The notes under the pieces: generated by a model
Told to the model about the DNA's origin: nothing
The model's database searches: none
The model's input: the letters and a program-made list of their open reading frames with translations, nothing else
Program-made: the position numbers and the translations under genes
From: Patescibacteria group bacterium
GTDB taxonomy: Bacteria; Patescibacteriota; Patescibacteriia; SG8-24; DYFX01
NCBI GenBank assembly: GCA_038062835.1
Contig: JBBTWH010000003.1
Span: 2,666 to 66,665 of the forward strand
Length of the DNA stretch: 64,000 nucleotides
Direction: 5' to 3'
Shown here: one piece after another, positions 1-64,000 of the stretch
How positions within the stretch are numbered: the stretch's first letter is position 1
Layout of the letters: each line of letters starts with the position of its first letter

Positions 1-481
1 CGCGCATGGCGTAGCGGTCGAGTTCCGTCCTCGCGCTCGCCAAGCGGCCGAGCGGCGTACGGCGGTAGATGGGGATCCAAGGCGTCGGGAAGCGGTGGAC
101 GGATTCCTGTCTCGTGCCGTCGGGGTGCGTGAGCTTCGGCGCGAGCACGCCGACGTCGGGATGCGCATCCATGTACGCCGCCATCGCCTCAAGCGAGCCG
201 ATCTCGAGCATCGTGTCCGGGTTCAGCACGAAGACGTAGCGGCCCTTGGCCTTGCGCATGGCGATGTTGTTGCCCGCGGCGAAACCGACGTTCTTCGGCA
301 GCGCGAAAAGACGCGCTTCGGGGAAGCTTTCGCGGATGAGCGTCGGCAATCCGTCGCCGGAGGCGTTGTCGACGACCAGCACCTCGTAGTCGAGGAGCGG
401 CGCGGCGCGGCGGATGGATTTCAGGCACTGCTTCACGAGCCCGCGCGTCCGGTAATTGACGATGATGATGGAGATATCCAT
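1..481 (-). CDS. Family 2 glycosyltransferase (partial; C-terminus runs off left edge)
   Basis: Reverse-complement of 421-481 reads MDISIIIVNYRTRGLVKQCLK..., continuing with VVDNASGDG and NVGFAAGNN GT2 motifs; ATG at 479-481; abuts stop of upstream GT2 at 483. Confidence 0.7.
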   Translation of the reverse strand, partial: MDISIIIVNYRTRGLVKQCLKSIRRAAPLLDYEVLVVDNASGDGLPTLIRESFPEARLFALPKNVGFAAGNNIAMRKAKGRYVFVLNPDTMLEIGSLEAMAAYMDAHPDVGVLAPKLTHPDGTRQESVHRFPTPWIPIYRRTPLGRLASARTELDRYAMR

Positions 482-482
482 A

Positions 483-1538
483 TCAGGCGAACCATTTCCG
501 GATCTCCTTCGGCGAGACCTTGCGCGCCTTCATGATGACGCGGCGCTTCTTCCACATCTTCGGCGCCAGCGCAAGCGCCTCCCAGTACGCGGCGAGCGCG
601 CGGGGCGAAAACAGGAGCGTCGAGAGGAGCTTGCCGATCTCATGCGGGACGATCCAGAGCGCGTGCAGGCAGCGGCTCGACCAGTCGTCGTCCTTGGCGA
701 GCATCAGCAGATGATTGCGCGTCGACAGGCGGTTCACCATCGCCGAGCGTCCGAGGCGGCGCCGGAACATCTCGACGAGTCCGGCCTTCTCGGCGCCGCC
801 CGTGCCGCGGTAATGGTACGCCACGGCCTGCGGCACGTAGGCCGCCTTCCAGCCGAGCAGGCGCAGGCGCCAAGCGACGTCGACATCCTCCTTGTAGGCG
901 AAGAAATCCGCGTCGAAGACCTCGCCAGAGACTTCGCGCAGCATGTCGATGGCTTCCGCGCGGTAGAGCGCGAGCGCGCCCGAGACGCCGAAGACTTCCG
1001 CCGGTTCGGCGTAGGCCGAGGAATCCCTCTCCCCGGCCCCGCGGTCGGCGACGCGGCGGCTCCGCTTCATGACGAGGCCCGCGGAATCGAGGACGTCGGT
1101 GAACTCGGGGTCGCCGCCTTCGACGCGGCTCCGCCGTACGCGCAGCAGCTTGCCGCAGGCGCTGCCGACCTCGTAGCGTCCGTCGACGCCGCGCGCGATC
1201 TTCTCGAGGAAGTCCGGCGTCAGGATGACGTCGGGATTCATCACGAGGACGTAGCGGTCGATGGAACTGCGGCCCTTCTTGTCGTCGTCGGCCCAGCGGT
1301 TGCGCGCCAGCTCGATGGCCTGGTCATGCGCCGCGCTGAAGCCGAGGTTCTTGAAGTTCCGAAGGACCGTCGCTTCCGGCAATCGGCCGCGCACGACGTC
1401 GACCGAACCGTCGGTCGAGGCGTTGTCGACGACGGTCAGCGTGAAGTCCTTGAGCGTCTGCGCGCGCAGCGATTCGACCGCGTCGCCGAGGACGCGGGCG
1501 CTGTTCCAGCTCACGACATGGATGGAGAATTTCGCCAT
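483..1538 (-). CDS. Family 2 glycosyltransferase
   Basis: 351 aa; N-term HVVSWNSARVL...VVDNASTDGS GT2 Rossmann/DxD signature. Confidence 0.8.
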   Translation of the reverse strand: MAKFSIHVVSWNSARVLGDAVESLRAQTLKDFTLTVVDNASTDGSVDVVRGRLPEATVLRNFKNLGFSAAHDQAIELARNRWADDDKKGRSSIDRYVLVMNPDVILTPDFLEKIARGVDGRYEVGSACGKLLRVRRSRVEGGDPEFTDVLDSAGLVMKRSRRVADRGAGERDSSAYAEPAEVFGVSGALALYRAEAIDMLREVSGEVFDADFFAYKEDVDVAWRLRLLGWKAAYVPQAVAYHYRGTGGAEKAGLVEMFRRRLGRSAMVNRLSTRNHLLMLAKDDDWSSRCLHALWIVPHEIGKLLSTLLFSPRALAAYWEALALAPKMWKKRRVIMKARKVSPKEIRKWFA

Positions 1539-1541
1539 ACC

Positions 1542-3083
1542 CTACGTTCGGCTTTTGACCTCTTGTTTTTGACTTACGTGTTTCGGCGTCACCCAGAAGC
1601 CGAGGCGCTTGCCGAGCAGGAGGCGCGTCTGCGCCTCGATGGCCGGGACCGAGCCGAAGATGATGAAGGTGAACGGCAGGAGCATCCATTGCAGGAGCAT
1701 CACGGCGTGCAGCCAGGAGCGCTTATGCGCAGGGCGAGCAGGCAGGAGCGGCAAGGACAGCACCGCCGAGACGAAGACGCCGAGCATGGCGAAGGACATG
1801 ATCCATTGCAGCGTGAACGGCGCGTTCTGGAAGACGGCCTCCGAACGCCCGGTCGTATCGGCGATGAAGAGCGGCAGCCAGCCGAGGATGAAGATGAGGA
1901 CCGGCGCGGTCGCCCAAGTATACATGCCCTCGCTCAGGTTCCAGAGCGTCGATCGGCGCTTGGCGGCGGGAATCTTCCGGTTGGCGCGGAAGTTCAGGAC
2001 CAGATACGGGAAATGCTCGACGCCCCAGGCCCAGCGGCGCTGCTGCTTGTAGAGGTTCATCAGGCTGCCGAGCCAGGTCGGCGCCATGACGGCGTCCATC
2101 GAGACGGGCACGTACAGCGGCACGACGCGGTAGTCGCCATCGTATTTCAGGAAGCATTGCAGGAAGATGCGCGAATCCTCGGAGACGACGTCGCGCTGCC
2201 AGAAGCCGACGTCCACGAGCGCCTTGAACGGCATGCTGTGCGACGAGAAGGTGAAGAGCCGGTCCGGGCGGACGAGCTCGGAGAGCAGCCAGAAGGTGGT
2301 GCCGAAGGCCGCGATGCGCACGATGGCCGGCGCGTCCCAGATGTTGTTGGAATAGAGCACGACCGGCTGGTACGAACAGCGCAGGCGGTCCGGCGTCTCC
2401 AGGTACGTCTTGGCCAGGTGCGCGAAATACTGCGGATGCGCGATGGTGTCGACGTCGAAGGTCGAGACGATGACGTCCTCGTACGGGATGCCGAGCTCGT
2501 CGACCGTCTTCCGCGCGATCGGACCGGCATGATGCAAGTTCGAACCCTTGCCGGCGATCTCGCCGACGATGTCCGAAGGATGCGCGGATACGACGAAGCG
2601 GAGGAAACGTTCGCCGAACTCGCGGCGGATCGTCTCGGCGCGCTCCAGGAAGGCCTCGCGGCCGGCGCGCTCCTCGCCCGCCAGCACGACGATGATCGTC
2701 TTGGGGTCCGCCTTGGCCGCGACGAGGCTGCGGAAAGTGGCGCGCAAGATCTCGATGTCTTCCTTGTACGTCGGCAGGAAGATGAGGTGGCGCAGCTTGG
2801 CGGCGCCGGGCGCGTCCTTCAGCGAAGATTCCCAGTCGACGTCGAGCGCGCCGCGATGGCGCCGCCAGGCCGTCGTCAGGAAGATGACGAAGTACAGTAC
2901 GCGCAGGAACCAATAGAGGTCGAAGGCGATGATGAGATAGACCGCCGCCATCGGGTTCAGGACCGACAAGACGACCGCGCCGGCGAGCGTGACCCAGACG
3001 AGCGCCGCCGGGACGTGTTCCAGGCGGCGGTGCAGCTTCCGCTGAGCGGGCGTGTAGTCGGAGGGCGTCAGCGCGCGATCCAT
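1542..3083 (-). CDS. Membrane-bound processive GT2 synthase (cellulose/chitin/hyaluronan-synthase-like)
   Basis: 513 aa with N- and C-terminal TM helices and the QQRRW (Q-x-x-R-W) processivity motif. Confidence 0.65.
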   Translation of the reverse strand: MDRALTPSDYTPAQRKLHRRLEHVPAALVWVTLAGAVVLSVLNPMAAVYLIIAFDLYWFLRVLYFVIFLTTAWRRHRGALDVDWESSLKDAPGAAKLRHLIFLPTYKEDIEILRATFRSLVAAKADPKTIIVVLAGEERAGREAFLERAETIRREFGERFLRFVVSAHPSDIVGEIAGKGSNLHHAGPIARKTVDELGIPYEDVIVSTFDVDTIAHPQYFAHLAKTYLETPDRLRCSYQPVVLYSNNIWDAPAIVRIAAFGTTFWLLSELVRPDRLFTFSSHSMPFKALVDVGFWQRDVVSEDSRIFLQCFLKYDGDYRVVPLYVPVSMDAVMAPTWLGSLMNLYKQQRRWAWGVEHFPYLVLNFRANRKIPAAKRRSTLWNLSEGMYTWATAPVLIFILGWLPLFIADTTGRSEAVFQNAPFTLQWIMSFAMLGVFVSAVLSLPLLPARPAHKRSWLHAVMLLQWMLLPFTFIIFGSVPAIEAQTRLLLGKRLGFWVTPKHVSQKQEVKSRT

Positions 3084-3469
3084 GTCTTTTTCTTCTTGCT
3101 GATCGTGATGTTGGGCTCTCCGGCGTAGATCGGCGCCACGGTGCCGCGCGGCGCGAACGAGGAGGACGGGATCGCCGCCGCTTCTTCAGGCTTCATTTCG
3201 CCGACCGCGGCGATATCGGCGCCGAGGGAGCGCGCGAGCGCGGTCGCGACCGCCACGCGGCGGCGCACGTTCGAGAAGCCTCCCGGCCCGCGGTCGACGG
3301 CGAGCTCGCGGATGACGGACGTATCGGACTTGGCGGACTTCAGGGCGCGCTCAAGGAGCGCGAGAAGATCGTCGGTCCCGCCGCCTTCGACGCATGACAG
3401 CACCCTTCCGTCTCGCGAAAGAGAAACCGAGACTCCCCCTTCGGCGATGGCGCCGAAGTACACCCTCAT
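3068..3469 (-). CDS. tsaB: Truncated TsaB/YeaZ-like protein (t6A biosynthesis partner, N-terminal half only)
   Basis: AVDRGPGGFSNVRRRVAVATALARSLGADI matches the TsaB GPGSFTGLRIG core; only 133 aa; 4-bp ATGA overlap with upstream gene. Confidence 0.5.
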   Translation of the reverse strand: MRVYFGAIAEGGVSVSLSRDGRVLSCVEGGGTDDLLALLERALKSAKSDTSVIRELAVDRGPGGFSNVRRRVAVATALARSLGADIAAVGEMKPEEAAAIPSSSFAPRGTVAPIYAGEPNITISKKKKTWIAR

Positions 3470-4068
3470 ACCGCAGCAGCTTCGGGAGCGGCGGAGTGGA
3501 AGAACTCGTCGATGAAGACGAGCTTCGGCTGATCGAGCACGCCGTAGAGGAAGCGGTCCATGACGTCCATCCGGTAGCGCATCTCATCCTCGTCCAGCAC
3601 GGTGAAGTTGATCTCGTGTCCGAACTCGATCTCGAACTTGCGTATGAGGTCCGTGAGTTTCTTGCGGTCGACGCGGCCGACGATGAAGACATCGGTCAGC
3701 GATTCGCCGCGATCCATGAAGCGCCCCGTCAACGCGAAATATCCGATGCGGCCGACGGACTGCAGTTTCTTCACGAAATCCTTCTCGAGGAGGACGCGCG
3801 ATTTCACGAAGAGCGCGCGGAGTTCGGGGATAAGCACCGAGTTGGGCTTGAGGCGGTAATGCTTCTTCTGGACGGATTTCGGCGCCGACACTCCGACGAT
3901 CTCGACCAGTCCCAGAGCTTCGAGATTCTTGAGCTCGTGGCGGATGGCGTTGATCTGGACGTCGAGGCGGCGGGTCAGTTCCCGGACGAAAAAACTCGTC
4001 TCCGGGTTCTGGAGGAACGTCCGTAGAAGCTGGGTCCTGGTCTTTGAACCAAAGAGTTGTTCAAGCAT
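3466..4068 (-). CDS. Winged-helix (ArsR-like) DNA-binding protein with C-terminal domain of unknown function
   Basis: Table ORF 3466..4425 trimmed to internal Met (MLEQLFGSKTRTQLLRTFLQNPETSFFVRELTRRL...) because the upstream extension would overlap the divergent gene starting at 4121. Confidence 0.55.
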   Translation of the reverse strand: MLEQLFGSKTRTQLLRTFLQNPETSFFVRELTRRLDVQINAIRHELKNLEALGLVEIVGVSAPKSVQKKHYRLKPNSVLIPELRALFVKSRVLLEKDFVKKLQSVGRIGYFALTGRFMDRGESLTDVFIVGRVDRKKLTDLIRKFEIEFGHEINFTVLDEDEMRYRMDVMDRFLYGVLDQPKLVFIDEFFHSAAPEAAAV

Positions 4069-4120
4069 GGTTGGCCTCTGAACTCCGCCTATTGTATACT
4101 GAAGACGCAGACAGGTCAAA

Positions 4121-6217
4121 ATGGCGCCCATAAGCATAGGAGAAATCCACGTTCCGGGGGGTGCCGGGCTCGCCTCGGCACGTACGCTGACCCTCACTTC
4201 GACGCCGTCCGACGACGGCTGTCTGGAGCTGTTTTTCGGAATGTTCGCCGCCGAGACTCCTAAGCGCGTGCTCGAGAAGCTTTGCGACAGGCTCTCCGAT
4301 GAGTTCAGGCCGATCTTCTTCCGGCCCGGCGATCCCGAAACGCGTTTCGAGGCGGCCCTGAAACAGGCCAACAAGACCGTCCTGGCCTTCTTGTATGAGC
4401 ACGGACTTTCCCTGCCCGGCATCAAGCTCCGCGGCGCGGTCGCCGCGCTCGTCGACGGGAAACTCTATGCGGCTTCGCGCGGCGCCGTCCGCGGCACGCT
4501 CTACGTCCCGGGCGGCGCAGGTCTCGCCCCCTATGCGCTCTTAGACGACGCGGGCGAGAAGGCCGGCGAGCCGAAGTTCTTCACGTCTCTCCAGGCAGGC
4601 GCCTTCCCTGACGGCGCGCGCCTTGTCCTTGCCACGTCGGAACTGTTCCAGGCGCTCGACGACGGCTTCGTCGACGTCACGCTCGGCCAGGCGGACTTCG
4701 CCAAGGCCTCCCGCGAGATCAAGCACGCGCTGCGCGCGGGACGCTACCCGGTCTCCATCCTCTCGCTTTCTTCGCCGACGCCGGTCGGGGCCTTCTCGAC
4801 ATCGCCCGCCGAAGCCGTGCCGAAGTCCCTGCGCGCCGCAAAGGCGCCCGCCGCGCGGATAGCGCCCGCCCCGATCGTCGGGCCCGACATCGGCGAACTC
4901 GCGGCGCGCGGACTGCGCGCCGCCCTGCTCTTCGCGGGAAGCGCCCTCGCCGCCGTCTTCGGGTGGCTCTGGTGCATCCTCCGCGCCGTCGCGCTGGCGC
5001 CGCTGCGCGCTCCGCGCCTCGTCGCCGTCCTCGCGAGCCCGGACGCGCGCGCGAGCCTCGTCGACGCCTGCCGCTCCGCGCCGGACCGCTGCATGGCCGC
5101 GGCCGTCGAGCGCCTGAACGCCCTGCCCGCGCAAAGCCGCAATCACTTCCTCGCCCTCCTGCTCGTCGGCGCCGTCTTCGCGCATGGCCTGCTCTTCTCC
5201 GTCCGGCACGACCTCTCGCTCCGCGACGCGAAGGCGTACGAGGCATCGCTCGCCGAACTTCAAAGCCTCGAAGGCGATTTCGAGGCCGGCATCATCTATG
5301 ATGACGAAGGCCGCGGGCGCGAGCTGCTCGCGCGCATGGAGGCTATCGCTGCGGCGCTCCCAGCCGAGACATCGTCTCAGAAACTGGTGAAGGAAGAAGC
5401 GGACGCCGCTATCGTCCGCGCTCGGGAGAAGCTCCGCCGCGTCGTCACGCTCGATAATCCGGCGGTCTTCTCGAAAATCGAAGGCGCCGCCGCAGCGGAT
5501 CATTCGGCGATGGCGTGGTTCGACGGGAAGCTTTACGTCTTCTCGTCGACGAGCGGCCGCGTGCGCGTCATCTCTTCCGAAGGCGCGGCTGCGGCCGATC
5601 CGGACGTCGCGGCGCTCGGCTCAGGCGTGGCGTACGCGGCGGCGGCGCGTACCGGCTTGATCCTGAAGGATGACTCCGGCAAGACGGTCTACTGGAACCC
5701 GGAGACGAACGAGACGGTCGAATATCCCGATGCGGGCCTAGGCGCCTCGCCGATCCTCTTCTATCAAGCCCGACTCTACTCGGCGGCTTCAGACGGTACC
5801 GTCACGCGCCGTTCCGTCGCGGCTTCCAGCCTCGGCTCGTCCTCCGACGTCCTGCGCGGCGCTCCAGCAGACGCGACAAGCATAGCGACCGACGGCGCGG
5901 TTTACCTGTTATATAAGGACGGTTCGACTCGCAAATACATGAAAGGCGCCGTCGTCGCCGAATACGCCGCGGCCCCGATCGATCCTCCTGCCTTGGCCGC
6001 CGGACAGCTTTGGGCATCGGCCGATTCCGACAAGCTGTTCTTCATCGACGAGGACGGCGGCCGCGCCTTCACCGTCGACAAGGCCAGCGGCCGCCTGCTT
6101 GCCCAGATGACCTCACCGAAATTCCAAGGCCTCCTGGCCGGCACGCCCGACGAGAAAGGCCGCACGTTCTACCTCCTGGCCGGCGACGGCACGATCTACG
6201 CGGTGCCGATCAAATGA
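4121..6217 (+). CDS. Hypothetical membrane protein with central TM helix and C-terminal beta-propeller-like repeats
   Basis: 698 aa, protein-like composition; repeated GKLYVFS / GKTVYWNP / GAVYLLYKDG / DKLFFIDEDGG / RTFYLLAGDGTIY blade-like motifs; antisense ORF 4541..5503 is Arg-rich junk. Confidence 0.5.
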   Translation: MAPISIGEIHVPGGAGLASARTLTLTSTPSDDGCLELFFGMFAAETPKRVLEKLCDRLSDEFRPIFFRPGDPETRFEAALKQANKTVLAFLYEHGLSLPGIKLRGAVAALVDGKLYAASRGAVRGTLYVPGGAGLAPYALLDDAGEKAGEPKFFTSLQAGAFPDGARLVLATSELFQALDDGFVDVTLGQADFAKASREIKHALRAGRYPVSILSLSSPTPVGAFSTSPAEAVPKSLRAAKAPAARIAPAPIVGPDIGELAARGLRAALLFAGSALAAVFGWLWCILRAVALAPLRAPRLVAVLASPDARASLVDACRSAPDRCMAAAVERLNALPAQSRNHFLALLLVGAVFAHGLLFSVRHDLSLRDAKAYEASLAELQSLEGDFEAGIIYDDEGRGRELLARMEAIAAALPAETSSQKLVKEEADAAIVRAREKLRRVVTLDNPAVFSKIEGAAAADHSAMAWFDGKLYVFSSTSGRVRVISSEGAAAADPDVAALGSGVAYAAAARTGLILKDDSGKTVYWNPETNETVEYPDAGLGASPILFYQARLYSAASDGTVTRRSVAASSLGSSSDVLRGAPADATSIATDGAVYLLYKDGSTRKYMKGAVVAEYAAAPIDPPALAAGQLWASADSDKLFFIDEDGGRAFTVDKASGRLLAQMTSPKFQGLLAGTPDEKGRTFYLLAGDGTIYAVPIK

Positions 6218-6292
6218 CGAGCCGGCAAATCAAATGACCTAGCATTGCCGGCGAAGTCACCCCGATGAAAATCGGAGTCTAGATCACTCATA

Positions 6293-6326
6293 CGTAGAAA
6301 AAAGGACCGACCCGAGAGGGCCGGTC
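6293..6326 (-). terminator. Rho-independent terminator
   Basis: Hairpin GACCGGCCCTCTCGGGTCGGTCC directly after stop, followed by TTTTTTCTAC on minus strand. Confidence 0.55.
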
Positions 6327-6842
6327 TTATTCGAACCTGACGAAGCGCTGCAAAGTCCCGATCTTGAGGATCGACGCGCGCATGATCGCGTGCCTCCTGT
6401 AGTTCTCGGGAGTCGCCTGCGGAGTCGACGAGGTGAGGCGTAGGCCAAGGGCGCTCTCGGCACTGCCGCTCCAGCGGTTGAAACGGATCGTCTCGCCTTC
6501 CGGGTCGTACGTGCCGTCAGGAGCGAGTCGACGGGCCGCTACTCGCTCCGCGTATGCCTCGTATTTCTCATCACATTCGAAGATGCCGCCATAGCCGTAG
6601 AGCCGCCGCTCCGTCCAGGAGATGTGATCGCTGTCGCTGCGACATGATTCCTCCACGACGAACGCCGCGGTTGCCCGGACGGCGTCGCGTGCCGATTCCT
6701 CGTGCGCATTGAGCTTCAGTCCGTCGTCGTCCGTCACCCAGACGGGGCGGTTCGCCTCGTCCTTGCGGCGCCAGCCGTTCTCGAAGGCGGCGCAGGTGAT
6801 GACGTCGCCGATCTTCGGGATACCGATGCGTTCTTCTGACAT
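6327..6842 (-). CDS. Hypothetical protein
   Basis: Start moved to Met MSEERIG preceded by AGGAGG 5 nt upstream; hairpin plus T-run immediately after stop. Confidence 0.5.
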   Translation of the reverse strand: MSEERIGIPKIGDVITCAAFENGWRRKDEANRPVWVTDDDGLKLNAHEESARDAVRATAAFVVEESCRSDSDHISWTERRLYGYGGIFECDEKYEAYAERVAARRLAPDGTYDPEGETIRFNRWSGSAESALGLRLTSSTPQATPENYRRHAIMRASILKIGTLQRFVRFE

Positions 6843-6940
6843 GGTTCCTCCTGCGCCCAGTTCTCCATATTCCGAAGTCCTCGTCAAGACCCTCAAAACC
6901 CCTCGCGGGCAAAAGTATCCGGTCGCGCATTTTTGCACGC

Positions 6941-6969
6941 ATCAAAAAATCCACCGTGCAGCGGTGGAT
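6941..6969 (-). terminator. Terminator downstream of rplL (third of three consecutive hairpins)
   Basis: ATCCACCG-TGCA-GCGGTGGAT hairpin flanked by A-run and T-run; preceded by 14-bp-stem hairpin over the rplL stop codon (7007-7038). Confidence 0.55.
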
Positions 6970-7031
6970 TTTCGTTCCTGGGGTCTGGATCCCGGCATTC
7001 GCCGGGATGACCTTGAAATAACGCGACAGCG

Positions 7032-7433
7032 TTATTTCAAGGTCACCTTCGCGCCGGCCTCTTCGAGGGTCTTCTTGGCGGCTTCGGCTTCCTCCTTGGA
7101 GACGCCTTCCTTGACGACCTTCGGGGCGCCGTCGGCCAGGTCCTTGGCTTCCTTGAGGCCGAGGCTGGTGAGCGCGCGGATGGCCTTGATGACGCCGATC
7201 TTGTTGGCGCCGGAGTCCGTCAGCTCGACGGTGAAGGAGGTCTGCTCTTCGGCGGCGGCAGCGCCGGCGGCCGGGGCGGCGGCCATGGCCATCATCGGAG
7301 CGGCGGCGGAGACGCCGAACTTCTCTTCGAGGACCTTGACGAGCTCAGCGAGGTCGAGGACGGACAGCTTTTCGATGGACGAGACCAGGGAAGCGAACTT
7401 CTCCGGCACGACCACGTCTTTCATGTCAGACAT
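7032..7433 (-). CDS. rplL: 50S ribosomal protein L7/L12
   Basis: 133 aa; [23 protein letters not shown]...[40 protein letters not shown] is unmistakable bL12. Confidence 0.95.
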
Positions 7434-7455
7434 AGTATCGGTTGAATGTTTTTTC

Positions 7456-7986
7456 TTAAGCGGCGGCCTTCGAATCCTTGATCGCGTTCATGACGTTCAC
7501 GAGACCGCGGAGATTGCCGGCCAGGACGTTGACGAAGCCGGAGACCGGAGCGTTGAGGGTGCCGACCAGCTTGGCCAGGAGTTCCTGCTTGCTCGGGAGC
7601 TTCGAGAGCGCCTTGATGGCGGCGGCGTCGACAAGCTTGCGCTCGAGCACGCCGGCGACGATCTTGAGCGCTTCGTGCTCCTTGTAAAACTCAGCGGCGA
7701 GCTTGGCGGGAGCGACCTCGTCGGACATGCCGGTGATCATCACCAGCGCTCCTTCGAGCTTGGCCGGGTCGACGTTCTCATAACCGGCCTTGGAAAAGGC
7801 GAGGCGCATGAGAGTCTTCTTCGCGACGAGGACGCGGACATCCTCCTTGCGGGCCTTGTTGCGGAACTCGGTGGCTTCCTTGACGGTCAGCCCGCGGAAA
7901 TCCGCGAACACGACCGACTTGGCGCCCTCGAGCTGACCCGTGAGATCCGCGAGGGTCAGTTCTTTCTGTTGTTTGGACTTTGCCAT
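7456..7986 (-). CDS. rplJ: 50S ribosomal protein L10
   Basis: 176 aa; typical uL10 N-term ([28 protein letters not shown]). Confidence 0.9.
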
Positions 7987-8335
7987 GTGCTGATTGCGTG
8001 TGTCAGGTGGAGTGGATCCCGGATATCGCTGCGCGATTCCGGGACGAACGGCCGGCAGATGACGCTATCGTCATATTGCGCCGTCCGTTCACCACAATGT
8101 TTCGACCTTTTAGTAACAAAATCTGCGTTCCTTGTGAGACCGCAGACGCGAGGACGACGGGAAAACCCGCCGTCAGCGTTTGCCTCGATAGGATCGGATC
8201 GGCAGATCCGGTTTAGCGCTCCCAGCCGGGGGCGACCTATAGTCTTCGGTAAACGAGAAGTTGTTATCCAGAGGCTACATCAAGGCCCGAAAACCGTCAA
8301 GGCGCGTCGCTCGCGAGCGACGCGCCAAGACGTTC
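7987..8335 (-). promoter_or_regulatory. Long untranslated leader upstream of rplJ (candidate L10 autoregulatory leader) with a perfect 26-bp palindrome (8301-8326)
   Basis: About 350 nt without credible ORF between rplJ start and the next gene; contains GGCGCGTCGCTCGCGAGCGACGCGCC. Confidence 0.3.
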
Positions 8336-8338
8336 AAA

Positions 8339-8369
8339 GCCCCCGTCCACACCATTGGTGGACGGGGGC
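8339..8369 (-). terminator. Strong hairpin (12-bp perfect stem) after gene 8381..8734
   Basis: GCCCCCGTCCAC-accattg-GTGGACGGGGGC, 10 nt after the stop; weak U-tract (CTTTG). Confidence 0.45.
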
Positions 8370-8380
8370 TGACAGAGGGC

Positions 8381-8734
8381 CTAGCGGCCGCGGCGCTCGA
8401 GGCGCAGGCGGCTCTTGTGGAGCTCGTGGCTGCGAGACCTCGAACTCCATAGGCGGTTGTTCCGGCGGGTATACGTACCGAGTTCGCCGATGACCGCCAT
8501 CCGGGAGCTCACGCACGCCGACTCCAACTCACCAAGCTCGAAATCTGCATCGGCCGCGTTTGTCAGGCGGGCGACCTGGTTCTGCCATCGCCGCTCAGCC
8601 TCCTCGATGGGCCCATCGATCTGGAGCGCGCGATGGGCGTCCTCCAGGAATTCGATGACGCCATCATCGACTGGGAAACCTGCTTGGACAAGGACCCTGC
8701 CGTCCGGGCTGGCCGTCGCGATCAAGCTCGACAT
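8381..8734 (-). CDS. Hypothetical small protein
   Basis: Internal Met MSSLIATASPDGRV preceded by GTAAGGAGG SD 7 nt upstream; stem-loop follows stop. Confidence 0.5.
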   Translation of the reverse strand: MSSLIATASPDGRVLVQAGFPVDDGVIEFLEDAHRALQIDGPIEEAERRWQNQVARLTNAADADFELGELESACVSSRMAVIGELGTYTRRNNRLWSSRSRSHELHKSRLRLERRGR

Positions 8735-8879
8735 AGTTGGTGCCTCCTTACAAAGGTTCGGATTTGCTGGTTTTTGGCCGAAATGGCTCGTCAGGTACGA
8801 CTTGCCATCTGAATATCTTGGTAACGGCATGATAGCACGAAACGACATTTTTGTCAATAGTAAATGACAAAAAAGCCCC

Positions 8880-9449
8880 CTATGGTTGGGGGCGCTTGGG
8901 CGGGACGAGCTTGAGGCTCTTGGAGATCTTGTCGACCTCGGCGAACGCTTCTGCCTTCATCGAGGCGGGGCTGACGGAAAAGATCAGCACCCAGTAGTCG
9001 GCGGTCGGGTCGCCGAGGTGGCGGATGAGGCACTTGGCGGCCATCTTCACGCCCTTGTCCTCCCCTTCCAGCGTGAAGGAGCCTTCCGAATCCGACGGAT
9101 AGACGGGGTTCGTCACGCCGGTCACGCGGAAGACCATGGGGGCCGAGAGCATCATCATCGCCCAACGGTTCACCTCGTCCTCGACGACCGAGTTGAGCTC
9201 GGCTTCGCGGAAATACAGCGCGATGGCGGCGCCGCGGACGTCCTGGTGCTGGAGGACGATCGGGTCGCCGGCCTTGCGATCGAGCGGCGCCCAGACGCCA
9301 GCCGTGACGAGTACGGCGGCGCGTCCGCCCTCGATGGGCGCGACGACGGCGCGGATGACGGGGCGGTCGGGCTTGGAGACGCCCCTCGGGGCGCCGCCGC
9401 AGCAGGCGAGGACGAGGGCACAGGCGAGCGCGAGCGGGATGGGACGCAT
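8880..9449 (-). CDS. Lipoprotein (hypothetical)
   Basis: Signal peptide plus lipobox VLACC; GTAGGAGG SD before ATG. Confidence 0.6.
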   Translation of the reverse strand: MRPIPLALACALVLACCGGAPRGVSKPDRPVIRAVVAPIEGGRAAVLVTAGVWAPLDRKAGDPIVLQHQDVRGAAIALYFREAELNSVVEDEVNRWAMMMLSAPMVFRVTGVTNPVYPSDSEGSFTLEGEDKGVKMAAKCLIRHLGDPTADYWVLIFSVSPASMKAEAFAEVDKISKSLKLVPPKRPQP

Positions 9450-9498
9450 CGTGGCCTCCTACGAAAGGTCTGACGCAGGTTTAGCACGCCGACGCCTT

Positions 9499-9513
9499 CC
9501 GGTCAACGAAAAA
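9499..9513 (-). promoter_or_regulatory. Reiterated cassette CCGGTCAACGAAAAA (minus-strand reading: U-tract plus TTGACC -35) feeding gene 8880..9449
   Basis: One of four copies of the CCGTCAA(A)CGAAAA motif; TTGACC, 17 nt, TAAACC, SD GGAGG, ATG. Confidence 0.4.
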
Positions 9514-9535
9514 GCCCCCGCTCTCAGAGGGGGGC
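9514..9535 (-). terminator. Terminator hairpin of lipoprotein gene 9524..10123 (overlaps the stop codon)
   Basis: GCCCCC...GGGGGC hairpin followed on the minus strand by TTTTTCGTTGACCGG. Confidence 0.5.
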
Positions 9536-10123
9536 GACGCTGTCGAGCATGGACATCGGTCCGGCGATGTTGGCGTCATAGGCGTCCGCCGGCGCGATGA
9601 CCGCATACAAGAGATAGCGCTTCTGGCCGCTGCCGATCTCCTGGACGCCCTGGTATACCTTGATCTTCGTGCCGTCGTCCTTGGATTCCTCGGACGTGAA
9701 TGACCATCTTCCGCTTGGTTCCTGCGCGAGCGCGCCGGTCGCTCCGGCTGGCAGGGAGCCGGCGATGTACTTGTGTAAGGCCTCGGCTATGGCCTTGAGA
9801 TCAAGGTCGTCGCTGCTGACGGGGCGGAGGAAGACCGCGACTGGCACGTGCGGAAGGAAGAGCATGAACTGCATCGAGCCGTCGTCCTGGGGCAGTGGCT
9901 TGCCCTGCCAGCCATTGCCGGGGAGGGTGAGCTTGAAGCCCAGGGCGTTGAACTTGAGGGTCGCGCCATCCTGCTCGACTGCCGGCTTCTCGGCCGTATC
10001 CGGCGTCTTCGCGATCTTCTGATCCTGCTTGAGCGGCGGGTTCGACGTCTTGGGGCCAGACGCGGCGGCGGAGCCGCAGGCGGCCAGGGTGAATGCCAAC
10101 AGGACTGCCAGGATTCTCATCAT
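9524..10123 (-). CDS. Lipoprotein (hypothetical)
   Basis: MMRILAVLLAFTLAACGS signal plus lipobox; AAGGAG SD. Confidence 0.6.
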   Translation of the reverse strand: MMRILAVLLAFTLAACGSAAASGPKTSNPPLKQDQKIAKTPDTAEKPAVEQDGATLKFNALGFKLTLPGNGWQGKPLPQDDGSMQFMLFLPHVPVAVFLRPVSSDDLDLKAIAEALHKYIAGSLPAGATGALAQEPSGRWSFTSEESKDDGTKIKVYQGVQEIGSGQKRYLLYAVIAPADAYDANIAGPMSMLDSVAPL

Positions 10124-10174
10124 CTCGGACTCCTTGGAAAGGGACTTCGTCCAATCTAAAGGAGCGTACGGATT

Positions 10175-10207
10175 CCGTCAAACGAAAAGCCCGCCGTTCA
10201 GGCGGGC
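10175..10207 (-). terminator. Terminator hairpin (stop codon sits in the loop) plus CCGTCAAACGAAAA cassette
   Basis: GCCCGCC-gttca-GGCGGGC with TGA in the loop, preceded on plus strand by CCGTCAAACGAAAA; minus-strand reading gives TTTTCGTTTGACGG -35 for next gene. Confidence 0.5.
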
Positions 10208-10773
10208 AGGAGTCCGAGAATCTCTTCCGCGCGTTCGTCGACGCTCGTCGACTGCAGACGGTGTACGCGCTCGCGCGGGATTCCCAGCTGGATCAAGGCC
10301 TTGTGGATCCCGATATCGACCTGCCGCTGGATCTCGAGGTCGACAGGCCGCATGGCGTCGCCGACCAGCGGGAAGACGCCGATCGGGAAGTAGACGAAGC
10401 GGTCGATCAGGCTGACGCGGCGCCTGGCCGCGGCGCGCACCAGGGGTTCGAGCTGATCGTCGAGCGGCTTGTCGCGCAGGGTCAGGAAGTACGCCAGCTG
10501 ATCGACGCCTGCGCGATCGGCCACGGAATGCCGACGGTGGTCCAGGCCGGGGTTCATGGCCGGGTCGGCGATGCTCGACGCGTTGAGCGAAGCGAGGGCC
10601 AGGACGCCGATGCCGTACTGTCCGACGATGTCGAACGGACTGGCGAGCCCGAAGATCTCCGTCAGGCGCCGCACGTTCTCATCGTGGAACGTCATGTCGG
10701 GACGAAGCGTCTTCAGGCGTTCGAGCGCGGTCGTCTTGCCGACGCCGTGGGATCCGATGAGTCCGATGTGCAT
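10198..10773 (-). CDS. P-loop NTPase (putative nucleoside/nucleotide kinase-like ATPase)
   Basis: MHIGLIGSHGVGKTTALERL Walker A at N-terminus; 191 aa. Confidence 0.6.
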   Translation of the reverse strand: MHIGLIGSHGVGKTTALERLKTLRPDMTFHDENVRRLTEIFGLASPFDIVGQYGIGVLALASLNASSIADPAMNPGLDHRRHSVADRAGVDQLAYFLTLRDKPLDDQLEPLVRAAARRRVSLIDRFVYFPIGVFPLVGDAMRPVDLEIQRQVDIGIHKALIQLGIPRERVHRLQSTSVDERAEEILGLLPA

Positions 10774-10812
10774 GATTCCTCCAGGCGGGCATATTGGCAG
10801 GAAAACGGCGGT

Positions 10813-10843
10813 CCGTCAAACGAAAAATGACGCCTGGCGTCAT
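10813..10843 (-). terminator. Terminator hairpin (stop codon in the loop) plus CCGTCAAACGAAAAA cassette
   Basis: TGACGCC-t-GGCGTCA around the TGA stop of gene 10840..11343, preceded by CCGTCAAACGAAAAA. Confidence 0.5.
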
Positions 10844-11343
10844 GCAGTGCGGGGCGAAGCGAGCAGCTCGTACGGCTTGGTCGTGCCGTCGGCGTGACGG
10901 ATGCGGGCGCGCGTCTCGTCGCGGCTGAGACGGCGCGCGGCGTCGAGTCGCTGGATCGGGAGGATCACGCCGATCGAGCTGATCTCCCAGATCGGGAACT
11001 TCCTCGTGAGAAGCCACTCGGCCTCGCCGAAGACGCCCTTGCCGAACATGCCGTCGCGGAACGGCAGGAAGACGCCGCCTTGGCAGGTCGGCAGGATCAC
11101 CTCGAAGAAGTACCCCATGCCGGTAGGCTTGCCGTCGCCGTCGACGCGCGTCTTGGCGTACGCCTCATAGGCGGCGGAATGCTCCGGAGCGTCGGGGTTG
11201 ACGATTTCCCAGGAAGGGAAGGCCGGTCCGATGACGCTGAGCAACAGCTTCTGGAACGGCGTGCCGTAGACGTTGACGGGATGGCCGAAGTAGAGGCGCT
11301 TCGTGCGTGGCGTTTCGTGCACTGGCTGGGGCGGTTCGATCAT
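10840..11343 (-). CDS. Hypothetical protein (possibly nucleoside deoxyribosyltransferase-like fold)
   Basis: 167 aa; AAGGAG SD; no confident motif. Confidence 0.45.
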   Translation of the reverse strand: MIEPPQPVHETPRTKRLYFGHPVNVYGTPFQKLLLSVIGPAFPSWEIVNPDAPEHSAAYEAYAKTRVDGDGKPTGMGYFFEVILPTCQGGVFLPFRDGMFGKGVFGEAEWLLTRKFPIWEISSIGVILPIQRLDAARRLSRDETRARIRHADGTTKPYELLASPRTA

Positions 11344-11395
11344 GTAGTCTCCTTGGAAAGGTCTGCCGACAGGATGCGCCGGGGCGCATGCACCG

Positions 11396-12082
11396 TCAAC
11401 CGATGACGGTCCCTTGGAACGGCTTGCCGTCGAGCGCCTTGCCGATCTCGGAGAGCGAGCGGCCTTCGATCATCTTCACTTCCAGGCCGATGCGTTCGGC
11501 CATCTTGGCGGCGACGGGATCGAAGGGCACGTTGGCGCCCGGATCCCAGCGGTTCCCGACCATGCGGCGGAAGGCCTTCCAGCCGATGTATTCGAGCGGC
11601 TTCGCCTTCGGATCCTTGCGCGGGTCCGCGCTGTAGACGTGGTCGATGTCGGAGAGGTTCAGCACGGTCGTGGCGCCGAGGCTCGAAGCCAGGAGCGTCG
11701 CGCAGTAGTCGGTCGACCAGCCCGGTTTCCAGCCTGCGGCGATGAGCACCGGTTCGCGGAAGGACGGCGGCGCGAGCGGGTTCTTCACCACGGTCGCGTG
11801 CGCCATCTTGCGGAAGATCGTGCGGAGCAGGTGCGCGTTCAGGCGCGTGGAGTGGATGCCGATCCAGTCGACGTCTTCGCGCGAGAGCGGTCCGACGGCG
11901 CGGGCGGCCTTCTGATAGCTGCGGGCCGTCGAACCGCCGCCGCATATCAAGACGAAGCGCTCGCCCTTGGCGACGCGCTTCGCGATGAAGATCCTGAAAC
12001 GCCGGAGGAACGCCGCGTCAATCCCGCCTTTCGGGACGATGAGGGAGCCTCCGAGAGAGATGATGACGGGCGCTTTCTTCAT
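11396..12082 (-). CDS. pyrH: UMP kinase (archaeal-type amino-acid-kinase family)
   Basis: VIISLGGSLI...VLICGGGSTARSYQKAA...DWIGIHSTRLNAHLL matches the UMP kinase core. Confidence 0.65.
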   Translation of the reverse strand: MKKAPVIISLGGSLIVPKGGIDAAFLRRFRIFIAKRVAKGERFVLICGGGSTARSYQKAARAVGPLSREDVDWIGIHSTRLNAHLLRTIFRKMAHATVVKNPLAPPSFREPVLIAAGWKPGWSTDYCATLLASSLGATTVLNLSDIDHVYSADPRKDPKAKPLEYIGWKAFRRMVGNRWDPGANVPFDPVAAKMAERIGLEVKMIEGRSLSEIGKALDGKPFQGTVIG

Positions 12083-12211
12083 CTACTTCTTGTTGAAATC
12101 CTTGGGGAGACTCTTCCGGTTTATCGAGACTTTGCCCCGGAACGAGCTCGGCGTGCGGTAGCCGGGGCCTTTGCGGTTGCCGCCGAAGCTGCGGGAGTTG
12201 TTCTTACTCAT
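12083..12211 (-). CDS. Small basic protein (42 aa, MSKNNSRSFGGNRKGPGYRTPSSFRGKVSINRKSLPKDFNKK), unassigned
   Basis: Fills the gap exactly between upstream gene and pyrH; its ATG overlaps the upstream stop (ATGAGTAA), suggesting translational coupling. Confidence 0.35.
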   Translation of the reverse strand: MSKNNSRSFGGNRKGPGYRTPSSFRGKVSINRKSLPKDFNKK

Positions 12212-12920
12212 GGCGCGAGAGTTCGAGGCGGGCGATGTTCTCGACATAGCGCTTGGAGAGGTCGGAGCCGCCCATGGAACTGAGATCGTCGGCCTGCCGG
12301 AGGTAGACCAATCCGCAACCGAGCGCGGCGATGACCAGCGCGGCGACGTTACGGTCGGACGGGCCCATAGACATGCGGACCGCGAGCGTCGAAAGCGCCG
12401 CCATCGAGAGGAGAAGGTTCCAGAGGCTCGCTGACATACTGCTCGCCCAGAGTTCCTGGATGCGCTGGCGGGCTCCGGCGACGATACCGGCGGACTCCAG
12501 CAGTTCACGGTAGAGGACGCGCTCCTTCTCGGTGTCGAGCGACGGGATCTGATAGAGGTGGTAGCTGAACTTGCGGAAGGCGCCGTTCGTCAGCTGGTAC
12601 TGCGAGAAGTCCTTCTTGTCGAAGGACGTCAGGTAGCCGTAGAGGTGGCCGTGCAGATCCGTGAACCACTGGCGGTGACGCTCGCCGCCGAGGTTCTTGC
12701 CGAGGTGATAGACGCGGCGGAGCTTGTTGAGTTCGACGGCGACTTCTTCCACGAGGTCGTCGCGGCGCGAGAGCGCGCGGTGCGCGGAGAAGCCTACGAT
12801 GACGCCGGTCAAGACGACGGCGGCGGCGGCAAGTTCGGCCGAGCCGGCCTGGACGGGGCCGATGAGCGTGATGCCGAACGCGACCGCGAAGACGAGCAGG
12901 AGATTCTTGTTCATCGACAT
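12204..12920 (-). CDS. Hypothetical polytopic membrane protein
   Basis: 238 aa, several hydrophobic helices, tightly packed in operon. Confidence 0.5.
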   Translation of the reverse strand: MSMNKNLLLVFAVAFGITLIGPVQAGSAELAAAAVVLTGVIVGFSAHRALSRRDDLVEEVAVELNKLRRVYHLGKNLGGERHRQWFTDLHGHLYGYLTSFDKKDFSQYQLTNGAFRKFSYHLYQIPSLDTEKERVLYRELLESAGIVAGARQRIQELWASSMSASLWNLLLSMAALSTLAVRMSMGPSDRNVAALVIAALGCGLVYLRQADDLSSMGGSDLSKRYVENIARLELSRHE

Positions 12921-12921
12921 A

Positions 12922-13266
12922 TCAATAGTCTTTTGAAAGCGAGGAGTTGGTGATCCAGCTGACGGTCCAGAGGACGAGCGCGCCCCAGAAGGCGGCGGCG
13001 AAACCCGAGACCTGGAACCCTTTGACGAGGGTGGAGACGAACCAGAACAGCAGCGCGTTGATCACGAAGGTGAAGAGGCCGAGCGAGAGCAGGTTGATCG
13101 GCAGGGTCAGGAAGACCAGGATCGGCCGGATGAGCGCGTTCACGATGCCGAGGACAAGCGCCACGATGAGCGCGGAATAGAAGCCGTCGACCGTCACGCC
13201 CGGCACCACGCGGGTGACGAGCAGGAGGGCCAGCGCGTTCAGGATCCAGCGGAGAAGGAGCTGCAT
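12922..13266 (-). CDS. DUF360/YvlD-like 4-TM membrane protein (phage-holin-4 superfamily)
   Basis: MQLLLRWILNALALLLVTRVVPG...NALIRPILVFLTLPINLLSLGLFTFVINALLFW typical of the family; start trimmed to Met adjoining the xseB stop. Confidence 0.6.
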   Translation of the reverse strand: MQLLLRWILNALALLLVTRVVPGVTVDGFYSALIVALVLGIVNALIRPILVFLTLPINLLSLGLFTFVINALLFWFVSTLVKGFQVSGFAAAFWGALVLWTVSWITNSSLSKDY

Positions 13267-13267
13267 A

Positions 13268-13543
13268 TCAGATGAGGCGCGGCTGACCGTCATCCTCGTC
13301 CTCGTCCTCGTCCGAGGCCGCGCCGCCGTCGGCGAAGTCGGAGAATTTCTCCTTGATCTGCGTGACCTTGTTCTCGACTTCGGCCAGGCGCGAACGGCAC
13401 TTCTTGGCGAGCTCGAGTCCGCGCTCGAATTTCTTCAAGCCTTCCTCGAGATCGACTTCGGACGCCTCGAACCACTGGACGATGTCTTCCAGTTCCTTGA
13501 AGGCTTCGGCGAAATTGGCTTTCTTGGCTTCTTTGACGGACAT
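13268..13543 (-). CDS. xseB: Exodeoxyribonuclease VII small subunit
   Basis: FAEAFKELEDIVQWFEASEVDLEEGLKKFERGLELAKKCRSRLAEVENKV, acidic C-tail. Confidence 0.85.
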   Translation of the reverse strand: MSVKEAKKANFAEAFKELEDIVQWFEASEVDLEEGLKKFERGLELAKKCRSRLAEVENKVTQIKEKFSDFADGGAASDEDEDEDDGQPRLI

Positions 13544-13548
13544 GGTAT

Positions 13549-13642
13549 TTCCCCCTCTTGAAGCAAGAGGGGCAGGGGGAGTTATGCTCGAGGGGATAAC
13601 CCCTCCGGCCTTCGGCCACCTCCCCTTGCGTCAAGGGGAGGA
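13549..13642. repeat. GC hairpin repeat unit (family copy 1) between xseA and xseB
   Basis: TCCCCCTCTTGAAGCAAGAGGGGCAGGGGGAGTT...GAGGGGATAACCCCTC...GGCCTTCGGCC...CCTCCCCTTGCGTCAAGGGGAGG; last hairpin encloses the xseA stop. Confidence 0.6.
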
Positions 13643-14830
13643 TTCAATGGACCGTACATCTGCTTGCAAGGTTCCTTTGGCCAATTGTACGGCAATCGCG
13701 GCGCCGGTGTCCAAGGAGGCGGCGTCACGGAGGACCTTGCCGTCCGCGCCGCGGACGATGGCGTATCCCCTTCTTAAGACGGCGGCGGGGTCGAAGGATT
13801 TCAGCAGGCGTTCGTCGCGCTCGACGGCGCCGACGAGCTTCTGGACGCGGGATTCGAAACCGAACAGGCAGCGTTCAAGGTCCGACATCACGGCGTCGAA
13901 CTCGTCGCGCGCGGCGCGGACGTGCGATTGCAGCTGGTTCTCGATGTCGGTGAGCCGGTGCGACCTTGCGGCGATTTCCTTCTCCAAGGCGCGCTCCATC
14001 GTGCGCTCGAAGGCTTCGATCTCGCGGGCGACGTCGCGGCGGTCGGGCGTCAGGCGTTCGGCCGCGTTCGAGGGCGTCGAGGCGCGCACGTCGGCGACGA
14101 AATCAGCGACCGATTCGTCGCGCTCGTGACCGACGCCGACCACGACCGGGACCTTCGAGGCGAAGACGGCGCGGGCGACTTCCTCGGAGTTGAAGGCGTG
14201 CAGGTCCTCGAGCGAGCCGCCGCCGCGCGTGAGCACGATGACCTCGGCGAGTTCCGGATGCGCGTTGAAGTACGCGAAGGCGCCGACGATGTCGCCCACG
14301 GCGTCTCGGCCCTGCACCTGGACGTGCGCGGCGGCGATCTTCACCCCGCCCCAGCGGTTGCCGAGGATGCGCAGGAAATCGGTGTAGGCGGCGGATTCCG
14401 TCGAGGCGATGAGTCCCACGCGTTCGGGGAAGCGCGGAATGGCGCGCTTGCGGCCGGGCGCGAACAGGCCGTCGCCTTCGAGCTTCTTCTTCATCAGTTC
14501 GAAGGCGCGCTTCAGGGCGCCCTCCCCCACCATCTCGACGCGCTCGACCGTCACCGAGAACTTGCCGCTCTTGGCGTAAATCTTCGGCAGGCCGTGGACG
14601 CGCACCTTCATGCCGTCCTCGAGCGGCTGCTTGAGCTGCCAGGCGGTCGCGAAGCACGACACGACGGCGTTCTCGTCCTTCAGCAGGAACCAGATCCATT
14701 TGCCTTGGCTCACGTGATATTCGGCGACTTCGCCCTCGATCGTCACGCCCTGCGGGAAGACCTTGTCGGCGAAGACGATGTTCAGCGCGTCGACGAACTG
14801 CGAGACGGTCAATGCTTGGGGTTCGGGCAT
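13631..14830 (-). CDS. xseA: Exodeoxyribonuclease VII large subunit
   Basis: OB-fold N-term (LTVSQFVDALN...), catalytic core, coiled-coil tail; start set at MPEPQALTVSQF. Confidence 0.85.
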   Translation of the reverse strand: MPEPQALTVSQFVDALNIVFADKVFPQGVTIEGEVAEYHVSQGKWIWFLLKDENAVVSCFATAWQLKQPLEDGMKVRVHGLPKIYAKSGKFSVTVERVEMVGEGALKRAFELMKKKLEGDGLFAPGRKRAIPRFPERVGLIASTESAAYTDFLRILGNRWGGVKIAAAHVQVQGRDAVGDIVGAFAYFNAHPELAEVIVLTRGGGSLEDLHAFNSEEVARAVFASKVPVVVGVGHERDESVADFVADVRASTPSNAAERLTPDRRDVAREIEAFERTMERALEKEIAARSHRLTDIENQLQSHVRAARDEFDAVMSDLERCLFGFESRVQKLVGAVERDERLLKSFDPAAVLRRGYAIVRGADGKVLRDAASLDTGAAIAVQLAKGTLQADVRSIESSP

Positions 14831-14914
14831 AGCGCGACCATCGTACATCATTGACAAAGGCGTGGAAAACCGCTACGTTCGAGGCAGTCCGTACCTTCCA
14901 CCAAAGGAGCGACC

Positions 14915-15883
14915 GTGCCGAATCCCGAATCCACGCCGCCTGCCGATTCCATCGAGAACGTCCGCAAGGACAAGCTCGGCATCTTCGGCCCCCGGGCCAA
15001 GCTCGTCCCCTACACCGGCGTGACCGGCTTCATGTCCGTGGCGGACGTGAGAGCGGTCGCCGCCGACGCCTACACCGCGAGCGGCTTCGACACGCCGACC
15101 CGCGGCGGCCGCAAGCTCGCCATCGGCGTGCTCGCCAGCTGGAAGACGCTCAACGGCGAGCCGCCGGGCCAGCCCGGACGCTACCCGAAGCTCGAAGACA
15201 TCCGCGCCGTCATCGACGCCGCCGCGGAGACGTATCATCACCGCGCCGTCTGGCAGCCCGAGGGAGAAGGCGCGTCCTTCGACCTCAAGACGCGCTGCCT
15301 GCGGATGATCCACTACTCCAGCAAGGAGCCGAACCTGTCCGCCCAGATCGACCGCCTGTGCGAGATCGCCGGGCCGAACCTCGATGGCTTCCAGCTCAAC
15401 ATGACCTGGCCGCGCGAGGACGAGATCCGCGCGCTGGCGCAGGCCCGCCCGACGCTGCGGCTCATCCTGCAGATCAACAGCAGGATGTACTCGGGCGTCT
15501 CGCGAAGCCCGCAGCTGCTGGCGACCGAAGTCGCGAAGAAGTATTCGCCCTGGGTCACCGACGTGCTCTTCGACATGAGCGGCGGCTTCGGCCTGTCCGC
15601 CGACCTCGCCGAAGCGGAGTACGCGCTCGAAGCGCTCTATACGACGCTCGGCGGCGCGGACGCCGGCGGCATCAGCATCGGCGTGGCGGGAGGCCTCTGC
15701 TGGCAGTCGGTCGTCGGGCTGAAGCGCCTTTTCGACCGCTGGCCAGACCTCTCAATCGATGCCGAAGGACGCCTGCGCGACAAGACGACCGACGCGCTCA
15801 ACCGCGAGATGGCGCGCGAGTACGTCCGCCGCGCGGCGGGCGTGATGCCGCATCGGACTCCGAAAACCGAAACGACCCCGTGA
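14915..15883 (+). CDS. Hypothetical protein
   Basis: 322 aa; GTG start 7 nt after AAAGGAG; intrinsic terminator with stop codon in the loop. Confidence 0.5.
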   Translation: MPNPESTPPADSIENVRKDKLGIFGPRAKLVPYTGVTGFMSVADVRAVAADAYTASGFDTPTRGGRKLAIGVLASWKTLNGEPPGQPGRYPKLEDIRAVIDAAAETYHHRAVWQPEGEGASFDLKTRCLRMIHYSSKEPNLSAQIDRLCEIAGPNLDGFQLNMTWPREDEIRALAQARPTLRLILQINSRMYSGVSRSPQLLATEVAKKYSPWVTDVLFDMSGGFGLSADLAEAEYALEALYTTLGGADAGGISIGVAGGLCWQSVVGLKRLFDRWPDLSIDAEGRLRDKTTDALNREMAREYVRRAAGVMPHRTPKTETTP

Positions 15884-15900
15884 AGGGTCGTTTTTCATTT
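15872..15900 (+). terminator. Rho-independent terminator
   Basis: ACGACCC-gtgaa-GGGTCGT followed by TTTTTCATTTT; TGA stop lies in the loop. Confidence 0.65.
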
Positions 15901-15957
15901 TGCTTCAAGAGGGGGATTCGTTTTTCCTCCCCTTGAAGCAAGGGGAGGCGGGAGGGG
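15901..15957. repeat. GC hairpin repeat (family copy, partial)
   Basis: CCTCCCCTTGAAGCAAGGGGAGGCGGGAGGGGTTATTCGG resembles the module-A consensus. Confidence 0.5.
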
Positions 15958-16998
15958 TTATTCGGCGATGATGAGGACCTCGTTGAGGTCGCTGACGGAG
16001 AAACCGGGCCGGCGGCCGCCGCCGATCGCGTAGATGCGGTTCTTCCAGGCGACGGCGGCGTGGCCGTGCCGCGCGCTCAGCATCGGCAGCGCGAGCGTCG
16101 ACCACGACATCTTCTTCGCGTCGAGAACCTCGATTTCGGCGACGTTGCCTTGCTTGGATTCGCCGCCGAGGACGTACGCCGCTCCGCCGAGCGCGGCGGC
16201 GGCGTGTCCGCTGCGCGGAAAGGCCATGTCCGGCGCGGTCTCCCACGCCTGGCGCTTCGGGTCATAGGCTTCGGACGCGCCGAGGCTTTTCGCGACGGAA
16301 CCGCGCCGCCCGCCGAGCGCGAATATCTTGCCTCCCGCCGCGGCGGCGGCGAGATAGGCGCGCTGCGTCGGCATGGACTTGAGGCCGTTCCAGCCGCCGC
16401 GCGCCGGATCGAAATACTCGATGGCGTCGTCGGCGCCGGCTGTCGTGACGCCGCCCATGACGTAGACGGTCCCGTCGAGCGCGGCTGCCGCGGCCGCTCC
16501 GCGGAAGTCATTCAGGCGTCCGAGCTGTTCCCAGGCGTCCTTCTCGGGATCATAGGCGTAGACGTCGTCGATATGGCGCGAAGCCAGGCCCGTCAGGCCG
16601 CCGATGACGTAGATCTTCTTGCCGTCCGAAACGACGGCGGGATGATGGACGGCTTGCGGCAGGCGCGGTATGGAGCGCCAGGCGTCGGCGCCGATGTCGT
16701 AGGCCATCGCGGAGGAGAGCGTGCGGAAAAAACCGTCGATGCCGCCGACGACGTAGATCGTATTGCCCAGGACGGCGGCGCCGAACTCCGCGCGCGGGAA
16801 CGGCATCGGCGCGACCGTCTCCCAGTGCGTGCCGGTCCCGCGTTCGCCGATCGGCGTCGTGGTGGCTGAAGCGTCCTCCGGGAAGAAGTGCGTCACGGCG
16901 GGATCGCGCCGCGCTCTCGCCCAATCCCAGCCTTGGACATAGTGCAGGTACGTCCCGACGCAGACGAGCGCGAACAGGAAGGTGAAAATCTTACGCAT
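15958..16998 (-). CDS. Kelch-repeat beta-propeller protein with N-terminal signal/anchor
   Basis: Repeated GG...YV.GG, W, Y..DP Kelch blades; start trimmed to MRKIFTFLFALVCV. Confidence 0.7.
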   Translation of the reverse strand: MRKIFTFLFALVCVGTYLHYVQGWDWARARRDPAVTHFFPEDASATTTPIGERGTGTHWETVAPMPFPRAEFGAAVLGNTIYVVGGIDGFFRTLSSAMAYDIGADAWRSIPRLPQAVHHPAVVSDGKKIYVIGGLTGLASRHIDDVYAYDPEKDAWEQLGRLNDFRGAAAAAALDGTVYVMGGVTTAGADDAIEYFDPARGGWNGLKSMPTQRAYLAAAAAGGKIFALGGRRGSVAKSLGASEAYDPKRQAWETAPDMAFPRSGHAAAALGGAAYVLGGESKQGNVAEIEVLDAKKMSWSTLALPMLSARHGHAAVAWKNRIYAIGGGRRPGFSVSDLNEVLIIAE

Positions 16999-17452
16999 GC
17001 TCGTCCCAGCGCTTGCGGCCTTTCTTGATGTCGGCCAGGAGGAACTTCGCGCCCGTGTTGTCCTTGGGGTTGAGCTTGAGGAGTTCTTCAAAGCGTCTTT
17101 CCGCCTCCTTGGTGTCGCCGCGCCGATAGGCCGCCAGCGCGAGGCCGTGGAGCGCACGCAGCAGCGAGCGGTCATGCGGCGCGTCCCATTCGACGTGCGT
17201 CGGCATCCTGCCGTTGAAAGCCTTCAAGGCTTCCTTGAGAGCTTTCGCGTGCATCTCCTCGGCGTCGTCCAAGCGCTTCTCGTGGAACGCGATCGTGCCG
17301 AGGCCGTTCAGCGCGTCGGCATGGCGCGGATCGCCGGCGAGCACGCCCAAGAACGCCTCTTCGGCTTCGCTCAACATGCCCGACTGCAGCGCGGCCCAGC
17401 CGGCGGCGAAAAGATGTTCGATCTCTTGCGGAGGAAGTCTTACGTCTTTCAT
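16991..17452 (-). CDS. TPR-repeat protein
   Basis: Multiple TPR-like helices (AEEAFLGVLAGDPRHADALNGLGTIAF...); 8-bp overlap with the Kelch gene. Confidence 0.6.
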   Translation of the reverse strand: MKDVRLPPQEIEHLFAAGWAALQSGMLSEAEEAFLGVLAGDPRHADALNGLGTIAFHEKRLDDAEEMHAKALKEALKAFNGRMPTHVEWDAPHDRSLLRALHGLALAAYRRGDTKEAERRFEELLKLNPKDNTGAKFLLADIKKGRKRWDEHA

Positions 17453-17459
17453 ATCAAGT

Positions 17460-17756
17460 CTACCGAGCTTCACCCGATATTCCCCCTTCGAGTCCTTCGC
17501 ACTTCTGGACGCACATCAGGATGCAGGCCTCGGCGTCGGGCGGGCAGGCGGAGGCGCATTCGTTCCAGGTGCCGCCGGCTTCCTCGCATGAAGATCGGTC
17601 CGTGACGGGTTCCTCCGACGGAAGTTCGGCGTTCGCCGCGTCAGGGATGCCCTCGACCTGGTCCAGAGCGTTGGTATAGAACCACGCTCCGACCGCCAGT
17701 CCGGCGAGCGCGAGCGCGATGGCGAGGAGATGCGTGATGGGCGGTCGTTCTTTCAT
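17460..17756 (-). CDS. Small secreted/anchored Cys-rich protein (8 Cys)
   Basis: 98 aa; N-terminal hydrophobic helix; CEEAGGTWNECASACPPDAEACILMCVQKCEG. Confidence 0.45.
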   Translation of the reverse strand: MKERPPITHLLAIALALAGLAVGAWFYTNALDQVEGIPDAANAELPSEEPVTDRSSCEEAGGTWNECASACPPDAEACILMCVQKCEGLEGGISGEAR

Positions 17757-17757
17757 A

Positions 17758-18099
17758 TCACTGGAGGCATTTCTTGACCGCGGCTTCTTCCTGCGTGGTG
17801 TAGTTCCCGGACAGCACGGCCGAGACGCGGTCGCCCGAGATCGATGCGCTGAGGCACAGCATCTGCCGGGGCGTAAGCTCCTTGGCCTTTTCCTTCAGCT
17901 GCGCCGGCGTCATGCCCTTCAACGACTCGACATCGATCGATGGCGCGGAAGTGGCCGCTTTCGGAAACGTCTCCGCTGAAGAAGCGGCAGCGGGCCCGTC
18001 GATCCACGCGAAACTGCGTCCCGTCAGACGGTATCCGGCGTAGACGCTGGCTGAAAACCACAGGAGCGCGAGGAAAAAGGCGCCGGCTTTCATAATCAC
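17758..18099 (-). CDS. Small secreted protein
   Basis: 113 aa, signal peptide MIMKAGAFFLALLWFSASVYA. Confidence 0.45.
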   Translation of the reverse strand: MIMKAGAFFLALLWFSASVYAGYRLTGRSFAWIDGPAAASSAETFPKAATSAPSIDVESLKGMTPAQLKEKAKELTPRQMLCLSASISGDRVSAVLSGNYTTQEEAAVKKCLQ

Positions 18100-18323
18100 T
18101 TCGCGTACTGGTTCATGAGCGTCTCAAACGCCTGGGCCTGGATGTTCTCCAGGAGTTTCGGCAGAGGATTCGCGAGCAAGACCCATAGGACCCCGCCGAG
18201 CATGAGGCCGTAGAAGGCCAGCTGGACCATCAGCTTCAGGACGGTCAGGACCTTGATGAGCGTGTCGAGGCCGCTGGCGGCCGGGTTGGGATTTTCATTG
18301 AGCATATGCCGGTATCGTACCAT
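18096..18323 (-). CDS. Small membrane protein (alternative start MLNENP at about 18305)
   Basis: 75 aa with one TM helix. Confidence 0.4.
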   Translation of the reverse strand: MVRYRHMLNENPNPAASGLDTLIKVLTVLKLMVQLAFYGLMLGGVLWVLLANPLPKLLENIQAQAFETLMNQYAK

Positions 18324-18331
18324 GGACGAGG

Positions 18332-18351
18332 CCGCCCTTTACAGGGGCGGA
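18332..18351. repeat. Mini hairpin of the GC hairpin family (CCGCCCCT-ttac-AGGGGCGG) in the divergent promoter region
   Basis: 8-bp inverted repeat nested in a larger imperfect stem (CGTATCGT/ACGATACG). Confidence 0.4.
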
Positions 18352-18364
18352 CGATACGGATAGC

Positions 18365-18553
18365 ATGAGTCAAAACAATCATATGGACGCCTGCTGCAAA
18401 CACGACGACAAGGACGCGAAGAAGGACGGAGCCGAAAAGGGATGCTGCGAAGCCTGCCCGGACAAGGGCTGCGACGGCTGCGACTGCTCGAAGCCGGAAA
18501 ACGCTAAGGGCGGCTGCATGGGCGGCGCGTGCGCGTGCGAAAACGGCCGCTAA
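18365..18553 (+). CDS. Metallothionein-like cysteine-rich micro-protein (62 aa, 14 Cys)
   Basis: MSQNNHMDACCKHDD...GCCEACPDKGCDGCDCSKPENAKGGCMGGACACENGR; CC, CxC and CxxC clusters; own intrinsic terminator. Confidence 0.6.
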   Translation: MSQNNHMDACCKHDDKDAKKDGAEKGCCEACPDKGCDGCDCSKPENAKGGCMGGACACENGR

Positions 18554-18570
18554 GGCGGCCGTTTTCTTTT
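18541..18570 (+). terminator. Rho-independent terminator
   Basis: ACGGCCGC-taa-GGCGGCCGT then TTTTCTTTT; TAA stop in the loop. Confidence 0.75.
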
Positions 18571-18624
18571 CGCGTGCCGGACCACGGCATTCGTGGTAAA
18601 ATCAGCAGGCAATCGTGCCTGTGT

Positions 18625-21372
18625 ATGAGCGAATTCCGCCTCTGGGTCCATAGGAAGGTCGCGCGCCTCGACGAGACGCGCGAACGAAGGTTCGTCGCGC
18701 TCGCGTCGGCCCTGATTTTCGCCGTCCTATCGCTCGGCCCGCAGGCGCTCCGCATCGTCGACGCCGCCATCGACTCTCCCGATATCAGCATCGATGAGCT
18801 CGGTGCGGAGCCGCTCCTCAATCCGGTGCGGTTCAAGGCGACGGTCCTGAACGCCATCGTCAGCCAGGTACAATTCCTGGTGCTGGACGCATCCGGCGCG
18901 AGTACGTCCGTTCCTGGCCACCACGCCGACACCGTAGGCCTGTCTCTTTGGGAATCCGATGAATTCATGGGCGAGCCTGGACGGTCTTACACCGTCAAGG
19001 TTCGTTACGCTTCTTCGACGACGCAGGGGCAGTTCATCGATTCGTCGCAGTCCGTCGCGTTCAGCATTTTCGATCCCGCGCAGGGCGCCGGTACCGGAAC
19101 AGGGACGACTGGTTCGACCGGCACTTCCGGAACGTCCGGCACGTCCGCGAACGCGTCGGTGGAGATTTTCCAGCTCGTCGCCTGGCCAGGCACGGAAACC
19201 AGGATCGAAGCGCGCGGCATGCACGCCGGCTTCACCGCGACTTCCGCCGCCTATCGCGTCCAATCGGTCACGGGACTCGCCTTCCTCGGCGAATTCCCGG
19301 CTGCGCAGGAAGCGGGCGGCGCCTGGCATGCCCTATTCCCGATACCGGGCGGCGCGCTCTATAAGGCGACGCTCATCGTGCGCGAAGGGACTCAGGACCA
19401 TGCATCCATCCCTGCGGAAGTCGCCGTGCCGGTCGAGGACGCGACAGGGACCCAAACGACGACGCCTGCCCCGACGGCCCCGGCGCCTGTCGTTTCCTTG
19501 CTTCTCCCGAATGCCGGCGCGTCGCTCATGAGCCCTGTCGCGCTGGCGGCGCGCGTCGAGAACGCCACTGCGACATCGGTGGGGTTCGAGGTGCTTGACC
19601 CGGCCGGCGTCTCTCGCGTCGTGCTCGGCGCCGCCGTCGCCGACGGACGCTGGACGGCGATGTTCGTCGGGAATCCGGGACAATATAGCTTCGGCGTCCG
19701 TGCCGTGCTCTCCGACGGCGCCGTCATCCCTCCGACTGACTTCCGACCATTCAGCATCGCCGCTCTACCGACCGAAAATGCGACGACGACCGGAACCGTC
19801 CCGCTTCCCGACCCGACCGCGCCCGAACCCTCCCCGGCCACGACGACGCCCGTCGTCACGCCGGCCGTCGAGATCTTCTCGCCGGACCCGTCCGCCGTGC
19901 CGTTCGCCGGACCGGTGCCGATTTCCGTCCGTGTCCGCAACGGCCTGCCGGAGAGGGTCGTCGCCGTCGTCATCGGACCGAACGACCGCGAGACGATCGT
20001 CGTCGCTTCTAAATCCGCGACGGGTGATTTCTGGACGGCTCTTTTCGACGGACCTGACGGCGAATACCGTTTCCGCGTCCGCGCCTCCGTCGCGGGCGAG
20101 GATTACTTCGCGCCTGAACGCCGTTTCGCGGTGAAGCGTCCCGCCGCGACGTCCGCGCCCGTACCGGATACGGCTGGACCTGGGCCTGTCGCGAACATGC
20201 CGATCCTGCCGTCCACTATCCTCAAGGACGGACCGCCGCCCATGACGGCGATCGTACCTGTCGACGAAAACCGGGGCGGTACGTCGAGCGCGCCGACGAG
20301 GCCGGACGTCGGCGGCGAGTCGATTCCTGAAGCGCTCCGTCTCGAATGCCGCGATGGCGGCATCCTGCCGGCCCGCTGCGTGGATTGGCTCAAGGCCAAG
20401 CATCAGAGCCGCGAGTGCGCGGAAGCCGGCGCCGTCACGAGGGAAGCGTGCCTCGCTGTCCTTGGCCGGCTGAACGTCGCCGTCGACGAGACGAACGTCT
20501 TCGGCATGGCCACCGATCGCGACATACTGGACGCGGTCGAAGCCGCCCGCGAGGTCGCCGGCAAGGCCATGAAGCTGGCCGAGATGCCGCCCGCGATCGG
20601 GCGCCTCCTGGCTTTCGAACCGCGACCGGAAGAACGCTGGAGGGTGATGGCGTCCCGGGACGATTCGCCTTCCTTGCTCATCCTCGACAACGACGGCGAC
20701 GGCCTGCCTGACGACGCCGAGCGGAGGTTCGGCACCGACCCGGACGCCGCCGACACCGACGGCGACGGCTTCAGCGACGGACAGGAAATCAGGAAGGGCT
20801 ACAATCCGCTTGGCCCCGGCGCGCTGGACAGGCCGCTGCGCGGCCTCGACAAGGCGACGCTCGAAAACCGCGAGATCGCGCAGCCGCGCGGCTCTTCCGC
20901 GCCCGTCGACCCATCCTTCACCATCGCCGCCGAAGCGGCAGCGCCGGCGTCCGAAGACGAAGTCATCCGCCTCTCCGGCAAAGCCGCCCCGAACTCGGTG
21001 GTCAGCATCTTCGTCTACAGCTATCTGCCGATCGTCGTCACCACCACGACCGACGAGAACGGCGACTGGACCTACGACTTCGGAAGCAAGCTGGCCGAAG
21101 GACGCCACGAGGCCTACGTCTCGATCAACGACGACACCGGCAAGCTCGTCGCCTCCTCCTCGCCGCTCGCTTTCTTCGTCAAGGAAGCGAAGGCCGTCTC
21201 GGAGGAAGACTTCCTCCGCCCCGACATCAACGTCGAGGAGGCTCCTACGACGTTCTCGCGCTGGTTCGTCTACGGCGGCATCGGGCTCGTCGCGCTCGCG
21301 GCCATCCTCGTCATCGCCATCGTCCTGCAGACGCGCAAGTCGCCGCTGAAGGGAACCGGAGACGAGCCATGA
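18625..21372 (+). CDS. Large cell-surface protein with Ig-like repeats, thrombospondin-type-3-like Ca-binding repeats and C-terminal TM anchor
   Basis: Start trimmed to MSEFRLWV; DNDGDGLPDDAERRFGTDPDAADTDGDGFSDGQEIRKGYNP repeats; C-terminal WFVYGGIGLVALAAILVIAIVLQTRK. Confidence 0.65.
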   Translation: MSEFRLWVHRKVARLDETRERRFVALASALIFAVLSLGPQALRIVDAAIDSPDISIDELGAEPLLNPVRFKATVLNAIVSQVQFLVLDASGASTSVPGHHADTVGLSLWESDEFMGEPGRSYTVKVRYASSTTQGQFIDSSQSVAFSIFDPAQGAGTGTGTTGSTGTSGTSGTSANASVEIFQLVAWPGTETRIEARGMHAGFTATSAAYRVQSVTGLAFLGEFPAAQEAGGAWHALFPIPGGALYKATLIVREGTQDHASIPAEVAVPVEDATGTQTTTPAPTAPAPVVSLLLPNAGASLMSPVALAARVENATATSVGFEVLDPAGVSRVVLGAAVADGRWTAMFVGNPGQYSFGVRAVLSDGAVIPPTDFRPFSIAALPTENATTTGTVPLPDPTAPEPSPATTTPVVTPAVEIFSPDPSAVPFAGPVPISVRVRNGLPERVVAVVIGPNDRETIVVASKSATGDFWTALFDGPDGEYRFRVRASVAGEDYFAPERRFAVKRPAATSAPVPDTAGPGPVANMPILPSTILKDGPPPMTAIVPVDENRGGTSSAPTRPDVGGESIPEALRLECRDGGILPARCVDWLKAKHQSRECAEAGAVTREACLAVLGRLNVAVDETNVFGMATDRDILDAVEAAREVAGKAMKLAEMPPAIGRLLAFEPRPEERWRVMASRDDSPSLLILDNDGDGLPDDAERRFGTDPDAADTDGDGFSDGQEIRKGYNPLGPGALDRPLRGLDKATLENREIAQPRGSSAPVDPSFTIAAEAAAPASEDEVIRLSGKAAPNSVVSIFVYSYLPIVVTTTTDENGDWTYDFGSKLAEGRHEAYVSINDDTGKLVASSSPLAFFVKEAKAVSEEDFLRPDINVEEAPTTFSRWFVYGGIGLVALAAILVIAIVLQTRKSPLKGTGDEP

Positions 21373-22745
21373 TCGCGTTCAAGAAATACTGGCAGATCAT
21401 CTACGCGATCGTCCTGATCGTGCTGGTGCCGATCCTGATCGTCGTCAACACGCTCTACGCCGTCCGCGGCTTCAAGGCCGATACCGACGTCGCCCTCCAG
21501 CGTCAGGCGCTGATCGTCGGCCGCCTCTTCAACGTCGCGGCGCGCGAGTCGCTGGACGACGCCACGAAGCTCCAGGCGCTCATCGACGACGTCGCCGGGC
21601 AGATCGGCGAAGTCCGTGCCCTCGAAGTCCTCGTCCCCGACGGCGGTGCGCTGCCGAGCGAGCGCTTCCGCATCGTCGCGGGGCTGGACGCCTCCGCCGT
21701 CGGCAAGTCTTCGAGCCAGATCCAGAACGTCCTGGCATGGACGCAGGACGAGGCTTTCGCTTTCCTGACGCGCTCCGACGATCCCTCGTCGAACGACGAG
21801 GACGCGCCGCGCGCTTCCGGCAAGCGCTACTGGGCCGTCATCATGCCGATCGTCGACGCCGCCGGACGGAAGCAGGCGCTCGTCTACATGAAACTTTCGC
21901 TTGAGACGCTCGACGCGCGCGTGGCCTCGACGCTCTTCAGAGCGTATCTCCTGCTCTCGCTGACGGTGCTCGTGACCGTGCTCATCCTCGCCTCCAACAC
22001 GCGCCTCTTCCAATACGCGCTTCTCTTCCGGAAGTTGAAGGAGGTCGACAAGATGAAGGACGAGTTCATCTCGATGGCTTCGCACGAGCTGATGACGCCG
22101 ATCTCGGCCATCAAGGGCTTCCTTTCTCTCTTCCTCGAGAACGCCTTCGGACCGTTCCAGGGCGTGGCGCGCGAGAAGATGTCGACGCTCTACACGCTTT
22201 CGGAGCGTCTGGGCGATCTCGTCGAGGACCTGCTGAACGTCTCGCGCATCGAGCAGGGACGCCTCTCGATCGATCCGGCGCCGTCGCAGCCTGAAGAGCT
22301 GGTACGCGGCGTGATGGAGGAGCTCGAGAGCAACGCCAAGAACAAAGGCCTCGCCTTCTCTTTCGACGCGCCCGCCGCCCCGCTGCCGAAGATCTCCGTC
22401 GATCCGGCGCGCGTGAAGCAGGTGCTCGTCAACGTCATCGGCAACGCCATCAAATACACCCCGAAGGGTTCCATCACGGTCTCGGCCTATCTCGAGGAGG
22501 GCAAGGTCAAGATCAAGTGCACCGACACGGGTCTCGGCATGTCGCCGCAGGCGCGCGAACGGCTGTTCCAGAAGTTCTATCGCATCGCCACCGACGCCAC
22601 GCGAAGCATTCCTGGCACGGGACTCGGGCTCTGGATCACCAAGCAGCTCGTGGAGCTCCAGCACGGACAGATCTACGTCGATTCGATCGAAGGCGTCGGC
22701 ACGCAGATGTCGATCGTCTTCCCGGCCGTGCCCGACAAGGCATGA
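21369..22745 (+). CDS. Sensor histidine kinase (no cognate response regulator nearby)
   Basis: N-terminal TM, H-box HELMTPISAIKGF, HATPase_c (GLGLWITKQLVELQHGQIYVDS); ATGA overlap with upstream gene. Confidence 0.85.
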   Translation: MIAFKKYWQIIYAIVLIVLVPILIVVNTLYAVRGFKADTDVALQRQALIVGRLFNVAARESLDDATKLQALIDDVAGQIGEVRALEVLVPDGGALPSERFRIVAGLDASAVGKSSSQIQNVLAWTQDEAFAFLTRSDDPSSNDEDAPRASGKRYWAVIMPIVDAAGRKQALVYMKLSLETLDARVASTLFRAYLLLSLTVLVTVLILASNTRLFQYALLFRKLKEVDKMKDEFISMASHELMTPISAIKGFLSLFLENAFGPFQGVAREKMSTLYTLSERLGDLVEDLLNVSRIEQGRLSIDPAPSQPEELVRGVMEELESNAKNKGLAFSFDAPAAPLPKISVDPARVKQVLVNVIGNAIKYTPKGSITVSAYLEEGKVKIKCTDTGLGMSPQARERLFQKFYRIATDATRSIPGTGLGLWITKQLVELQHGQIYVDSIEGVGTQMSIVFPAVPDKA

Positions 22746-22832
22746 TCACGGATGCGAGGAGGCGCCCTTGACGGGGCGCTTTTTCCGAGGTACGCTCCGG
22801 CCGGTCCATTCGACAAACAAGGAGATCGCAGA

Positions 22833-24017
22833 ATGAAGAAAAGCGTGCGAAGCGACGCGGCCCCCGATGCCATCACCCCCATGCTCCTGAAGCTCAGGGC
22901 GAAGAAGACGCGCAAGGAGCCTGTCATCGTCGCCGTGGCCGGTGGTTCCGGCGACGGCAAAGGCCACCTGATCGGACGCCTGATCGAGAGGCTGGGCACG
23001 GACGCCGTCTCCGTCCTGCCGCTCGACAACTACTACATCGGCGTCGGGAGGATGCGGGAGACGGGCGTCCCGCACTTCGACCATCCCGCCGCGCTCGACC
23101 TGGCGCTCGCCGCCAAGCACCTCGCGAAGGCGCGCGTCGACGAGACGTCGAAGATCCCGACCTACGACTTCCCCAGCGGGGAACGCGTCGGCGACGAGGA
23201 CTTCACGGCCAAGGCGTTCATCTTCGTCGACGGCCTCTTCGCCTTGCGGGATTCCGACATCCGCGCCGTCGCCGACCTCAAGATCTTCGTCCGTTCCGAT
23301 CATGACAGTTCGATGCTGCGACGACTGTTCCGCGACGCCGGTCCGACCGGCCGCACGCGGCAGACGTCGAGCGAGGTGCTCGAGCAGTACTTCACGACGG
23401 TATACCCCGCCAAGAAGGAGTTCATCGATCCGACGGCATCGGCCGCCGACGTCGTCGTCGAGTCGCAGTACGATCCGGCCGTCGAAGCGCTCCTGGCCGG
23501 ACCGGCCCAGTTCCAGCTCAAGGCCCGCGGCTTCCGACCGGACGACCATGTCACGGCGCTCTGCCGCGCCGTGCGCCTCGGCGCCACGGTCACCCAGACC
23601 GACCGCTTCATGCAGCCGAAGTCGCGCGACTTCAGCGGAGAGATGCTCCGGCTGCGCATCGAGAACGGCGAGGTCCTCATGACCTACAAGGGGCCGTTCC
23701 ACGCCTCGCGCATCGGAACACGTCCGGCGACATCGCCCATCCCGCTGCCGATCGACGCGATGAAGTGGTTCCGCGACGACTACGACGTCGTCGCCACGTT
23801 CAAGAAGCGGCGAACCCTCTTCCTCGCCGACGACGTCCTCATCGCGCGCGACGAGATCGAGGGTCTCGGGAACTTCTTCGAGGTCCGCTCGACCTCCGAG
23901 CAGCGCCGGCCGCGGATGCGCGCGCTGCTCGGAAAGCTCTGTCCCAAGGAGCGCCTGCTGACGCAGAGCTACCTCGAGCTCTGGAAGGAGCGCGCCTCCT
24001 CCACGACCGCGATCTGA
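22833..24017 (+). CDS. Uridine-kinase-family P-loop kinase fused to a C-terminal CYTH-like domain
   Basis: VIVAVAGGSGDGKGHLIGRLIERLG Walker A typical of Udk/PRK; C-terminal EIEGLGNFFEVR-type CYTH strands; AAGGAG SD; start trimmed from table ORF. Confidence 0.55.
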   Translation: MKKSVRSDAAPDAITPMLLKLRAKKTRKEPVIVAVAGGSGDGKGHLIGRLIERLGTDAVSVLPLDNYYIGVGRMRETGVPHFDHPAALDLALAAKHLAKARVDETSKIPTYDFPSGERVGDEDFTAKAFIFVDGLFALRDSDIRAVADLKIFVRSDHDSSMLRRLFRDAGPTGRTRQTSSEVLEQYFTTVYPAKKEFIDPTASAADVVVESQYDPAVEALLAGPAQFQLKARGFRPDDHVTALCRAVRLGATVTQTDRFMQPKSRDFSGEMLRLRIENGEVLMTYKGPFHASRIGTRPATSPIPLPIDAMKWFRDDYDVVATFKKRRTLFLADDVLIARDEIEGLGNFFEVRSTSEQRRPRMRALLGKLCPKERLLTQSYLELWKERASSTTAI

Positions 24018-24035
24018 TCCGCGAGACCCTCCAAC

Positions 24036-24063
24036 CTCCCCTATACAGGGGAGGATTTTTTTA
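24036..24063. terminator. Bidirectional terminator between convergent genes (hairpin-family element)
   Basis: CCTCCCCT-atac-AGGGGAGG followed by TTTTTTTAT. Confidence 0.6.
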
Positions 24064-25470
24064 TTCCCCGCGGACGAGCCAGTCCTTCAGGTGCGCCGTG
24101 GCGCGGACGTCGTCCTCGTTGTAGTCCTTGATCTTGTCGAACATGGCGCGGTCCTTCTTCTCGCACCATTCCTGGAACCAGAGGACCGAGTTCGCGCCGG
24201 AAGCGTCCGACGCGCGCCAGCGGAAACCCAGGTGCTTGGCGACGTCCTTCAGGGAATAGAAGTAGAGGGGAAAGATGACGCAGCGCTGCGTCACGCGGTT
24301 GAGGTCGATCATGTTGGCGGGGTCGAGCGCCGCGGCGGCTTTCTTGGAGATGCCGTATTTGGCGGAGAGGCGGCGGATGGCGTCGAGTTCGTACCAGCCG
24401 TAGTGATAGATGGGCGTACCGGCGTAGCCTTCGATGAAGTCGCAGAACTCCGTCCAGGCGCGGCCTTCGTCGGCCGGGTCCTCGGCCGCGAAGGCCTTGT
24501 ACGTCTCCTTGCCGCCCTCGCGGATCAGGAGGCCGTGGAGATATTCGACGCCGATCATCGGGTCGCCCTCGATGTCGAAATGCAGTTCCGTGTCCGTCTC
24601 CGGAAGGCGCGGCTCGTCGATGCGGATCGTCCTCTTGTCGTGCAGGGATTGCGCCTGGAGGTGCAGGCGGTCGAGACGGTGGTCGGAGACGCCCTTCACC
24701 TCGGCGTGGACCGCGGCAAGGTCGGCTTCGGCGAGCTTCGTCAGCGTGCCGTATCCCGCCTCGCGCAGGCGGCGCATCTCGCTCTTGTAGATCTTGTATA
24801 TCAGGCTGATGTCGTCCGCTTCCTCGGCTTCCCTCTTGCACATCCCGTGCCACGGCGAATCCTTGCAGCTCGACATGAACGAGAGCGACGGCTTCTCGCC
24901 GGCGCGGATGGCCAGGATGCGATCTAAGACCTCGAAGAAGCCCGGCTCGGCGGCATCGACGGAGAACCTCCGCTCCTCGCGATCTACGTTGATGATGACG
25001 CCGTCGTCCGGCTTCACGCCCTGGATCTTCTTGAGCAGCAGCGCGTAGAAGACGAGCTGGTAGGACTGCGCCTCGGTGATCTCGCGGCTCGACTTGATGT
25101 CGATGGCCTCGTAGGACCAATCGCCGAAATCGGACGGCGTCTCGACCCGGCGCAGCAGGTCCGGACGTCCGGACCATTCCCCGTCGAGCAGCGTACCTTG
25201 GTAGATGAGCGCGGCGCCGCGCTTCATCGCCTTGAGCGTGGCGGCGAAAAGCTCCTCCGGCTCGCCCCCGGAAGGCATCTCCTCGTACGGGCCGAGCTTC
25301 TCGACGCAGCGGCGTTCGTGCAGGACGCCGTCCTCGCGTAATTTCTGCAGCATCGGCGGCACATCCCCCTTGTCCTTGGGGTCTCCGAAGATGTCCCAAT
25401 AGACCCAATGCGGGCACTTGAGATAGCGGTAGAAGGCGTCGGCGGTGAGGTGCGGAAGCTTCACGGGCAT
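24061..25470 (-). CDS. RecB-family nuclease (PD-(D/E)xK domain plus C-terminal RNase-H-like 3'-5' exonuclease domain)
   Basis: YEAIDIK PD-(D/E)xK-like motif, C-terminal HFDIEGDP DEDD-like motif; start trimmed to MPVKLPHL. Confidence 0.5.
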   Translation of the reverse strand: MPVKLPHLTADAFYRYLKCPHWVYWDIFGDPKDKGDVPPMLQKLREDGVLHERRCVEKLGPYEEMPSGGEPEELFAATLKAMKRGAALIYQGTLLDGEWSGRPDLLRRVETPSDFGDWSYEAIDIKSSREITEAQSYQLVFYALLLKKIQGVKPDDGVIINVDREERRFSVDAAEPGFFEVLDRILAIRAGEKPSLSFMSSCKDSPWHGMCKREAEEADDISLIYKIYKSEMRRLREAGYGTLTKLAEADLAAVHAEVKGVSDHRLDRLHLQAQSLHDKRTIRIDEPRLPETDTELHFDIEGDPMIGVEYLHGLLIREGGKETYKAFAAEDPADEGRAWTEFCDFIEGYAGTPIYHYGWYELDAIRRLSAKYGISKKAAAALDPANMIDLNRVTQRCVIFPLYFYSLKDVAKHLGFRWRASDASGANSVLWFQEWCEKKDRAMFDKIKDYNEDDVRATAHLKDWLVRGE

Positions 25471-25564
25471 ACGCGGATACGGTACACGACCTTCCTGAAA
25501 CGAAGAAGCGACGCCGCGAGGCGCCGCCCCGAGCTCAGTCGAGGGGACTGTCCTCGCGCCGCGC

Positions 25565-25969
25565 TCATCGAGCTTCAAGGATGACGATGGCGACGGCGGA
25601 AAGCCGGCGGTCGCCCAGGTCGCTGCCGGTCGCCGTCAGCACGGTGCCTGGCTTCAATTCGGACGCGGGAACGGGAGAACCGCCGACGGTCGTGATGGTC
25701 GTGTCGGACTCGACGATCAGCTCGTCGTACGCCTGCTTGGATTCCATCTTCACGACCCTGCCGTCGAACTCCACGACCGTGCCGAAGAGCGTGGGCGGCT
25801 GCTGCTGGAGCCCGACCGGACCCTTGGGAGGCCGCGCCTCGACCGCGCCGTTCCTCAAGCTCGAAAGCAGCGAGGCGTACGCCAGGACGGATATGAGCGC
25901 CCCGGCGGCCATCCCGACGAGGACCCATAGTACGACGGCGTGCGTGACGGGCTTCCGATGCCAGAACAT
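25565..25969 (-). CDS. Hypothetical membrane-anchored protein
   Basis: 134 aa, one N-terminal TM. Confidence 0.4.
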   Translation of the reverse strand: MFWHRKPVTHAVVLWVLVGMAAGALISVLAYASLLSSLRNGAVEARPPKGPVGLQQQPPTLFGTVVEFDGRVVKMESKQAYDELIVESDTTITTVGGSPVPASELKPGTVLTATGSDLGDRRLSAVAIVILEAR

Positions 25970-25970
25970 G

Positions 25971-26597
25971 CTACTTGGATTTCGCTTCGACGATGACGGA
26001 CGTCATCTTGTCCCCGCCGCGAAGCTTGTCGACGACGTCCTGGCCCTTGGTGACCATGCCGAAGACGGTGTAGAGCGGCAGCAGCGGCGTGTCCTCGAGC
26101 ATGATGAAGAACTGGCTGCCGTTGGTGTTCGGTCCCGCGTTGGCCATAGCGACGATGCCCTTGGCGTACGGACGCTTCACCGGTTCGTCCTCGAAACGGT
26201 AGCCGGGGCCGCCCGCGCCGGTGCCGGTCGGGTCGCCGCCCTGGATGACGAAGCCCGGGACGTACCGATGGAAGGTCAGTCCGTCATAGTAGCCGCCCTT
26301 CGTCAGGTAGACGAAGTTCGAGACGGTCTTGGGCGCTTCCTCCTCGAACAGCTCGAAGACGATCTCGCCCTGCGTGGTCATCATGCGGATCCGGCGGTCC
26401 TTGATCTGGTTCTCCGGCAGCGCGCCCGGGAACTCCCATCGCTTGTCCATATCGGCGGTATTAGGTGTTGAAGTCGGGACAGTCAGTTTGCCGGTTTCGG
26501 CGGCGAGCGGGGGCGCGGAAGCAGGTTCGGTCGGCGCGGGGGCGCAGCCGGCTCCAACGAGGAGCAGCGCCGCTATAAGAGGGTATGAGCGTTTCAT
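25971..26597 (-). CDS. ppiB: Peptidyl-prolyl cis-trans isomerase, cyclophilin type (lipoprotein)
   Basis: FHRYVPGFVIQGGDPTGTGAGGPGY...SQFFIMLEDTP cyclophilin signature; lipobox LLLVGAGCAP; start trimmed. Confidence 0.85.
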   Translation of the reverse strand: MKRSYPLIAALLLVGAGCAPAPTEPASAPPLAAETGKLTVPTSTPNTADMDKRWEFPGALPENQIKDRRIRMMTTQGEIVFELFEEEAPKTVSNFVYLTKGGYYDGLTFHRYVPGFVIQGGDPTGTGAGGPGYRFEDEPVKRPYAKGIVAMANAGPNTNGSQFFIMLEDTPLLPLYTVFGMVTKGQDVVDKLRGGDKMTSVIVEAKSK

Positions 26598-26604
26598 ATG
26601 GACT

Positions 26605-27678
26605 TCATGATACCAGCCCGATGACTTTTTCGGCCAGCGCCTCGCGCGCGCCATGTCGGAAGAGCGCCTGGAGACCGAGGCCGAGCCGTCGCGCATCTTC
26701 CGGTTTCTTCAGCAGGTCGCGCGTGAAGGTGACGAGCTGTTCCGGCGTGAGATCGAGCTCCCTGAACATCCGGGCGCCCCCCCGCTCGACGACGTATTCG
26801 GCGTTCTTCTCCTGGTGCGAATCCGGGATGGGTACGAGGATGACGGGTTTGGCCAGGGCGGCGAGCTCGGTCAGCGTGCCCATGCCGGCACGGCCGATGA
26901 CGACGTCGGCGGCGGCCATGAGATGCGCCATGTCCTTGCCGACGAAATCGAAGCGATGATACCGCTCGGGATGCGTGAGCTGCGGCAGTCTCACCGGCGT
27001 CTTTTCCAGGCCCGTGATGTGCGCCAGATCGGCGAAGCCCGTCCAAAGCGGCGACGCGGAAGCGATCAGCTCGTTCAGGAAGACGGAGCCGGTGCCACCT
27101 CCGAAAGCGAGCACGACGGGGCGCTCGCCCGTGACGCCGAGGAGCGCGAGTCCCTTGGCGCGGTCCCCTTCCTCGACGGATTTACGCACGGGATTGCCGA
27201 TGACCTCCGCCTTGCCTGGCGGGAAATCCGCGAGCGACGGTTCGAAGGCTACGGTGACGATGGACGCGGAGCCGGCCAGAAGCGTGTTGCTGAGCGAGGG
27301 TACGACGTCCTGCTGATGGATGATGATCTTCACGCCGCGCAGGCGGGCGGCGAACCCGACAGGCACCTGCACGTAACCTCCTGCGCCGATGACGGCGGCA
27401 GGCTTTTCCCTTTTCAGGATGTCGCCGGCGCGCCAGACCGATGCCGCGAATTCGAACGGCAGGGCCAGCGTCTTCAGGCTGAAGTATCGGCGCAGCTTGG
27501 GCGACGCGAGCGGCAGGAAGCGCATGCCGGCTTCCGCCACGAGGCGGGCCTCGGGGCCGTCAGGCGTGCCGACGAAGACGCATTCCGCGTCTGGCTTGAT
27601 GCGGCGGATCTCATTGGCGACCGCCAAAAGCGGCGTGACCGGCCCGAGCGTCCCTCCGCCCGCGAAGAGGAATTTCAT
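26605..27678 (-). CDS. murG: Undecaprenyl-PP-MurNAc-pentapeptide UDP-GlcNAc transferase
   Basis: MKFLFAGGGTLGPVTPLLAVANE... and C-terminal GT28 domain; start trimmed. Confidence 0.85.
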   Translation of the reverse strand: MKFLFAGGGTLGPVTPLLAVANEIRRIKPDAECVFVGTPDGPEARLVAEAGMRFLPLASPKLRRYFSLKTLALPFEFAASVWRAGDILKREKPAAVIGAGGYVQVPVGFAARLRGVKIIIHQQDVVPSLSNTLLAGSASIVTVAFEPSLADFPPGKAEVIGNPVRKSVEEGDRAKGLALLGVTGERPVVLAFGGGTGSVFLNELIASASPLWTGFADLAHITGLEKTPVRLPQLTHPERYHRFDFVGKDMAHLMAAADVVIGRAGMGTLTELAALAKPVILVPIPDSHQEKNAEYVVERGGARMFRELDLTPEQLVTFTRDLLKKPEDARRLGLGLQALFRHGAREALAEKVIGLVS

Positions 27679-27697
27679 ATCTGCCACCGTACCTTTT

Positions 27698-28807
27698 TCA
27701 TTTCCTACGGACAAGCTTGCGCTCCGACGAGATGGAGGCGAGCACGCCGACGGCGGCAAGGTTCGCCAGCATGGCCGTGCCGCCGTGGCTGATGAACGGC
27801 AGCGGTACGCCGGTCAGCGGCATGATTCCGACCATCGCCGAGATGTTCAGCGCCGCCTGGAAGCCGATCCAGGTCGTGATGCCGACGGCGGCGAAGCGCG
27901 AGAACGGATCGTGCGACTCTTCGGCGATCTTGAGTCCGCGATAGATGAGATACAGGAAGGCGAAGATCAGCGCGGCCGAGACGAGGAAACCGAGCTCCTC
28001 CGAGACGACGGCGAAGATGGAATCGCCGGCGACTTCCGGCAGGTACTGGAACTTCTGGCGCGATTTGCCGAGCCCGAGGCCGAACCATCCGCCGGAGCCG
28101 ATGGCGAGCAGGGCCTGGTTGATGTGATAGCCGACGCCCTGCGGGTCGAGGTCGGGGCGCAGGAAGATCTTGAGGCGATCGGCGCGATACGGGGCGATCT
28201 TGATGAAGACCGCGAACATCGCGGCGCCGGCGGCCAGCAGGATGCCGAGGTGCTTCAAGGACGCGCCCGCGCTGATGTACATGGACAGGAGGAAGGCGAT
28301 GATGACGGCCGTCGTGCCGAGGTCCGACTGCGCCATCATGAGCGCGATGACGAGCGCGACCGAGATCGCGAACGGCGCGAAACCGGTCCAGAAGCTCTTG
28401 ATGGCCGCCTCGTCGCGCCGCGCCAGCCACCAGGCGAAATACATCACGAGGCAGAGCTTGGCTAACTCCGAAGGCTGGAGCGAAAAGCCGAAGAGCTGGA
28501 TCCAGCTGCCGCTGCCGAAATCCGCGCGGAGCCACGGGATGAAACCGAGGCAGAGCAGCGCCGCGGCGACGATGATCATCGACGATGCGTAGCGTTTGAA
28601 GCGCTCGACGGGCGTCCGCGCCGCCAGAAACATCAGTGACAGTCCCGGCAGGACTCCGAAGAGCAGCTGGCGCTTGAAGAAGTGATAGCTGTCGCCGAAG
28701 CGCGTGAAACCGGTCGGACCGGTGGCCGACGCCAGCGCGACCAGCCCGAAGACGACCAATCCGGCCGTCACGGCGAGCAGCGGGACGTCGGGCGGGTTCC
28801 GGCGCAT
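27698..28807 (-). CDS. ftsW: SEDS-family peptidoglycan polymerase FtsW/RodA
   Basis: 369 aa, 10 TM, conserved SEDS motifs; directly upstream of murG. Confidence 0.85.
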   Translation of the reverse strand: MRRNPPDVPLLAVTAGLVVFGLVALASATGPTGFTRFGDSYHFFKRQLLFGVLPGLSLMFLAARTPVERFKRYASSMIIVAAALLCLGFIPWLRADFGSGSWIQLFGFSLQPSELAKLCLVMYFAWWLARRDEAAIKSFWTGFAPFAISVALVIALMMAQSDLGTTAVIIAFLLSMYISAGASLKHLGILLAAGAAMFAVFIKIAPYRADRLKIFLRPDLDPQGVGYHINQALLAIGSGGWFGLGLGKSRQKFQYLPEVAGDSIFAVVSEELGFLVSAALIFAFLYLIYRGLKIAEESHDPFSRFAAVGITTWIGFQAALNISAMVGIMPLTGVPLPFISHGGTAMLANLAAVGVLASISSERKLVRRK

Positions 28808-28810
28808 ACG

Positions 28811-31159
28811 CTATCGGCGCGCGAAGAGGACCGCGATGGCCTCGTCAGCCGTCTCGACCGGCACGAACTTCATCGCCTTGCGCACGTTCTGCGGTATCTC
28901 CTCCAGGTCCCTCTCGTTGTCTTTCGGCAGGACGACGGTGCGGATACCGGCGCGATGCGCGCCCAGCACCTTCTCCTTCAAGCCGCCGATCTCGAGGACG
29001 TGGCCGCGCAGCGTCACTTCGCCCGTGACGGCGACGGAGCGGCGGACCGGCTTGCCCGTGAGCAGCGAGACGATGGCCGCGGTCATGGCCACGCCCGCGG
29101 AGGGGCCGTCCTTGGGGATCGCCCCTTGCGGCACATGCACGTGGATGTCCTCGTCCTTGTTGAAGTCGCCCTTGATGCCGAGCCGTGCGGCGTTCGCGCG
29201 CACGTACGAATGCGCCGCCTGCGCGGATTCCTGCATCACCTTGCCGAGCTGCCCGGTGAGGATGAGCTGTCCTTTGCCGGGCATGCGCGTAGCCTCGATC
29301 GGCAGGATCTCTCCGCCGGCCTCCGTCCAGGCAAGTCCGGTGACGACGCCGACGGCGTCCTTCTTCTCGGCGAGCTGCTGGCGGAACTTCGGAACGCCGA
29401 GGTACTTCGGCACGTCGGACTCGAGAATCGACCACGCTTTCGAGCCGCCGTTCTCGGCGACCTTGCGCGCGATCTTGCGGAAGACCTGCGTGATGCTGCG
29501 TTCGAGATTACGGACGCCGGCCTCGCGCGTATATTCGCGGATGACGCGCTGGATAGCCTTGTCATGGATCTTCACCTTCGTGGCGGCGAGGCCGTGTTCC
29601 TTCTGCGCCTTCGGCACGAGGTAGTCGACGGCGATGCGGACCTTCTCGTCCTCGGTGTAGCCCGGATACTCGATGACCTCCATGCGGTCGCGAAGCGCCG
29701 GAGGAACGGTGTCGAGGATGTTGGCGGTGGTGATGAAGAAGACGTCCGACAGGTCGAACGGCACCTCGAGATAGTGATCGCCGAAGGCGTTGTTCTGCTC
29801 CGGATCGAGCGCTTCCAGGAGCGCCGCCGTCGGATCGCCGCGGAAATCATTGCCGACCTTGTCGATCTCGTCGAGCATGAAGACGGGATTGCGCGTCTTC
29901 GACTGCGAGACTCCCTGGAGGATGCGTCCGGGCAGCGCGCCGACGTAGGTGCGGCGATGTCCGCGGATCTCGGCCTCGTCGCGCAGGCCGCCGAGCGACA
30001 TGCGGAAGAACTTGCGACCCATGGCGCGCGCGATGGATTTGCCGATGGACGTCTTGCCGGTGCCGGGCGGGCCGACGAAGCACAGGATGGATCCGCGCGT
30101 CTTGCCGGCGAGCTTCTGCACCGCCAGGAAGTCGAGGATGCGTTCCTTCACTTTCTCCAGCCCGAAGTGGTCCTCGTCAAGGACCTTCTTCGCCTTGCGG
30201 AGCGAGATCTCGTCCCTGTCGCGGACGGTCCATGGCATGGCGATGAGCCAGTCCAGATAGCCGCGGATGTAGGAAAGCTCGGGCGAGAAACTCGGCATCG
30301 CCTGCATGCGCGCGAGTTCCTTCTGCGCCTTCTGTTTCACCTCGTCAGGCATGCCGACGGCCTCGATCTTCTTGCGCAATTCCTCGGCCTCCGATGCGCC
30401 CCCGCCGTTCATCTGCCCGAGCTCCTTCTCGATCGTCTTCATCTGCTCGCGCAGGAACATCTCCTTCTGCATCTTGTCGATCTCCTTGCCTGTCTCGGCC
30501 GAAAGGTCGCGCGCCATGCGCAGGACTTTCATCTGGCGCTGCAATCCTTCGCGGGCGCGGGCGAGCTTATCCTCGACGGTGCGGGCGGAGAGCACGGCAT
30601 AGCGCTCCTCGACGCTGAAGTCGAGGTTGACGGCGACGAGGTCCGCGAGCTGCCAGGGATCGCTGACGTTCATCACCACGAGCAGGACGTCGAACGGCAC
30701 GTTCGCGCCCATGTTCACGCATTCGCGGAACGAGTTCATCAAGCTGACGCCTTCCGCGTCGACGCGGTCGGTCTTCTGGAACTTCGGCGTCGGCATGACT
30801 TCGGCCTCGGCCCTGATGTACGGATCGACCGCCAGGATCTTCTGGACGCGGGCGCGCAGGACGCCTTCGACGACCAGGCGGACCGTCCCCTTCTGGCGCG
30901 CCGACTCGCGCACCTTGGCGATAGTGCCGATCTCGTAGAGGTCCTCGGCCTTCGGATCGCCGGCGGCGGCGTTCTTCTGCGGCACGAAGAGCACCAGCTT
31001 GTCCTTGGCAAGCGCGGCGTCGAGCGCGCGCACGGAACGCGCGCGGCGCACGGCCAGGGGCGCGGCCACGCCCGGGAAAATGACGACATCCTTCAAAGGG
31101 ATGACGGGCAGCACGCGCTTCTCGGTCGGGTGGTACAGGTCCTGGGAGGCCTCTGCCAT
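28811..31159 (-). CDS. lon: ATP-dependent protease Lon
   Basis: LON N-domain, AAA+ (GPPGTGKTS) and S16 protease (PKDGPSAGV) domains. Confidence 0.95.
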   Translation of the reverse strand: MAEASQDLYHPTEKRVLPVIPLKDVVIFPGVAAPLAVRRARSVRALDAALAKDKLVLFVPQKNAAAGDPKAEDLYEIGTIAKVRESARQKGTVRLVVEGVLRARVQKILAVDPYIRAEAEVMPTPKFQKTDRVDAEGVSLMNSFRECVNMGANVPFDVLLVVMNVSDPWQLADLVAVNLDFSVEERYAVLSARTVEDKLARAREGLQRQMKVLRMARDLSAETGKEIDKMQKEMFLREQMKTIEKELGQMNGGGASEAEELRKKIEAVGMPDEVKQKAQKELARMQAMPSFSPELSYIRGYLDWLIAMPWTVRDRDEISLRKAKKVLDEDHFGLEKVKERILDFLAVQKLAGKTRGSILCFVGPPGTGKTSIGKSIARAMGRKFFRMSLGGLRDEAEIRGHRRTYVGALPGRILQGVSQSKTRNPVFMLDEIDKVGNDFRGDPTAALLEALDPEQNNAFGDHYLEVPFDLSDVFFITTANILDTVPPALRDRMEVIEYPGYTEDEKVRIAVDYLVPKAQKEHGLAATKVKIHDKAIQRVIREYTREAGVRNLERSITQVFRKIARKVAENGGSKAWSILESDVPKYLGVPKFRQQLAEKKDAVGVVTGLAWTEAGGEILPIEATRMPGKGQLILTGQLGKVMQESAQAAHSYVRANAARLGIKGDFNKDEDIHVHVPQGAIPKDGPSAGVAMTAAIVSLLTGKPVRRSVAVTGEVTLRGHVLEIGGLKEKVLGAHRAGIRTVVLPKDNERDLEEIPQNVRKAMKFVPVETADEAIAVLFARR

Positions 31160-31193
31160 GGGAATATTCAGTGCTTACGGCTTTATTCTAACA

Positions 31194-31236
31194 GAAAAAA
31201 GCAAAAACCGTCATTCCCGCGCAGGCTGGAATGACG
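31194..31236 (-). terminator. Rho-independent terminator of small gene 31263..31643
   Basis: CCGTCATTCC...GGAATGACGG hairpin followed on minus strand by TTTTTGCTTTTTT. Confidence 0.6.
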
Positions 31237-31262
31237 GAGTAAGGTGTACGAGAATGGCGGAT

Positions 31263-31643
31263 TCAGGGGGTGATGCGCGGAAAGACGCGGGACGCTTCCA
31301 GGCGTTCGAGGTCGGAGGCGGTCAGCGCCCGACGCTCGACCAGCGCGTCCACGACGGCGTCGGTCTTGCGTTCGAGTTTTCGGTCGTAGCCGATCAAGTC
31401 GCCTTTCAGGGTGAAGAGCTTCTCGTCCAGGTAGGACTTGGTGACCATCACAGCCTTCATTCCGGTGACTTCCTGCTTAAGTCCGTCAATCTGTCCCGTG
31501 AGGCCGTCGATCTGTCCTGTAAGGCCGTCAATCTGTCCTTGAACTCCGGAGAAGCCCTTGTTGACGGCATCAAGAACGTCGACAAGTTTGTCGTCCATGA
31601 CCTCCCCGATCTGCTTCAAGTCATCTTTTGTGAGCATACCCAT
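31263..31643 (-). CDS. Small coiled-coil protein with 3 tandem heptads GQIDGLT (paralog of 55111..55413)
   Basis: MGMLTKDDLKQIGE... N-terminus shared with the paralog; in-frame 21-bp DNA tandem repeats. Confidence 0.55.
   Translation of the reverse strand: MGMLTKDDLKQIGEVMDDKLVDVLDAVNKGFSGVQGQIDGLTGQIDGLTGQIDGLKQEVTGMKAVMVTKSYLDEKLFTLKGDLIGYDRKLERKTDAVVDALVERRALTASDLERLEASRVFPRITP
31481..31543. repeat. 3 x 21-bp in-frame tandem repeat inside gene 31263..31643
   Basis: GCCGTCAATCTGTCCYKKRAS-type units encoding GQIDGLT. Confidence 0.6.
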
Positions 31644-31667
31644 ATGCGCTTAAGAATACTGCCCGCG

Positions 31668-31697
31668 TCCTAGCATGGACAACAGGCCGGGTGTCAA
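31668..31697 (-). promoter_or_regulatory. Conserved promoter TTGACACCC...TGCTAGGAC shared with the paralog at 55437..55467
   Basis: -35 TTGACA and extended -10 TGCTAGGAC about 25 nt upstream of ATG; near-identical arrangement upstream of both paralogs. Confidence 0.5.
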
Positions 31698-31709
31698 TGG
31701 TCAGTGGCG

Positions 31710-32120
31710 CTAGCCCAACGCGACCCTCAGCTTCTCCGCGACGGCCACCATCTCCCCCTCCTTATAGGCTTCCCCGTGCCACTGGGCATGGCCGTCGCCC
31801 TCGAACCGCGGGATGACGTGGAGGTGCACATGGTCGACCAGCTGGCCGGCGGCGCGGCCGTTGTTGACGGCGATATTGAAGCCCGGCGCGCCGAGCGACT
31901 TCATCATCGCCTCGCCCAGCCGGCGGGCCATGACGGCCATCTCGCGGAGCGCCTCGTCGGAGGTCGAGGCGTAGTCGGCGAAGTGCTTCTTGGGAATGAC
32001 GAGCGCGTGGCCCTGGTTCACGGGCTTGATGTCCATGAAGCAGAGCGTGCGGTCGTTCTCGTGGAGAACGGTCGCGGGGATTTCCTTGCGGGCGATCTTG
32101 CAGAAGAGGCAGTCGTTCAT
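31710..32120 (-). CDS. HIT-family (histidine triad) nucleotide hydrolase
   Basis: CLFCKI...HVHLHVIPR triad motif. Confidence 0.85.
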   Translation of the reverse strand: MNDCLFCKIARKEIPATVLHENDRTLCFMDIKPVNQGHALVIPKKHFADYASTSDEALREMAVMARRLGEAMMKSLGAPGFNIAVNNGRAAGQLVDHVHLHVIPRFEGDGHAQWHGEAYKEGEMVAVAEKLRVALG

Positions 32121-32121
32121 A

Positions 32122-32508
32122 TCATTCGTTCTTGTTGAAGGCGGCGCGGACGGACAAGGCGGCGAGCAGGATGACGACGGACGCGGCGGCGCGCCAGACG
32201 ACGGAGAGCTCGCCTGGCAGGAGGAACCAGGCGGCGACCGCGGCCAGGACCGCAGCGAGCTGGAGCAGCGCGTCGGCGTTCCTGGCGGGGCGATGCGCTG
32301 GATCCATCGCCGAGACGCCCGGATGCGTCGCCATGACCGCCAGCGACGCGGCCATGACGAAGAGCAGGAGCCATAGCACGTTGAAGAAACGCGAGACGGA
32401 CCCGCGCTCGGCGGCTTCGATGATCAGGCAGAGCGCGAGCGTGACGGCACCGGCGCCCCAGGCATCGACGGCCATCTGATGGACGATGGTCTTCGCGGTC
32501 TTCATAGG
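32122..32508 (-). CDS. Small polytopic membrane protein
   Basis: Start trimmed to MKTAKTIVHQ; upstream part of the table ORF is Arg-rich junk. Confidence 0.4.
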   Translation of the reverse strand, partial: PMKTAKTIVHQMAVDAWGAGAVTLALCLIIEAAERGSVSRFFNVLWLLLFVMAASLAVMATHPGVSAMDPAHRPARNADALLQLAAVLAAVAAWFLLPGELSVVWRAAASVVILLAALSVRAAFNKNE

Positions 32509-33695
32509 TCGAGCTTGAAAAGTTCGAGCAGCCGCTTCGCATCGAGCGGCGGGCGGCGGTATTCGACGTCGACGCGGTCCACGCTGACCTTCGCGCCCAG
32601 GTCGCGGATCTTCGGCGCGGAGACGATCATCTGCACGCGGCCCTGCGAGGCAGCGACGGCGCGAAGATTGAACGTCGCGGAGGCCGTGCGCCAGCCGTCG
32701 GCGTCGACGGTCGGGGGCGCATAGCGCGCGACGACGGCTTCGAACGGCGAGGCCGCCAAGTCCGTCTCCCACGTGAAGATCGGGAACTCGGGATCGAACT
32801 TCGTCGCGCCCGGGGGGAACTTCAGGTGTTCGCCGTCGGCGTCGACGAGCGCGACGCGGCCGTGGGCCGAGCGCACTCCGGAGAGCGTCATCGTTTCCGG
32901 CGCCGCGACGTCGATGCGATAGAGGCCGGGCTCGGCACCCGTCAGCGCGAGGTCGACCGCGCCGTCGGCTTGGCGCGTCCGGCTGATCAGGGTAGCGCCC
33001 GCCTTCCTCACGTCGATCCGCGCGACGGCGGTCGCGGGACCGCGAAAGCCGAGCGAGACGTCGAGCGGCCCTTCCTGCACGTAGACGTAGACGGTCCGCG
33101 ACCCCGCGAGCGAGAGCGTCGTCTCGAACGGCTTGTCCTCCGTCTTCGGGAGGCGCATCCCCCAGCGCGCCGGGTCGATGGCGAGGACCGCCACCTTGCC
33201 CGTCGCCGACGCGAGGATCTCCTCGGCCGGACGCGTCGTGGCCTTTTTCTCGTAGACGCGGAACTCGCCATCCTGCCTTGAGGCCCAGCCGGACTCGTCG
33301 AGCATCGGCAGATCGATCGGCTTCAGGTCGAAGCTCCAGGCCTCGAGGTCGGTGCGCGCGCCCAGCGCGAGGTACGGCTGCCCCTGGTTCTTATAGCGCA
33401 AGGTCACGCGCGCCGTATCGTACAGCCTCGGAGCGGCGACGTGGAAATAGACCGGCTCCGCCACGATTTCCGAACGCCAGAGCGCGCCTTCCCGCGTCGG
33501 GCGCGCGCGGTCGAGCGGCGTGAAGCCGCCGAAGAATCCGGACGGTTCGGCCATGCGCGCGGAAGCGGAAAGGACGCCCGACGGCGGCAGGTTGCGGGCG
33601 ACGATCAGGAGCAGGAGCCCCGCACCCGCCATGAACCACAGGAGGCGCAGGAAACTCCTGACGAACGAGAGCTGCGTGACGGCGCTGTCTTTCAT
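32502..33695 (-). CDS. Hypothetical membrane-anchored protein (glycosylation-cluster accessory)
   Basis: 397 aa, N-terminal TM, beta-rich remainder; 4-bp overlap with upstream GT-C gene. Confidence 0.5.
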   Translation of the reverse strand: MKDSAVTQLSFVRSFLRLLWFMAGAGLLLLIVARNLPPSGVLSASARMAEPSGFFGGFTPLDRARPTREGALWRSEIVAEPVYFHVAAPRLYDTARVTLRYKNQGQPYLALGARTDLEAWSFDLKPIDLPMLDESGWASRQDGEFRVYEKKATTRPAEEILASATGKVAVLAIDPARWGMRLPKTEDKPFETTLSLAGSRTVYVYVQEGPLDVSLGFRGPATAVARIDVRKAGATLISRTRQADGAVDLALTGAEPGLYRIDVAAPETMTLSGVRSAHGRVALVDADGEHLKFPPGATKFDPEFPIFTWETDLAASPFEAVVARYAPPTVDADGWRTASATFNLRAVAASQGRVQMIVSAPKIRDLGAKVSVDRVDVEYRRPPLDAKRLLELFKLDL

Positions 33696-35311
33696 AGGTC
33701 CGTTTCAAGGTCATGCGCGGCCTCAGCGCCGTATCGGTCCATCCGGAAGATCGCCTCGCCGGGAATCGGCCTTCCGACCTCGCGCCACTCCAGGCCCTGC
33801 TCGTCCGCCAGCGCGGAAAGCCTCGAGGCCTCGTCCGCGGTCGGCTGAAGGCCGTACCAGTAGACGGGGGCGAACTCCGCGGCGCGCGCGGCCGCGACGA
33901 AGGCTCCGGCGTCGGTCGCGGGGATGATGCGCATGCGTTCGGGCACGAGCAGCTTGTCGAAGCGCTCGGTCATCACGACGGCCTGGGGCTCGATCCATTC
34001 GAGCAGCTCCTGTTTCTTGGCCGCGTTGCCTTCAAGCGTCCGCCGTACGGCCCGCAGGCTCTCATCGCCGGCGAAGACCGACGCATGGACGCCGAGAAGC
34101 GCGCAGAGGACCGCGGCGACGGGCATCAGCCGAGGCGCGCGCGGGAGTTCCCCGAGCCGAACGAGGGCCAGCGCGGCGAACGGAAGCGCGGCGACGTAGG
34201 CGGGCAGGAAGTAACGGACGTAGGAGGTGCCGATCGTGACCGCGCCCGGATCGAAGCGGTCGCGGACGAACCAGCTGCCGTAGAGCAGGGCCAGCCAGGT
34301 GGCGGTCATGAGCGCCGCGAGCGCGTACGTCTTCTGCGGCGAAGTCGCCTTGCGGAACCGAGCCAGCCACCAGGCGAACCCGGCGGCGGCCAAGATCGAC
34401 TGCCACCAGAAGAGCTTCAATCCGTAGTTCCAGACGTTGCGGGCGACGAGACGCGGGTGCACGCCGAACGGCAGGAGCGCCTTGGGAGCGGCCTCGATCT
34501 CCGCGTCCGGCGAGGGAGCGGCGATCGAAGCTTCCGCGACGACGGGCGCCGGCGCGACGTAGGCGGTGCGCAGCGGCGAACCGTACAGGGTCGCGTTGAG
34601 GCGCAGGAAGACGAGGAGCGGCACGAGTCCGCCGAGGACGGCCGCGCCCAGGCGCCGCCAGCGGTCCTTGCCGGCGAACGGCAGGAAGGCCGCGAAGGCC
34701 GGGATGACCCAGATCGCTTCCGACGTGCGGACGACGAGCGCCCAGGCCAGGATGAAGCCGCCCAAGGCGTCGTCCGTCCGCGCGCGAGCGCCGAAGAAGG
34801 CGCTGAGCGGCCTGAGCGCGAAGAACGCTGCGGCGACGATGAGCGCGTCGATGAACAGCATGTTGTGGAACATGCCGCGCGCGCCGTAATACAGGACGGC
34901 GGGATGCACGAAGAAGAGCGCGGCGGCCCAGGCGCCGGACTTCCGATCGAAAAGCCTCGAGACGAGCGCGCCGAAACAGAGTCCGGCGATGGCGGTCAGG
35001 ATGGGCGTATAGAGGAAGAGCGGCAGCTTGAAGAGGAAGGTGAAGACGCCGTACAGCAGGATGATGCCCGGAAAGCTTCCCGGCACCAGCGCGTCGCCCA
35101 CGACGGCCATCGAGCGAGGGTGCATGGCGCCAGCGCCGAGTCCGACGAAGTCGTCGAAGACCTGCAACGGCTCCCCCGCCGCGACACGCATCGCCCAGAA
35201 GGCGTTGGAAGCCTCGTCCGGAGAGTTCCAGACGCCGTCGACCGGCCGGCCGTACCAGACGGCGACCGAGAGGAACAAGGCGAGGGACGCGATGACGGAA
35301 AAACGCCTCAT
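33692..35311 (-). CDS. GT-C-fold membrane glycosyltransferase (GT39/GT83-like, PMT/ArnT family)
   Basis: About 11 TM, extracytoplasmic DE motif near N-terminus (SPDEASNAFWA); start trimmed to MRRFSV, which overlaps the upstream stop (ATGA). Confidence 0.5.
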   Translation of the reverse strand: MRRFSVIASLALFLSVAVWYGRPVDGVWNSPDEASNAFWAMRVAAGEPLQVFDDFVGLGAGAMHPRSMAVVGDALVPGSFPGIILLYGVFTFLFKLPLFLYTPILTAIAGLCFGALVSRLFDRKSGAWAAALFFVHPAVLYYGARGMFHNMLFIDALIVAAAFFALRPLSAFFGARARTDDALGGFILAWALVVRTSEAIWVIPAFAAFLPFAGKDRWRRLGAAVLGGLVPLLVFLRLNATLYGSPLRTAYVAPAPVVAEASIAAPSPDAEIEAAPKALLPFGVHPRLVARNVWNYGLKLFWWQSILAAAGFAWWLARFRKATSPQKTYALAALMTATWLALLYGSWFVRDRFDPGAVTIGTSYVRYFLPAYVAALPFAALALVRLGELPRAPRLMPVAAVLCALLGVHASVFAGDESLRAVRRTLEGNAAKKQELLEWIEPQAVVMTERFDKLLVPERMRIIPATDAGAFVAAARAAEFAPVYWYGLQPTADEASRLSALADEQGLEWREVGRPIPGEAIFRMDRYGAEAAHDLETDL

Positions 35312-35874
35312 AATCCGTGGCGGAAAAGGCTGACGAGCGCGAGGACGCAAGCCGCGCCGAAAGCGGCATACGAAGCCGTCGCGAAACTTTCCGATCCCGT
35401 CTGGAGCGCGATCAAGTAGAAAGTGACGCCGATCGTCTGGCTGAACATCTTGAGCTTGCCCCACCAGTTCGCGGCGACGATCTCGCCTTGCGTCTTCCTA
35501 TACCAGCCGCCCGCCAGGAACGCCGCCTCGAGTCCGATGACGACGGCGACGAGCGTCGGCGGAAAGTGGCGCGTCAAGAGAAGCAGGGCGACCGAGCCGA
35601 TGAGAAGCTTGTCGGCGACCGGATCCCACAGGATGCCCCAAGCCGTGACTTGGCCGCGCGTGCGGGCCAGGGAGCCGTCGAGCATGTCCGTCAGGGCGGT
35701 CACGACGAAGAGCGGGGTCGCCAATTCGTAGCGACCCTCGTACAGCAGCCACAGCACCATCGGCGTCATGAACATGCGCGCGACGGTGATCTGGTTGGGC
35801 GTCGTCTCCTTCGGCACGAGCTTGAGGATCGTGGCGGCCAGGATGCGGTCGTGCAAGTAAATCTTCGCGGTCAT
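35308..35874 (-). CDS. CDP-alcohol phosphatidyltransferase family protein
   Basis: D-x2-DG-x2-AR...G-x3-D-x3-D motif (DMLDGSLARTRGQVTAWGILWDPVADK). Confidence 0.8.
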   Translation of the reverse strand: MTAKIYLHDRILAATILKLVPKETTPNQITVARMFMTPMVLWLLYEGRYELATPLFVVTALTDMLDGSLARTRGQVTAWGILWDPVADKLLIGSVALLLLTRHFPPTLVAVVIGLEAAFLAGGWYRKTQGEIVAANWWGKLKMFSQTIGVTFYLIALQTGSESFATASYAAFGAACVLALVSLFRHGL

Positions 35875-35880
35875 CTTCCT

Positions 35881-35919
35881 ATGGTAGAATCAGGTCATGA
35901 AGCCGCTTCATTCTACCAT
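35881..35919. promoter_or_regulatory. 10-bp inverted repeat ATGGTAGAAT/ATTCTACCAT bracketing the start codon of gene 35897 in the 22-bp divergent gap
   Basis: Perfect arms, 19-bp spacer, between divergent starts 35874(-) and 35897(+). Confidence 0.3.
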
Positions 35920-38023
35920 TTTGGCCTCGTTCGGCGGAGTGCTGGCCGCCTTGGGCATGGCTTCCGCGGCCTTCGCTTCCCTGAAACCGCTGGGCGGCCT
36001 GCTTTTCTTCGCCGGAACGGCCGTCCTCGTCGGACGCATGGCCTTCCCGGAGGAGCGGCGTCCGATCCGATGGACGTTCGGGCTTCTCGGCGCGTCGGCC
36101 CTGACGGCCGTCTTCGGGACCGTCGTCTACTACGCCTACAAGCTCGATACGATGGGACTTTCCTGGCTCCTGATCTCGATGCCGTGGGTCGTCTTCGCGT
36201 TCACGCCGCTCGCGAAGGACAAGCGCGAGCGCGCGGCCGAAGCGGAGATCAAGGTCGAGAAGACCGCGCCGGAGGATTCCCTTTCGGCCGTGCTTCTCGC
36301 GCTGACGGTCCTCTCCGACGCCGCCGCGCTCCGCTGGCTCGCCGGCGCGCGCACCGACGAGGCGATCCGTACGCCGTGGGAGGCGGTCCCGCCGATCTTC
36401 TTCCTCTGGATCGGCATCGCGACCGTCTGCCTCGCGGCCCTCGCGTACCGCAAGCGCTATCCGCATCTCGCCCTCGGCGCCGCGTCCCTGCATCTCTTCA
36501 CCTTGCTCGCCCCCGCCGCCTTGGTCTACGCGGTCGGATACGGCTTCGACCCGTTCGTCCACCAAGCCGCCGAACGCCTGGTCTCCGCCGTCGGCGAAAT
36601 CACGCCGAAGACGCCGTACTACGTCGGGCAGTACGCGCTCGTGACCGTCATCGCGAAGCTGTTCCGCATCGGCGCCGAAAGCGTCGACCGATACCTCCTC
36701 CCCGTCATGACGGCCGTCTTCCTGCCGGCCGCCGCAGCTTGGCTCCTGCGGCGCGGCTTCGGCGTCGCGCGCGGACTGGCGCTCGTCGGCGCCATGGGCG
36801 TGTTCCTCCTGCCGCTCGGCTCGTTCGTCTCGACGACCCCGCAGGGCGTCTCCAACCTGTTCTTCCTGCTGACCGTCATCGTCGGCGCCGCCTGGCTGCA
36901 CGCGCACCGTCCGCCGCTCGGCTTCGTGCTCGCGCTCGCCGCAGCATCCGCCGCCGCGCATCCTCTGGCCGGCATCCCGGCGCTCTTCGCGGCGGCGCTG
37001 CTCATGACCGTGAAGCTGCGCCACGACGGACTCGCGCTCCCGCGCATCTCCAAAGCGATCGTCTTCGGCATCCTGCTGGGCGCGGCGGCGCTGGCGGTCC
37101 CCTTCGCCTTCTCGCTCCGTGAAGGGACGGGCAGCCTGCCCATCGAAGCGGCTTTCAAAAAACCGATCGCGACGCTCGTCGAGAACGTGCCCTTCGAAGG
37201 GCCGGGACTCGAGACGCGCTATCGTCCCCTCCTCGACTTCGCGGAGTTCATCGACCGCAACTACGACCTCCTCTGGCTCATCATGGCCGGCGCGGGAGCA
37301 TGGCTCCTCGGCCGGCAAAAGCCTTTCCGCCGCTCGGCGCTCGCGCTCGGCGGCCTTTCCTTGGCGCTCCTGGCGGGTTCGTCCGTCCTGAGGACAGGCT
37401 TCACGTTCGAGGACGTCATCGGCTACGAGCAGGGCAACTACGCCGCCCGGCTGTATGAAGCGGGGCTCTTGGCCGCTTCGCCGCTCGTCCTGGCCGCTTT
37501 CGCCTGGTGGTGGCGCGCGCTCACGAAGACCGACGCCGCCGTGCGCTTCCTGATGGCGCTCGTCTTCGCCGCGGCCGTCGCCGCGCTGGCCTACGGCGCG
37601 TTCCCCCGCCTCGACGACTACCGCTGGAGCCGCGGGTATTCGACCTCGGCGCACGACGTCGAAGCCGTCCGCTGGATCGACACGCACGCCATCGGCCCGT
37701 ACGTCGTGCTGGCGAACCAGTCCGTCTCCGCCGCCGCGCTCCGCGAATACGGGTTCCGCACCTACTACGGCGACCAGTTCTATTATTCGATCCCGACCGG
37801 CGCGCCGCTGTATCAGAAATATCTCGAGATGGTCTACGACGCGCCCTCTCGCGCGACGATGGACGCCGCCATGCGCGATATCGGCGTGCGCCAAGCGTAC
37901 TTCGTCATCAACGACTACTGGACCGACGCGGGGCGCATCATCGACGCCGCGAAAAAAACCGCCGACGACTGGCAGGAGGTCGGCGACGGCAAGGTCTTCA
38001 TCTTCCGGTATACGCTCCGGTAG
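35897..38023 (+). CDS. Large polytopic membrane protein (putative GT-C-like glycosyltransferase/polymerase)
   Basis: 708 aa, at least 14 predicted TM helices; only plus-strand gene inside a minus-strand glycosylation cluster; antisense ORF is Arg/Gly junk. Confidence 0.5.
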   Translation: MKPLHSTILASFGGVLAALGMASAAFASLKPLGGLLFFAGTAVLVGRMAFPEERRPIRWTFGLLGASALTAVFGTVVYYAYKLDTMGLSWLLISMPWVVFAFTPLAKDKRERAAEAEIKVEKTAPEDSLSAVLLALTVLSDAAALRWLAGARTDEAIRTPWEAVPPIFFLWIGIATVCLAALAYRKRYPHLALGAASLHLFTLLAPAALVYAVGYGFDPFVHQAAERLVSAVGEITPKTPYYVGQYALVTVIAKLFRIGAESVDRYLLPVMTAVFLPAAAAWLLRRGFGVARGLALVGAMGVFLLPLGSFVSTTPQGVSNLFFLLTVIVGAAWLHAHRPPLGFVLALAAASAAAHPLAGIPALFAAALLMTVKLRHDGLALPRISKAIVFGILLGAAALAVPFAFSLREGTGSLPIEAAFKKPIATLVENVPFEGPGLETRYRPLLDFAEFIDRNYDLLWLIMAGAGAWLLGRQKPFRRSALALGGLSLALLAGSSVLRTGFTFEDVIGYEQGNYAARLYEAGLLAASPLVLAAFAWWWRALTKTDAAVRFLMALVFAAAVAALAYGAFPRLDDYRWSRGYSTSAHDVEAVRWIDTHAIGPYVVLANQSVSAAALREYGFRTYYGDQFYYSIPTGAPLYQKYLEMVYDAPSRATMDAAMRDIGVRQAYFVINDYWTDAGRIIDAAKKTADDWQEVGDGKVFIFRYTLR

Positions 38024-39278
38024 GTTTCGCGCGATACCTGATCGGTACCACGGGGCCCCGGTGTGCGAGCGCGGGGTCTTTTTCGTCATAGAGCGCGACC
38101 AGGCGCTCTGCGTGCCGGTCTTCCGTCAGGAGCTCGGCGGAGCGGCGGGCGGCCTTGGATCGGCCGGGCCAGGCACCCTTCTCGTCGCAGGCGCGCTTCA
38201 GCGCGGCGACGAGGGCGGCGACGTTCCCCGCCTCGAAGACGAGGCCGTTCTCGCCGTGACGCACCAGCTCGGCGGCGCCTCCGATGTCGGCCACGATCAC
38301 GGGCACGCCGTAGGCGAACGATTCGACGATGACGGTCGGGGCGTTCTCGTAGCAGAGCGAGGGCACGACGGCGTAGTCCGCCTTCGAGAACATCTCCATG
38401 AACTGCGTGGGGCTCTTCTTGCCGTAGAAGGCGACGCGGACATCCTTGCCGGCGGCCCGTCTGGCCTCGTCGGCGGCCGCGCCGGATCCGACCACGTCGA
38501 GACGGATCTTGGGACGGTCCTTGCTCAGGCGGCGGAACGCCTCGACGAGGAGCAGGATACCCTTGTGCGTCTCGATCTGGCCGAGGAACAGGAAGCGCGT
38601 CTCGACGGACGGCGCGTGCGGGGCGGGACGGACGCGAGGCGCGGGGTTCGGCAGGAAGACGGCCTGCGAGGCCGGGAAGAACCCGCGGACGCGGTAGAAA
38701 TCCAGCAGGAACTTCGACGGGGAGATGACGGCGTCGGGCGAACCCAACGCGCGGCGCGCGGAACGCGCGAACAGCGCCGAGACCGGGTCGGTCACGCCGA
38801 GACCGCTCTCCCTGCCCTTGATGATGAGGCCGGACGGCGCCGCGAGCTGGACGTCATGCAGGGTGTGCACGTGGCGGATGCCGAGCGAACGGATGACGCG
38901 CGGGACGGAGAGGCCGATGCCTTTGAGGCTGTGCGTGTGTACGACGTCGGGACGTTCTTTCTTCAAGATCGCCTCGACGCATTCAGCGGCGTGCGGGTTC
39001 CAGGCGTCCCATGCGTGCCAGAGCAGGCGCGACGGCGCGGAGTGGCGGCCGATGTCGCCGTAGAAGAAAAGGTTGAGCGGATGGAACCGCCAGACGCGGA
39101 TGCCGCCTTCGTCCGTCATCCGCGGAGCGACGCTCCCGTCGTCGCGCACCGGTTCGGCGGTGATGACGCAGACGTCGTGGCCGATGGCCTTGAGCGCCCT
39201 GGCTTCAGTCTCGACGACGCGCTCCGCTCCGCCGCGGGCGTAGGGAGGATATAAATTCGAAATCAGGCAGATGCGCAT
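37998..39278 (-). CDS. Family 4 glycosyltransferase
   Basis: MRICLISNLYPPYARGGAERVV GT4 N-domain, C-terminal nucleotide-sugar-binding domain; start trimmed. Confidence 0.8.
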   Translation of the reverse strand: MRICLISNLYPPYARGGAERVVETEARALKAIGHDVCVITAEPVRDDGSVAPRMTDEGGIRVWRFHPLNLFFYGDIGRHSAPSRLLWHAWDAWNPHAAECVEAILKKERPDVVHTHSLKGIGLSVPRVIRSLGIRHVHTLHDVQLAAPSGLIIKGRESGLGVTDPVSALFARSARRALGSPDAVISPSKFLLDFYRVRGFFPASQAVFLPNPAPRVRPAPHAPSVETRFLFLGQIETHKGILLLVEAFRRLSKDRPKIRLDVVGSGAAADEARRAAGKDVRVAFYGKKSPTQFMEMFSKADYAVVPSLCYENAPTVIVESFAYGVPVIVADIGGAAELVRHGENGLVFEAGNVAALVAALKRACDEKGAWPGRSKAARRSAELLTEDRHAERLVALYDEKDPALAHRGPVVPIRYRAKPTGAYTGR

Positions 39279-39285
39279 GCGCAGT

Positions 39286-39297
39286 AAGTATAGCAAA
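39286..39297 (-). promoter_or_regulatory. Extended -10 TTTGCTATACTT 10 nt upstream of the GT4 ATG (short-leader or leaderless transcript)
   Basis: Same 12-mer precedes the giant gene at 51188..51199. Confidence 0.45.
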
Positions 39298-39372
39298 ATC
39301 GTCCCCTCATTGACATCCTCATGCGTCATTCCGTAAGAACATCCCGTTACCGAAATTCAACCCCTGTCGCAA

Positions 39373-39894
39373 ATGCGTAACAAGAGGGAAACGGCACGGT
39401 TCTTGAATGAGGCTTTGGAAGCCGCTTCCTTCGGATTTGATGTGCTGCTGACGACCAGGAGCCACCAGCGCGTCCTTGCCGGACAAGGACTTGAAGGCAT
39501 ATGCAGAGTCGTCACCGAGCGCCGGGCGCGTGAAACGCGCGCCTGGCTCCGCGCCGCCAAACGAGCCCGACTTATCAAAATCACGCGCGCCGGGGATCGG
39601 ATGAAGGTCGCTTTGGCCCCGAAAGGCCGACGTATGCTGCTGGAAATGCGGATCCGTTCCGCGCCTCGTCTTCGCGGCGCGGAAAAGACATATGTCGCTT
39701 TCGATTTTCCTATCCCGCAAAGAAGCGCTCGTGACGCCTTCCGGCGTTTTCTGAAACGCACGGGATTCATAAAAATCCAAATGAGCCTTTGGTCTATTGG
39801 TCGGGACGCGGCGAAACCTATGCGGGACCTGCTCACGCGGGTAGGCGCTCGTGATTGGGTACGCGTCTTTCACGGAACCGAAAAAACGGCGTGA
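39373..39894 (+). CDS. PaaX-like/Cas2-fold small regulator (tentative), in a low-GC islet
   Basis: KTYVAFDFPIPQRSARDAFRRFLKRTGFIKIQMSLWSI resembles the PaaX C-terminal (Cas2-like) fold; local GC drop; antisense ORF 39319..39873 is junk-like. Confidence 0.4.
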   Translation: MRNKRETARFLNEALEAASFGFDVLLTTRSHQRVLAGQGLEGICRVVTERRARETRAWLRAAKRARLIKITRAGDRMKVALAPKGRRMLLEMRIRSAPRLRGAEKTYVAFDFPIPQRSARDAFRRFLKRTGFIKIQMSLWSIGRDAAKPMRDLLTRVGARDWVRVFHGTEKTA

Positions 39895-39926
39895 ACCGTT
39901 TTGCGACAGGTGACGTAAAACGGTTC
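39894..39926. terminator. Bidirectional hairpin (10-bp perfect stem GAACCGTTTT/AAAACGGTTC) containing the TTTGCGACAGG motif
   Basis: Between convergent genes; second nested hairpin AAAACGG/CCGTTTT. Confidence 0.5.
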
Positions 39927-41004
39927 AGGGTCGGTTTCCGGCGATGGCGGAGATGACGGCGCGATCGGCCGCGTGTCGGGCGTAGAGGCGTTCAGCGCGG
40001 TCGCGGGCCGCTCGGCCCATCGCGGCGGAGCGGGACTGATTATCGAACAGGCTGCCGATCGCTTCGACCAGCTTCTCGGGATCTGACGGCGGGGCGAGCA
40101 GACCAGTCACGCCCGGCTCGATGACGGAACGGACGCCGGGGAGGTCGCTGACGACGGACGGGACGCCGCTGGCCATGGCTTCGAGCGTGACGATGCCGAA
40201 CGCCTCGGAGCGGTCAATCGACGGCAGGACGTGGACGGCGGCGGATCGATATAGCGACGGGAGCTCGGCGTCCGGCACGCGTCCTAGGAATTTCACGCGA
40301 CCTTCGATGCCGAGCGCTTTCGCGCGGGCCTCGTAATCGGTACGCATGTCGCCGTCGCCAGCCACGAGCAGTCTGGCGCCGGGGACGCGGGCGACAGTCT
40401 TGGCGAACGCTTCGAGCAGGACAGTCACACCCTTGAAGTAGTGGGCACGGTCGAGACCGCCGACGAAGAGAACGGTCGGCTCGCCCTTCGGAGCATCGGG
40501 GCCAGGAACGAAACGTTCCGTATCCACGCCGAACGGCGTCTCGTGCACGCGGGCGTCGTCCTTGAAAGACGCCGCCTGCGACGAGGCGAGGTAGTCGCGG
40601 CTCGCCGTCAGGATGACGTCGGCGGATGCGAGGATCGTCCGCAGGAACAGCCTGCGGTACAGGCGGAAGACGGCACCTGCGAATCCCGTACCGACGGCGT
40701 CCATGTGGTACATGACGGCCAGGCGCGCGCGGCGGCCGAACATCTTCTTCCAAAGCCAGACCCATTCGGCGCCTCCGAAGAACGGATAGTGCAGTTCGAC
40801 GACGTCGAATCCGCGCAGTTTCCAGAGCAGCTGCGGCGCGCAAGCGGAATTTCCGACGCGGAACAGCGGACGCAGGTTCACTCCCGGCGCGAAAACGACG
40901 ACGTCATGTCCGGCGGACTTGAGCGCCTCGACGTGCGAGGCTGCGGCGTTGCCCATGCCGCCGCGATAGGGCGGATACGTCGATGCGACGACTGCGACGC
41001 GCAT
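39925..41004 (-). CDS. Family 4 glycosyltransferase
   Basis: MRVAVVASTYPPYRGGMGNAAASHVEAL...; start trimmed. Confidence 0.8.
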   Translation of the reverse strand: MRVAVVASTYPPYRGGMGNAAASHVEALKSAGHDVVVFAPGVNLRPLFRVGNSACAPQLLWKLRGFDVVELHYPFFGGAEWVWLWKKMFGRRARLAVMYHMDAVGTGFAGAVFRLYRRLFLRTILASADVILTASRDYLASSQAASFKDDARVHETPFGVDTERFVPGPDAPKGEPTVLFVGGLDRAHYFKGVTVLLEAFAKTVARVPGARLLVAGDGDMRTDYEARAKALGIEGRVKFLGRVPDAELPSLYRSAAVHVLPSIDRSEAFGIVTLEAMASGVPSVVSDLPGVRSVIEPGVTGLLAPPSDPEKLVEAIGSLFDNQSRSAAMGRAARDRAERLYARHAADRAVISAIAGNRP

Positions 41005-41006
41005 AG

Positions 41007-42101
41007 CTACCAGAAGAGGACGAGACGAACCAGCGTCCAATACATGGAGAACAGCGGGTTGGCGACGCGCGTCAGCAGCGTCGGCTGCATCTGCTGGAAG
41101 AGTATGCTTCCGGTGAAAAGCTTCGTCGCCTCTCGATCGGAAATCTTGCGGAGAGCCTGCACGCGCGCGCGGGCTTCGATCAGCTTCATACAGCCGGTCG
41201 GCGACAGGAAGTGGGCATAGGCGCGCAGCTTCTCCCGCCACCAGCCGCCCTTGAAAGCGAACGCCCAGAGGCCGAGCTCCATCGCCAGGAAGGCCGGGAG
41301 CGTCAGGAGCAGCGTCGGAAGGCGGAACATGCGCAGAATGACGATGAGCCGGTTGCGCTCCATCCAGAAATATTTCTTGATGCTGCGGGAGAACTCGTAT
41401 TTGTGGAAGACGACGGACGCCGGCGCGAGCACGACGCGCCAGCCCGCCAGGCGCGCGCGCCAGGAAAACTCGAGGTCCTCGTGATAGGCGAACAGCTCCT
41501 CGTCGAGCAGGCCGACCTCGCGGAGCGTCGCGGCGCGCATCAGCATGCCGGCGCCGCTGGCGTAGGCGATATCGCGGACATGGAGCTTCGCTTGCACCGA
41601 CGGGTCATGGAACGGCACGGACTCGCCGCCGGCGTATCCGAAGCCGAGGAAGTGGATCTCGTTGCCGTAGGTGTTCACCAGTTCGGTCCTGGGGTGGAGT
41701 CGCAAGAGGCTCTGTACGACACCGATGTCAGGGTCACCTTCGGCGACGCGCACGGCTTCCTCGAGAAATCCAGGCTGCGCTTCAGTATCTGGGTTCAGCA
41801 GATAGACGTAGTCGTAGCCCTCCTCGAGCGCGCGGCGGATGGCCTGATTGTTGCCTCCGGAAAATCCGAGGTTGTCGGCGTTCTTGAAAAAGACGCATGG
41901 GAATCCTTCCTTGGTGGCCGTGCCGTCCTCGGAAAGCAGTTCGCGCGCGATGAAGTCGCCGCTGCCGTCGGGACTGGCGTTATCGACGATCATCAACGTC
42001 GCCGCGCCGGGTTCGATGCCCGCTTCCGCGACGGCGCGAAAACAATCGGCCAGGTAGCGGCCGTGGTTCCAGGAAACGACGATGACGGCGGTCCTTTTCA
42101 T
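41007..42101 (-). CDS. Family 2 glycosyltransferase
   Basis: VIVVSWNHGRYL...IVDNASPDGS; DxD. Confidence 0.8.
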   Translation of the reverse strand: MKRTAVIVVSWNHGRYLADCFRAVAEAGIEPGAATLMIVDNASPDGSGDFIARELLSEDGTATKEGFPCVFFKNADNLGFSGGNNQAIRRALEEGYDYVYLLNPDTEAQPGFLEEAVRVAEGDPDIGVVQSLLRLHPRTELVNTYGNEIHFLGFGYAGGESVPFHDPSVQAKLHVRDIAYASGAGMLMRAATLREVGLLDEELFAYHEDLEFSWRARLAGWRVVLAPASVVFHKYEFSRSIKKYFWMERNRLIVILRMFRLPTLLLTLPAFLAMELGLWAFAFKGGWWREKLRAYAHFLSPTGCMKLIEARARVQALRKISDREATKLFTGSILFQQMQPTLLTRVANPLFSMYWTLVRLVLFW

Positions 42102-42427
42102 TCCTTGAGGTCCTTGAGCGCGAGCTCGCGGGCAAGCTCGGTGATCTGTCGTTCCTGGTCCTCGACTCGCGCGAACAGGCGGAATTGGAGATAAAAAAGC
42201 GCGGCGATGGAGAGGTAGACGACGACGTCAGCCCCGCGGCCGACGCCGAGAAGGCGCGCGGCTTCTGAAGCGGTCTCCGGACGCGTCACGACGGAGGCGA
42301 CTGCGGCCCACAGGAGCGTCCAGAGCGTGAGCTGCCGGAAGCCGATGCTTCTGCGACGGAAACGCGAGACGGCCGCGACGAAACCGAAGACGGCGACAGC
42401 GATCAGGATGATCTGGATGACGGTCAT
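42098..42427 (-). CDS. DUF2304-type small membrane protein (GT2 companion)
   Basis: 109 aa, 3 TM plus C-terminal coiled coil; overlapping both neighbours. Confidence 0.55.
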   Translation of the reverse strand: MTVIQIILIAVAVFGFVAAVSRFRRRSIGFRQLTLWTLLWAAVASVVTRPETASEAARLLGVGRGADVVVYLSIAALFYLQFRLFARVEDQERQITELARELALKDLKE

Positions 42428-42428
42428 A

Positions 42429-43103
42429 TCAGTCCAGGAAGCGGCGAAGGATGAGCTTGAGCGCCGTCTGCACGCCCACCGCGAAATTCTGCCCTTTCGA
42501 CAGGGAGTAATCGGTGTAGACGGCCTCGATCGGGATTTCCGCCAGGCGGAGGCGCTTGTCGACGATCTCCTTCACGAACTCCGAAGAGACTTCCATGCGC
42601 GAGGAGCGGAGACGGATGCGCTCGGCGGCGGCGCGCGTCATGCCGCGCAGGCCGCTCTGGCTGTCGGTCACCCATCTGCGGAAGAGGACGTAGGTGAGCG
42701 CGTTGCCGAGGAACTGGGCGAGGCGGCGGCGCGCCGGCATGTTCCCCTTGCCTTCAAGCATGCGCGAACCGATGACGAAATCGACGTCGCCCTCCGTGAG
42801 GCGATCGAAGGCCGCCTTGGCCGCCTCGGCGCGGTGCTGGCCGTCGGCGTCCATCGTGACGATGGCGTCCGCGCCGAGCCGGAGCGCGCCTTCGATGCCC
42901 GTACCGAGCGCGCCGCCGAGCCCTCGGTTGACGGCGTGGCGGACGACCGTCGCGCCCGCGGCCGCGGCGATCTCGGAAGTGCGGTCGGAAGAACCGTCGT
43001 CCACGACCAAGACGCGGTCGGCGACATGGAGCGCGCCGCGCACCGCTTCGCCGATCGTCTTCTCCTCGTTGTAGGCCGGAATGACGATGACTCTCTTTTC
43101 CAT
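42429..43103 (-). CDS. GT2 polyprenol-phosphate sugar synthase (DPM1/GtrB-like)
   Basis: VIVIPAYNEEKTIGEAV...LVVDDGSSDRT...DADGQH. Confidence 0.8.
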   Translation of the reverse strand: MEKRVIVIPAYNEEKTIGEAVRGALHVADRVLVVDDGSSDRTSEIAAAAGATVVRHAVNRGLGGALGTGIEGALRLGADAIVTMDADGQHRAEAAKAAFDRLTEGDVDFVIGSRMLEGKGNMPARRRLAQFLGNALTYVLFRRWVTDSQSGLRGMTRAAAERIRLRSSRMEVSSEFVKEIVDKRLRLAEIPIEAVYTDYSLSKGQNFAVGVQTALKLILRRFLD

Positions 43104-43104
43104 C

Positions 43105-44112
43105 CTACATGTTACGGGCCAAGCCCTTGGTCACGAGCGTGTATTCGATGGACCGCTTGAGGCCGTCTTCGAGTCGCACGAGCGGAATCCAGCCCAGCTC
43201 GTCGCCGGCCTTCCGGATGTCCGGCAATCCGAGCTGCGTCATGAAAAGCAGCGGAGCCTCGAAGACCAGTTTGGATTTGGAGTTCGTCATGGCGATGACC
43301 TTGCGCGCCACGTCCGCCAGATGGATGTCCTCGTCGCCGCCGAAATTCACGGGTCCGGGGTTCTTGCTCGTCTTCATGAGGCGCGCGATGCCGTCGACGA
43401 CGTCAGTGACGTAGACGAGCGACGTGCTGAATTTCTCGTCGCCGTAGACCACGAGGTCGCGCCCTTCGAGCGCGTCGATCACGAAGTCCGGGACCATCTC
43501 GCCGTCGTTCAGGCGCTGGCGCGTGCCATAGGTGCGGAAGATGCGCGCGACGCGGATGTCGAGGCCGAAGACGGACGCATAGGTGAAGCAGGCGCTCTCG
43601 GCCCACTTCTTGCCTTCGTCGTAGCAGGCGCGCGGCGAGGCGTGGTCGGTGACGCCGAGATCGGTCTCGACGAACTTTCCGCCTTCGGCGCGGCGCGGCC
43701 CGTAGACGACGGACGTCGAGGCGTGCAGGAGGCGCGCCTTGTGCTTCACGGCCATGTCGAGCACGTTGCGCATGCCGACGGAGTTCGCGAGGTACGTCTG
43801 GATGCGGAGGTTGTCGAACTTCTTGGCCGAAGTCGGGCAGGCCAAGTGATAGACTTCCTGGATGCCGCGGACGTTGATCTTGAAACGCGCGAGTTCAGGG
43901 AAGGACTCAAGGTCGAACGGCTCGTTGATGTCGAGCTTGATGAACTCGAAATCCGGGTTCTTCAGCATCGCTTCGATGTTGGAGACCTCGGAGGTGATGA
44001 AGCTGTCGACGCAGATGACCTGGTGGCCGTCAGCCAAGAGGCGCTCGCACAGGTGCGAACCGATGAAACCGGCCCCACCGGTCACGACTGCCACTCGTTT
44101 CTCGTCCGCCAT
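43105..44112 (-). CDS. uxs: UDP-glucuronate decarboxylase / UDP-xylose synthase (SDR epimerase-dehydratase family)
   Basis: VVTGGAGFIGSHL...RACYDEGKKWAES...RVARIFRTYGTRQRLNDGEMVPDFV matches UXS-type. Confidence 0.7.
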   Translation of the reverse strand: MADEKRVAVVTGGAGFIGSHLCERLLADGHQVICVDSFITSEVSNIEAMLKNPDFEFIKLDINEPFDLESFPELARFKINVRGIQEVYHLACPTSAKKFDNLRIQTYLANSVGMRNVLDMAVKHKARLLHASTSVVYGPRRAEGGKFVETDLGVTDHASPRACYDEGKKWAESACFTYASVFGLDIRVARIFRTYGTRQRLNDGEMVPDFVIDALEGRDLVVYGDEKFSTSLVYVTDVVDGIARLMKTSKNPGPVNFGGDEDIHLADVARKVIAMTNSKSKLVFEAPLLFMTQLGLPDIRKAGDELGWIPLVRLEDGLKRSIEYTLVTKGLARNM

Positions 44113-44156
44113 ACGGCAAAAATCGCGTAATTAAAGGGTAGGCCAAGTATACGTCC

Positions 44157-45809
44157 CTAGGTACCCGTGGGCAACAGGTTCTTGTCGTGGTCGATGGTCG
44201 GGACGCGGCTGCGCTCGGCTTCCGGCTCGTAATCGAAGACGGACTGGATGGCCGGTCCGACGCGGTAGTTGATGAAGAACGCCTCCGAAATGTCGTCGAT
44301 CTTGGTGTTCCATTCCGGGCCGTAGAGGCCCTCCGCGACCGCTTCAGACGTCACGTGCCGCAGGAGTCCGTTACGGCTCACGGCGTAGATCTTAGGATCG
44401 GTCTGGATCTTCAGCATCCTGTAGCCCGGACGGTACGTGACGTTGCCTCCGAGCTGATAGCGCGCCATCTCGTCGCGGCCGATGACGCGGACGGTCGGGG
44501 TGACGGGGAACCACGAACGGAACGTCTTCTCGTTCGGGAAGACGTAGCGGCGTCCGTCACCCGCCAGATAATAGACGGCGGAAGAAGCGGCGGTCTTGAT
44601 CAGACGTCCGCGCCACGATGGGGACTCGGGGAGCGGCGCGGGCGGATGTCCGCCGCCCAAGAGCGCGGCCTGGACGGCCTTGACGGCCGCGGCCGCATCG
44701 ACTTGTCCGGCGCCGAGATGCCCCGCGTACGGGCCGTTCAGCTGGTTCACGTCCTTGGAGGTCGCGCGCAGGACGTCGCGCAGGGCGTCGGCGTCGAGAG
44801 TCGGATCCATCGACGCGACGAGCGCGGCCACGCCGGAGACGACCGGCGCCGAGAGCGACGAGCCGAACCAGGAATCGCCGTAGGCCTGGTCGAAGCCGGA
44901 GATGGCGGGGCGATATGCCTGGGTCGTGAAGAAGCTCTCGCCAGGGGCGGAGATGCCGACGCAATCGGAACCGTAGCTGGAGAAGCTCGACTTCGCGCCG
45001 TTGCGGTCGAGCGAGGCGACGCCGAGGACGAGCCGCTCGCCGTTCGGTCCGCGATAGCAGGCGGGATACGACGGATAGATGTTGAGATCGCCTCCCTTGT
45101 CGGTGTCGCCTTCGTTGCCCGCGGCTGCGACGACGAGTATGCCGGCGTCGTGCGCCGCGCGCAGCGCGTCGGCGAGGGTCTGGCTGTAGTTCTGTCCGGT
45201 GAAGCTGACGTTGATGACTTTGGCCTTGGCCGCGACGGCGTAGCGGATGGCGCGCACGACTCCGAGCGTGTTGCCTGATCCGTCGGCATCGAGGACGCGC
45301 AGCGGCATGATGCCGACGTTCCAGTTGATGCCGACGATGCCTTCGGCGTTCCCGCCGGCGGCACCGATGATGCCCGCGACGAGCGTGCCGTGGTTCGCGC
45401 CGTCTTTGGCGCTGCCGGCACCGATTTCCGGATTCGGATCTGAATCGCCGTCGACGAAATCCCAGCCCCGCGCATCGTCGACGTAGCCGTTGCGGTCGTC
45501 GTCGATGCCGTTGCCGGCTATCTCGCCCGGATTCCTCCAGATGCGGTCGCGCAGGTCCGGGTGCATGAGGTCCACGCCTGAATCGAGCACGGCCACCGTG
45601 ACCGTCGGCGAGCCCTTGGCGAAATCCCAGGCTTCGGGAAGCCTGACGGCGTTCAGGTACCACTGCTCGCCGAAAAGCGGATCGTCAGGCACGGCGGCCA
45701 GGACAGGCTGGATGATGAAAGCGAAAAACAGGGCCGTCGTCGCGGCATATCGCGCAAAAACCTCGTAAATACGGCATTTTCCCATGCTTTTTTGTCCTGA
45801 GATTGCCAT
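44157..45809 (-). CDS. Subtilisin-like (S8) serine protease with C-terminal roughly 140-aa module shared with the giant surface proteins
   Basis: Catalytic D (VAVLDSGVD), H (HGTLVAGIIGA), S (GSSLSAPVVSGVAAL); signal peptide; C-term AVYYLAGDGRRYVFPN...GGNVTYRPGYRMLKIQTDPKIYAVSRNGLLRHVTSE; alternative start MGKCRIY at about 45785. Confidence 0.85.
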   Translation of the reverse strand: MAISGQKSMGKCRIYEVFARYAATTALFFAFIIQPVLAAVPDDPLFGEQWYLNAVRLPEAWDFAKGSPTVTVAVLDSGVDLMHPDLRDRIWRNPGEIAGNGIDDDRNGYVDDARGWDFVDGDSDPNPEIGAGSAKDGANHGTLVAGIIGAAGGNAEGIVGINWNVGIMPLRVLDADGSGNTLGVVRAIRYAVAAKAKVINVSFTGQNYSQTLADALRAAHDAGILVVAAAGNEGDTDKGGDLNIYPSYPACYRGPNGERLVLGVASLDRNGAKSSFSSYGSDCVGISAPGESFFTTQAYRPAISGFDQAYGDSWFGSSLSAPVVSGVAALVASMDPTLDADALRDVLRATSKDVNQLNGPYAGHLGAGQVDAAAAVKAVQAALLGGGHPPAPLPESPSWRGRLIKTAASSAVYYLAGDGRRYVFPNEKTFRSWFPVTPTVRVIGRDEMARYQLGGNVTYRPGYRMLKIQTDPKIYAVSRNGLLRHVTSEAVAEGLYGPEWNTKIDDISEAFFINYRVGPAIQSVFDYEPEAERSRVPTIDHDKNLLPTGT

Positions 45810-45844
45810 CAGTGTAGCCGAAGGCGATGCGCTTCACAAGCGTC

Positions 45845-48529
45845 TTACGACGTCGTCAATATCGGTGAAACGACGGGTAATCCCGTGATTTCGTCGCCGG
45901 TCCGAGGCACGTAGTAGCCGTCCGGCACGTCGCCCCAGACGAAATCCGCGCCGCCAAGCAGGCGGACCTCCAGCGTGACGCCGCTCATGACGGCGAAATC
46001 GTCGGTCTTGAGAGAAAGGGAGAATTCCGAAGTCGTGCCGGCGGCGAGGAGCGGCTCCGCATCGGTCGCGAATTCGAATTCCAGGACGCCCTCGTCTCCA
46101 TAGGCCGAAGCGAGACCCTGCGGCGTCATGTCGGCGACGCCGCCGCGTACGATGCCGTAGCGGATGGAACCCCAGACGTCCTCTCCGACGATCTCGGATC
46201 CGGACGCCAGGAAGCGGCGGAGCTCGACGATGCCGTTATCGTCGGCCGCGTCGCCGTCGACGTCGGCCCAGCGCTCCAGCGCGTCGTTGTCCGCACCATC
46301 GAAAGCGGCATCGCTCGGCTTGAGGCGAAACGTCATCTTCTTGACTCGCGACGCGCCTTCAGGAGCGGACGTCAGGCTGAAGCGCATGACCTCGACGGTG
46401 CGTCCGCGCGCGACGGTTCCGGTCGGCGTCGCGGACGCGCGGCTCGCCGTCATTTCAGTCAGGCGCACGGACAAGTCCGATGCCGCGGACGTCCGCGTGA
46501 ACGTCGCGGCGCCGAAATCGCCTTCTCCGAACGTCCTGCCTTCCGCTTCCGACGAGAACACCGTCGGACGGTCCCCGGGGAAGGCGATCTGCAAGCGCTC
46601 GCCCGAGACGGAACGGCCAGTCGCGGCGGAAACCTGACCGTATACGGCCACGGTGACGGAGCCGCCGCGAGGGACGCGGAGAGAGAGTCCGCTGAAGGTA
46701 GCGTCGTTGCCCGAAAAAACCGATGCCGCCGTGCGCACGGCGCCGTCGGCGTCCTGATAGCTCACGCGCAGCGAAGCGAGCGAGACGTGCGCCGCGCCGA
46801 CCGATGTGAAGGTCAGCATCGGGACGTCGAAGGCGTCGTGCGTCGCGGAGATATCGAGCGTGCCGATTCGCGCCTCGCGCCCCGCCACGACGGCGCCGGA
46901 GGCCCCGGTCCACTCGAAATCCAGCCCTCCGTGCTTGCGCACCGTCAGCGCGTATCTCGGCGACGTTCCGCCGTTAGGCTCGGCACCGGCGGCTTCGAGC
47001 CTGACGCCGAGCGCGTCGAATACGGCCACGTCGCGGGCGACGTCGCCGATGTCGAAGGAAAGGCGGTCGTCATGGTCCTCTATCGGCGCTTCGCGGCGCA
47101 AGTCGCCTCGGAGGACGTAGGTCGCGCTCGTGCCTGCCGGCAGGGCGAGGTCGAGGCCGCTGAAGACGGGGCGGCCATCGAACGGCATCGGCACCGGGCC
47201 GGCGACGGTGCGTCCATCTCCGTCGACGAGGCGGAGGGAGGAAACGACGTCGGAGACGCGCGTCTCCGTGCCGTTATCCGCGTCGGCGCCCGCTCGGAAC
47301 CCTGCGACGCCTTCTTGCTCGTCAAGATAGCTTTGAAACGAGACGCTCCTGACTCGCGCGACGGCGGCGGAACCCGCGCGGAAGACGAACGACGCGAGCG
47401 CGACGTCAGCCGAGCCTCGCACCCGGACGTCTTCCTCCGGCACTGGCGCGGCGGAAACCTCGAAGGTCATCTTGCCGACGGACGCCGTCGGCGCGACCAA
47501 GTCGAGCTTCGGCAGGAACGCGAGCGATGAACCGGAGGCGTCTTCGATCACGACGCGGGCGACGGGTATGCTGGCGCGATATTCCTCGCCGGAAGGAAGT
47601 TCGGGATCGAACTTCGCGACGAGCCGCAATTTCACGTCGGAACCGGCCGGAACGTCCCACGCCCCTCCGAATTCGAGCGTCTGCCGCTGGTCGAGCGCTG
47701 AGTCAAGCTCGGGGGAAATCATGCCGAAGACGTCCCTGCCGCCGGCGTCGACCCAGCGTACGTCCTTCAGGTTGAGCCGCGCGTTCACTCCACGCACTAG
47801 GCCGCCTTGATCGGAATCGGCGCCTTGGCCTGAGGCCGGCGCCCCCAGCACGGCGTCGAGGATGACGGGCAGCTGTCGGACGCGCGCCGAGGTCGCGGTG
47901 CGCAAACGGAGCTCCATCAGCGTCCCCTCCTGTCCGGCGGACGGCGAAGCGGCGGCCGCGTAAGCGCTGAAGGTCGGCGTGGCAGGGAGCGCCCCGAGCG
48001 GGACATCCTCCATATCCTTGTCCACTCCGATCGTCGGCACGGCGACGCGTTCGGCGCCGGTGTCGTACTGGGAACACAGCGTGATAGGCGCGCCGAGATC
48101 GTAGTCGACGAAAAACGCGTCCGGCACGTCGTCGATCTGGACGTTCCAGTTCGCGCCGAACAGGCAGGCGGCGACGGCTTCGGATCCGACGTGCCGAAGC
48201 ACGCCGCCCTTCGACACGGCGTAGACTTTCGGGTCGGTCCGTATCTTCACCATCCGCGTCCCGGGACGATACGTGACGTTACCGCCGAGCGCGAGCTCGG
48301 CAAGTTCCTCCGGTGATACCGTCTTCACCGTCGCGAAATCTTCGTACCACGAGAAGTACGAGGCAGCGTTCGAAAAGACGTAGCGCTTCCCGTCCGCGCC
48401 GACGTAATAGACGGCAGGGTTTTGGGGCGACTTCACCAAATCACCCGCCGAGGCCGCGAGGAGCGGCGACGGCGACAGGAAGGCGAGGAGCGCGGCGATG
48501 GCGAGTCGGATCCTCATGGTTTCGTTCAT
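45845..48529 (-). CDS. Giant secreted surface protein, paralog 1 (894 aa)
   Basis: Signal peptide; N-terminal shared module (AVYYVGADGKRYVFSN...GGNVTYRPGTRMVKIRTDPKVYAVSKGGVLRHVGSE); beta-rich Ig-like body; DGADNDALERWADVDGD motif; ATGA overlap with paralog 2. Confidence 0.7.
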   Translation of the reverse strand: MNETMRIRLAIAALLAFLSPSPLLAASAGDLVKSPQNPAVYYVGADGKRYVFSNAASYFSWYEDFATVKTVSPEELAELALGGNVTYRPGTRMVKIRTDPKVYAVSKGGVLRHVGSEAVAACLFGANWNVQIDDVPDAFFVDYDLGAPITLCSQYDTGAERVAVPTIGVDKDMEDVPLGALPATPTFSAYAAAASPSAGQEGTLMELRLRTATSARVRQLPVILDAVLGAPASGQGADSDQGGLVRGVNARLNLKDVRWVDAGGRDVFGMISPELDSALDQRQTLEFGGAWDVPAGSDVKLRLVAKFDPELPSGEEYRASIPVARVVIEDASGSSLAFLPKLDLVAPTASVGKMTFEVSAAPVPEEDVRVRGSADVALASFVFRAGSAAVARVRSVSFQSYLDEQEGVAGFRAGADADNGTETRVSDVVSSLRLVDGDGRTVAGPVPMPFDGRPVFSGLDLALPAGTSATYVLRGDLRREAPIEDHDDRLSFDIGDVARDVAVFDALGVRLEAAGAEPNGGTSPRYALTVRKHGGLDFEWTGASGAVVAGREARIGTLDISATHDAFDVPMLTFTSVGAAHVSLASLRVSYQDADGAVRTAASVFSGNDATFSGLSLRVPRGGSVTVAVYGQVSAATGRSVSGERLQIAFPGDRPTVFSSEAEGRTFGEGDFGAATFTRTSAASDLSVRLTEMTASRASATPTGTVARGRTVEVMRFSLTSAPEGASRVKKMTFRLKPSDAAFDGADNDALERWADVDGDAADDNGIVELRRFLASGSEIVGEDVWGSIRYGIVRGGVADMTPQGLASAYGDEGVLEFEFATDAEPLLAAGTTSEFSLSLKTDDFAVMSGVTLEVRLLGGADFVWGDVPDGYYVPRTGDEITGLPVVSPILTTS

Positions 48530-51180
48530 TGGATGATCATGCCCGGGGCGACGACAGGGAGCCCTCTCACTTCGCGGCCGTCCAGCGGCGCGGCGTTGCC
48601 GGAGTCCGAGTCCATCCAGAGGAACTCCTCGGCGCCGAACAGCTCGACCCCGAGGCTCCTCTGTCCGACAGGGAAGGCGCTCGTCCTCAGGCCGAGCGCG
48701 AAAGTCGCCGTCTCGCCGGCCTCGATCGCGAGCTCGGAACCCGAGGCGAAATCGATCTCGACGTAGCCGGCGTCGACCGTCGCGCTGTCGCGTCCTTGCG
48801 GCGTGGAGTCCTTGCCGCTCTGCGTGTACATGCCGTAGCGGATCGACGCGTCGCTCCCCTCTCCGATGACTTCAGCGCCGGAAACGGAAATCTTGCGCAG
48901 GTCGATGACGTCGTTGTCGTCGATGACGTCGCCGTCGATGTCGGCCCAGCGTTCGAGCGCATCGTTGTCCGCGCCATCCGTTCCCGCGTCGCCGGCCTTG
49001 ATGCGGAAGACCATTCGCTTCACGCGCGCGCGGCCTTCCGGTCCGGCCGTCAGCGTGAAGCGCAGGACTTCCTCGGACGCGCCGCGCGCGATGGGGCCGC
49101 TAGGCGTCGCGTAGGCCCGCGAAGCCGAAAGTTCCGTCAGCCGGAGCTGCAGGTCGGCCGCGACGTTCGAGGTCACGGCGAAACCATGGCCCGCAGCGAG
49201 ATCCGTCCCGCTGAAATCGCGGCCCTCCGTCACCGAGGCGAATCCGAAGTTCCGGTCCGCGGCGAACCGGAACCGGAGGCGCGCGCCGGATACGCTCGCA
49301 TACGATTCGACGACGTCAGCCTGGAAAGAGATGTAGGCCTTCTTGTCTTTTGGGACGTGGATGGCGAGGCCCTTGAAGAAGGCGTCGCCGCCGACGAACT
49401 CTCCCGTCACCGAGACGTTCGCGCCCTTGGCGTCGATATAGAACAGCCGGAGGGCACCGATCGGCGCGCGGTCCACGCCGGTGAACGGGAAGGTGAGGCT
49501 CGTGATGGTGAAATCGTCGTACGACGCCGCGGCGACGATGTTGCCGAGCTCGACCGGGCGGCCGACGACGGCCTTGGCGGAACTGCCGGCGAAATCGAGC
49601 GCCAGCGTACCGTGCTGGCGGACCGTCAGCGCGTACACGGGACGCGTGCCGCCGTTCGGGGCGGTCCCGTACGCCTCGACCGCGTCGCCGGAGGCGTCGA
49701 CGATGACGACGTCCTTCGCCGCGTCGACGACGTCGAAGGCGACGATGTCGGGGCGCGCCTCAATCTGGGCGTCGCGATCCAAGTCCCCGCGCAGGGCGTA
49801 GACGCCGGCCGAACCGGCGGGCAGGACGAGTGCGAGGCCCTCGAATCGCACGCGGCCGTCGTACGGCACCTCGACGGGCCCCGCGACGCGCGCGCCGGAC
49901 TGGTCATGCAAGCTGACGGCGCCGACGATATCGCGGACGCGCGTCTCGGTCCCGTTGTCCGCGTCGCCGCCCGCGAGGTAGCCGGCGCCGCCTTCCTGCT
50001 CGTCGAGATATCCCTGGAAAGCGATGGCGCGCAGCGTCTGCGTCAAAGCGGCGGCGTTGAACGTGAAAGCCGCGAGTTCGACGCTCTGGGCGCCGCGCAC
50101 CTGCGTCTTCGGACCATGGAACTCCGCAGCGGCGATCTCGAGCGCGTCCTTGCGCACCTGGACGATCCCGCCCGCGAGATCCGTCTTGGGAAGGAACGCG
50201 GCCGGACGTCCGTCCGCGCCGAAGACTTCCGCTCGCGAAGTCACGGCGATGGCGCGATACGGTTCGGCGATCGGCGTCTCCTCATCGAACGTCGCCGTCA
50301 GCCGAAGACGGGTCTCCCCTGCCGGAACCCTCAATCCGCCCGCGAATTCGAGGACGTACTCCTGATCGTCGGACGTGGACAAGGAGACGTCGAGCGTGCC
50401 GAAGACGGACGCGCCGCCGGCGTCGACGAAGCGTATCCTCGTGAGATTCGCACGGACGGAATCTCCGCGGACGAGGCCGCCCAAATCACGATCCGCGATG
50501 CCGGACAAGGCGGTCAACTTCACGGGCAGGCGCCGGATCTCGAGCGGAACCGACGTCGCGAGCAGGAGTTCCATCAGCGCGGCCTCCTTGCCGGCCGTGG
50601 CGATCGTGCTGACGGGCGCGAGGCTGAACGTCGGCGTCGAAGGCAGGACCGCCGGCGCCGCGCCCAGACGCCTGTCCTCGGAGATGGTCGGCGCCGAGGC
50701 TTTCTCGGCCGACGGGTCGAATCCGTCGCAGGCGATGATCGGATCGCCGAGGCGATAATTCGTGAAGGACTCGACTGGAACATCCTCGACAGCTCCGCGC
50801 CACGCCGAACCGTACAGGCAATCCGCGATGCCTTCCGAAGCGACGTGCCGCAAGACGCCGCCGCGCGCGACCGCGTAGGTCTTCGGGTCGGTGTCGATCT
50901 TGACCAAGCGCGTGCCGGGGCGATAGGTGACGTTCCCGCCGATGCGGCGCGACGACATCTCCGATGCCGAAATCGTCCTCACCGTGCCGAAGCCTTCGTA
51001 CCAGCTGAAGAAGACCGAGGTGCCGGTGAAGACGTAGCGCATGCCGTCGGTGCCGAGATAATAGACGGCGGGATCGGACGATGTCCTGATGAGATCCCCG
51101 GCGGAAGCGACCGAAAAAGGCTTGGGCGCGAAAAACCCGATGACGGCGAGAGCACAGACGATGAATAGCCACCGGCGCAT
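48526..51180 (-). CDS. Giant secreted surface protein, paralog 2 (about 884 aa from ATG MRRWLFIV)
   Basis: Same architecture as paralog 1; table start is a TTG; the ATG at 51180 lies 8 nt after a TGCTATACT extended -10. Confidence 0.7.
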   Translation of the reverse strand: MRRWLFIVCALAVIGFFAPKPFSVASAGDLIRTSSDPAVYYLGTDGMRYVFTGTSVFFSWYEGFGTVRTISASEMSSRRIGGNVTYRPGTRLVKIDTDPKTYAVARGGVLRHVASEGIADCLYGSAWRGAVEDVPVESFTNYRLGDPIIACDGFDPSAEKASAPTISEDRRLGAAPAVLPSTPTFSLAPVSTIATAGKEAALMELLLATSVPLEIRRLPVKLTALSGIADRDLGGLVRGDSVRANLTRIRFVDAGGASVFGTLDVSLSTSDDQEYVLEFAGGLRVPAGETRLRLTATFDEETPIAEPYRAIAVTSRAEVFGADGRPAAFLPKTDLAGGIVQVRKDALEIAAAEFHGPKTQVRGAQSVELAAFTFNAAALTQTLRAIAFQGYLDEQEGGAGYLAGGDADNGTETRVRDIVGAVSLHDQSGARVAGPVEVPYDGRVRFEGLALVLPAGSAGVYALRGDLDRDAQIEARPDIVAFDVVDAAKDVVIVDASGDAVEAYGTAPNGGTRPVYALTVRQHGTLALDFAGSSAKAVVGRPVELGNIVAAASYDDFTITSLTFPFTGVDRAPIGALRLFYIDAKGANVSVTGEFVGGDAFFKGLAIHVPKDKKAYISFQADVVESYASVSGARLRFRFAADRNFGFASVTEGRDFSGTDLAAGHGFAVTSNVAADLQLRLTELSASRAYATPSGPIARGASEEVLRFTLTAGPEGRARVKRMVFRIKAGDAGTDGADNDALERWADIDGDVIDDNDVIDLRKISVSGAEVIGEGSDASIRYGMYTQSGKDSTPQGRDSATVDAGYVEIDFASGSELAIEAGETATFALGLRTSAFPVGQRSLGVELFGAEEFLWMDSDSGNAAPLDGREVRGLPVVAPGMIIQ

Positions 51181-51187
51181 ATGAATG

Positions 51188-51199
51188 AAGTATAGCAAA
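51188..51199 (-). promoter_or_regulatory. Extended -10 TTTGCTATACTT 8 nt upstream of the giant paralog 2 ATG
   Basis: Identical to the element at 39286..39297. Confidence 0.45.
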
Positions 51200-51310
51200 T
51201 CTGACTGCGGGCGGCGGCCGAAACGCTTCGTGACGAAAATGCGACACCTGTCGCAAAACGGTACACGAGGGTTTTTAGCGGGGTTTTTTGAGGATGGATG
51301 AAGGAAAGAG

Positions 51311-51338
51311 AAAACCCCCTCGTTGCGGAGGGGGTTTT
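51311..51338. terminator. Bidirectional intrinsic terminator (AAAACCCCCTCGTTGCGGAGGGGGTTTT)
   Basis: Perfect hairpin flanked by A- and T-runs; 15 nt after giant paralog 3 stop. Confidence 0.7.
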
Positions 51339-51352
51339 CGTTCTCGGGATTT

Positions 51353-54300
51353 TTACGGCATCAGGACGCTCTGGGCGTCGGTCGGGAGGACTTCGACGTA
51401 GAGGCCGTTGGTCCAGTCGTCGGACGCGGCGGCGTCGGCGGCGTCGTCCGTGGCTCCGCTGACGTCGTTATGCGGGATGGCCGAGTTGTCGGACCAGGCG
51501 AAGTTGTAGATCGCGGTCGCGGCATTGGTACCGTCGAGGTCGTCGACGCCATCGGCATCCACGGCGACGCTGGCGAGTTCGCCGGTGACGAGGTCCGTGT
51601 CGGACGCGATGTTCGTGATGAGCGAGTGGTTGGAGGCCGCGCCCGCGACCGTGAGCACGAGCTCGTAGGTCTTGGAAGCGCCAGCCGAGATGACCTGCTC
51701 ACTGGTGAAGCGGCTCTGGAACGTGCAGGCGGTGCCGCCGTTCGATGCGCAGCCGATCGACTGCGTGGTCGTGCCTGAGATATGCGCCCCCTGGCCGACC
51801 TCGCGGACGGCCGACTGGCCGCCGCCGTTCGCGATGAGCATGCCCGCGTTCGACTTGGTGACCGCCCATTGGATGGCCTTGAGCGAAACCTGCTCGGCGA
51901 CGTCCGCCGTGACCGTGATGCGCGAGAGGACCATCGTGCCGTTGGTGAGCGTGGACGTCGGGAGCGACGCCAGGCTGACGGTCGGCTTGGTCTTGCGGAG
52001 GACCTTGTTGCGACCCGTGACGTCCGTCGTGGCGATCGTGGAGACCACCGTGCTGGAGCCAGTACCGCGGTACTCGAAGGTACCGGCGGTCGGGGTCGTG
52101 AGGTCTGTCGTGATCTGGAGGTCAGCGCCCGAAGTGGCGCCGCCGGAGATCGAGTTCAGGATGGCCTTGACCGTGAGGGTCTTGGAGGCATCCTTCGGAA
52201 CCACGAAGTTGAAGCCCGAGAAGTCGGCGTTCTGGCCGGACATCGGGACCGGACCGGCGACGAGCGCGGCCCCGTCGTAGAGACTCATGCTGACGACGCT
52301 GTTCTGGACCGCGCCCACGAGCGAGATACGGATCTTGGTCTGCTTCAGTTCTTCGTTGGCGGCCGTGAGGCGGATCTTGCCGAGCACAGCGGTGGTGTTG
52401 GCGAGGACGAGGCCTGCTTCGGACTCGGTGTCGTCCGGAGCGATCTGGTACGTCATCGTGCCGGAGTTCGCGGTCGTCAGGACCACGCTCGGCGTGCCGT
52501 TGATCGGGAAGGAGGCGGCGGCGAAGGAGACGCTGTTGCCGACGGCGTCCTGGACCGTGGCGTCCGTGTTGGCGACGACCTTGAAGGCGATGCGCTCCGC
52601 GTTCGAGTTCAGGTAGGCGCCGTTCGAGAGGTCGCAATACAGCAGACCTGTCGCGCCGATGGAATCGATGTCCCAGTCCAGTCCGGCGAAGGTCATCACG
52701 CCGCCGGTGCCGGAAGTCGGACTCTTCGGCTGGCCGCGCATCGCTCCGGTCGCGGCATCGATCAGCCAGCAGGAAGTGATGACGTCGGAGACGGAGACCG
52801 TGCCGGATACGTCGACGTCCTGGCCCTGCACGTAGTCGGAGGAACCGTCAGCGTCGATGAAACCCTTGATCGTCAAAGACGACAGCTTCGTGACCGTGCC
52901 GGTCTCAGAGCCGAACGAAAGGCCTAGCGCGAGAATGGAGGTCGCGCCCTTCACGTACGACTGCGAGACGGCGAGGCTATTGAGGCCGGCGCCGAGATAC
53001 GCGGAATACATCGTCTGCGCGAAACCGGCCATATCGCCCGACGGGACGACGTCCGATGACGGCGTCAAGAAGGTAGAGTTATCGGTATTACGAAGGTCGG
53101 ACGTGCCGAACGCGAGGCGCGTAGCCGTGACCGACTCGCCGCTCGTGATGGAGGTCGAGGCGTCCGCCGTGACGGCGAACTCATAGACGACTCCCGGTTC
53201 GAGCGACTGGACGTCGGTGAACGTCAGCGTCTGGTTCAGGTCGTTGGCGCCGGCGTCGCCCGTGCCGGAGAGGTCGGACGGACCCCACCAGGCGGCGCCG
53301 GAAGTCGTATTGATGATTTTTACGTCGGTGTAGTTCGGCGTGGAGGTGTTGATGAGGCCGCTGGCGCCCGCGCCGGAGGTGCTGGCGGTGAGCTTGATCT
53401 GCATGCGGCGGACTTCCGTGCGGTTCTGGACGACCATCGTGAAGCGCAGGAGCTCGGCGTCCTTAGCGTAGGTCGCGCGGTCGGTCGGGAACGGACCCTT
53501 GAGCGCGACCGTGACCGGACCCGCTTCCACCGTCGAGTACGAGCAGTCGCCAGCCGAGCTGGTGCAGCTGTCGCCGTCGTAGGCGGTGCGGGTGACGGTG
53601 ACGCCCTGGCCGAAGGTCTGACCGACGCCGCGGACGTCCGAGGACTCTTCGGTGTAGAGCTTCAGGCTGTCAGCGGCGCGAGCGCCGCCGCCGATGTCGC
53701 CGTAGACCTGGAAGGTCTTGGTGGCGCCCTTCTCGAGCAGCATGCCCGGAGCGGAGAGGGAGAACGTCGCGCGGAGGTTGGCGTCGAAGCTAGCCGCCGT
53801 CGCGATCGTGAGACCCGCCTGCTTGAGCTTGAGGTTCGTGAGGTTGGCCGCGGAGAGGTTGCCACCCTGGAAGATGGTCAAGCGCTCGAAGCGGACGTCT
53901 TCGGAGGAGCCGGCGGCGACCGTGAACTCGGCGATCTTCGCCTCCATCTCGCCGGCCTTGGGGGCCGTGATGGTGCCGGTCTTGGCGATGGTGAGAGAAC
54001 CCACCGTCGTGCCAGCCAGGGTGAAGTTGTTGCCGGTGAACGGAGAGCCGGAGAGCTGCGTGGTTCCGGACATCGCCTTGGAGAGTTCCATGGCGTGGAC
54101 GTTGCCGGCAGCCGCGCCCGTCGCGATGTCGACGGCGACCCACAGGGTGCGGGTCTGGCCGGCGGCGAGCGAGAGGTTGAGGCCCGTGAAGGTGACCTCG
54201 TTGGTGGACGAGTTGACGGAGCGGCCCGTGGTCAGACGGGAAGAGCCCTCGTACAGGTACACCGAGGAGAGGTCGGTCGTGGCGCCGGGGCCGACGCGGC

Positions 54301-55012
54301 GGAGGGTGACGGAGTCAGCCACCATCGCGGAGCCGCCGTTGTTCGAGACGTTGAACTTCAGGAAGTTCACGCCCGTCGCGCCCTTCGGAAGGGTCGCGCC
54401 AGCCGGCGAGTCAGAGGCGAGCGAGACGGAAGCCGTGCCCGAGACGCCAGCGGTCGACAAGTTCTTGTCGGCGTTGATCGACTGGGACGAGCTCATCTCG
54501 GCCGTCTTGTTGTAGTCGGAGCAAGACGCGTTGATGGCGGCGCCGACGGAGTAGTTCGTGAAGAACGCGTCCGAGACGTCGTGAATCATCGTGTTCCAGG
54601 CCGAGCCGTACAGGGTGACGGCGCAGGCCTCGGAAGGCACGTGGCGAAGGACGCCGCCGTGCGCGATCGCGTAGGTCTTCGGGTCAGACTGGATCTTGAG
54701 CATCAGCACGCCCGGGCGATAGGTGACGTTGCCACCGATCTGGATGGACGCGAGGTCAGCGTCGGAGATGGTCATGACGGACGAGAAGTCCGCGTACCAG
54801 GTCTTGTAGGCCTTGTCGTTGGTGAACACGTAGCGCTTTCCGTCGGAACCGCAGTAGTACACCGCGGGGAGGGAACCCTTGATCAAGCTACCGCTCGTGC
54901 AGCCGGCGGCAGACGCTTTCAAGGGAGCGACCAGGACGGACGCCATCATCGACCAAAGGATGGTCGAGAGGACGATGCCCACGGTCAAGCTTTTTCGGAA
55001 CGTGTCTGACAT
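51353..55012 (-). CDS. Giant secreted surface protein, paralog 3 (1219 aa)
   Basis: Signal peptide MSDTFRKSLTVGIVLSTILWSMMASVLVAPLKASAAG; shared N-terminal module; about 490 aa identical to paralog 4. Confidence 0.75.
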   Translation of the reverse strand: MSDTFRKSLTVGIVLSTILWSMMASVLVAPLKASAAGCTSGSLIKGSLPAVYYCGSDGKRYVFTNDKAYKTWYADFSSVMTISDADLASIQIGGNVTYRPGVLMLKIQSDPKTYAIAHGGVLRHVPSEACAVTLYGSAWNTMIHDVSDAFFTNYSVGAAINASCSDYNKTAEMSSSQSINADKNLSTAGVSGTASVSLASDSPAGATLPKGATGVNFLKFNVSNNGGSAMVADSVTLRRVGPGATTDLSSVYLYEGSSRLTTGRSVNSSTNEVTFTGLNLSLAAGQTRTLWVAVDIATGAAAGNVHAMELSKAMSGTTQLSGSPFTGNNFTLAGTTVGSLTIAKTGTITAPKAGEMEAKIAEFTVAAGSSEDVRFERLTIFQGGNLSAANLTNLKLKQAGLTIATAASFDANLRATFSLSAPGMLLEKGATKTFQVYGDIGGGARAADSLKLYTEESSDVRGVGQTFGQGVTVTRTAYDGDSCTSSAGDCSYSTVEAGPVTVALKGPFPTDRATYAKDAELLRFTMVVQNRTEVRRMQIKLTASTSGAGASGLINTSTPNYTDVKIINTTSGAAWWGPSDLSGTGDAGANDLNQTLTFTDVQSLEPGVVYEFAVTADASTSITSGESVTATRLAFGTSDLRNTDNSTFLTPSSDVVPSGDMAGFAQTMYSAYLGAGLNSLAVSQSYVKGATSILALGLSFGSETGTVTKLSSLTIKGFIDADGSSDYVQGQDVDVSGTVSVSDVITSCWLIDAATGAMRGQPKSPTSGTGGVMTFAGLDWDIDSIGATGLLYCDLSNGAYLNSNAERIAFKVVANTDATVQDAVGNSVSFAAASFPINGTPSVVLTTANSGTMTYQIAPDDTESEAGLVLANTTAVLGKIRLTAANEELKQTKIRISLVGAVQNSVVSMSLYDGAALVAGPVPMSGQNADFSGFNFVVPKDASKTLTVKAILNSISGGATSGADLQITTDLTTPTAGTFEYRGTGSSTVVSTIATTDVTGRNKVLRKTKPTVSLASLPTSTLTNGTMVLSRITVTADVAEQVSLKAIQWAVTKSNAGMLIANGGGQSAVREVGQGAHISGTTTQSIGCASNGGTACTFQSRFTSEQVISAGASKTYELVLTVAGAASNHSLITNIASDTDLVTGELASVAVDADGVDDLDGTNAATAIYNFAWSDNSAIPHNDVSGATDDAADAAASDDWTNGLYVEVLPTDAQSVLMP
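53519..54987. repeat. 1469-bp segment identical to 58028..59496 (5' parts of giant paralogs 3 and 4)
   Basis: Identical antisense table ORFs 53718..54515 and 58227..59024 (offset 4509) plus my own line comparison of both edges. Confidence 0.85.
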
Positions 55013-55110
55013 ACAAACGGGCCCAGGTTAGGGGTAAATGCCCGTCCAGTGTAGCAGGTACGGAAACGAAAAAGGTGTGGGTAAGACCCGCACCTTCTCC
55101 CCCGCTCCGT

Positions 55111-55413
55111 TCAGGACAGGACCAGCCGTTTGTCGGCGATCGTGATGACGTCCTTTTTTTGGAGAACGTTGATCAAGGAGTTGACCTTGCCGTCGGTACG
55201 ACCGAGGCTGCGATCAAGAGTCTCCAGGCGATGATCGACGCGGTCGAGACGGGTTTCGACGCCATCAAGACGAGTTTCGACGCCATCAAGACGAGTTTCG
55301 ACACGGTCGAGACGGCCCCGAATATCCTCGAATTGCGGCGTGATGTTGTGCTCGATGACGTTCCCCAACTCCTCGCCGATCAGCTTGATGTCTTCGGGTG
55401 TAAGCATGCCCAT
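55111..55413 (-). CDS. Small coiled-coil protein with tandem heptads RLDGVET (paralog of 31263..31643)
   Basis: MGMLTPEDIKLIGEELG...TRLDGVETRLDGVETRLDRV; conserved promoter; start trimmed to MGM. Confidence 0.55.
   Translation of the reverse strand: MGMLTPEDIKLIGEELGNVIEHNITPQFEDIRGRLDRVETRLDGVETRLDGVETRLDRVDHRLETLDRSLGRTDGKVNSLINVLQKKDVITIADKRLVLS
55243..55312. repeat. In-frame 21-bp tandem repeat (GTTTCGACGCCATCAAGACGA, 2 full copies plus partial flanking copies) inside gene 55111..55413
   Basis: Direct reading of 55243-55312. Confidence 0.6.
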
Positions 55414-55436
55414 ATGGTTAGAGGATAACATATGGG

Positions 55437-55467
55437 GTCCTAGCACAGGCAATATGTGGGGTGTCAA
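55437..55467 (-). promoter_or_regulatory. Conserved promoter TTGACACCC...TGCTAGGAC (paralog of 31668..31697)
   Basis: Same -35/extended -10 and spacing. Confidence 0.5.
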
Positions 55468-55498
55468 CGCTTAGAGTCGGCTCCGGCCTTGCATAAAC

Positions 55499-55823
55499 AA
55501 TCCCCCTCTTTGTGAAAGAGGGGGCAGGGGGAGTTAGGTCGGAGGGCCATCCGAGCTAACCCCTCCGCCCTTCGGGCACCTCCCCTTTCGCAAAGGGGAG
55601 GACGTTTAAAAGAATCCCCCTCTTTGTGAAAGAGGGGGCAGGGGGAGTTATTCGGAGGGGCGTGGGCCTACGATTCGGAGATAACCCCTCCGCCCTTCGG
55701 GCACCTCCCCTTTCGTAAAGGGGAGGACGACTGACAGAATCCCCCTCTTTGTGAAAGAGGGGGCAGGGGGAGTTATTCGGGGAGGACGTATAAACACAAA
55801 CCCCCTCCTTGCGGAGGGGGTTT
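55499..55823. repeat. Tandem array of 3 GC hairpin repeat units (about 115-125 bp period; third unit truncated and ending in a terminator-like hairpin)
   Basis: AATCCCCCTCTTTGTGAAAGAGGGGGCAGGGGGAGTTATTCGG...ATAACCCCTCCGCCCTTCGGGCACCTCCCCTTTCGTAAAGGGGAGGACG repeated; GUGA, UUCG and CGNA-type loops. Confidence 0.8.
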
Positions 55824-55900
55824 GCTCTTTCCGGGCCGCTTAGGCGAACCCTTGCGTACCGGCTAGATCCAGGCCGAAGCCCGAGGCGAGACTCGTCCTA

Positions 55901-58900
55901 TTACGGAGCAAGGGTCGTCTGAGCGTCGGTCGGGAGGACCTTGACGTACAGGCCGTTGGTCCAGTCGTTCGACGCAGCCGCGTCTTCGCCTTCGGCAATG
56001 GTGCCGGCGACGTCGTTGTGCGGGATGGCCGAGTTGTCGGACCAGTGGATGCTGAAGCCGGCAGTCGCAGTGTTCGTGCCATCGAGGTCGTCGATGGAGT
56101 CACCCGCGAGACCGTCGACGTCGTCGAGTTCACCCGTGACCAGCGCGGAGTCCGCGGCGATCGTGGAGGTGATGCTGTCGTTCGAGCCGACGCCCGTCGT
56201 CGTGACGGCGAGTTCATACGTCTTGGACGTACCCGCGGCGATCACCTGTTCAGAGGCGAACGTGAAGCGGACCGTGCAAGCGTCGGACTCGAGCACATCG
56301 CAGTCGTCGTCGCCGGCCTCGTCGAGGTCAGCGGTGCCCGAGATGGAGGAGCCGCCGACCTCGCGGACCACCGGGGTCGCGATGCCGAGCGCGGCGCCGC
56401 GAGCGAGGTTCCACATGATCGACTTGACCGAGACCTGTTCCGCGCTGTCAGCCGTGAGGGTGATGCGCGAGACCACGGGCGTGCCGTTGGTGAGCGTGGA
56501 GCTCGGGAGCGAGGCCAAGCTGACGGTCGGCTTGGTCTTGCGGAGGATCTTCGTGCGCATCGTGACGTCCGCACCGGTGGCCTGGGTGGTCACGACGGTC
56601 GAGGACGAGGTGCCACGGTACTCGAACGTGCCAGCGGCAGCCGAGGTCGTGTCAGCGATGAGCGCGAGGTCGGTACCCGTGGTGGCACCGCCCGAGATCG
56701 TGTTCAGGACGCCCTTGACCGTGAGGGTCTTGGAGCCGTCCTTCGGCACGACGAAGTTGAAGCCGGAGAAGTCAGCGTTGCCACCGGTGAGCGGAACCGG
56801 ACCAGCGACGAGCGCGGCCCCATCGTAGAGGCTCATGCTGATGACGTTGTTCGAGTTCGCCGAGGTGACGAGGCCGACGCGAAGCTTGGTCTGCTTCAGC
56901 TCTTCGTTGAGAGCCGTGAGGCGGATCTTGCCGAGGACAACCGTGTTGCCCGCGACCACGAGGCCCGCTTCGGACTCCGTGTCGTCCGGAGCGATGATGT
57001 ACGACATCGTGCCGGTGTTCTGGATGGTGTGGACCACCGTGGCGGCAGAGGCGTTGACCGTGCCGGTTTCGGTGATCGCGTTGCCATCCGCATCCTGCGA
57101 CGTGACATCGCTCGCGGCCTGGACGGAGAAGCCGACCGTGTCGGCGTCAGCGCCGTCGAAGGCGGAGTTCGAGATGTCGCAGTTGAGCTTCAGGCTCTTG
57201 GTCTGGCCAGCCGCCACCACGAGGTTGAGGCCGGTGAACTCAAGGAGACCGCCAGAGCCTTCCGTCGAGGAAGCGGTCGGAGACTTGGCCGTGCCAAGCA
57301 TCGTCGCGCCATCCATGAGGCGGCACTGGGTGATGACGTCGCGGACCGCGGCGTCATCCGTGTTGTCGTCGAAGCCCTGGATCATCGTGGTGCCGCCATC
57401 GGCGTCGATCCAGCCCGTGGCCGTGATCGCCGTGATGGTGACAGGCGCGGCATCGCCGGCCTTCAGGTTGATGCCAGTGAAGTCGACGTTCGAGGAGCCC
57501 TTGATGAAGGTCTGGCTGACCGGGGTCGAGCCAAGCGAGTTCGTCATGGACGCCACACGGACCGTCATCGCGTTACCCAACAGCGAGCCGCCCGGGACGA
57601 CGTCGGTGGACGGCGTCAGGAACGTGCTGTTGTCGAGGTTGCGGAGGTCGGAGGTGCTGAAGGCTTCGAGGGTCATGGTGACCGTGTCAGCATCGTCAGC
57701 GCCGTCCTCCACGTCGAGCGAGACGGAGAACGTGTACAGGACGCCGGCCTGGAGGGTCTGGACGTCGTTGAAGACGAGATCCTCGGAGCCGTCATCTTCC
57801 GTCACGTCCTTCGGGCCCCACCAGACGGAACCGGAGGCGACGTTGGTCACCTTGATGTCCGTGAGGTTAGCCGTAGTCGTCATGAGGTCGGTGCCGTCAA
57901 TCTGCATGCGCAGGTTGCGGACTTCGACGTTGGACTGGGCCACCGCGGTGAAGCGGAAGACCTCAATCTCGTTCCCCTTCTCGCTGATGTCCTTCGAGGA
58001 AGGGCCCAGGAAGTTGAGGGTCACCTGTCCCGCTTCCACCGTCGAGTACGAGCAGTCGCCAGCCGAGCTGGTGCAGCTGTCGCCGTCGTAGGCGGTGCGG
58101 GTGACGGTGACGCCCTGGCCGAAGGTCTGACCGACGCCGCGGACGTCCGAGGACTCTTCGGTGTAGAGCTTCAGGCTGTCAGCGGCGCGAGCGCCGCCGC
58201 CGATGTCGCCGTAGACCTGGAAGGTCTTGGTGGCGCCCTTCTCGAGCAGCATGCCCGGAGCGGAGAGGGAGAACGTCGCGCGGAGGTTGGCGTCGAAGCT
58301 AGCCGCCGTCGCGATCGTGAGACCCGCCTGCTTGAGCTTGAGGTTCGTGAGGTTGGCCGCGGAGAGGTTGCCACCCTGGAAGATGGTCAAGCGCTCGAAG
58401 CGGACGTCTTCGGAGGAGCCGGCGGCGACCGTGAACTCGGCGATCTTCGCCTCCATCTCGCCGGCCTTGGGGGCCGTGATGGTGCCGGTCTTGGCGATGG
58501 TGAGAGAACCCACCGTCGTGCCAGCCAGGGTGAAGTTGTTGCCGGTGAACGGAGAGCCGGAGAGCTGCGTGGTTCCGGACATCGCCTTGGAGAGTTCCAT
58601 GGCGTGGACGTTGCCGGCAGCCGCGCCCGTCGCGATGTCGACGGCGACCCACAGGGTGCGGGTCTGGCCGGCGGCGAGCGAGAGGTTGAGGCCCGTGAAG
58701 GTGACCTCGTTGGTGGACGAGTTGACGGAGCGGCCCGTGGTCAGACGGGAAGAGCCCTCGTACAGGTACACCGAGGAGAGGTCGGTCGTGGCGCCGGGGC
58801 CGACGCGGCGGAGGGTGACGGAGTCAGCCACCATCGCGGAGCCGCCGTTGTTCGAGACGTTGAACTTCAGGAAGTTCACGCCCGTCGCGCCCTTCGGAAG

Positions 58901-59530
58901 GGTCGCGCCAGCCGGCGAGTCAGAGGCGAGCGAGACGGAAGCCGTGCCCGAGACGCCAGCGGTCGACAAGTTCTTGTCGGCGTTGATCGACTGGGACGAG
59001 CTCATCTCGGCCGTCTTGTTGTAGTCGGAGCAAGACGCGTTGATGGCGGCGCCGACGGAGTAGTTCGTGAAGAACGCGTCCGAGACGTCGTGAATCATCG
59101 TGTTCCAGGCCGAGCCGTACAGGGTGACGGCGCAGGCCTCGGAAGGCACGTGGCGAAGGACGCCGCCGTGCGCGATCGCGTAGGTCTTCGGGTCAGACTG
59201 GATCTTGAGCATCAGCACGCCCGGGCGATAGGTGACGTTGCCACCGATCTGGATGGACGCGAGGTCAGCGTCGGAGATGGTCATGACGGACGAGAAGTCC
59301 GCGTACCAGGTCTTGTAGGCCTTGTCGTTGGTGAACACGTAGCGCTTTCCGTCGGAACCGCAGTAGTACACCGCGGGGAGGGAACCCTTGATCAAGCTAC
59401 CGCTCGTGCAGCCGGCGGCAGACGCTTTCAAGGGAGCGACCAGGACGGACGCCATCATCGACCAAAGGATGGTCGAGAGGACGATGCCCACGGTCAGAGC
59501 CTTGCGGCTCATTTTCAGGACTTCGGTCAT
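55901..59530 (-). CDS. Giant secreted surface protein, paralog 4 (about 1209 aa from MTEVLKMSRK)
   Basis: Same signal peptide and module as paralog 3, divergent central region, conserved C-terminus (NGLYVKVLPTDAQTTLAP). Confidence 0.75.
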   Translation of the reverse strand: MTEVLKMSRKALTVGIVLSTILWSMMASVLVAPLKASAAGCTSGSLIKGSLPAVYYCGSDGKRYVFTNDKAYKTWYADFSSVMTISDADLASIQIGGNVTYRPGVLMLKIQSDPKTYAIAHGGVLRHVPSEACAVTLYGSAWNTMIHDVSDAFFTNYSVGAAINASCSDYNKTAEMSSSQSINADKNLSTAGVSGTASVSLASDSPAGATLPKGATGVNFLKFNVSNNGGSAMVADSVTLRRVGPGATTDLSSVYLYEGSSRLTTGRSVNSSTNEVTFTGLNLSLAAGQTRTLWVAVDIATGAAAGNVHAMELSKAMSGTTQLSGSPFTGNNFTLAGTTVGSLTIAKTGTITAPKAGEMEAKIAEFTVAAGSSEDVRFERLTIFQGGNLSAANLTNLKLKQAGLTIATAASFDANLRATFSLSAPGMLLEKGATKTFQVYGDIGGGARAADSLKLYTEESSDVRGVGQTFGQGVTVTRTAYDGDSCTSSAGDCSYSTVEAGQVTLNFLGPSSKDISEKGNEIEVFRFTAVAQSNVEVRNLRMQIDGTDLMTTTANLTDIKVTNVASGSVWWGPKDVTEDDGSEDLVFNDVQTLQAGVLYTFSVSLDVEDGADDADTVTMTLEAFSTSDLRNLDNSTFLTPSTDVVPGGSLLGNAMTVRVASMTNSLGSTPVSQTFIKGSSNVDFTGINLKAGDAAPVTITAITATGWIDADGGTTMIQGFDDNTDDAAVRDVITQCRLMDGATMLGTAKSPTASSTEGSGGLLEFTGLNLVVAAGQTKSLKLNCDISNSAFDGADADTVGFSVQAASDVTSQDADGNAITETGTVNASAATVVHTIQNTGTMSYIIAPDDTESEAGLVVAGNTVVLGKIRLTALNEELKQTKLRVGLVTSANSNNVISMSLYDGAALVAGPVPLTGGNADFSGFNFVVPKDGSKTLTVKGVLNTISGGATTGTDLALIADTTSAAAGTFEYRGTSSSTVVTTQATGADVTMRTKILRKTKPTVSLASLPSSTLTNGTPVVSRITLTADSAEQVSVKSIMWNLARGAALGIATPVVREVGGSSISGTADLDEAGDDDCDVLESDACTVRFTFASEQVIAAGTSKTYELAVTTTGVGSNDSITSTIAADSALVTGELDDVDGLAGDSIDDLDGTNTATAGFSIHWSDNSAIPHNDVAGTIAEGEDAAASNDWTNGLYVKVLPTDAQTTLAP
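58028..59496. repeat. Second copy of the 1469-bp identical block
   Basis: See 53519..54987. Confidence 0.85.
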
Positions 59531-59723
59531 AAGTTGAGAACCTTTCTTCAAGTTTAGTGCCGACAGTACGGCCTTGCGGCCTCGACCTTGTGATACTGCC
59601 AGTGCCCCAAAGGGGCGGGCCCGTCCGGAGATTTCCTCCTGGATCGGAGCGCGGGGCGTACTCACATAGAGGAGTAGGCCACGAGCTTCGATCCAAGAAG
59701 CTTCCTGGACGGACGGTGGATAT

Positions 59724-60791
59724 TTATGGTTGGGAGGAAGCGGGCTCGATCTCGGGCGCCGGGGTCTCGGAGACCTCTTCGGTGCTCGTCGCGGCTTCGG
59801 TCTCCGCTTCAGCGGGTTCCTCGACGGGCGGATTCTTGTCGGCGGACTCGGCTTCGGTGACGAGGTCGGCGCCTTCGCTGACCTTCTTTACGGCGGCGCG
59901 GAAGTCGCCTTGGGAGAGCAGTTCTTTGGCCTCGTCCACCGCGGCCTGGGCTTTAACGGTCAGGAGCTGGCTGGGAGAGGCGGCGCCGCTCGTCAGGCCG
60001 TCCTGCGTGGTGGCCACGTGGGCGGCGAAGGCGTCGATCTTGCGTCCGACGGCCGAGGAGAGCTGGGCTTCAGGTAAGACGTTCGAGGCGAAGCTTTGTT
60101 TCTCGACCAGGATTTCGAGCGCCTTCACGGAGACTTGGTCCAGGTTCAGGAGCGCCATCCGGAAGGAGGGGCGTCCGACGAACAGTCCGTGTTTGAAGAT
60201 CGCTTGGTATTCGTCGGCTTTGGATTCGACCCGGCTGGCGATGCGGACGGCTTCGTCGGCGTCCTTTTCATCCTGGAGGTCGGAGAGGTCCTTGCGGACG
60301 GCGTTCATCTCGTCGGAGAAGAGCGCGGCGACCATCTCGATCTTCCCTTCCCTGCCGAGGTCGGGACTGGAGGCGAGGCGGGCCATCTCGTTGAGACGGC
60401 GGCCGGCGATCTCGACGCGGCGCTCGGTGCGGTCCGACTTGCGGGAGAGCTTGAGGTTCAGAGACTCCGCGGCGAGCTTTACGTTATAGAGGGGGTGGCC
60501 AGGCAAGGTGTCGTGCGCGGCGGCGACGACGGCCGTGGAGCCGACGCCGGTGCCGACGACCAGGAGCAGGACCATCGCGGGAATGGCCATGGCCTTGGCG
60601 AGGTTTTCAGGGAAGAAGACGCGCAGGGATTCGGCGAATGCGCGAAGACCGGTCCGGCGCTCAGCGCCGACCGTGTTGCCGATCTGCATCATCAGGGTCT
60701 CTTTCGTGGAAACGAGCCATTGCGCGTCCGGGCTTCCGCCCGCACGCTCATGCTTCAACGCCTTCAGTTGTTCCACGATCTGGGTCCGCAT
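59724..60791 (-). CDS. Putative anti-sigma factor (single-pass membrane protein immediately downstream of the ECF sigma)
   Basis: Position downstream of and overlapping the sigma gene; TM helix MAIPAMVLLLVVGTGVGSTAVVAAA; Ala/Glu/Thr-rich acidic C-terminal tail; start trimmed to MRTQIVEQ. Confidence 0.5.
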   Translation of the reverse strand: MRTQIVEQLKALKHERAGGSPDAQWLVSTKETLMMQIGNTVGAERRTGLRAFAESLRVFFPENLAKAMAIPAMVLLLVVGTGVGSTAVVAAAHDTLPGHPLYNVKLAAESLNLKLSRKSDRTERRVEIAGRRLNEMARLASSPDLGREGKIEMVAALFSDEMNAVRKDLSDLQDEKDADEAVRIASRVESKADEYQAIFKHGLFVGRPSFRMALLNLDQVSVKALEILVEKQSFASNVLPEAQLSSAVGRKIDAFAAHVATTQDGLTSGAASPSQLLTVKAQAAVDEAKELLSQGDFRAAVKKVSEGADLVTEAESADKNPPVEEPAEAETEAATSTEEVSETPAPEIEPASSQP

Positions 60792-61356
60792 GGGATTTTT
60801 CGTCAGTCGCGACCAAGTCGCGCAGGGCGTCAGTCGCGCGATGCAGGAGCACGCGCACGTTGCCGTTGGTCTTGCCGAGGATCCTGGCGATCTCCGAAGT
60901 CTCGAGTTCATCGAGATACTTCATCACGAGCACTTCGCGATATTCATCCTTGAGCAGGCGAAGCTTCTTCTCCAGCATCTTCGCGTCGATGGCCGCGTTG
61001 ACCTTCTTGAGATCCATGCGGTCGTCGGCGATCATCTCCTCGGCCCCTTCGGTCAGAGGGAGAGTCTCGCGGTTCGCGCGCGACCGATAGAAATCGATCA
61101 CGCGGTTGCGGGCGATGCTATAAAGGAGCGCGCTCAAGTGGCGGACCTCTCCGCCCTTTTCGTCGAGAAGGAAGGACCAGGCCTTCAAGAAGACGTCAGC
61201 GGTGAGGTCTTGCGCCTCTTCCTCCGACGAAACCTTAAAGTACACGAAACGATAAATCCGGCGTGCATAGAGGTCGTAGATCTTCCCGTATGCTTCCGGA
61301 TCCTTTTTCGCGCGTACCCGATACAACAGCAACTTCTCTTGGAGTGGGTTGCTCAT
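60748..61356 (-). CDS. ECF-type RNA polymerase sigma-70 factor
   Basis: Region 2 (IYDLYARRIYRFVYFKVSSEEEAQDLTADVFLKAW) and region 4 HTH (LDELETSEIARILGKTNGNVRVLLHRATDALR); start trimmed. Confidence 0.85.
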   Translation of the reverse strand: MSNPLQEKLLLYRVRAKKDPEAYGKIYDLYARRIYRFVYFKVSSEEEAQDLTADVFLKAWSFLLDEKGGEVRHLSALLYSIARNRVIDFYRSRANRETLPLTEGAEEMIADDRMDLKKVNAAIDAKMLEKKLRLLKDEYREVLVMKYLDELETSEIARILGKTNGNVRVLLHRATDALRDLVATDEKSHADPDRGTTEGVEA

Positions 61357-61500
61357 GACTTTAGACGGGCGACCGAGTGATACCGTTACAGTCAGCCCTA
61401 TAACGAGGTTCAGGCTATCATGAAAGGTAGGCAGAGTCAAAGGTATAACTTCGTAAGAATAAGGCTACGGAGCTTAACCGAAGAGGTAACATTAGGGACG

Positions 61501-61567
61501 GAACTCCCCCTTGGCACCCCGAATAACTCCCCCTGCCCCCTCTTTCGCAAAGAGGGGGATTTTTTTA
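61501..61567. repeat. GC hairpin repeat (module A, reverse orientation) ending in a plus-strand intrinsic terminator
   Basis: AACTCCCCCTGCCCCCTCTTTCGCAAAGAGGGGGATTTTTTT. Confidence 0.65.
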
Positions 61568-61575
61568 GGCCTATT

Positions 61576-61616
61576 TGACAAAATGTGGTTGTTTGTCTAC
61601 ACTGGAGTAGACAAAT
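61576..61616 (+). promoter_or_regulatory. Promoter (TTGACA, 17 nt, TACACT) overlapped by the 9-bp inverted repeat TTTGTCTAC-n6-GTAGACAAA upstream of the HTH gene
   Basis: Direct reading; dyad centred on the -10. Confidence 0.45.
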
Positions 61617-61628
61617 AGATTATCCCCC

Positions 61629-61928
61629 ATGGACTCCCCTAAACACATCATTCGCGTCTCAGTTTCGGAGGCGGCCAAGCTCTTCGGCATTTCCACGCGC
61701 ACGCTCCGCCGCGCCATCGCCGACGGCGAGGTGGCCTATGTGGTGGTGCGGGGAAGGTATAAGCTGAACTTCGAGAGCCTCGTGAAGTGGTCGCAGGTCC
61801 GCCCGACCGTGCGCAACAAGCTGGCCACGACCGGCATCGGCCAATTCGTGGAGCAATGGAAGATCAGGAACAAATTGTTCAGTCCCAATCCGAAGGTGTT
61901 CGAGAAGAAGGATGGGGAGGAGAAGTAG
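61629..61928 (+). CDS. Helix-turn-helix DNA-binding protein (excisionase/MerR-like HTH_17)
   Basis: SVSEAAKLFGISTRTLRRAIADGEV; 99 aa; lower-GC context. Confidence 0.6.
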   Translation: MDSPKHIIRVSVSEAAKLFGISTRTLRRAIADGEVAYVVVRGRYKLNFESLVKWSQVRPTVRNKLATTGIGQFVEQWKIRNKLFSPNPKVFEKKDGEEK

Positions 61929-61942
61929 AGCGGCGATTCGGA

Positions 61943-62036
61943 AATAACCCCTCCGCCCTGCGGGCACCTCCCCTTTCGTAAAGGGGAGGGTATACAAAGG
62001 ATCACCCTCTTTGTGAAAGAGGGGGCTGGGGGAGTT
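61943..62036. repeat. GC hairpin repeat (module B followed by module A)
   Basis: ATAACCCCTCCGCCCTGCGGGCACCTCCCCTTTCGTAAAGGGGAGG...ATCACCCTCTTTGTGAAAGAGGGGGCTGGGGGAGTT. Confidence 0.65.
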
Positions 62037-62062
62037 CGATCCGGGCTGGGTCGCCCCGCCGA

Positions 62063-62091
62063 TCTGACGGTTGACATTCGGCCTTAAACGT
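62063..62091 (+). promoter_or_regulatory. Promoter TTGACA, 17 nt, TGCTAGAGT (extended -10) for gene 62117
   Basis: Direct reading; same TGCTAG-type extended -10 as the heptad-gene promoters. Confidence 0.4.
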
Positions 62092-62116
62092 GCTAGAGTC
62101 CCCCGTTAAAAAGCGA

Positions 62117-64000
62117 GCGGTTCCCATGCATGACGCCCGCGTACAATCCGTCGCTTTGACCCTCGCGATCGTGACGATCGTGAGTTTCGTCGTGCCTGCG
62201 GAGACGCTGGCGGCCACGGCCTCGGACAAGTTCGTCCGCCTCTCCAACAACTACATGAAGGCGGGCATCACGCTCCCCTCTTCTGACTGGGCGACGCTCT
62301 CGAAGTACGACGTGCTCGTGCTTCCGGCCGAGGCGCAGATCTTCAACCCGGATTTCTTCCCGACAGTGCGCCGCTTGAACCCGGACATCGTCATCTTGGC
62401 GTACATTCCCACCAAGAGCTACGCGCAAGTCTGGAGCGACAACCCGATGGACACGCTCCATCCCAAGCTCAAGGCGCGCACCGACGAATCGATGCGGCTG
62501 CGCGAACCCGGAGGCAAGATCCTGTCCGTCTGGCCGGGGACGCTTTCGTATAACGTGAACTCCGGTTGGGCCGATGCGCTCCCCCGCTTCGTGAAGGAGG
62601 ACATCATGGCCTCCGGCAAATGGGACGGCATCTTCTACGACGAGACTTCGGCCACCATCTCGTGGCTCAACGGCGGCAACGTCGACGTGAGCGGCGACGG
62701 TTTGAAGGACGATCAGGCCACGGCTGACCGACTATGGGAGGCCGGGATGGTCAAAATTTTGAAGACCACCCGCGAACTGCTCGGCGCTTGCGCGGTCATC
62801 ATCACCAACGGCGATTCCGACCCGGACCTCCAGCCGTACGTCAACGGCCGCATGTTCGAGACGTTCCCGACGCCGTGGGAATACGACGGCAGCTGGGCCA
62901 CCGTCATGAACAACTATCTCGGGTTGCAGAAGAAAGTCGGCTACCCGGCCGTCTTCCTCATCAACAGCAACACGAACAACACCGGCAACAGGGACGATTT
63001 CCAGAAGATGCGCTTCGGACTGGCCTCGACCTTGATGGGCGACGGCTTCTTCCAGTTCGACTACGGCGACAACGATCATGGCCAGACCTGGATGTACGAC
63101 GAATACGACGCCTACCTGGGCAAGCCTGTCGGCGAGGCGCACAACCTGACGGGTCAGACCAATCCCGTGAGGGACGGCGTCTGGCGCCGTGACTTCCAGC
63201 ACGGAACCGTCATCGTGAACTCCACGAACGAAGCCAAGACCGCGGACCTCGACGCCGATTTCGAGCGCCTGCACGGCGCGCAGGATCCCGCCGTCAACAA
63301 CGGCGAGATTTCCAGCGTCGTGACGATTCCCGCCAAGGACGGCCTCATCCTCCTGCGTCCGCTCGAGCGCGTCTCCGAAGCCGCCTACAGGAACGGCGCC
63401 TTCATGCGCATCCTCACCGGCGAAGGCGCGGTCCATCGCAACGGCTTCTTCGCCTACGACGAGCGCCGAAAGGGCGGCGTCGACCTGGCCGAGTTCCGCC
63501 CTGCGGCGTCGAGCGAGAAATCCACCATCGTCGCGAAGGGCAATCACCTCGAACTCTACGACGCGCAGGACCGGCTCGTGCGTTCCGTCGCCCCGTTCGG
63601 CGACAGCTGGAACCGCGGACTGACCTTCGGCTACGGCAAGGCCGGCGGCAAGACCTACGTCGCCGCGGGCGCGGGGCAAGGCGGCGCTCCGTACGTGCGC
63701 ATCTATACGGAAGGTCTCGAGCCCGTCACCGACGCGTTCTTCGCCTACAGCGAGCGATTCCTGGGCGGCGTGAACGTGGCGGTCGGCGACCTCGACGGAG
63801 ACGGAAGTCCCGACGTCGTAGCCGGCGCCGGTCCGGGCGGAGGGCCGCACGTGCGCGTCTTCAACAAGGACAAGGCCGTGATGGCGCAGTTCTTCGCCTA
63901 CGACCAGCGGTTCCGCGGCGGCGTGTACGTCGCGATGGGCGACGTCGACGGCGATAAGACCCAGGAAATCGTGACCGGTCCGGGCTTCGGCGGCGGACCG
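62117..64000 (+). CDS. Secreted glycoside-hydrolase-like (GH114/GHL-type TIM barrel) protein with C-terminal FG-GAP repeats (partial; runs off right edge)
   Basis: My own translation of 62117-64000 gives 628 codons without a stop: signal peptide, then VLVLP...IVILAYI...GIFYDE...NGRMFE barrel-like strands, then GDLDGDGSPDVVAGAGPGGGPHVRVF / GDVDGDKTQEIVTGPGFGGGP FG-GAP repeats; absent from the ORF table because there is no stop in the window. Confidence 0.55.

Follow-up and report, generated by a model that had tools for sequence, protein, structure and literature searches.

A small gene on the forward strand of a 64,000-nucleotide stretch of Patescibacteria DNA (hereafter the window) encodes a Cys-rich protein which, according to profile searches and sequence comparisons, may with moderate confidence be regarded as a disordered, clade-specific and independently evolved metallothionein-like mini-protein, with a thiolate cluster as its putative functional core. 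The ORF is a genuine, conserved gene under selection.

A conserved Cys-rich gene in one clade of Patescibacteria

The longest ORF at this position spans 18365..18553 on the forward strand, and its translation runs MSQNNHMDACCKHDD...ACACENGR. An earlier note on this DNA had described it as a gene for 62 amino acids with 14 Cys; the ORF is real, but neither of the two figures holds. The true start is almost certainly the ATG at 18383 and not the ATG at 18365, because the relatives all begin with MDACC or MEECC and because the upstream ATG is out of frame in one of them (L009); the ATG at 18365 sits inside the -10 box of the gene. Counting residues in the resulting 56-aa protein gives 11 Cys, or 19.6%. 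The relatives are 49–63 aa long with 19–23% Cys, and the number of Cys is exactly 12 in all ten full-length relatives that were counted.

The protein consists of an N-terminal CC pair, a variable linker rich in K, D and E, and a 37-residue core (GCCEACPDKGCDGCDCSKPEN..G(C)CMGGxCxC(E)N(G)R). In an alignment of 11 sequences of the family, C4C5, C21C22-x2-C25, C30-x2-C33-x-C35, (C44)C45 and C50-x-C52 are invariant or nearly so, and the non-Cys residues G20, P26, G32, the S-K-P-E-N motif, N54 and R56 are conserved as strongly as the Cys; CC, CxC and CxxC motifs are all present. Each of the 11 sequences is devoid of aromatic residues (F, W or Y) and contains at most a single His (0–1). The protein has no hydrophobic segment or signal peptide (maximum KD17 -0.24, GRAVY -0.92) and is predicted to be cytoplasmic. 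AlphaFold2, run on the 11-sequence alignment, returned no confident fold (pLDDT 54), which fits the expectation for a metal-dependent fold. Within the window, the long ORFs have a mean Cys content of 0.7%, and 18365..18553 is the sole ORF that reaches both 6 Cys and a Cys content of 8%.

We found about 20 distinct orthologs, all of them on Patescibacteria-type contigs and at the same locus in each. The family comprises 7 clusters among 5.8 billion proteins and 4 representatives among 1.84 billion proteins, and the gene was found in 8 GTDB species genomes and 6 metagenome contigs; one ortholog, L010, is carried by the complete genome CP129476.1 (1.17 Mb). The gene appears specific to one clade of groundwater, Paceibacter-type Patescibacteria. 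The ORF is intact wherever an orthologous locus was found, even at the most distant, which was reached via a neighboring gene, so that neither the absence nor the frameshift in relatives that the earlier note had named as counting against the gene was seen. Values of dN/dS are mostly 0.15–0.45, indicating purifying selection, and synonymous TGC/TGT changes are found at Cys codons among the orthologs. Indels occur in multiples of three only and affect just the linker and the tail at the C-terminal end of the core. Identity among relatives is 56–80% for the Cys-rich protein versus 49–70% for its small neighbors, so that it is at least as conserved as they are. The copy in L020 was overlooked by the gene caller. 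In L019, a distant variant, two of the core Cys have been lost, which counts against a role as a metal buffer.

Transcription unit and neighboring genes

The features of the locus are listed in table 1. The putative promoter of the Cys-rich gene is the only promoter-like match within positions 17000–19000, and in the relatives these hexamers recur, unchanged or as TTGCAT, TAGGAT or TAGCCT, at a spacing of 17–18 nt; from this conservation, 18338..18366 probably acts as a promoter. The 5' UTR is predicted to be about 10 nt long and has no Shine-Dalgarno sequence.

Table 1.— Features of the Cys-rich gene locus, in window coordinates.
Feature	Position	Strand	Details
Kelch-repeat protein	15958..16998	-	After the TPR gene
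160-aa TPR protein	16991..17473	-	Next in the same operon as the 98-aa gene
98-aa protein	17460..17756	-	N-terminal TM anchor and extracytoplasmic 6-Cys domain
111-aa secreted protein	17758..18093	-	Sec-type signal peptide MKAGAFFLALLWFSASVYA; 2 conserved Cys
69-aa small membrane protein	18096..18305	-	Internal TM helix, no Cys; first gene of the divergent operon
Inverted repeat CCGCCC-TTTACAG-GGGCGG	18332..18350		6–8 bp; flanks the -35 hexamer on both sides
Putative sigma-70-like promoter of the Cys-rich gene	18338..18366	+	-35 TTTACA at 18338-18343; 17-nt spacer; -10 TAGCAT at 18361-18366
Cys-rich protein CDS	18383..18553	+	56 aa, 11 Cys; about 20 orthologs begin at MDACC/MEECC
Predicted intrinsic terminator	18539..18573	+	12-bp perfect stem GAAAACGGCCGC / GCGGCCGTTTTC, loop TAAG, then T-tract
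Extended -10 element TGGTAAAAT	18594..18602	+	Putative separate promoter of the downstream 915-aa gene
915-aa TSP3/Big_13 surface-protein gene	18625..21372	+	Starts with ATG; downstream of the Cys-rich gene

The inverted repeat around the -35 hexamer had been assigned to a repeat family in the earlier note. This membership was rejected: The repeat occurs once in the window, its stability is not above that of shuffles (z = -1.4), and L019 has a comparable repeat at the promoter and L020 a weak one, the remaining orthologous loci none. It could be a lineage-specific operator or a product of chance.

The terminator noted earlier was borne out. Its arms (18539-18550 and 18555-18566) enclose the stop codon within the loop and are followed by the T-tract TTTTCTTTTC; the hairpin folds at -27.5 kcal/mol (z = -5.0 vs. 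shuffles), and its 5' arm codes for the last four residues of the protein, ENGR. An equivalent hairpin occurs at the same place in all relatives despite a codon indel, with two hairpin types, one in proteins ending in NGR (AACGGCCGC/GCGGCCGTT) and the other in proteins ending in NR (GAACCGG/CCGGTTC); this comparison rests on per-locus folds, as MAFFT misaligned the two types at the codon indel for RNAalifold. With its G+C-rich stem-loop, T-tract and conservation, the hairpin has the predicted characteristics of an intrinsic (Rho-independent) terminator; an Rfam scan of the whole window returned no family. The extended -10 element beyond it has 3 matches in the window where 0.11 are expected, TGGTAnAAT is kept 3' of the terminator in the relatives, and the same surface-protein gene lies downstream in most orthologous loci. 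We infer that the Cys-rich gene is a monocistronic unit with its own sigma-70-like promoter and a terminator that overlaps its stop codon.

The earlier note had described a divergent trio of genes for small signal-peptide proteins. Three small genes do lie on the opposite strand, but only two of their products carry a hydrophobic signal or anchor at the N-terminus; the one taken for a signal-peptide protein of 75 aa is the 69-aa protein with an internal helix, its ORF reaching to 18323 but its orthologs starting at Met 18305. The sequence TGGTACGAT (18322..18314), about 8 nt upstream of this start, is probably its promoter, and as it lies so near, the mRNA is probably leaderless. The 111-aa protein belongs to an orphan family of 19 clusters, all of Patescibacteria type, with a phyletic breadth about that of the Cys-rich gene. 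The 98-aa protein, credited earlier with 8 Cys, has 6, spaced C-x9-C-x3-C-x6-C-x3-C-x3-C; direct alignment identifies it as the truncated ortholog of an envelope protein of about 222 aa, the C-terminal GerMN domain (PF10646) of which has been deleted in the window lineage. The TPR and Kelch genes are syntenic in most of the longer relatives; the distant locus L019 lacks the Kelch gene, and in L001 the counterpart of that gene carries no Kelch annotation. The neighbors are envelope proteins (small membrane protein, secreted 111-aa protein and truncated GerMN protein, followed by TPR and Kelch) and lend no support to the functional cluster of metal or redox micro-proteins that had been suggested. 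The synteny is known within one narrow clade only, so it does not demonstrate a functional link.

No metal regulator (ArsR/SmtB, CsoR or MerR), metal pump or chaperone is encoded within 10 kb of the gene in the window or in the relatives, nor is there an HTH regulator within 10 kb of the Cys-rich gene. That there is no metal gene within this distance, in contrast to smtA–smtB (PMC7387436), is an observation that counts against a metal-buffer role. Radical-SAM/SPASM enzymes, cyclases, peptidase-ABC exporters and other maturases are likewise missing within 10 kb in the window, L001 and L002. It should be noted that the gene annotation of the window covers up to about 28.5 kb; a database look-up for the window ORF 35879-38089 gave no record.

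Comparison with known metallothioneins

Pfam yielded no match to the Cys-rich protein at E <= 1, nor at E <= 10 for any of the 11 members of the family, and the NCBIfam, PHROG and PADLOC models gave none to the protein. A profile search of PDB sequences returned a chance match only (cellobiose dehydrogenase, E 1.8) and no metallothionein chain, and literature searches on metallothioneins or Cys-rich proteins in Patescibacteria or Parcubacteria turned up no account of the family. These searches support the view that no described family, whether bacterial or eukaryotic, includes the protein.

Metallothioneins are intracellular, low-complexity, disordered proteins of <100 aa with about 15–30% Cys, which evolved more than once (PMC7826182). 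The Cys-rich protein falls within this broad range of size and Cys content (56 aa, 19.6%), its CC, CxC and CxxC motifs are conserved through the family, and it has no predicted export signal. Classical metallothioneins are also without aromatic residues and poor in His, as are all 11 sequences. By composition the protein is therefore metallothionein-like in the broad sense, as the earlier note had proposed, and on these grounds it is predicted to bind metal; composition by itself does not distinguish between a metallothionein and a small protein with structural zinc or an Fe-S cluster.

The SmtA/BmtA proteins (PF02069; Synechococcus SmtA and the Pseudomonas PflQ2 metallothionein) are, like the Cys-rich protein, bacterial, cytoplasmic, Cys-rich and about 55 aa long; the SmtA gene is also transcribed divergently from its neighbor, and there is a short local look-alike (YCSEACAD in SmtA vs. 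GCCEACPD). The PF02069 model is not matched, and hhalign gives a probability of 0.3%. SmtA-type proteins have His ligands and conserved aromatics in a zinc-finger-like fold, with Cys9His2 in SmtA and Cys9His in PflQ2, whereas the Cys-rich family has 12 Cys, 0–1 unconserved His and no aromatics. SmtA-type metallothioneins have been characterized as His-rich proteins with a Cys9His cluster, and the cyanobacterial smtA operons include a divergent SmtB/ArsR repressor (PMC7387436); in the window, the divergent gene encodes the 69-aa membrane protein instead.

Mycobacterium tuberculosis has a Cu(I) metallothionein, MymT, which is likewise a lineage-restricted orphan, of about 53 aa, that was found by inspection and not by homology. 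Compared with the Cys-rich family, MymT gave an hhalign probability of 0.4% and Smith-Waterman z values of 0.4–2.1 against shuffles. Unlike the Cys-rich protein, MymT has fewer Cys, several His and both hydrophobic and aromatic residues, and no counterpart of its copper regulon context (RicR) is seen at the locus.

The best look-alike in pattern is the alpha-domain of vertebrate metallothioneins (M4Cys11), with KK-S-CC-S-C-CP-V-GC...GC-I-C compared with EK-G-CC-E-A-CP-DK-GC-D-GC-D-C in the Cys-rich protein; both have 11–12 Cys in CC, CxC and CxxC motifs among Lys, Gly, Ser and Asp, and no aromatics. The earlier note had called the pattern eukaryote-like; a relationship cannot be read from this. 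The stretch in question, CC-x2-CP-x-GC, does not outscore shuffled sequence, and the comparison of vertebrate metallothionein with the family gave an hhalign probability of 2.6% and Smith-Waterman z values of -0.1 to 0.9 against shuffled MT2A, indicating a compositional or convergent resemblance that is not evidence of homology. The similarity of the Cys-rich protein to SmtA, MymT and the vertebrate and fungal metallothioneins is no greater than that to their shuffled versions. The novelty claimed earlier is upheld in that the comparisons with SmtA, MymT and eukaryotic metallothioneins gave no significant match; by sequence, the family is unrelated to SmtA/BmtA, MymT and the eukaryotic metallothioneins and probably arose independently.

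Proposed function and alternative readings

As a metallothionein-like protein, the family would offer 12 Cys thiolates (11 in total in the window copy), of which the N-terminal CC arm supplies 2 and the C-terminal core 10; together they would wrap soft metal ions into a metal–thiolate cluster, with a predicted capacity of about 4 Zn(II)/Cd(II) or 6–8 Cu(I) by analogy with known metallothionein chemistry. The protein would then act in the cytosol as a buffer or sink for metal and, in a secondary role, would scavenge oxidants; metal binding, its stoichiometry and the role in the cell are all part of this proposal. The conserved non-Cys residues are more than simple chelation calls for, which counts against the proposal; they may reflect a defined fold or a specific partner. 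More tentatively, we suggest that this is a further independent bacterial metallothionein family beyond SmtA/BmtA and MymT and the first seen in the Patescibacteria with their ultra-small genomes, which may have originated within one Paceibacter-type clade and converged on the vertebrate alpha-domain-like pattern CC-x2-CP-x2-GC-x-GC-x-C, with the invariant SKPEN motif hinting at a specific hand-off partner over plain buffering.

If this were true, minimal episymbiotic bacteria with genomes of about 1 Mb would invest in a dedicated thiolate protein. Biological function has been studied for just two bacterial metallothioneins, SmtA and MymT (PMC7387436), and a repeated de novo origin of metallothioneins has been proposed (PMC7826182). 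At 56 aa, the protein would offer a short, clean test case for convergent Cys motifs, and its family would add sequences that are unrecognized by Pfam and NCBIfam and sometimes missed by gene callers; if it is not a metal buffer, the conserved non-Cys motif would make it a candidate for a new small-protein function. As a rare family limited to uncultured organisms, it has a modest practical impact.

The alternative that survives best, although we regard it as rather unlikely, is a small structural-zinc or Fe-S protein. It would have a defined mini-fold holding an Fe-S cluster or as many as three Cys4 sites, and would work via a partner, be it as regulator, adaptor or subunit, instead of buffering metal. 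The strong conservation of CPDKG, SKPEN and the C-terminal N(G)R, the fixed count of 12 Cys in the counted relatives, and a degree of conservation at least equal to that of the neighbors would all suit such a protein. It would be expected less readily from the searches, which found no zinc-ribbon, zinc-knuckle, Fer4 or other match in Pfam (even at E <= 10) or NCBIfam and none among PDB sequences, or from the protein itself, which lacks the ferredoxin motif CxxCxxCxxxCP and hydrophobic core residues and was given no fold by AlphaFold. Adjacent CC pairs, moreover, are typical of thiolate clusters and not of Cys4 knuckles.

It is improbable that the ORF encodes a RiPP precursor, such as one of the SCIFF/ranthipeptide type, or that its product is exported as a disulfide-rich peptide connected with the divergent envelope operon. 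Its small size and high Cys content, the variable, charged N-terminus and conserved C-terminal core of the protein, and the adjoining genes for membrane and secreted proteins recall such precursors, which are likewise short, variable toward the N-terminus and Cys-rich in their C-terminal core. Unlike these, the Cys-rich gene matches no NCBIfam RiPP-precursor model and has no maturase or exporter gene within 10 kb; the protein has neither a signal peptide nor a double-Gly leader, and both N-terminal Cys are conserved too.

Very unlikely, too, is a leader-ORF attenuator, in which a ribosome at the stop codon would melt the 5' arm of the terminator and let transcription continue into the genes for the surface protein and the histidine kinase, whereas stalling at Cys codons would lead to termination. 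The 5' arm does lie in the last four codons, with the stop codon in the loop, at all loci, and the downstream gene is the same in most; terminators overlapping stop codons are, however, common in compact genomes. Purifying selection acts on the amino-acid sequence beyond the Cys codons, 50–60 codons would make an unusually long leader peptide, there is no evident alternative pairing that could serve as antiterminator, and the conserved TGGTAnAAT between terminator and downstream gene is that gene's own putative promoter. Finally, a spurious ORF, arising from GC-rich sequence and giving no protein, might be suspected from its small size, lack of annotation and omission by the gene caller in L020, but this is effectively refuted by the comparative data, namely, an intact frame in about 20 divergent orthologs, dN/dS well below 1, a Cys pattern that is invariant or nearly so, in-frame indels in the linker and core tail only, and a conserved promoter and terminator.

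Identity and Composition of the Cys-rich Protein

With a G+C content of 65%, the window corresponds to a Hainich groundwater metagenome contig (Hain_H41; also GCA_964357585.1) from a Patescibacteria MAG. Only one ORF in the 64 kb combines ≥6 Cys with a Cys content of ≥8%, the mean Cys content of the long ORFs being 0.7%. The earlier note placed this ORF at 18365..18553 (+) with 14 Cys; the ORF is present, with a later start and 11 Cys. Every relative starts with MDACC or MEECC, whereas the ATG farther upstream, at 18365, falls within the −10 hexamer (TAGCATG) and is out of frame in L009 (one of the relatives' loci, L001–L027); we therefore assign the shorter coding sequence given in the table. 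The window copy has 11 Cys through a GCC to GGC change; the counted relatives have exactly 12 (10 of 10). The 46-aa antisense ORF inside the gene arises from the periodicity of TGC/GCA codons; coding is not supported.

The protein begins with M-D/E-x-C-C, followed by a variable linker of 10–20 residues rich in K/D/E and a conserved core, GCC-x2-CP-DK-GC-x-GC-x-C-SKPEN-x2-3-G(C)C-x2-4-C-x-C-x-N-(G)-R. It and the counted relatives contain no Phe, Trp, or Tyr and at most one His. As no hydrophobic segment is present (maximum KD17 −0.24), the protein should be cytoplasmic; AlphaFold2 gave no confident fold (pLDDT 54).

Features of the window and of relatives' loci (L handles)
Feature	Position	Strand	Description
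Cys-rich gene	18383..18553	+	56 aa
Antisense ORF	18379-18519	-	46 aa
Inverted repeat	18332-18350		around −35
Promoter	18338-18366		TTTACA, 17 nt, TAGCAT
5′ UTR	18367-18382
Extended −10	18594-18602	+	TGGTAAAAT; TGGTAnAAT
TGGTAnAAT	35882-35890	+
TGGTAnAAT	35910-35918	-
Surface protein	18625-21372	+	915 aa; TSP3_bac repeats, Big_13 domain, C-terminal TM anchor
Histidine kinase	21369-22745	+	overlaps surface-protein gene
Motif of divergent operon	18322..18314	-	TGGTACGAT
69-aa membrane protein	start 18305		divergent operon; no Cys
111-aa protein			divergent operon; signal peptide, 2 Cys
98-aa protein	17460-17756	-	divergent operon
TPR protein			divergent operon
Kelch protein			divergent operon
Perfect inverted repeat	7008-7045		TGACCTTGAAATAACGC / GCGTTATTTCAAGGTCA
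Full ~222-aa orthologs	L002 6733-7401; L003 1084-1761; L001 4753-5424; L020 4330-4998
Cys-rich ORF, L020	3545-3736	-
Cys-rich ORF, L019	1-166	-	most distant variant

Comparison with Known Metallothioneins

Classical metallothioneins lack aromatic residues, as does the Cys-rich protein. By composition it also falls within the broad definition of metallothioneins as intracellular, low-complexity, disordered proteins of <100 aa with ~15–30% Cys (PMC7826182). To this extent the metallothionein-like label of the earlier note stands; a match to any described family is lacking. Pfam, with its metallothionein families, gave no match at E ≤ 10, NCBIfam, PHROG, and PADLOC gave none, and a profile search of PDB sequences recovered no solved metallothionein. 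The hhalign probabilities were 0.3% against SmtA, 0.4% against MymT (both bacterial), and 2.6% against human MT2A. In Smith–Waterman comparisons with these three and with two fungal metallothioneins, scores lay in the shuffled range, one marginal MymT comparison (z 2.1) excepted. The claimed eukaryote-like pattern is a look-alike of the vertebrate alpha-domain (CC-x2-CP-x-GC); as its scores are no better than those of shuffled sequences, the resemblance is compositional or convergent. The features of SmtA-type systems are missing: the aromatic residues, and the His ligands and divergently encoded SmtB repressor (PMC7387436). The protein is outside every described metallothionein family.

Judged from its sequence, a metallothionein-like reading of the protein has about an even chance of being correct. 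Most economically, the 12 thiolates would fold around soft metal ions to form a thiolate cluster, which, if comparable to the M4Cys11 alpha-domain and the Cu-thioneins, would hold ~4 divalent ions or 6–8 Cu(I). The role of the protein would be to buffer or sequester metal, and perhaps oxidants. Two findings are harder to reconcile with simple chelation: the strong conservation of the non-Cys residues CPDKG, SKPEN, and terminal N(G)R (the codons of the last being also constrained by the terminator stem), and the lack of metal-related context. The flanking 10 kb on each side, in the window and in the relatives alike, contain no gene for a metal regulator, a metal pump, a chaperone, a radical-SAM enzyme, or a peptide exporter. 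A structural-Zn or Fe–S mini-protein acting through a partner is the foremost rival, to which we assign a low probability; the chance of a RiPP or exported peptide is smaller still. On the metallothionein-like reading, these sequences form a so far unrecognized family in a functional class that is itself polyphyletic, and are a candidate for one more lineage of bacterial metallothioneins, the first in Patescibacteria, rare and confined to uncultured hosts.

Distribution and Selection

The family is rare and narrow: 7 clusters were found among 5.8 billion proteins, an HMM search run exhaustively over 1.84 billion cluster representatives recovered 4, copies occur in 8 of 185,579 GTDB species genomes, and 241 million metagenome records yielded 6 contigs. 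The records are labeled Patescibacteria, Minisyncoccota, or Candidatus Paceibacter, and a few "uncultured Gammaproteobacteria"; L009, L013, and L014 (GTDB genome records CAYNUS01, CAYYII01, and CAYFZV01) carry a Patescibacteria-type locus under the last title, which is probably mislabeled taxonomy.

The claim of a real gene is borne out by the copies (49–63 aa, every one intact), by dN/dS values mostly of 0.15–0.45 (Nei–Gojobori, dS up to ~1.4), by synonymous TGC/TGT changes at Cys codons, and by indels that stay in frame within the charged linker and the C-terminal tail of the core. The ORF is neither absent nor frameshifted in relatives: with the 111-aa neighbor as search entry (19 clusters), it was found beside the most distant homolog, in L019, where 2 core Cys are lost (DCQGKCADGKCEGETC) and SKPEN and GCCM retained, and L020 has it too, automatic gene calling having overlooked it there and put a 42-aa ORF in a different frame. 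The gene is real and conserved, an orphan restricted to its clade, and encodes a metallothionein-like mini-protein; that its Cys codons serve as an attenuator is improbable, and so is a spurious ORF.

Neighboring Genes and Transcription Signals

While the core idea of the earlier note survives, its Cys counts, start codon, signal-peptide trio, and repeat-family hairpin do not, and its metal or redox "cluster" is not supported: the divergent-operon neighbors are envelope proteins. Three small divergent genes do exist, the 69-aa protein having an internal TM helix instead of a signal peptide. The 98-aa protein, with 6 Cys and not 8, retains the N-terminal 40% of a ~222-aa protein in which a TM anchor and a 6-Cys domain (C-x9-C-x3-C-x6-C-x3-C-x3-C) precede a GerMN domain. 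A clean deletion has removed the entire GerMN domain from the window lineage, where the end of the 98-aa gene is now overlapped by the TPR gene. The surface-protein and histidine-kinase pair is conserved in most relatives, with no response regulator adjacent to the kinase in the window; L001 has a 302-aa gene with a similar N-terminus at the surface-protein position and no kinase after it. Synteny is close to constant, but the loci all belong to a single narrow clade that conserves whole-locus order, and it therefore provides no argument for a functional link.

With its own predicted promoter and terminator, and an extended −10 ahead of the surface-protein gene, the Cys-rich gene probably forms a monocistronic unit. 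The sigma-70-like promoter is the sole promoter-like match in 17000–19000, and its hexamers, or the variants TTGCAT/TAGGAT/TAGCCT, are kept at 17–18 nt spacing in all loci. The short 5′ UTR has a conserved GCGAACCA-like motif, shared by its equivalents in L001–L027, and no Shine–Dalgarno sequence. The terminator, as claimed, is a perfect 12-bp hairpin with the stop codon in its loop, followed by a T-tract (z = −5.0); every relative has an equivalent, and in those ending in NR rather than NGR both arms are shortened together. The extended −10, directly 3′ of it, is conserved; TGGTAnAAT occurs 3 times in the window (0.11 expected) and precedes the surface-protein gene in all relatives.

In the divergent operon, the position of TGGTACGAT only ~8 nt ahead of the first ATG suggests a leaderless mRNA. 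The supposed repeat-family hairpin is an inverted repeat found once in the window, neither conserved nor significantly stable; L019 has an inverted repeat of its own bracketing the −35. Elsewhere, no perfect hairpin in the window is longer than the one formed by a perfect 17-bp inverted repeat around a 4-nt loop, which is AT-richer than its surroundings.

Follow-up and report, generated by a model that had tools for sequence, protein, structure and literature searches.

According to a preprint survey, S-layer proteins combine conserved lattice domains with diverse anchoring domains (10.1101/2024.05.28.596244). The Cwp proteins of C. difficile share one type of anchor, CWB2, which is found on the major surface protein, on its paralogues and on a processing protease, the cysteine protease Cwp84, which cleaves SlpA; the corresponding genes are clustered and sometimes adjoin glycosylation genes (PMC5842191). 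Further relevant systems are the EccB proteins of type VII secretion machines, for the repeat domains of which a peptidoglycan-binding role has been hypothesised only, and the endolysin wall-binding domain PlyCB, which forms an octameric ring (PMC4769845).

Here we analyse 64,000 nucleotides of Patescibacteria DNA, referred to throughout as 'the window', in which a single module recurs on an S8 serine protease (S8) and on four very large proteins (the giants, G1 to G4). The Patescibacteria (CPR) constitute a large and mostly uncultured share of bacterial diversity. Cryo-EM has revealed S-layer-like envelopes on their cells and, to our knowledge, their surface proteins are almost entirely annotated as 'hypothetical'. 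The module provides a single sequence handle on thousands of probable surface-anchored proteins in this group, through which the surface proteome, including S-layer candidates, proteases, M23 wall hydrolases, cupredoxins and phosphatases, would become listable from sequence alone.

Five copies of a module on a protease and four giant proteins

A first-pass annotation of the window had noticed a resemblance between the C-terminus of S8 and the N-termini of all four giants. The shared segment, of ~143 residues, is real (Table 1), with boundaries drawn from the alignment differing from those first given by only about 20-55 nt, and the five genes that carry it are co-directional, all lying on the minus strand. 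When the S8 tail was compared with the N-termini of the giants by BLASTP, E-values of 1e-43 to 1e-46 placed the similarity far above chance. In a MAFFT alignment of the five copies, 50 columns were invariant and the mean column identity was 71%; the S8 copy was 49-53% identical to those of the giants, well clear of the 25% below which the first-pass annotation had considered that the resemblance would dissolve, and the copies in G3 and G4 did not differ by a single residue. A six-frame HMM scan of the 64-kb window found exactly these five copies and no others, and the consensus string originally proposed agrees with a family consensus built from 326 near-full-length modules.

Table 1. Module-bearing genes, the adjoining glycan-synthesis genes and the five module copies in the window
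Feature	Position (nt)	Strand	Evidence
Glycan-synthesis cluster: two GT4, two GT2, DUF2304, NAD-dependent sugar epimerase/dehydratase	37998..44112	-	Pfam
S8 (subtilase) gene, 550-aa ORF	44157..45809	-	Pfam Peptidase_S8, E 4e-47
Giant G1 gene, 894 aa, G2 paralogue	45845..48529	-	ORF
Giant G2 gene, 890-aa ORF	48526..51198	-	ORF
Giant G3 gene, 1219 aa	51353..55012	-	ORF
Giant G4 gene, 1254-aa ORF	55901..59665	-	ORF
Module copy 1: S8 protease C-terminal domain, aa 403-550	44160..44603	-	MAFFT alignment; HMM, E 3e-64; AF2 model, pLDDT 94.6
Module copy 2: G1 N-terminus, aa 31-174, directly after signal peptide	48008..48439	-	Alignment and HMM
Module copy 3: G2 N-terminus, aa 36-179	50662..51093	-	Alignment and HMM
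Module copy 4: G3 N-terminus, aa 43-185	54458..54886	-	Alignment and HMM
Module copy 5: G4 N-terminus, aa 91-233 of long ORF	58967..59395	-	Alignment and HMM

S8 has a signal peptide and a catalytic domain (aa 69-355) in which the D76/H140/N232/S318 motifs are intact, and a Pro-rich linker leads from there to the module. An identical (100%) database protein, P0382, is named 'S8 family peptidase, Patescibacteria group bacterium'; its gene model is 542 aa long, which by length arithmetic sets the start of S8 near 45785, and this later start is a likely reason why an exact-sequence look-up with the 550-aa ORF returned no match. The start of G1 and the stop of G2 overlap by 4 nt, and the true start of G2 is probably an ATG six codons into its ORF. 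G3 is 100% identical to the NCBI protein AAB554_01020, which likewise comes from a 'Patescibacteria group bacterium' MAG. The 1209-aa protein P0268 (locus tag AAB554_01030), from the same MAG as G3, was taken to be G4, which would move the true start to about 59530; the length of G4 is thus probably 1209 aa.

The giants are paralogous along their full length, with identities of 48% between G1 and G2, 71% between G3 and G4, and about 26% in the body between G1/2 and G3/4. Their module copies were therefore inherited together, leaving S8 as the sole independent case of domain shuffling within the window. The giants had no significant match in Pfam, NCBIfam or PHROGs, nor did G1 and G3 have any in a search of PDB sequences, and structure prediction confidently modelled the body of G3 as a chain of about nine sandwich domains, entirely of beta structure (pLDDT 89.3). 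At the DNA level, G3 (53520-54993) and G4 (58029-59503) are 99.86% identical over a 1,475-bp stretch that encodes the signal peptide and the module together with the initial ~300 aa of the body, and these genes have only one other alignable stretch, about 79% identical; this suggests that the paralogues have recently recombined or undergone gene conversion, or that the identity is an artefact of the assembly.

Each of the five proteins has one hydrophobic segment resembling a signal peptide and no further hydrophobic, transmembrane-like segment, and inspection of the giants' C-termini by eye found no LPXTG motif. The first-pass annotation had described the module as the mature N-terminus of the giants. 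The hydrophobic signal segment is followed by ASA or SAG 3-8 residues ahead of the module, which would place the module at the start of the predicted mature proteins.

A large family almost confined to the Patescibacteria

As the first-pass annotation had found, the module cannot be assigned to a named family: nothing significant was retrieved from Pfam, NCBIfam or PHROGs, and in Pfam there was no significant match at E<=0.1 and none even at E<=10. A 70-sequence profile searched against PDB sequences matched antibody heavy chains only, spuriously, through an 'AVYYC' motif. The homologies that had been suggested, to SLH, CWB2 or the Cu-amine-oxidase N-domain, are not borne out by any profile match. 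For SLH (PF00395), no module copy gave a Pfam match at E<=10, and the same profile was readily detected in other homologues of the giants (P0323, P0336 and P0351); the CW_binding_2/CWB2 profile (PF04122) was not matched either, and Cu_amine_oxidN1 (PF07833) was absent both from the Pfam results and from the fold matches. PG_binding_1 (PF01471) was likewise rejected, as there was no Pfam match and the secondary structure of the module is predicted to be mixed alpha/beta.

The family is nevertheless large. Among 1.84 billion cluster representatives searched with a profile, at least 4,715 module proteins matched at E<=1e-3, each representing a cluster at 50% identity, and 2,032 at E<=1e-30; at least 565 module loci were confirmed when one genome per GTDB species was considered. 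Where the source organism is named, it almost always belongs to the Patescibacteria (Uhrbacteria, Buchananbacteria, Paceibacter, Minisyncoccota and Parcubacteria). The few short contigs labelled otherwise, as Acidobacteriota, Binatia or an archaeon, may possibly reflect mis-binning. Several copies can occur in a single genome of ~1 Mb; for instance, the complete genome CP129476 has at least six module genes at three loci. This is an uncurated, large and lineage-specific family, and it merits a curated Pfam or InterPro entry.

The module is most commonly N-terminal with a C-terminal extension (153 of the 264 proteins analysed). In 68 it is essentially stand-alone, at ~180 aa, in 29 it is C-terminal and in 12 it is present in multiple copies; its pI ranges from 4.5 to 9.2. 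Its fusion partners, extracellular domains unrelated to one another, include peptidases (M23, S8, C25 and trypsin-like), Ig-like domains (Big_1/5/7), Invasin_D3 and a diverse remainder comprising ice-binding-like, beta-helix, purple acid and alkaline phosphatase, CopC, cupredoxin, GH5 and LamG domains. A phage origin, or use as a phage cell wall-binding domain, was rejected, as only one viral contig with a module was found in IMG/VR and no lytic domain was detected on its module protein.

This range of architectures also bears on a reading of the module as a pro-domain, intramolecular chaperone or inhibitor of S8 proteases, the pro-domain having been raised in the first-pass annotation as a potential refutation. 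The presence of the module on an S8 protein is all that recommends this idea, which is effectively refuted: the module lies C-terminal to the catalytic domain, it matches neither Inhibitor_I9 nor any other Pfam model, and proteases make up only a small minority of the module proteins analysed. No match to an N-terminal pro-domain was found in S8 itself using Pfam.

Elsewhere in the Patescibacteria, a conserved trio of genes encodes a stand-alone module protein of ~180 aa and proteins of ~480 aa and ~270 aa, each with an N-terminal module (loci L012, L024, L037, L048, L054, L074, L075 and L077, about 5.2-8.2 kb in each). Cupredoxin domains occur in database proteins of ~250-260 aa whose module is N-terminal, so that the ~270-aa protein of the trio may be a cupredoxin too, and the trio could represent a surface redox or copper system.

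Predicted fold and structural neighbours

The first-pass annotation had proposed structure prediction followed by fold comparison as a check on the module, and this yielded a confident fold with few structural neighbours. The AlphaFold2 model, based on the 70-sequence alignment, has a pLDDT of 94.6 and a pTM of 0.85. Its two halves resemble each other (both strand-strand-strand-helix-strand-helix), and two short helices come after them. In a profile-profile comparison, 51 columns of the two halves align in register; the match is weak (P=0.003) but consistent with the model, according to which the module would be an internal duplication of an alpha/beta unit of ~55-60 residues.

Only two groups of structures were matched by this fold: the best matches were to the EccB repeat domains of type VII secretion systems (PDB 3x3m, 4kk7 and 7nps), and weaker ones were to endolysin wall-binding domains of the PlyCB/Lys170 type. 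The module is nonetheless distinct from EccB. It shares no sequence similarity with the EccB repeats and has no match to PF05108 in Pfam or NCBIfam searches; the module proteins lack the transmembrane helix and the central core domain of EccB, and have two repeats rather than four; and whereas EccB is part of a secretion machine, the module is joined to enzymes and adhesins. Membership of the EccB family was consequently rejected on the absence of a profile match, on the signal peptide being the sole hydrophobic segment and on the number of repeat units. For the EccB-repeat fold, which is poorly understood, the module would offer an independent second setting.

The best NCBIfam match of the S8 catalytic domain is to the mycosin model of type VII secretion, TIGR03921 (E 2.4e-49, below cutoff). 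The joint occurrence of a mycosin-like protease and an EccB-like module might be taken as a link to type VII secretion, but this was set aside as probably coincidental because neither similarity is more than generic or weak and the window ORFs scanned included no further component of such a system.

Exchange of N-terminal domains in homologues of the giants

The most informative evidence on the role of the module came from the homologues of G3. The body of this protein, stripped of its module, was used as the query, and nearly all of the best 120 homologues aligned over almost the whole of it, with alignments starting within the first ~20 query residues. The N-terminal slot ahead of the body was occupied by the module in 81 of these 120 proteins, by PG_binding_1 (PF01471) in 16, by SLH (PF00395) in eight and by other sequences in 15. 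In Pfam scans PG_binding_1 and SLH alike fell at residues ~30-145, where the module lies here, and the giants that have them belong to other Patescibacteria lineages (Peregrinibacteria, Liptonbacteria and Jorgensenbacteria). Both are classical wall anchors, modular and found on many surface proteins as the module is, and they fill exactly the same slot in orthologous giants; they are, by contrast, unrelated to it in sequence, with no HMM match, and in predicted fold, SLH and PG_binding_1 domains being helical. The alternation of the module with two wall anchors in one slot of a conserved protein is the pattern expected of interchangeable anchors, and the one reported for S-layer proteins in the preprint survey (10.1101/2024.05.28.596244), with the exchange speaking for an equivalence of position rather than a sameness of function.

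Several of the 15 other N-termini comprise two or three units of ~55 residues with a motif like that of the module. Such tandem units, with the motif 'VY.I..G.KR.I....F...GY.W..V', are found in P0305, P0327, P0296 and P0315; they belong to no Pfam family, and profiles of the module halves match these N-termini weakly, which suggests a wider repeat superfamily.

The main alternative to an anchor is that the module is a docking or oligomerisation domain, through which the proteins join each other, or a stand-alone scaffold, instead of contacting the wall directly. Both of the structurally similar groups work in oligomers, with EccB5 forming part of the periplasmic assembly of ESX-5 and PlyCB its ring, and the cell wall-binding domains of Lys170 and LysIME-EF1 also oligomerise. 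The many stand-alone ~180-aa proteins, the neighbouring genes of the conserved trio, all of which encode the module, and the clustering of several module proteins at one locus would each suit such a role. Yet the domains that replace the module in orthologous giants, SLH and PG_binding_1, are wall-binding rather than docking domains, and we regard docking as unlikely.

A probable anchor to the cell envelope

We consider it fairly probable, on the basis of comparison and modelling, that the module is a non-covalent cell-envelope anchor equivalent to SLH or PG_binding_1, built from a duplicated unit of the EccB-repeat/PlyCB type with a short helical tail. The first-pass annotation had proposed a common anchoring or targeting module, and this idea gains support from the exchange with PG_binding_1 and SLH in the N-terminal slot, the structural neighbours, the diversity of extracellular fusion partners and the lack of any other transmembrane segment or LPXTG motif. 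Wall binding is accordingly what we infer from the comparison of homologues. Three features of the family count against an anchor: the stand-alone proteins, about a quarter of those analysed, are not obviously explained by anchoring alone; the range in pI means there is no uniform basic character; and the module is rare in viruses, with the single viral contig encoding a module protein in which no lytic domain was detected.

Anchoring would proceed through Sec export and removal of the signal peptide, after which the module would bind a wall component, either peptidoglycan or a wall-linked glycan, and so keep the remainder of the protein on the cell surface. Synthesis of peptidoglycan by this organism is very probable, since FtsW/RodA is encoded at 27698-28807 in the window. 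In this way the module would tether the four paralogous giants, strings of beta-sandwiches as modelled for G3 and candidates for S-layer or adhesin proteins, and the C-terminal copy would tether S8 into the layer that they form. S8 may then mature or trim the giants, as Cwp84 does SlpA in C. difficile. Were the module to bind a specific wall component, a module-GFP fusion could be used to label or capture uncultured CPR cells, much as endolysin cell wall-binding domains are used for pathogens.

Patescibacteria are often episymbionts, and the module might alternatively bind the wall or surface of a host or partner cell, with the giants serving as attachment adhesins and S8, M23, C25 and GH5 enzymes acting on the host envelope. 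Its taxonomic restriction to the Patescibacteria, its fusion to degradative enzymes (M23, proteases and GH5), the similarity of its fold to the targeting domains of phage endolysins and the resemblance of the giant body to adhesin and cohesin-type domains are all in keeping with this. We judge it improbable, however, because a position directly after the signal peptide is the cell-proximal end in the typical topology of S-layer proteins and adhesins, because the module is exchanged with SLH, classically a binder of the cell's own secondary wall polymer, and because proteins with no other anchor would be lost from the cell.

Pairing of the protease with the giants

The arrangement of a giant followed by an S8-module gene recurs in eight other genomes (L001, L002, L003, L021, L026, L036, L059 and L078). 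These eight are all the S8-module loci whose upstream flank could be read, and in each of them the gene directly upstream, in the same orientation, encodes a giant of the family of G1 to G4; the S8-module architecture (~540 aa) is kept in 50 clusters at 90% identity. This conserved adjacency supports a functional link between S8 and the giants. The first-pass annotation had envisaged that the module co-localises the enzyme with its likely substrates, which is plausible given the conserved gene pair and the analogy with C. difficile; the giants would then be putative substrates of S8. At the loci examined with PG_binding_1 or SLH giants no adjacent S8 was present, and the locus with an SLH giant has a second SLH protein. 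In more distant relatives of S8, FG-GAP/VCBS repeats take the place of the module; as these repeats are not a known wall anchor, the replacement is uninformative on anchoring or, if read as an alternative to the module, counts against it being an anchor.

The same adjacency might suggest that S8, or else an export or attachment machinery, reads the module as a tag for sorting or recognition, in the manner of T9SS C-terminal domains or sortase signals; the position of the module at the very start of the mature proteins, as predicted, would fit such a tag. This is very unlikely, given that S8 itself has the module, that most module loci have no S8 nearby, that the module occurs at either terminus and in tandem, and that a confidently folded, two-lobed domain of 143 residues is unlike a cleavable tag.

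With the module as an anchor, the logic of the locus resembles that of the Cwp system, in that one type of anchor is found on a candidate major surface protein, its paralogues and a protease, encoded by clustered genes that adjoin glycosylation genes (PMC5842191). The two differ in the fold of the anchor, in the class of the protease (serine here, cysteine in Cwp84) and in phylum, and processing of the giants is putative. Several features of the giants are S-layer-compatible, namely the signal peptide, the anchor slot, the all-beta bead string of G3 and the neighbouring glycosylation genes, and these are compatible with glycosylated S-layer or adhesin proteins; comparison would make the giants S-layer candidates. 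A bolder version, which we regard as possible but doubtful, is that the module defines an undescribed, Patescibacteria-specific family binding a wall polymer and marking the anchored surface proteome of these ultra-small cells. The ~900-1250-aa giants would then be their long-sought S-layer protomers and S8 their maturation protease, as an independent system of the Cwp84/SlpA kind, or else the ligand would be on a host cell and the module would mediate episymbiotic attachment.

Glycosylation genes also accompany some of the giants with other anchors. In two Liptonbacteria-like loci (L081 and L082, 11.5-15.7 kb), the genes that come after the PG_binding_1 giants encode two membrane proteins of the Wzy_C family as well as glycosyltransferases. 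Enzymes of the Wzy_C family include oligosaccharyltransferases that O-glycosylate proteins, and this neighbourhood suggests that the giants may be O-glycosylated.

Other genes of the window

The window has a G+C content of about 65%. Three long ORFs (397, 590 and ~710-736 aa; 32502-38089) that separate the Lon/FtsW region from the glycosyltransferase cluster had no Pfam match at E<=1e-5, the third being ambiguous in strand (35879-38089 on the minus strand or 35897-38023 on the plus strand). Between G3 and G4, a small coiled-coil ORF (55111-55467, minus strand) has weak XhlA/DUF7310-like matches, and upstream of G4 lies a gene for a DUF5667 protein (59724-60911, minus strand). An ORF that runs past the end of the window (62090-64000, plus strand) encodes a GHL15 hypothetical glycoside-hydrolase domain with FG-GAP repeats. 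Two further probable surface proteins lack the module: a Kelch-repeat beta-propeller protein (15958-17175, minus strand), and a protein of 947 aa (18529-21372, plus strand) that combines bacterial TSP3 repeats with Big_13.

Follow-up and report, generated by a model that had tools for sequence, protein, structure and literature searches.

In the Neisseria pilE/pilS, Borrelia vlsE and Anaplasma msp2 systems, many silent, truncated donors convert the variable part of a surface protein at one expression site. Paralogs under concerted evolution, such as tufA/tufB and the rRNA operons, match one another perfectly across a tract in which the orthologues differ, the tract being embedded in diverged sequence, discordant in its phylogeny and confined to the segment with long runs of perfect match. 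Gene conversion between bacterial paralogs has been surveyed (PMC6053082) and has been treated in the antigen families of M. tuberculosis (PMC13061034). The sap locus of Campylobacter fetus encodes the S-layer homologues sapA/sapB (Dworkin et al. 1995, Tu et al. 2003, cited in PMC4943207) and, in the account given in that article, comprises 8-9 copies with silent homologues and a single promoter that is moved by inversion.

In the current analysis we have compared these systems with a locus of an uncultured groundwater bacterium of the Patescibacteria group encoding two predicted surface proteins of ~1,200 residues, p3 and p4, in a window of 64 kb (the whole stretch of DNA analysed). The pair resembles pilE/pilS, vlsE and msp2 in that homologous recombination appears to act via conserved blocks beside variable surface-protein segments; it differs from these cassette systems in that the conserved part has been converted and both genes are intact. 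With the sap locus, as described in PMC4943207, it shares large surface homologues with a conserved N-terminal part (cell-binding in sap) and differing downstream regions, an adjacent glycosylation cluster, chimeric alleles formed by recombination and repeats that hamper assembly. Unlike that locus it has two direct copies with their own upstream regions and no inversion, and there is no sequence or Pfam relationship between the two. As in concerted evolution, p3 and p4 are identical over a tract in which orthologues differ, within diverged sequence and with discordant phylogeny, but only the 5' 40% is homogenised and the remainder consists of different ancient allele types; the pair is also confined to this lineage and probably of recent origin, unlike duplicates that stay conserved over long periods. 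The features of the pair are as follows.

51353-55012, minus strand: p3, the secondary ~1,200-aa surface-protein gene (open reading frame of 1,219 aa), the variable body of which is of the p3 type
52493-53519, minus strand: hypervariable middle of p3 (aa 499-840)
53520-54987, minus strand: R1, the repeat copy in p3 (N-module: anchor helix, dom1 and two beta-sandwich domains), an exact match to 58029-59496
55901-59530, minus strand: p4, the primary gene for a surface protein of ~1,200 aa (1,209 aa), immediately downstream of the ECF sigma and DUF5667 genes, as in all relatives
~57010-58028, minus strand: hypervariable middle of p4, counterpart of p3 aa 499-840
58029-59496, minus strand: R2, the repeat copy in p4, an exact match to 53520-54987

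The two copies form an exact direct repeat of 1,468 bp with no mismatches. The first-pass annotation had begun the identity at 53519 and 58028; the repeat is real, but these first bases are mismatched (A and T, respectively), so that the block is one base shorter than was given there. Its description of same-strand copies ~4.5 kb apart is borne out by the offset of 4,509 bp, and the ~490 N-terminal codons said to be covered correspond to 490 residues counted as identical, the block running from the second base of codon 9 to the second base of codon 498 in p3 and over codons 12-501 in p4. By chance, exact repeats in 64 kb would be expected to reach ~15-16 nt, which excludes chance for this block. 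No other repeat in the window exceeds 180 bp at an identity of 80% or more. On the 53519 side identity drops sharply, to ~50% within 40 nt, and above 54987 it ends abruptly, the two sequences there being unrelated. Low-level homology is seen past both ends of the tract (RKSL versus RKAL at the 5' end, 31-52% amino acid identity at the 3' end), which places the tract inside diverged homologues and not in a fresh whole-gene duplicate.

Outside the block the proteins had been reported to diverge completely in the middle, which overstates the case since they can still be aligned there, at 31-52% amino acid identity over aa 499-840; over aa 841-1219 the identity is 45-78%. The dS between p3 and p4 is 0 in the block, 0.91 in the middle and 0.61 at the C-terminus. 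Perfect runs of at least 25 bp number only two (29 and 27 bp) between p3 and p4 outside the tract, and 10-13 (up to 117 bp) between orthologous N-modules. The N-modules of p3 and p4 are 100% identical in nucleotide sequence, while the best orthologues reach at most 89.7% nucleotide and 92% amino acid identity; the closest of them differ by 10.3-12.7% of nucleotides with dS of 0.23-0.31, and the flanking genes show dS of 0.28-0.65 against the syntenic locus L003. The shared N-module is 87-92% identical in amino acids to both p3-type and p4-type relatives. In the middle segment, p3 pairs with the protein P0002 (82%) and p4 with P0007 (80%), p3 and p4 sharing only 40% with each other, and at the C-terminus p4 again pairs with P0007 (86%). 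P0002, which occupies the primary site in L006, has 82% amino acid identity to the p3 body. Segment identity matrices thus reveal a tract that is phylogenetically discordant with the remainder, the bodies pairing with P0002 and P0007 and not with each other. Apart from the block, p3 and p4 represent distinct allele types of long standing, each closer to other populations than to its neighbour. Variable bodies fall into discrete allele types across populations, and the alleles of the clade are mosaic.

Each of the six syntenic relatives (L003-L008) encodes one ~1,200-aa gene, that of L006 having p4-type flanks around a p3-type body at the primary site. The gene is single-copy in about 163 of the 165 related loci, a tandem pair being present in two of the ~165, the window and L009. 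A survey of 80 species-representative loci and 79 metagenome loci for tandem pairs or internal repeats has identified none beyond these two. The L009 tandem, in GCA_964471445.1, has a perfect 5' block of 2,634 bp that begins at the start codon and closes with the most conserved family motif (APDDTESEAGLV...RFTAQ), past which the pair shares 50-70% amino acid identity. Both in the window and in L009 the block ends at the point where allele similarity collapses, which fits gene conversion bounded by heterology on the strength of two tandem cases (n=2). The MAG SO_2017_GW1_96 was considered as a further homogenised pair and rejected, its two copies lying on different contigs and being 88% identical.

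Both p3 and p4 are complete open reading frames with a start codon, a signal anchor or anchor helix and a terminator. The exact p3 protein is found on public contigs as NCBI AAB554_01020; the p4 start (MTEVLKMSRKA) and leader are common to the orthologues. The AF2 model of aa 1-498 (pLDDT 84) has a helix at 7-22, an alpha/beta domain at 40-185 and two beta-sandwiches at 194-498, and the layout of both proteins comprises an N-terminal membrane or signal anchor, dom1 (alpha/beta) and about eight Ig-like beta-sandwich domains. Comparison of p1-p4 (p1 and p2 being neighbouring paralogs, listed below) and of dom1 alone with Pfam, NCBIfam and PDB sequences revealed no family, known S-layer or anchoring domains (SLH etc.) included. 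The ~1,200-aa family is widespread in Patescibacteria and is without a Pfam entry. In a viral collection one contig was matched, through dom1 only.

In Foldseek, both AF2 models match best to strings of beta-sandwich domains (E 7e-8 to 1e-16), a feature that the models share with the AgI/II family (AspA/SspB/SpaP C-domains) and the Ig-like domains of PrgB. Sequence identity to the Gram-positive Ig-like adhesins is only 8-13%, with global TM-scores of 0.1-0.2, and the likeness of the predicted models to these adhesins lies in the generic fold of their repeated Ig-like domains and does not make them members of the family. p3 and p4 show no LPXTG or isopeptide evidence. These proteins may have a surface or S-layer-like role; their context of glycosylation genes and a long conserved leader is only suggestive of an S-layer nature. 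The earlier description of a surface protein with a conserved 5' part and a variable body is correct for the family as a whole, which has a conserved anchoring module and a hypervariable exposed body. The p3/p4 family did not appear in literature searches on S-layers and hypervariable surface proteins of Patescibacteria, and a search on DUF5667 found no papers.

The neighbouring genes and noncoding elements identified are the following.

44157-45785, minus strand: S8 subtilase with dom1 at its C-terminus
45845-48529, minus strand: p1, a ~894-aa paralog, orthologue of the single ~900-aa gene in L003 and L007
48526-51180, minus strand: p2, a ~884-aa paralog with only dom1 in common with p3 and p4, extra in this lineage alongside p3
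51310-51339, minus strand: terminator hairpin of p3, with 84% similarity to that of p4
55013-55110, minus strand: unique region upstream of p3, with an extended -10-like motif (TGCTACACT) at 55056-55048
55111-55431, minus strand: small coiled-coil open reading frame (106 aa) between p4 and p3, conserved in L007 and L010, where it lies downstream of the ~1,200-aa gene
55495-55834, minus strand: terminator hairpin of p4 (55798-55834) and, after it, REP-like GC-rich hairpins in an A-B-A-B-A array (fold z-score -6.9)
59531-59720, minus strand: p4 leader, a conserved structured 5' region that p3 lacks (46 predicted pairs in a 13-locus alignment, 17 with compensatory changes)
59724-61356, minus strand: DUF5667 protein (59724-60791) and ECF-type sigma-70 factor (60748-61356), conserved upstream partners of the primary gene

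The label of giant paralogs 3 and 4 is a fair one; p1 and p2 (~890 aa) belong to a different subfamily and have only the first domain of ~150 aa in common with p3 and p4. The p4 leader has no Rfam match, and an Rfam search (E<=1) over 51000-62300 gave sub-threshold noise only. In BLAST comparisons with the fetched loci and the rest of the window, the region upstream of p3 matched nothing; its TGCTACACT resembles TGCTATACT, which is found upstream of p2 and of the 900-aa gene of L007. On these motifs, p3 has been assigned a putative promoter of its own.

The proposal of recent gene conversion in the first-pass annotation is the best-supported reading of the block, in view of zero synonymous differences within it, orthologues 10-13% apart in nucleotides and dS of 0.6-0.9 over the rest. 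Over the tract the paralogs are closer to each other than to any orthologue, and the tract has sharp edges and is embedded in homologous but diverged sequence. We therefore consider it probable that the N-modules of p3 and p4 were recently made identical by gene conversion and that the bodies are old allele types left unconverted. Recombination as the mechanism would take the form of a non-reciprocal homologous exchange between the copies that homogenised the N-module (aa 9-498), the converted tract corresponding to the whole segment similar enough to recombine and stopping on both sides where homology collapses. As related genomes hold a single gene, p3 (probably with p2) would be an addition specific to this lineage. 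Since a p3-type body is the sole allele at the primary site elsewhere, p3 is most readily understood as an alternative allele that has been captured, the N-module of which may then have been overwritten or may itself have overwritten that of p4. Absence from the relatives points to a horizontal origin of p3 and p2, with losses in those relatives as the alternative; the best match among p2 homologues is only 57% identical, which makes the tracing of their origin uninformative.

It is unlikely, in our view, that the N-module was instead duplicated with the insertion of a foreign or alternative allele, or that the 3' two-thirds of a whole-gene duplicate were replaced by import, in which case the identity would merely date the birth of the second copy. 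Tandems are indeed rare and both are young in the 5' block, none of the ~165 loci showed a tandem with diverged N-modules, and the mosaic alleles of the clade indicate that 3' replacement by recombination does occur. Such an origin would however need an in-frame fusion at codon 9 to a pre-existing start, the signal-peptide-compatible MSDTFRKS, with a promoter-like region; a crossover within the conserved module should leave a zone of ~88% identity, whereas perfect identity reaches the edge of homology in both cases; and the non-canonical 5' and 3' flanks of p3 fit an older, independent gene. We regard as quite improbable an assembly artefact, in which a mis-resolved graph loop would stand for two strains with different bodies on the same N-module, for a chromosome with one hybrid gene plus an excised 4.5-kb circle, or for two copies of only ~98-99% identity that were collapsed to 100%. 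Short-read assemblers can collapse small differences between repeat copies, and the assembly-collapse caveat raised earlier is legitimate: all supporting contigs are short-read assemblies (SPAdes-style names), the metagenome has ~14x coverage, and the 1.47-kb repeat exceeds read and insert length and is longer than any read pair, so that the tandem was resolved from graph topology. One independent assembly breaks here, its contig CAYHMA010000003.1 beginning at window position 53574, exactly 55 nt into the repeat, as is typical of an unresolved branch, and ~10 of the 80 species-representative contigs end inside the N-module. Against this, a segment of 3,041 bp (54988-58028) separates the copies and runs into the repeat on either side through unique sequence that makes sense, comprising the p4 body, the terminator, the small open reading frame, the p3 promoter region and the p3 start in frame into the repeat; by graph logic some genome must therefore contain the order repeat, segment, repeat. 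Two different assemblies agree on the tandem with identical copies, the window and the ENA contig differing by 1 SNP in 18.1 kb, and the same pattern recurs in an unrelated MAG (L009). As assemblers keep 88%-identical sequence apart, the N-modules of p3 and p4 are at minimum far more alike than orthologues.

The first-pass annotation also saw in the locus the pattern of a surface-antigen variation mechanism. As a programmed system, in which the identical N-module is kept as a recombination handle for swapping ectodomain cassettes behind a leader-controlled expression site, this is highly improbable. It would accord with the conserved 5' module and hypervariable body in discrete types across the family, with the structured leader on the primary copy only, and with the L006 arrangement of p4 leader and p3-type body, which deletion between the repeats would give; there is also the analogy to the C. 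fetus sap homologues, with conserved N-terminus, divergent rest and adjacent glycosylation region as set out in PMC4943207. But the copies in the window number no more than two, each of them complete and, to judge by the upstream motifs, apparently under its own promoter, and the direct orientation makes exchange a one-way deletion. Silent, promoterless or truncated donor copies are lacking, p3 having its own upstream region with a promoter-like motif; no donor cassette array is found in the 64-kb window, and one copy in nearly all related loci means that a multi-cassette system is not a family property. Pfam matches to recombinases, integrases or transposases (invertase genes included) are absent from the neighbours and from 30 other ORFs of the window. 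Among database proteins no recombinants within the population were observed, none of them joining an identical N-module to another body. A diversity-generating retroelement (DGR) was rejected, the copies being identical without A-specific mismatches and no reverse transcriptase occurring among the annotated neighbours; an invertase or shufflon was rejected on the direct repeats and the missing recombinase gene, and a mobile-element explanation on the failure to find its defining components.

A further role for the N-module, as the handle of an allele-capture-and-replace cycle for the major surface protein of these Patescibacteria, is distinctly unlikely but can be outlined. A foreign ectodomain allele would be parked in tandem and its N-module homogenised, after which RecA-mediated deletion between the 1.47-kb repeats would place the new ectodomain behind the conserved structured leader at the ECF-sigma-linked expression site, as in L006. 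Tandems would then be short-lived, which would explain both their rarity and the perfect 5' block in every pair.

Recent overwriting by homologous recombination remains the most likely account of the p3/p4 repeat, an event that is real, tidy and familiar in kind; gene conversion between surface-protein paralogs is well known, and the conceptual novelty is therefore modest. As a consequence of the conversion, two different ectodomains could be displayed with the same anchoring module beneath them. Being direct repeats of 1.47 kb, the copies would also render the 4.5-kb unit prone to deletion or amplification, and its deletion would put a p3-type protein behind the p4 leader. The repeat further marks a spot where short-read MAGs of the clade break or may be mis-joined.

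Patescibacteria (CPR) are believed to grow in attachment to other cells, and hardly any of their surface proteins have been characterised. The locus defines a widespread, unannotated family with an anchoring module, a hypervariable body in recombining allele types and a conserved regulatory neighbourhood of ECF sigma factor, DUF5667 protein, structured leader, S8 protease and glycosylation genes. The perfect repeat suggests that homologous recombination is actively reshaping a surface locus in a natural groundwater population, and it offers a concrete starting point for studying how these bacteria alter their surface.

Third-position GC indicates that the real genes of this part of the window (65% G+C) are on the minus strand, where the order is an ECF sigma factor, a DUF5667 protein, the primary surface-protein gene p4, a 106-aa coiled-coil ORF, the secondary gene p3, the shorter paralogs p2 and p1, an S8 peptidase, and an epimerase with several glycosyltransferases. 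The features are as follows.

44157-45785, minus: S8 peptidase, with the domain dom1 at its C-terminus
45845-48529, minus: p1, 894 aa
48526-51180, minus: p2, 884 aa
51353-55012, minus: p3, 1,219 aa
55111-55431, minus: small coiled-coil ORF, 106 aa, between p4 and p3
55495-55790: hairpin array in which two GC-rich elements alternate (A-B-A-B-A, units of about 114-125 nt), between the p4 terminator and the small ORF
55901-59530, minus: p4, 1,209 aa
59531-59720, minus: structured leader of p4
61508-61567 (inverted) and 61938-62048: further hairpin copies, flanking an HTH_17 gene
near 13550-13595: weaker hairpin copy

Elsewhere the window carries ordinary chromosomal genes (ribosomal protein L10, XseA, MurG, FtsW, Lon, a histidine kinase); genes for a transposase, integrase, recombinase or reverse transcriptase have not been found. 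The p2 and p1 genes share 4 nt (48526-48529), and their proteins are only 47% identical; database homologues of p2 are all at or below 57% identity. Close relatives carry none (L004) or one (L003, L005, L007) of these ~900-aa genes and the window two. Three tandem 21-nt repeats (VETRLDG) lie within the small ORF, whose only matches are weak and of coiled-coil type; L010 and L007 also have it 3' of their ~1,200-aa gene (in L007 at 87% nt over the first part).

The N-terminal modules of p3 and p4 share an exact repeat, R, in which 53520-54987 equals 58029-59496 over 1,468 bp without mismatch, the copies being offset by 4,509 bp. The first-pass annotation began this perfect block, which is real, one base too early, at 53519/58028, where the copies differ (A/T); its account of same-strand copies about 4.5 kb apart, covering some 490 N-terminal codons, holds, R being a direct repeat that begins at the second base of codon 9 and stops at that of codon 498 in p3, and spans codons 12-501 in p4. 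Identity drops immediately outside R on either side, and no second repeat longer than 180 bp with at least 80% identity occurs within the 64-kb window. The end of R coincides with a domain boundary predicted by AlphaFold2. The divergence beyond it, previously called complete, leaves the proteins alignable at 31-52% aa identity (aa 499-840), and the renewed C-terminal similarity is confirmed at 45-78% in the last third. Homology persists weakly on either side of R (5', FRKS-L against SRKA-L; directly 3', 31% aa), so that the tract sits within diverged homologues.

A single ~1,200-aa gene follows the sigma factor and DUF5667 protein in six of six syntenic contigs from related populations (L003-L008), which have at most one gene of the ~900-aa type. 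By DNA comparison p4 with its flanks is the orthologous copy and p1 the orthologue of the relatives' single ~900-aa gene; the small ORF, found in L007 and L010, is also ancestral, and p3 and p2 are therefore extra in this lineage. The contig L006 encodes a p3-type gene (84% nt across the whole of p3) with a p4-type leader, start codon and 3' flank. The two body types are therefore allelic, one taking the place of the other at the same locus in different populations. Recent in-situ duplication is rejected as the source of the pair, since in body and C-terminus p3 and p4 are each nearer to proteins elsewhere (P0002, P0007) than to one another, the synonymous divergence between the two being 0.91 (body) and 0.61 (C-terminus). 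Flanking genes of this genome and L003 differ by 0.28-0.65.

Orthologous N-modules differ by 10-13% of nucleotides (dS 0.23-0.31), a divergence from which about 150-185 differences would be expected within R; none is observed. As selection cannot keep synonymous sites identical, R reflects a very recent exchange. RecA-type recombination relies on long perfect-match runs. Against orthologous N-modules R has 10-13 such runs of at least 25 bp (longest 117 bp), p3 against p4 outside R only two (29 and 27 bp); R covers precisely the part with recombination substrates. The best reading of these comparisons is gene conversion between p3 and p4: non-reciprocal homologous recombination would have made R identical, the tract being bounded by heterology on both sides. 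The recent conversion already proposed in the first-pass annotation is supported by the identity of R beside so diverged a body and C-terminus.

The main biological rival, a fresh partial duplication or allele capture that created R, is disfavoured because the 5' end of p3 is in frame, compatible with a signal peptide and separately promoted (by a predicted promoter), and because the tract ends lack a zone of ~88% identity. The other mechanism proposed earlier, a surface-antigen variation locus, is not supported as a programmed cassette system: both genes are intact, silent cassettes are absent, the repeats are direct, no recombinase was found in the window, and almost all relatives have a single copy. 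Recombination between the direct repeats could possibly delete or amplify the 4.5-kb unit; deletion, if it occurs, would give an L006-type gene again.

The evidence comes throughout from short-read assemblies. Both proteins are found verbatim in the ENA assembly ERZ1292633 ('Hain_H41_02um_R1_207_length_78628_cov_14') and in an NCBI 'Patescibacteria group bacterium' MAG (AAB554_01020, AAB554_01030; on a contig of 83,359 nt). The window differs from the ENA contig Hain_H41_02um_R1_207 by one SNP in 18.1 kb (62789, T/G) and is thus a different assembly of the same population with the same tandem structure. Unique, coherent sequence connects each end of the intervening segment to R, from which, by graph logic, we infer that some genome must hold repeat, segment and repeat. 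An independent assembly, CAYHMA010000003.1, begins at 53574, 55 nt inside the repeat, and looks like an unresolved repeat branch. A few differences between the copies could have been collapsed into the perfect identity, and there could be more than two copies. Of 80 species-representative contigs about 10 (L014, L017, L022-L024, L064, L078, L083-L085) start or stop inside the N-module, which suggests that, through repeats or strain variants, it is a frequent break point of short-read assemblies.

A second tandem pair has been identified in an unrelated Patescibacteria MAG of 60% G+C (L009; GCA_964471445.1, CAYYII010000002.1), in which genes of 1,237 and 1,224 aa, about 50% identical to p3 in amino acids, follow the sigma factor and DUF5667 protein. 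Their perfect block of 2,634 bp (3327-5960 and 7262-9895) starts one base 5' of the ATG and ends shortly after the motif that is most conserved in the family (APDDTESEAGLV...RFTAQ); from there on the pair is 50-70% identical, with diverged C-termini. Its second copy, like p3, is without the conserved leader, the upstream region being unrelated and AT-rich. Both known pairs thus have a perfect 5' block ending at the edge of a conserved segment. No further tandem pairs or internal gene repeats occur in the other 159 loci examined, so such pairs are rare.

The leader, about 185 nt long, is conserved upstream of p4 only and of the ~1,200-aa gene in L003-L010, L012-L014 and L097. It has 46 predicted pairs, 17 with compensatory double changes in a 13-locus alignment, and invariant blocks GGATCGAAG...CTCCGATCCAGGAGG, CCGGACGGGCC and AGGTCGAGGCC-GCAA-GGCCG. 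It has no match in Rfam and is perhaps a novel element for cis-regulation or mRNA stabilisation. The hairpin array (fold z-score -6.9) has similar elements in L003, L008, L010, L014, L031, L054, L128 and L141; they look like putative REP or terminator elements.

The proteins have no match in sequence searches of Pfam, NCBIfam and PDB. AlphaFold2 models built from an alignment of 30-32 sequences are confident (pLDDT 84 and 88) and comprise, in the N-module, a helix (7-22), an alpha/beta domain (dom1, 40-185) and two beta-sandwiches to residue 498, followed by about six further beta-sandwich domains. Foldseek matches are strings of Ig-like domains only (AgI/II adhesin C-domains, PrgB, integrin legs); at 8-13% sequence identity this is fold resemblance alone, and membership in those families is rejected. 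dom1 (~150 aa; motifs YY.G.DGKRY.F, IGGNVTYRPG and DAFF.NY) is common to p1-p4, where it is N-terminal, and the S8 peptidase, where it is C-terminal, at about 50% aa identity. It has no Pfam family and looks like a candidate envelope-attachment module. A viral contig (IMG/VR UViG_3300033066_000406; L175, 584-2089) also encodes a protein of 501 aa that combines a signal peptide, dom1 (46% aa) and Ig-like domains. Genes nearby encode a phage SU10-type adaptor and a transglycosylase-bearing protein; the dom1 gene itself is close to the end of the contig and could be host flank.

More than 449 hits were scored, with at least 566 relatives from GTDB species representatives and at least 546 from JGI metagenomes; every informatively named hit is of a Patescibacteria lineage, such as Uhrbacteria, Falkowbacteria, Buchananbacteria and Parcubacteria. 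Among close relatives the N-modules are 85-92% identical in amino acids, the middle region falls into discrete types (40-83%) and the C-terminus is mosaic, that of P0002 being nearest to that of P0008. In many pairs among the best 120 of the >449 hits, conservation of the N-terminal 480 aa exceeds that of the remainder by 25-35 points. The combination of conserved anchor and variable body thus characterises the family as a whole, and recombination between alleles is evidently frequent.

The closest functional analogy is the sap family of Campylobacter fetus, in which a conserved N-terminal region for binding is combined with divergent remainders and glycosylation genes lie next to the locus (PMC4943207). 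Unlike sap, the p3/p4 locus is without silent copies and an inversion mechanism. With gene conversion as the preferred reading, p3 and p4 offer a new and clean instance of concerted evolution between surface-protein genes, and the uncharacterised protein family, regulatory neighbourhood and structured leader give the locus an interest beyond the repeat itself.
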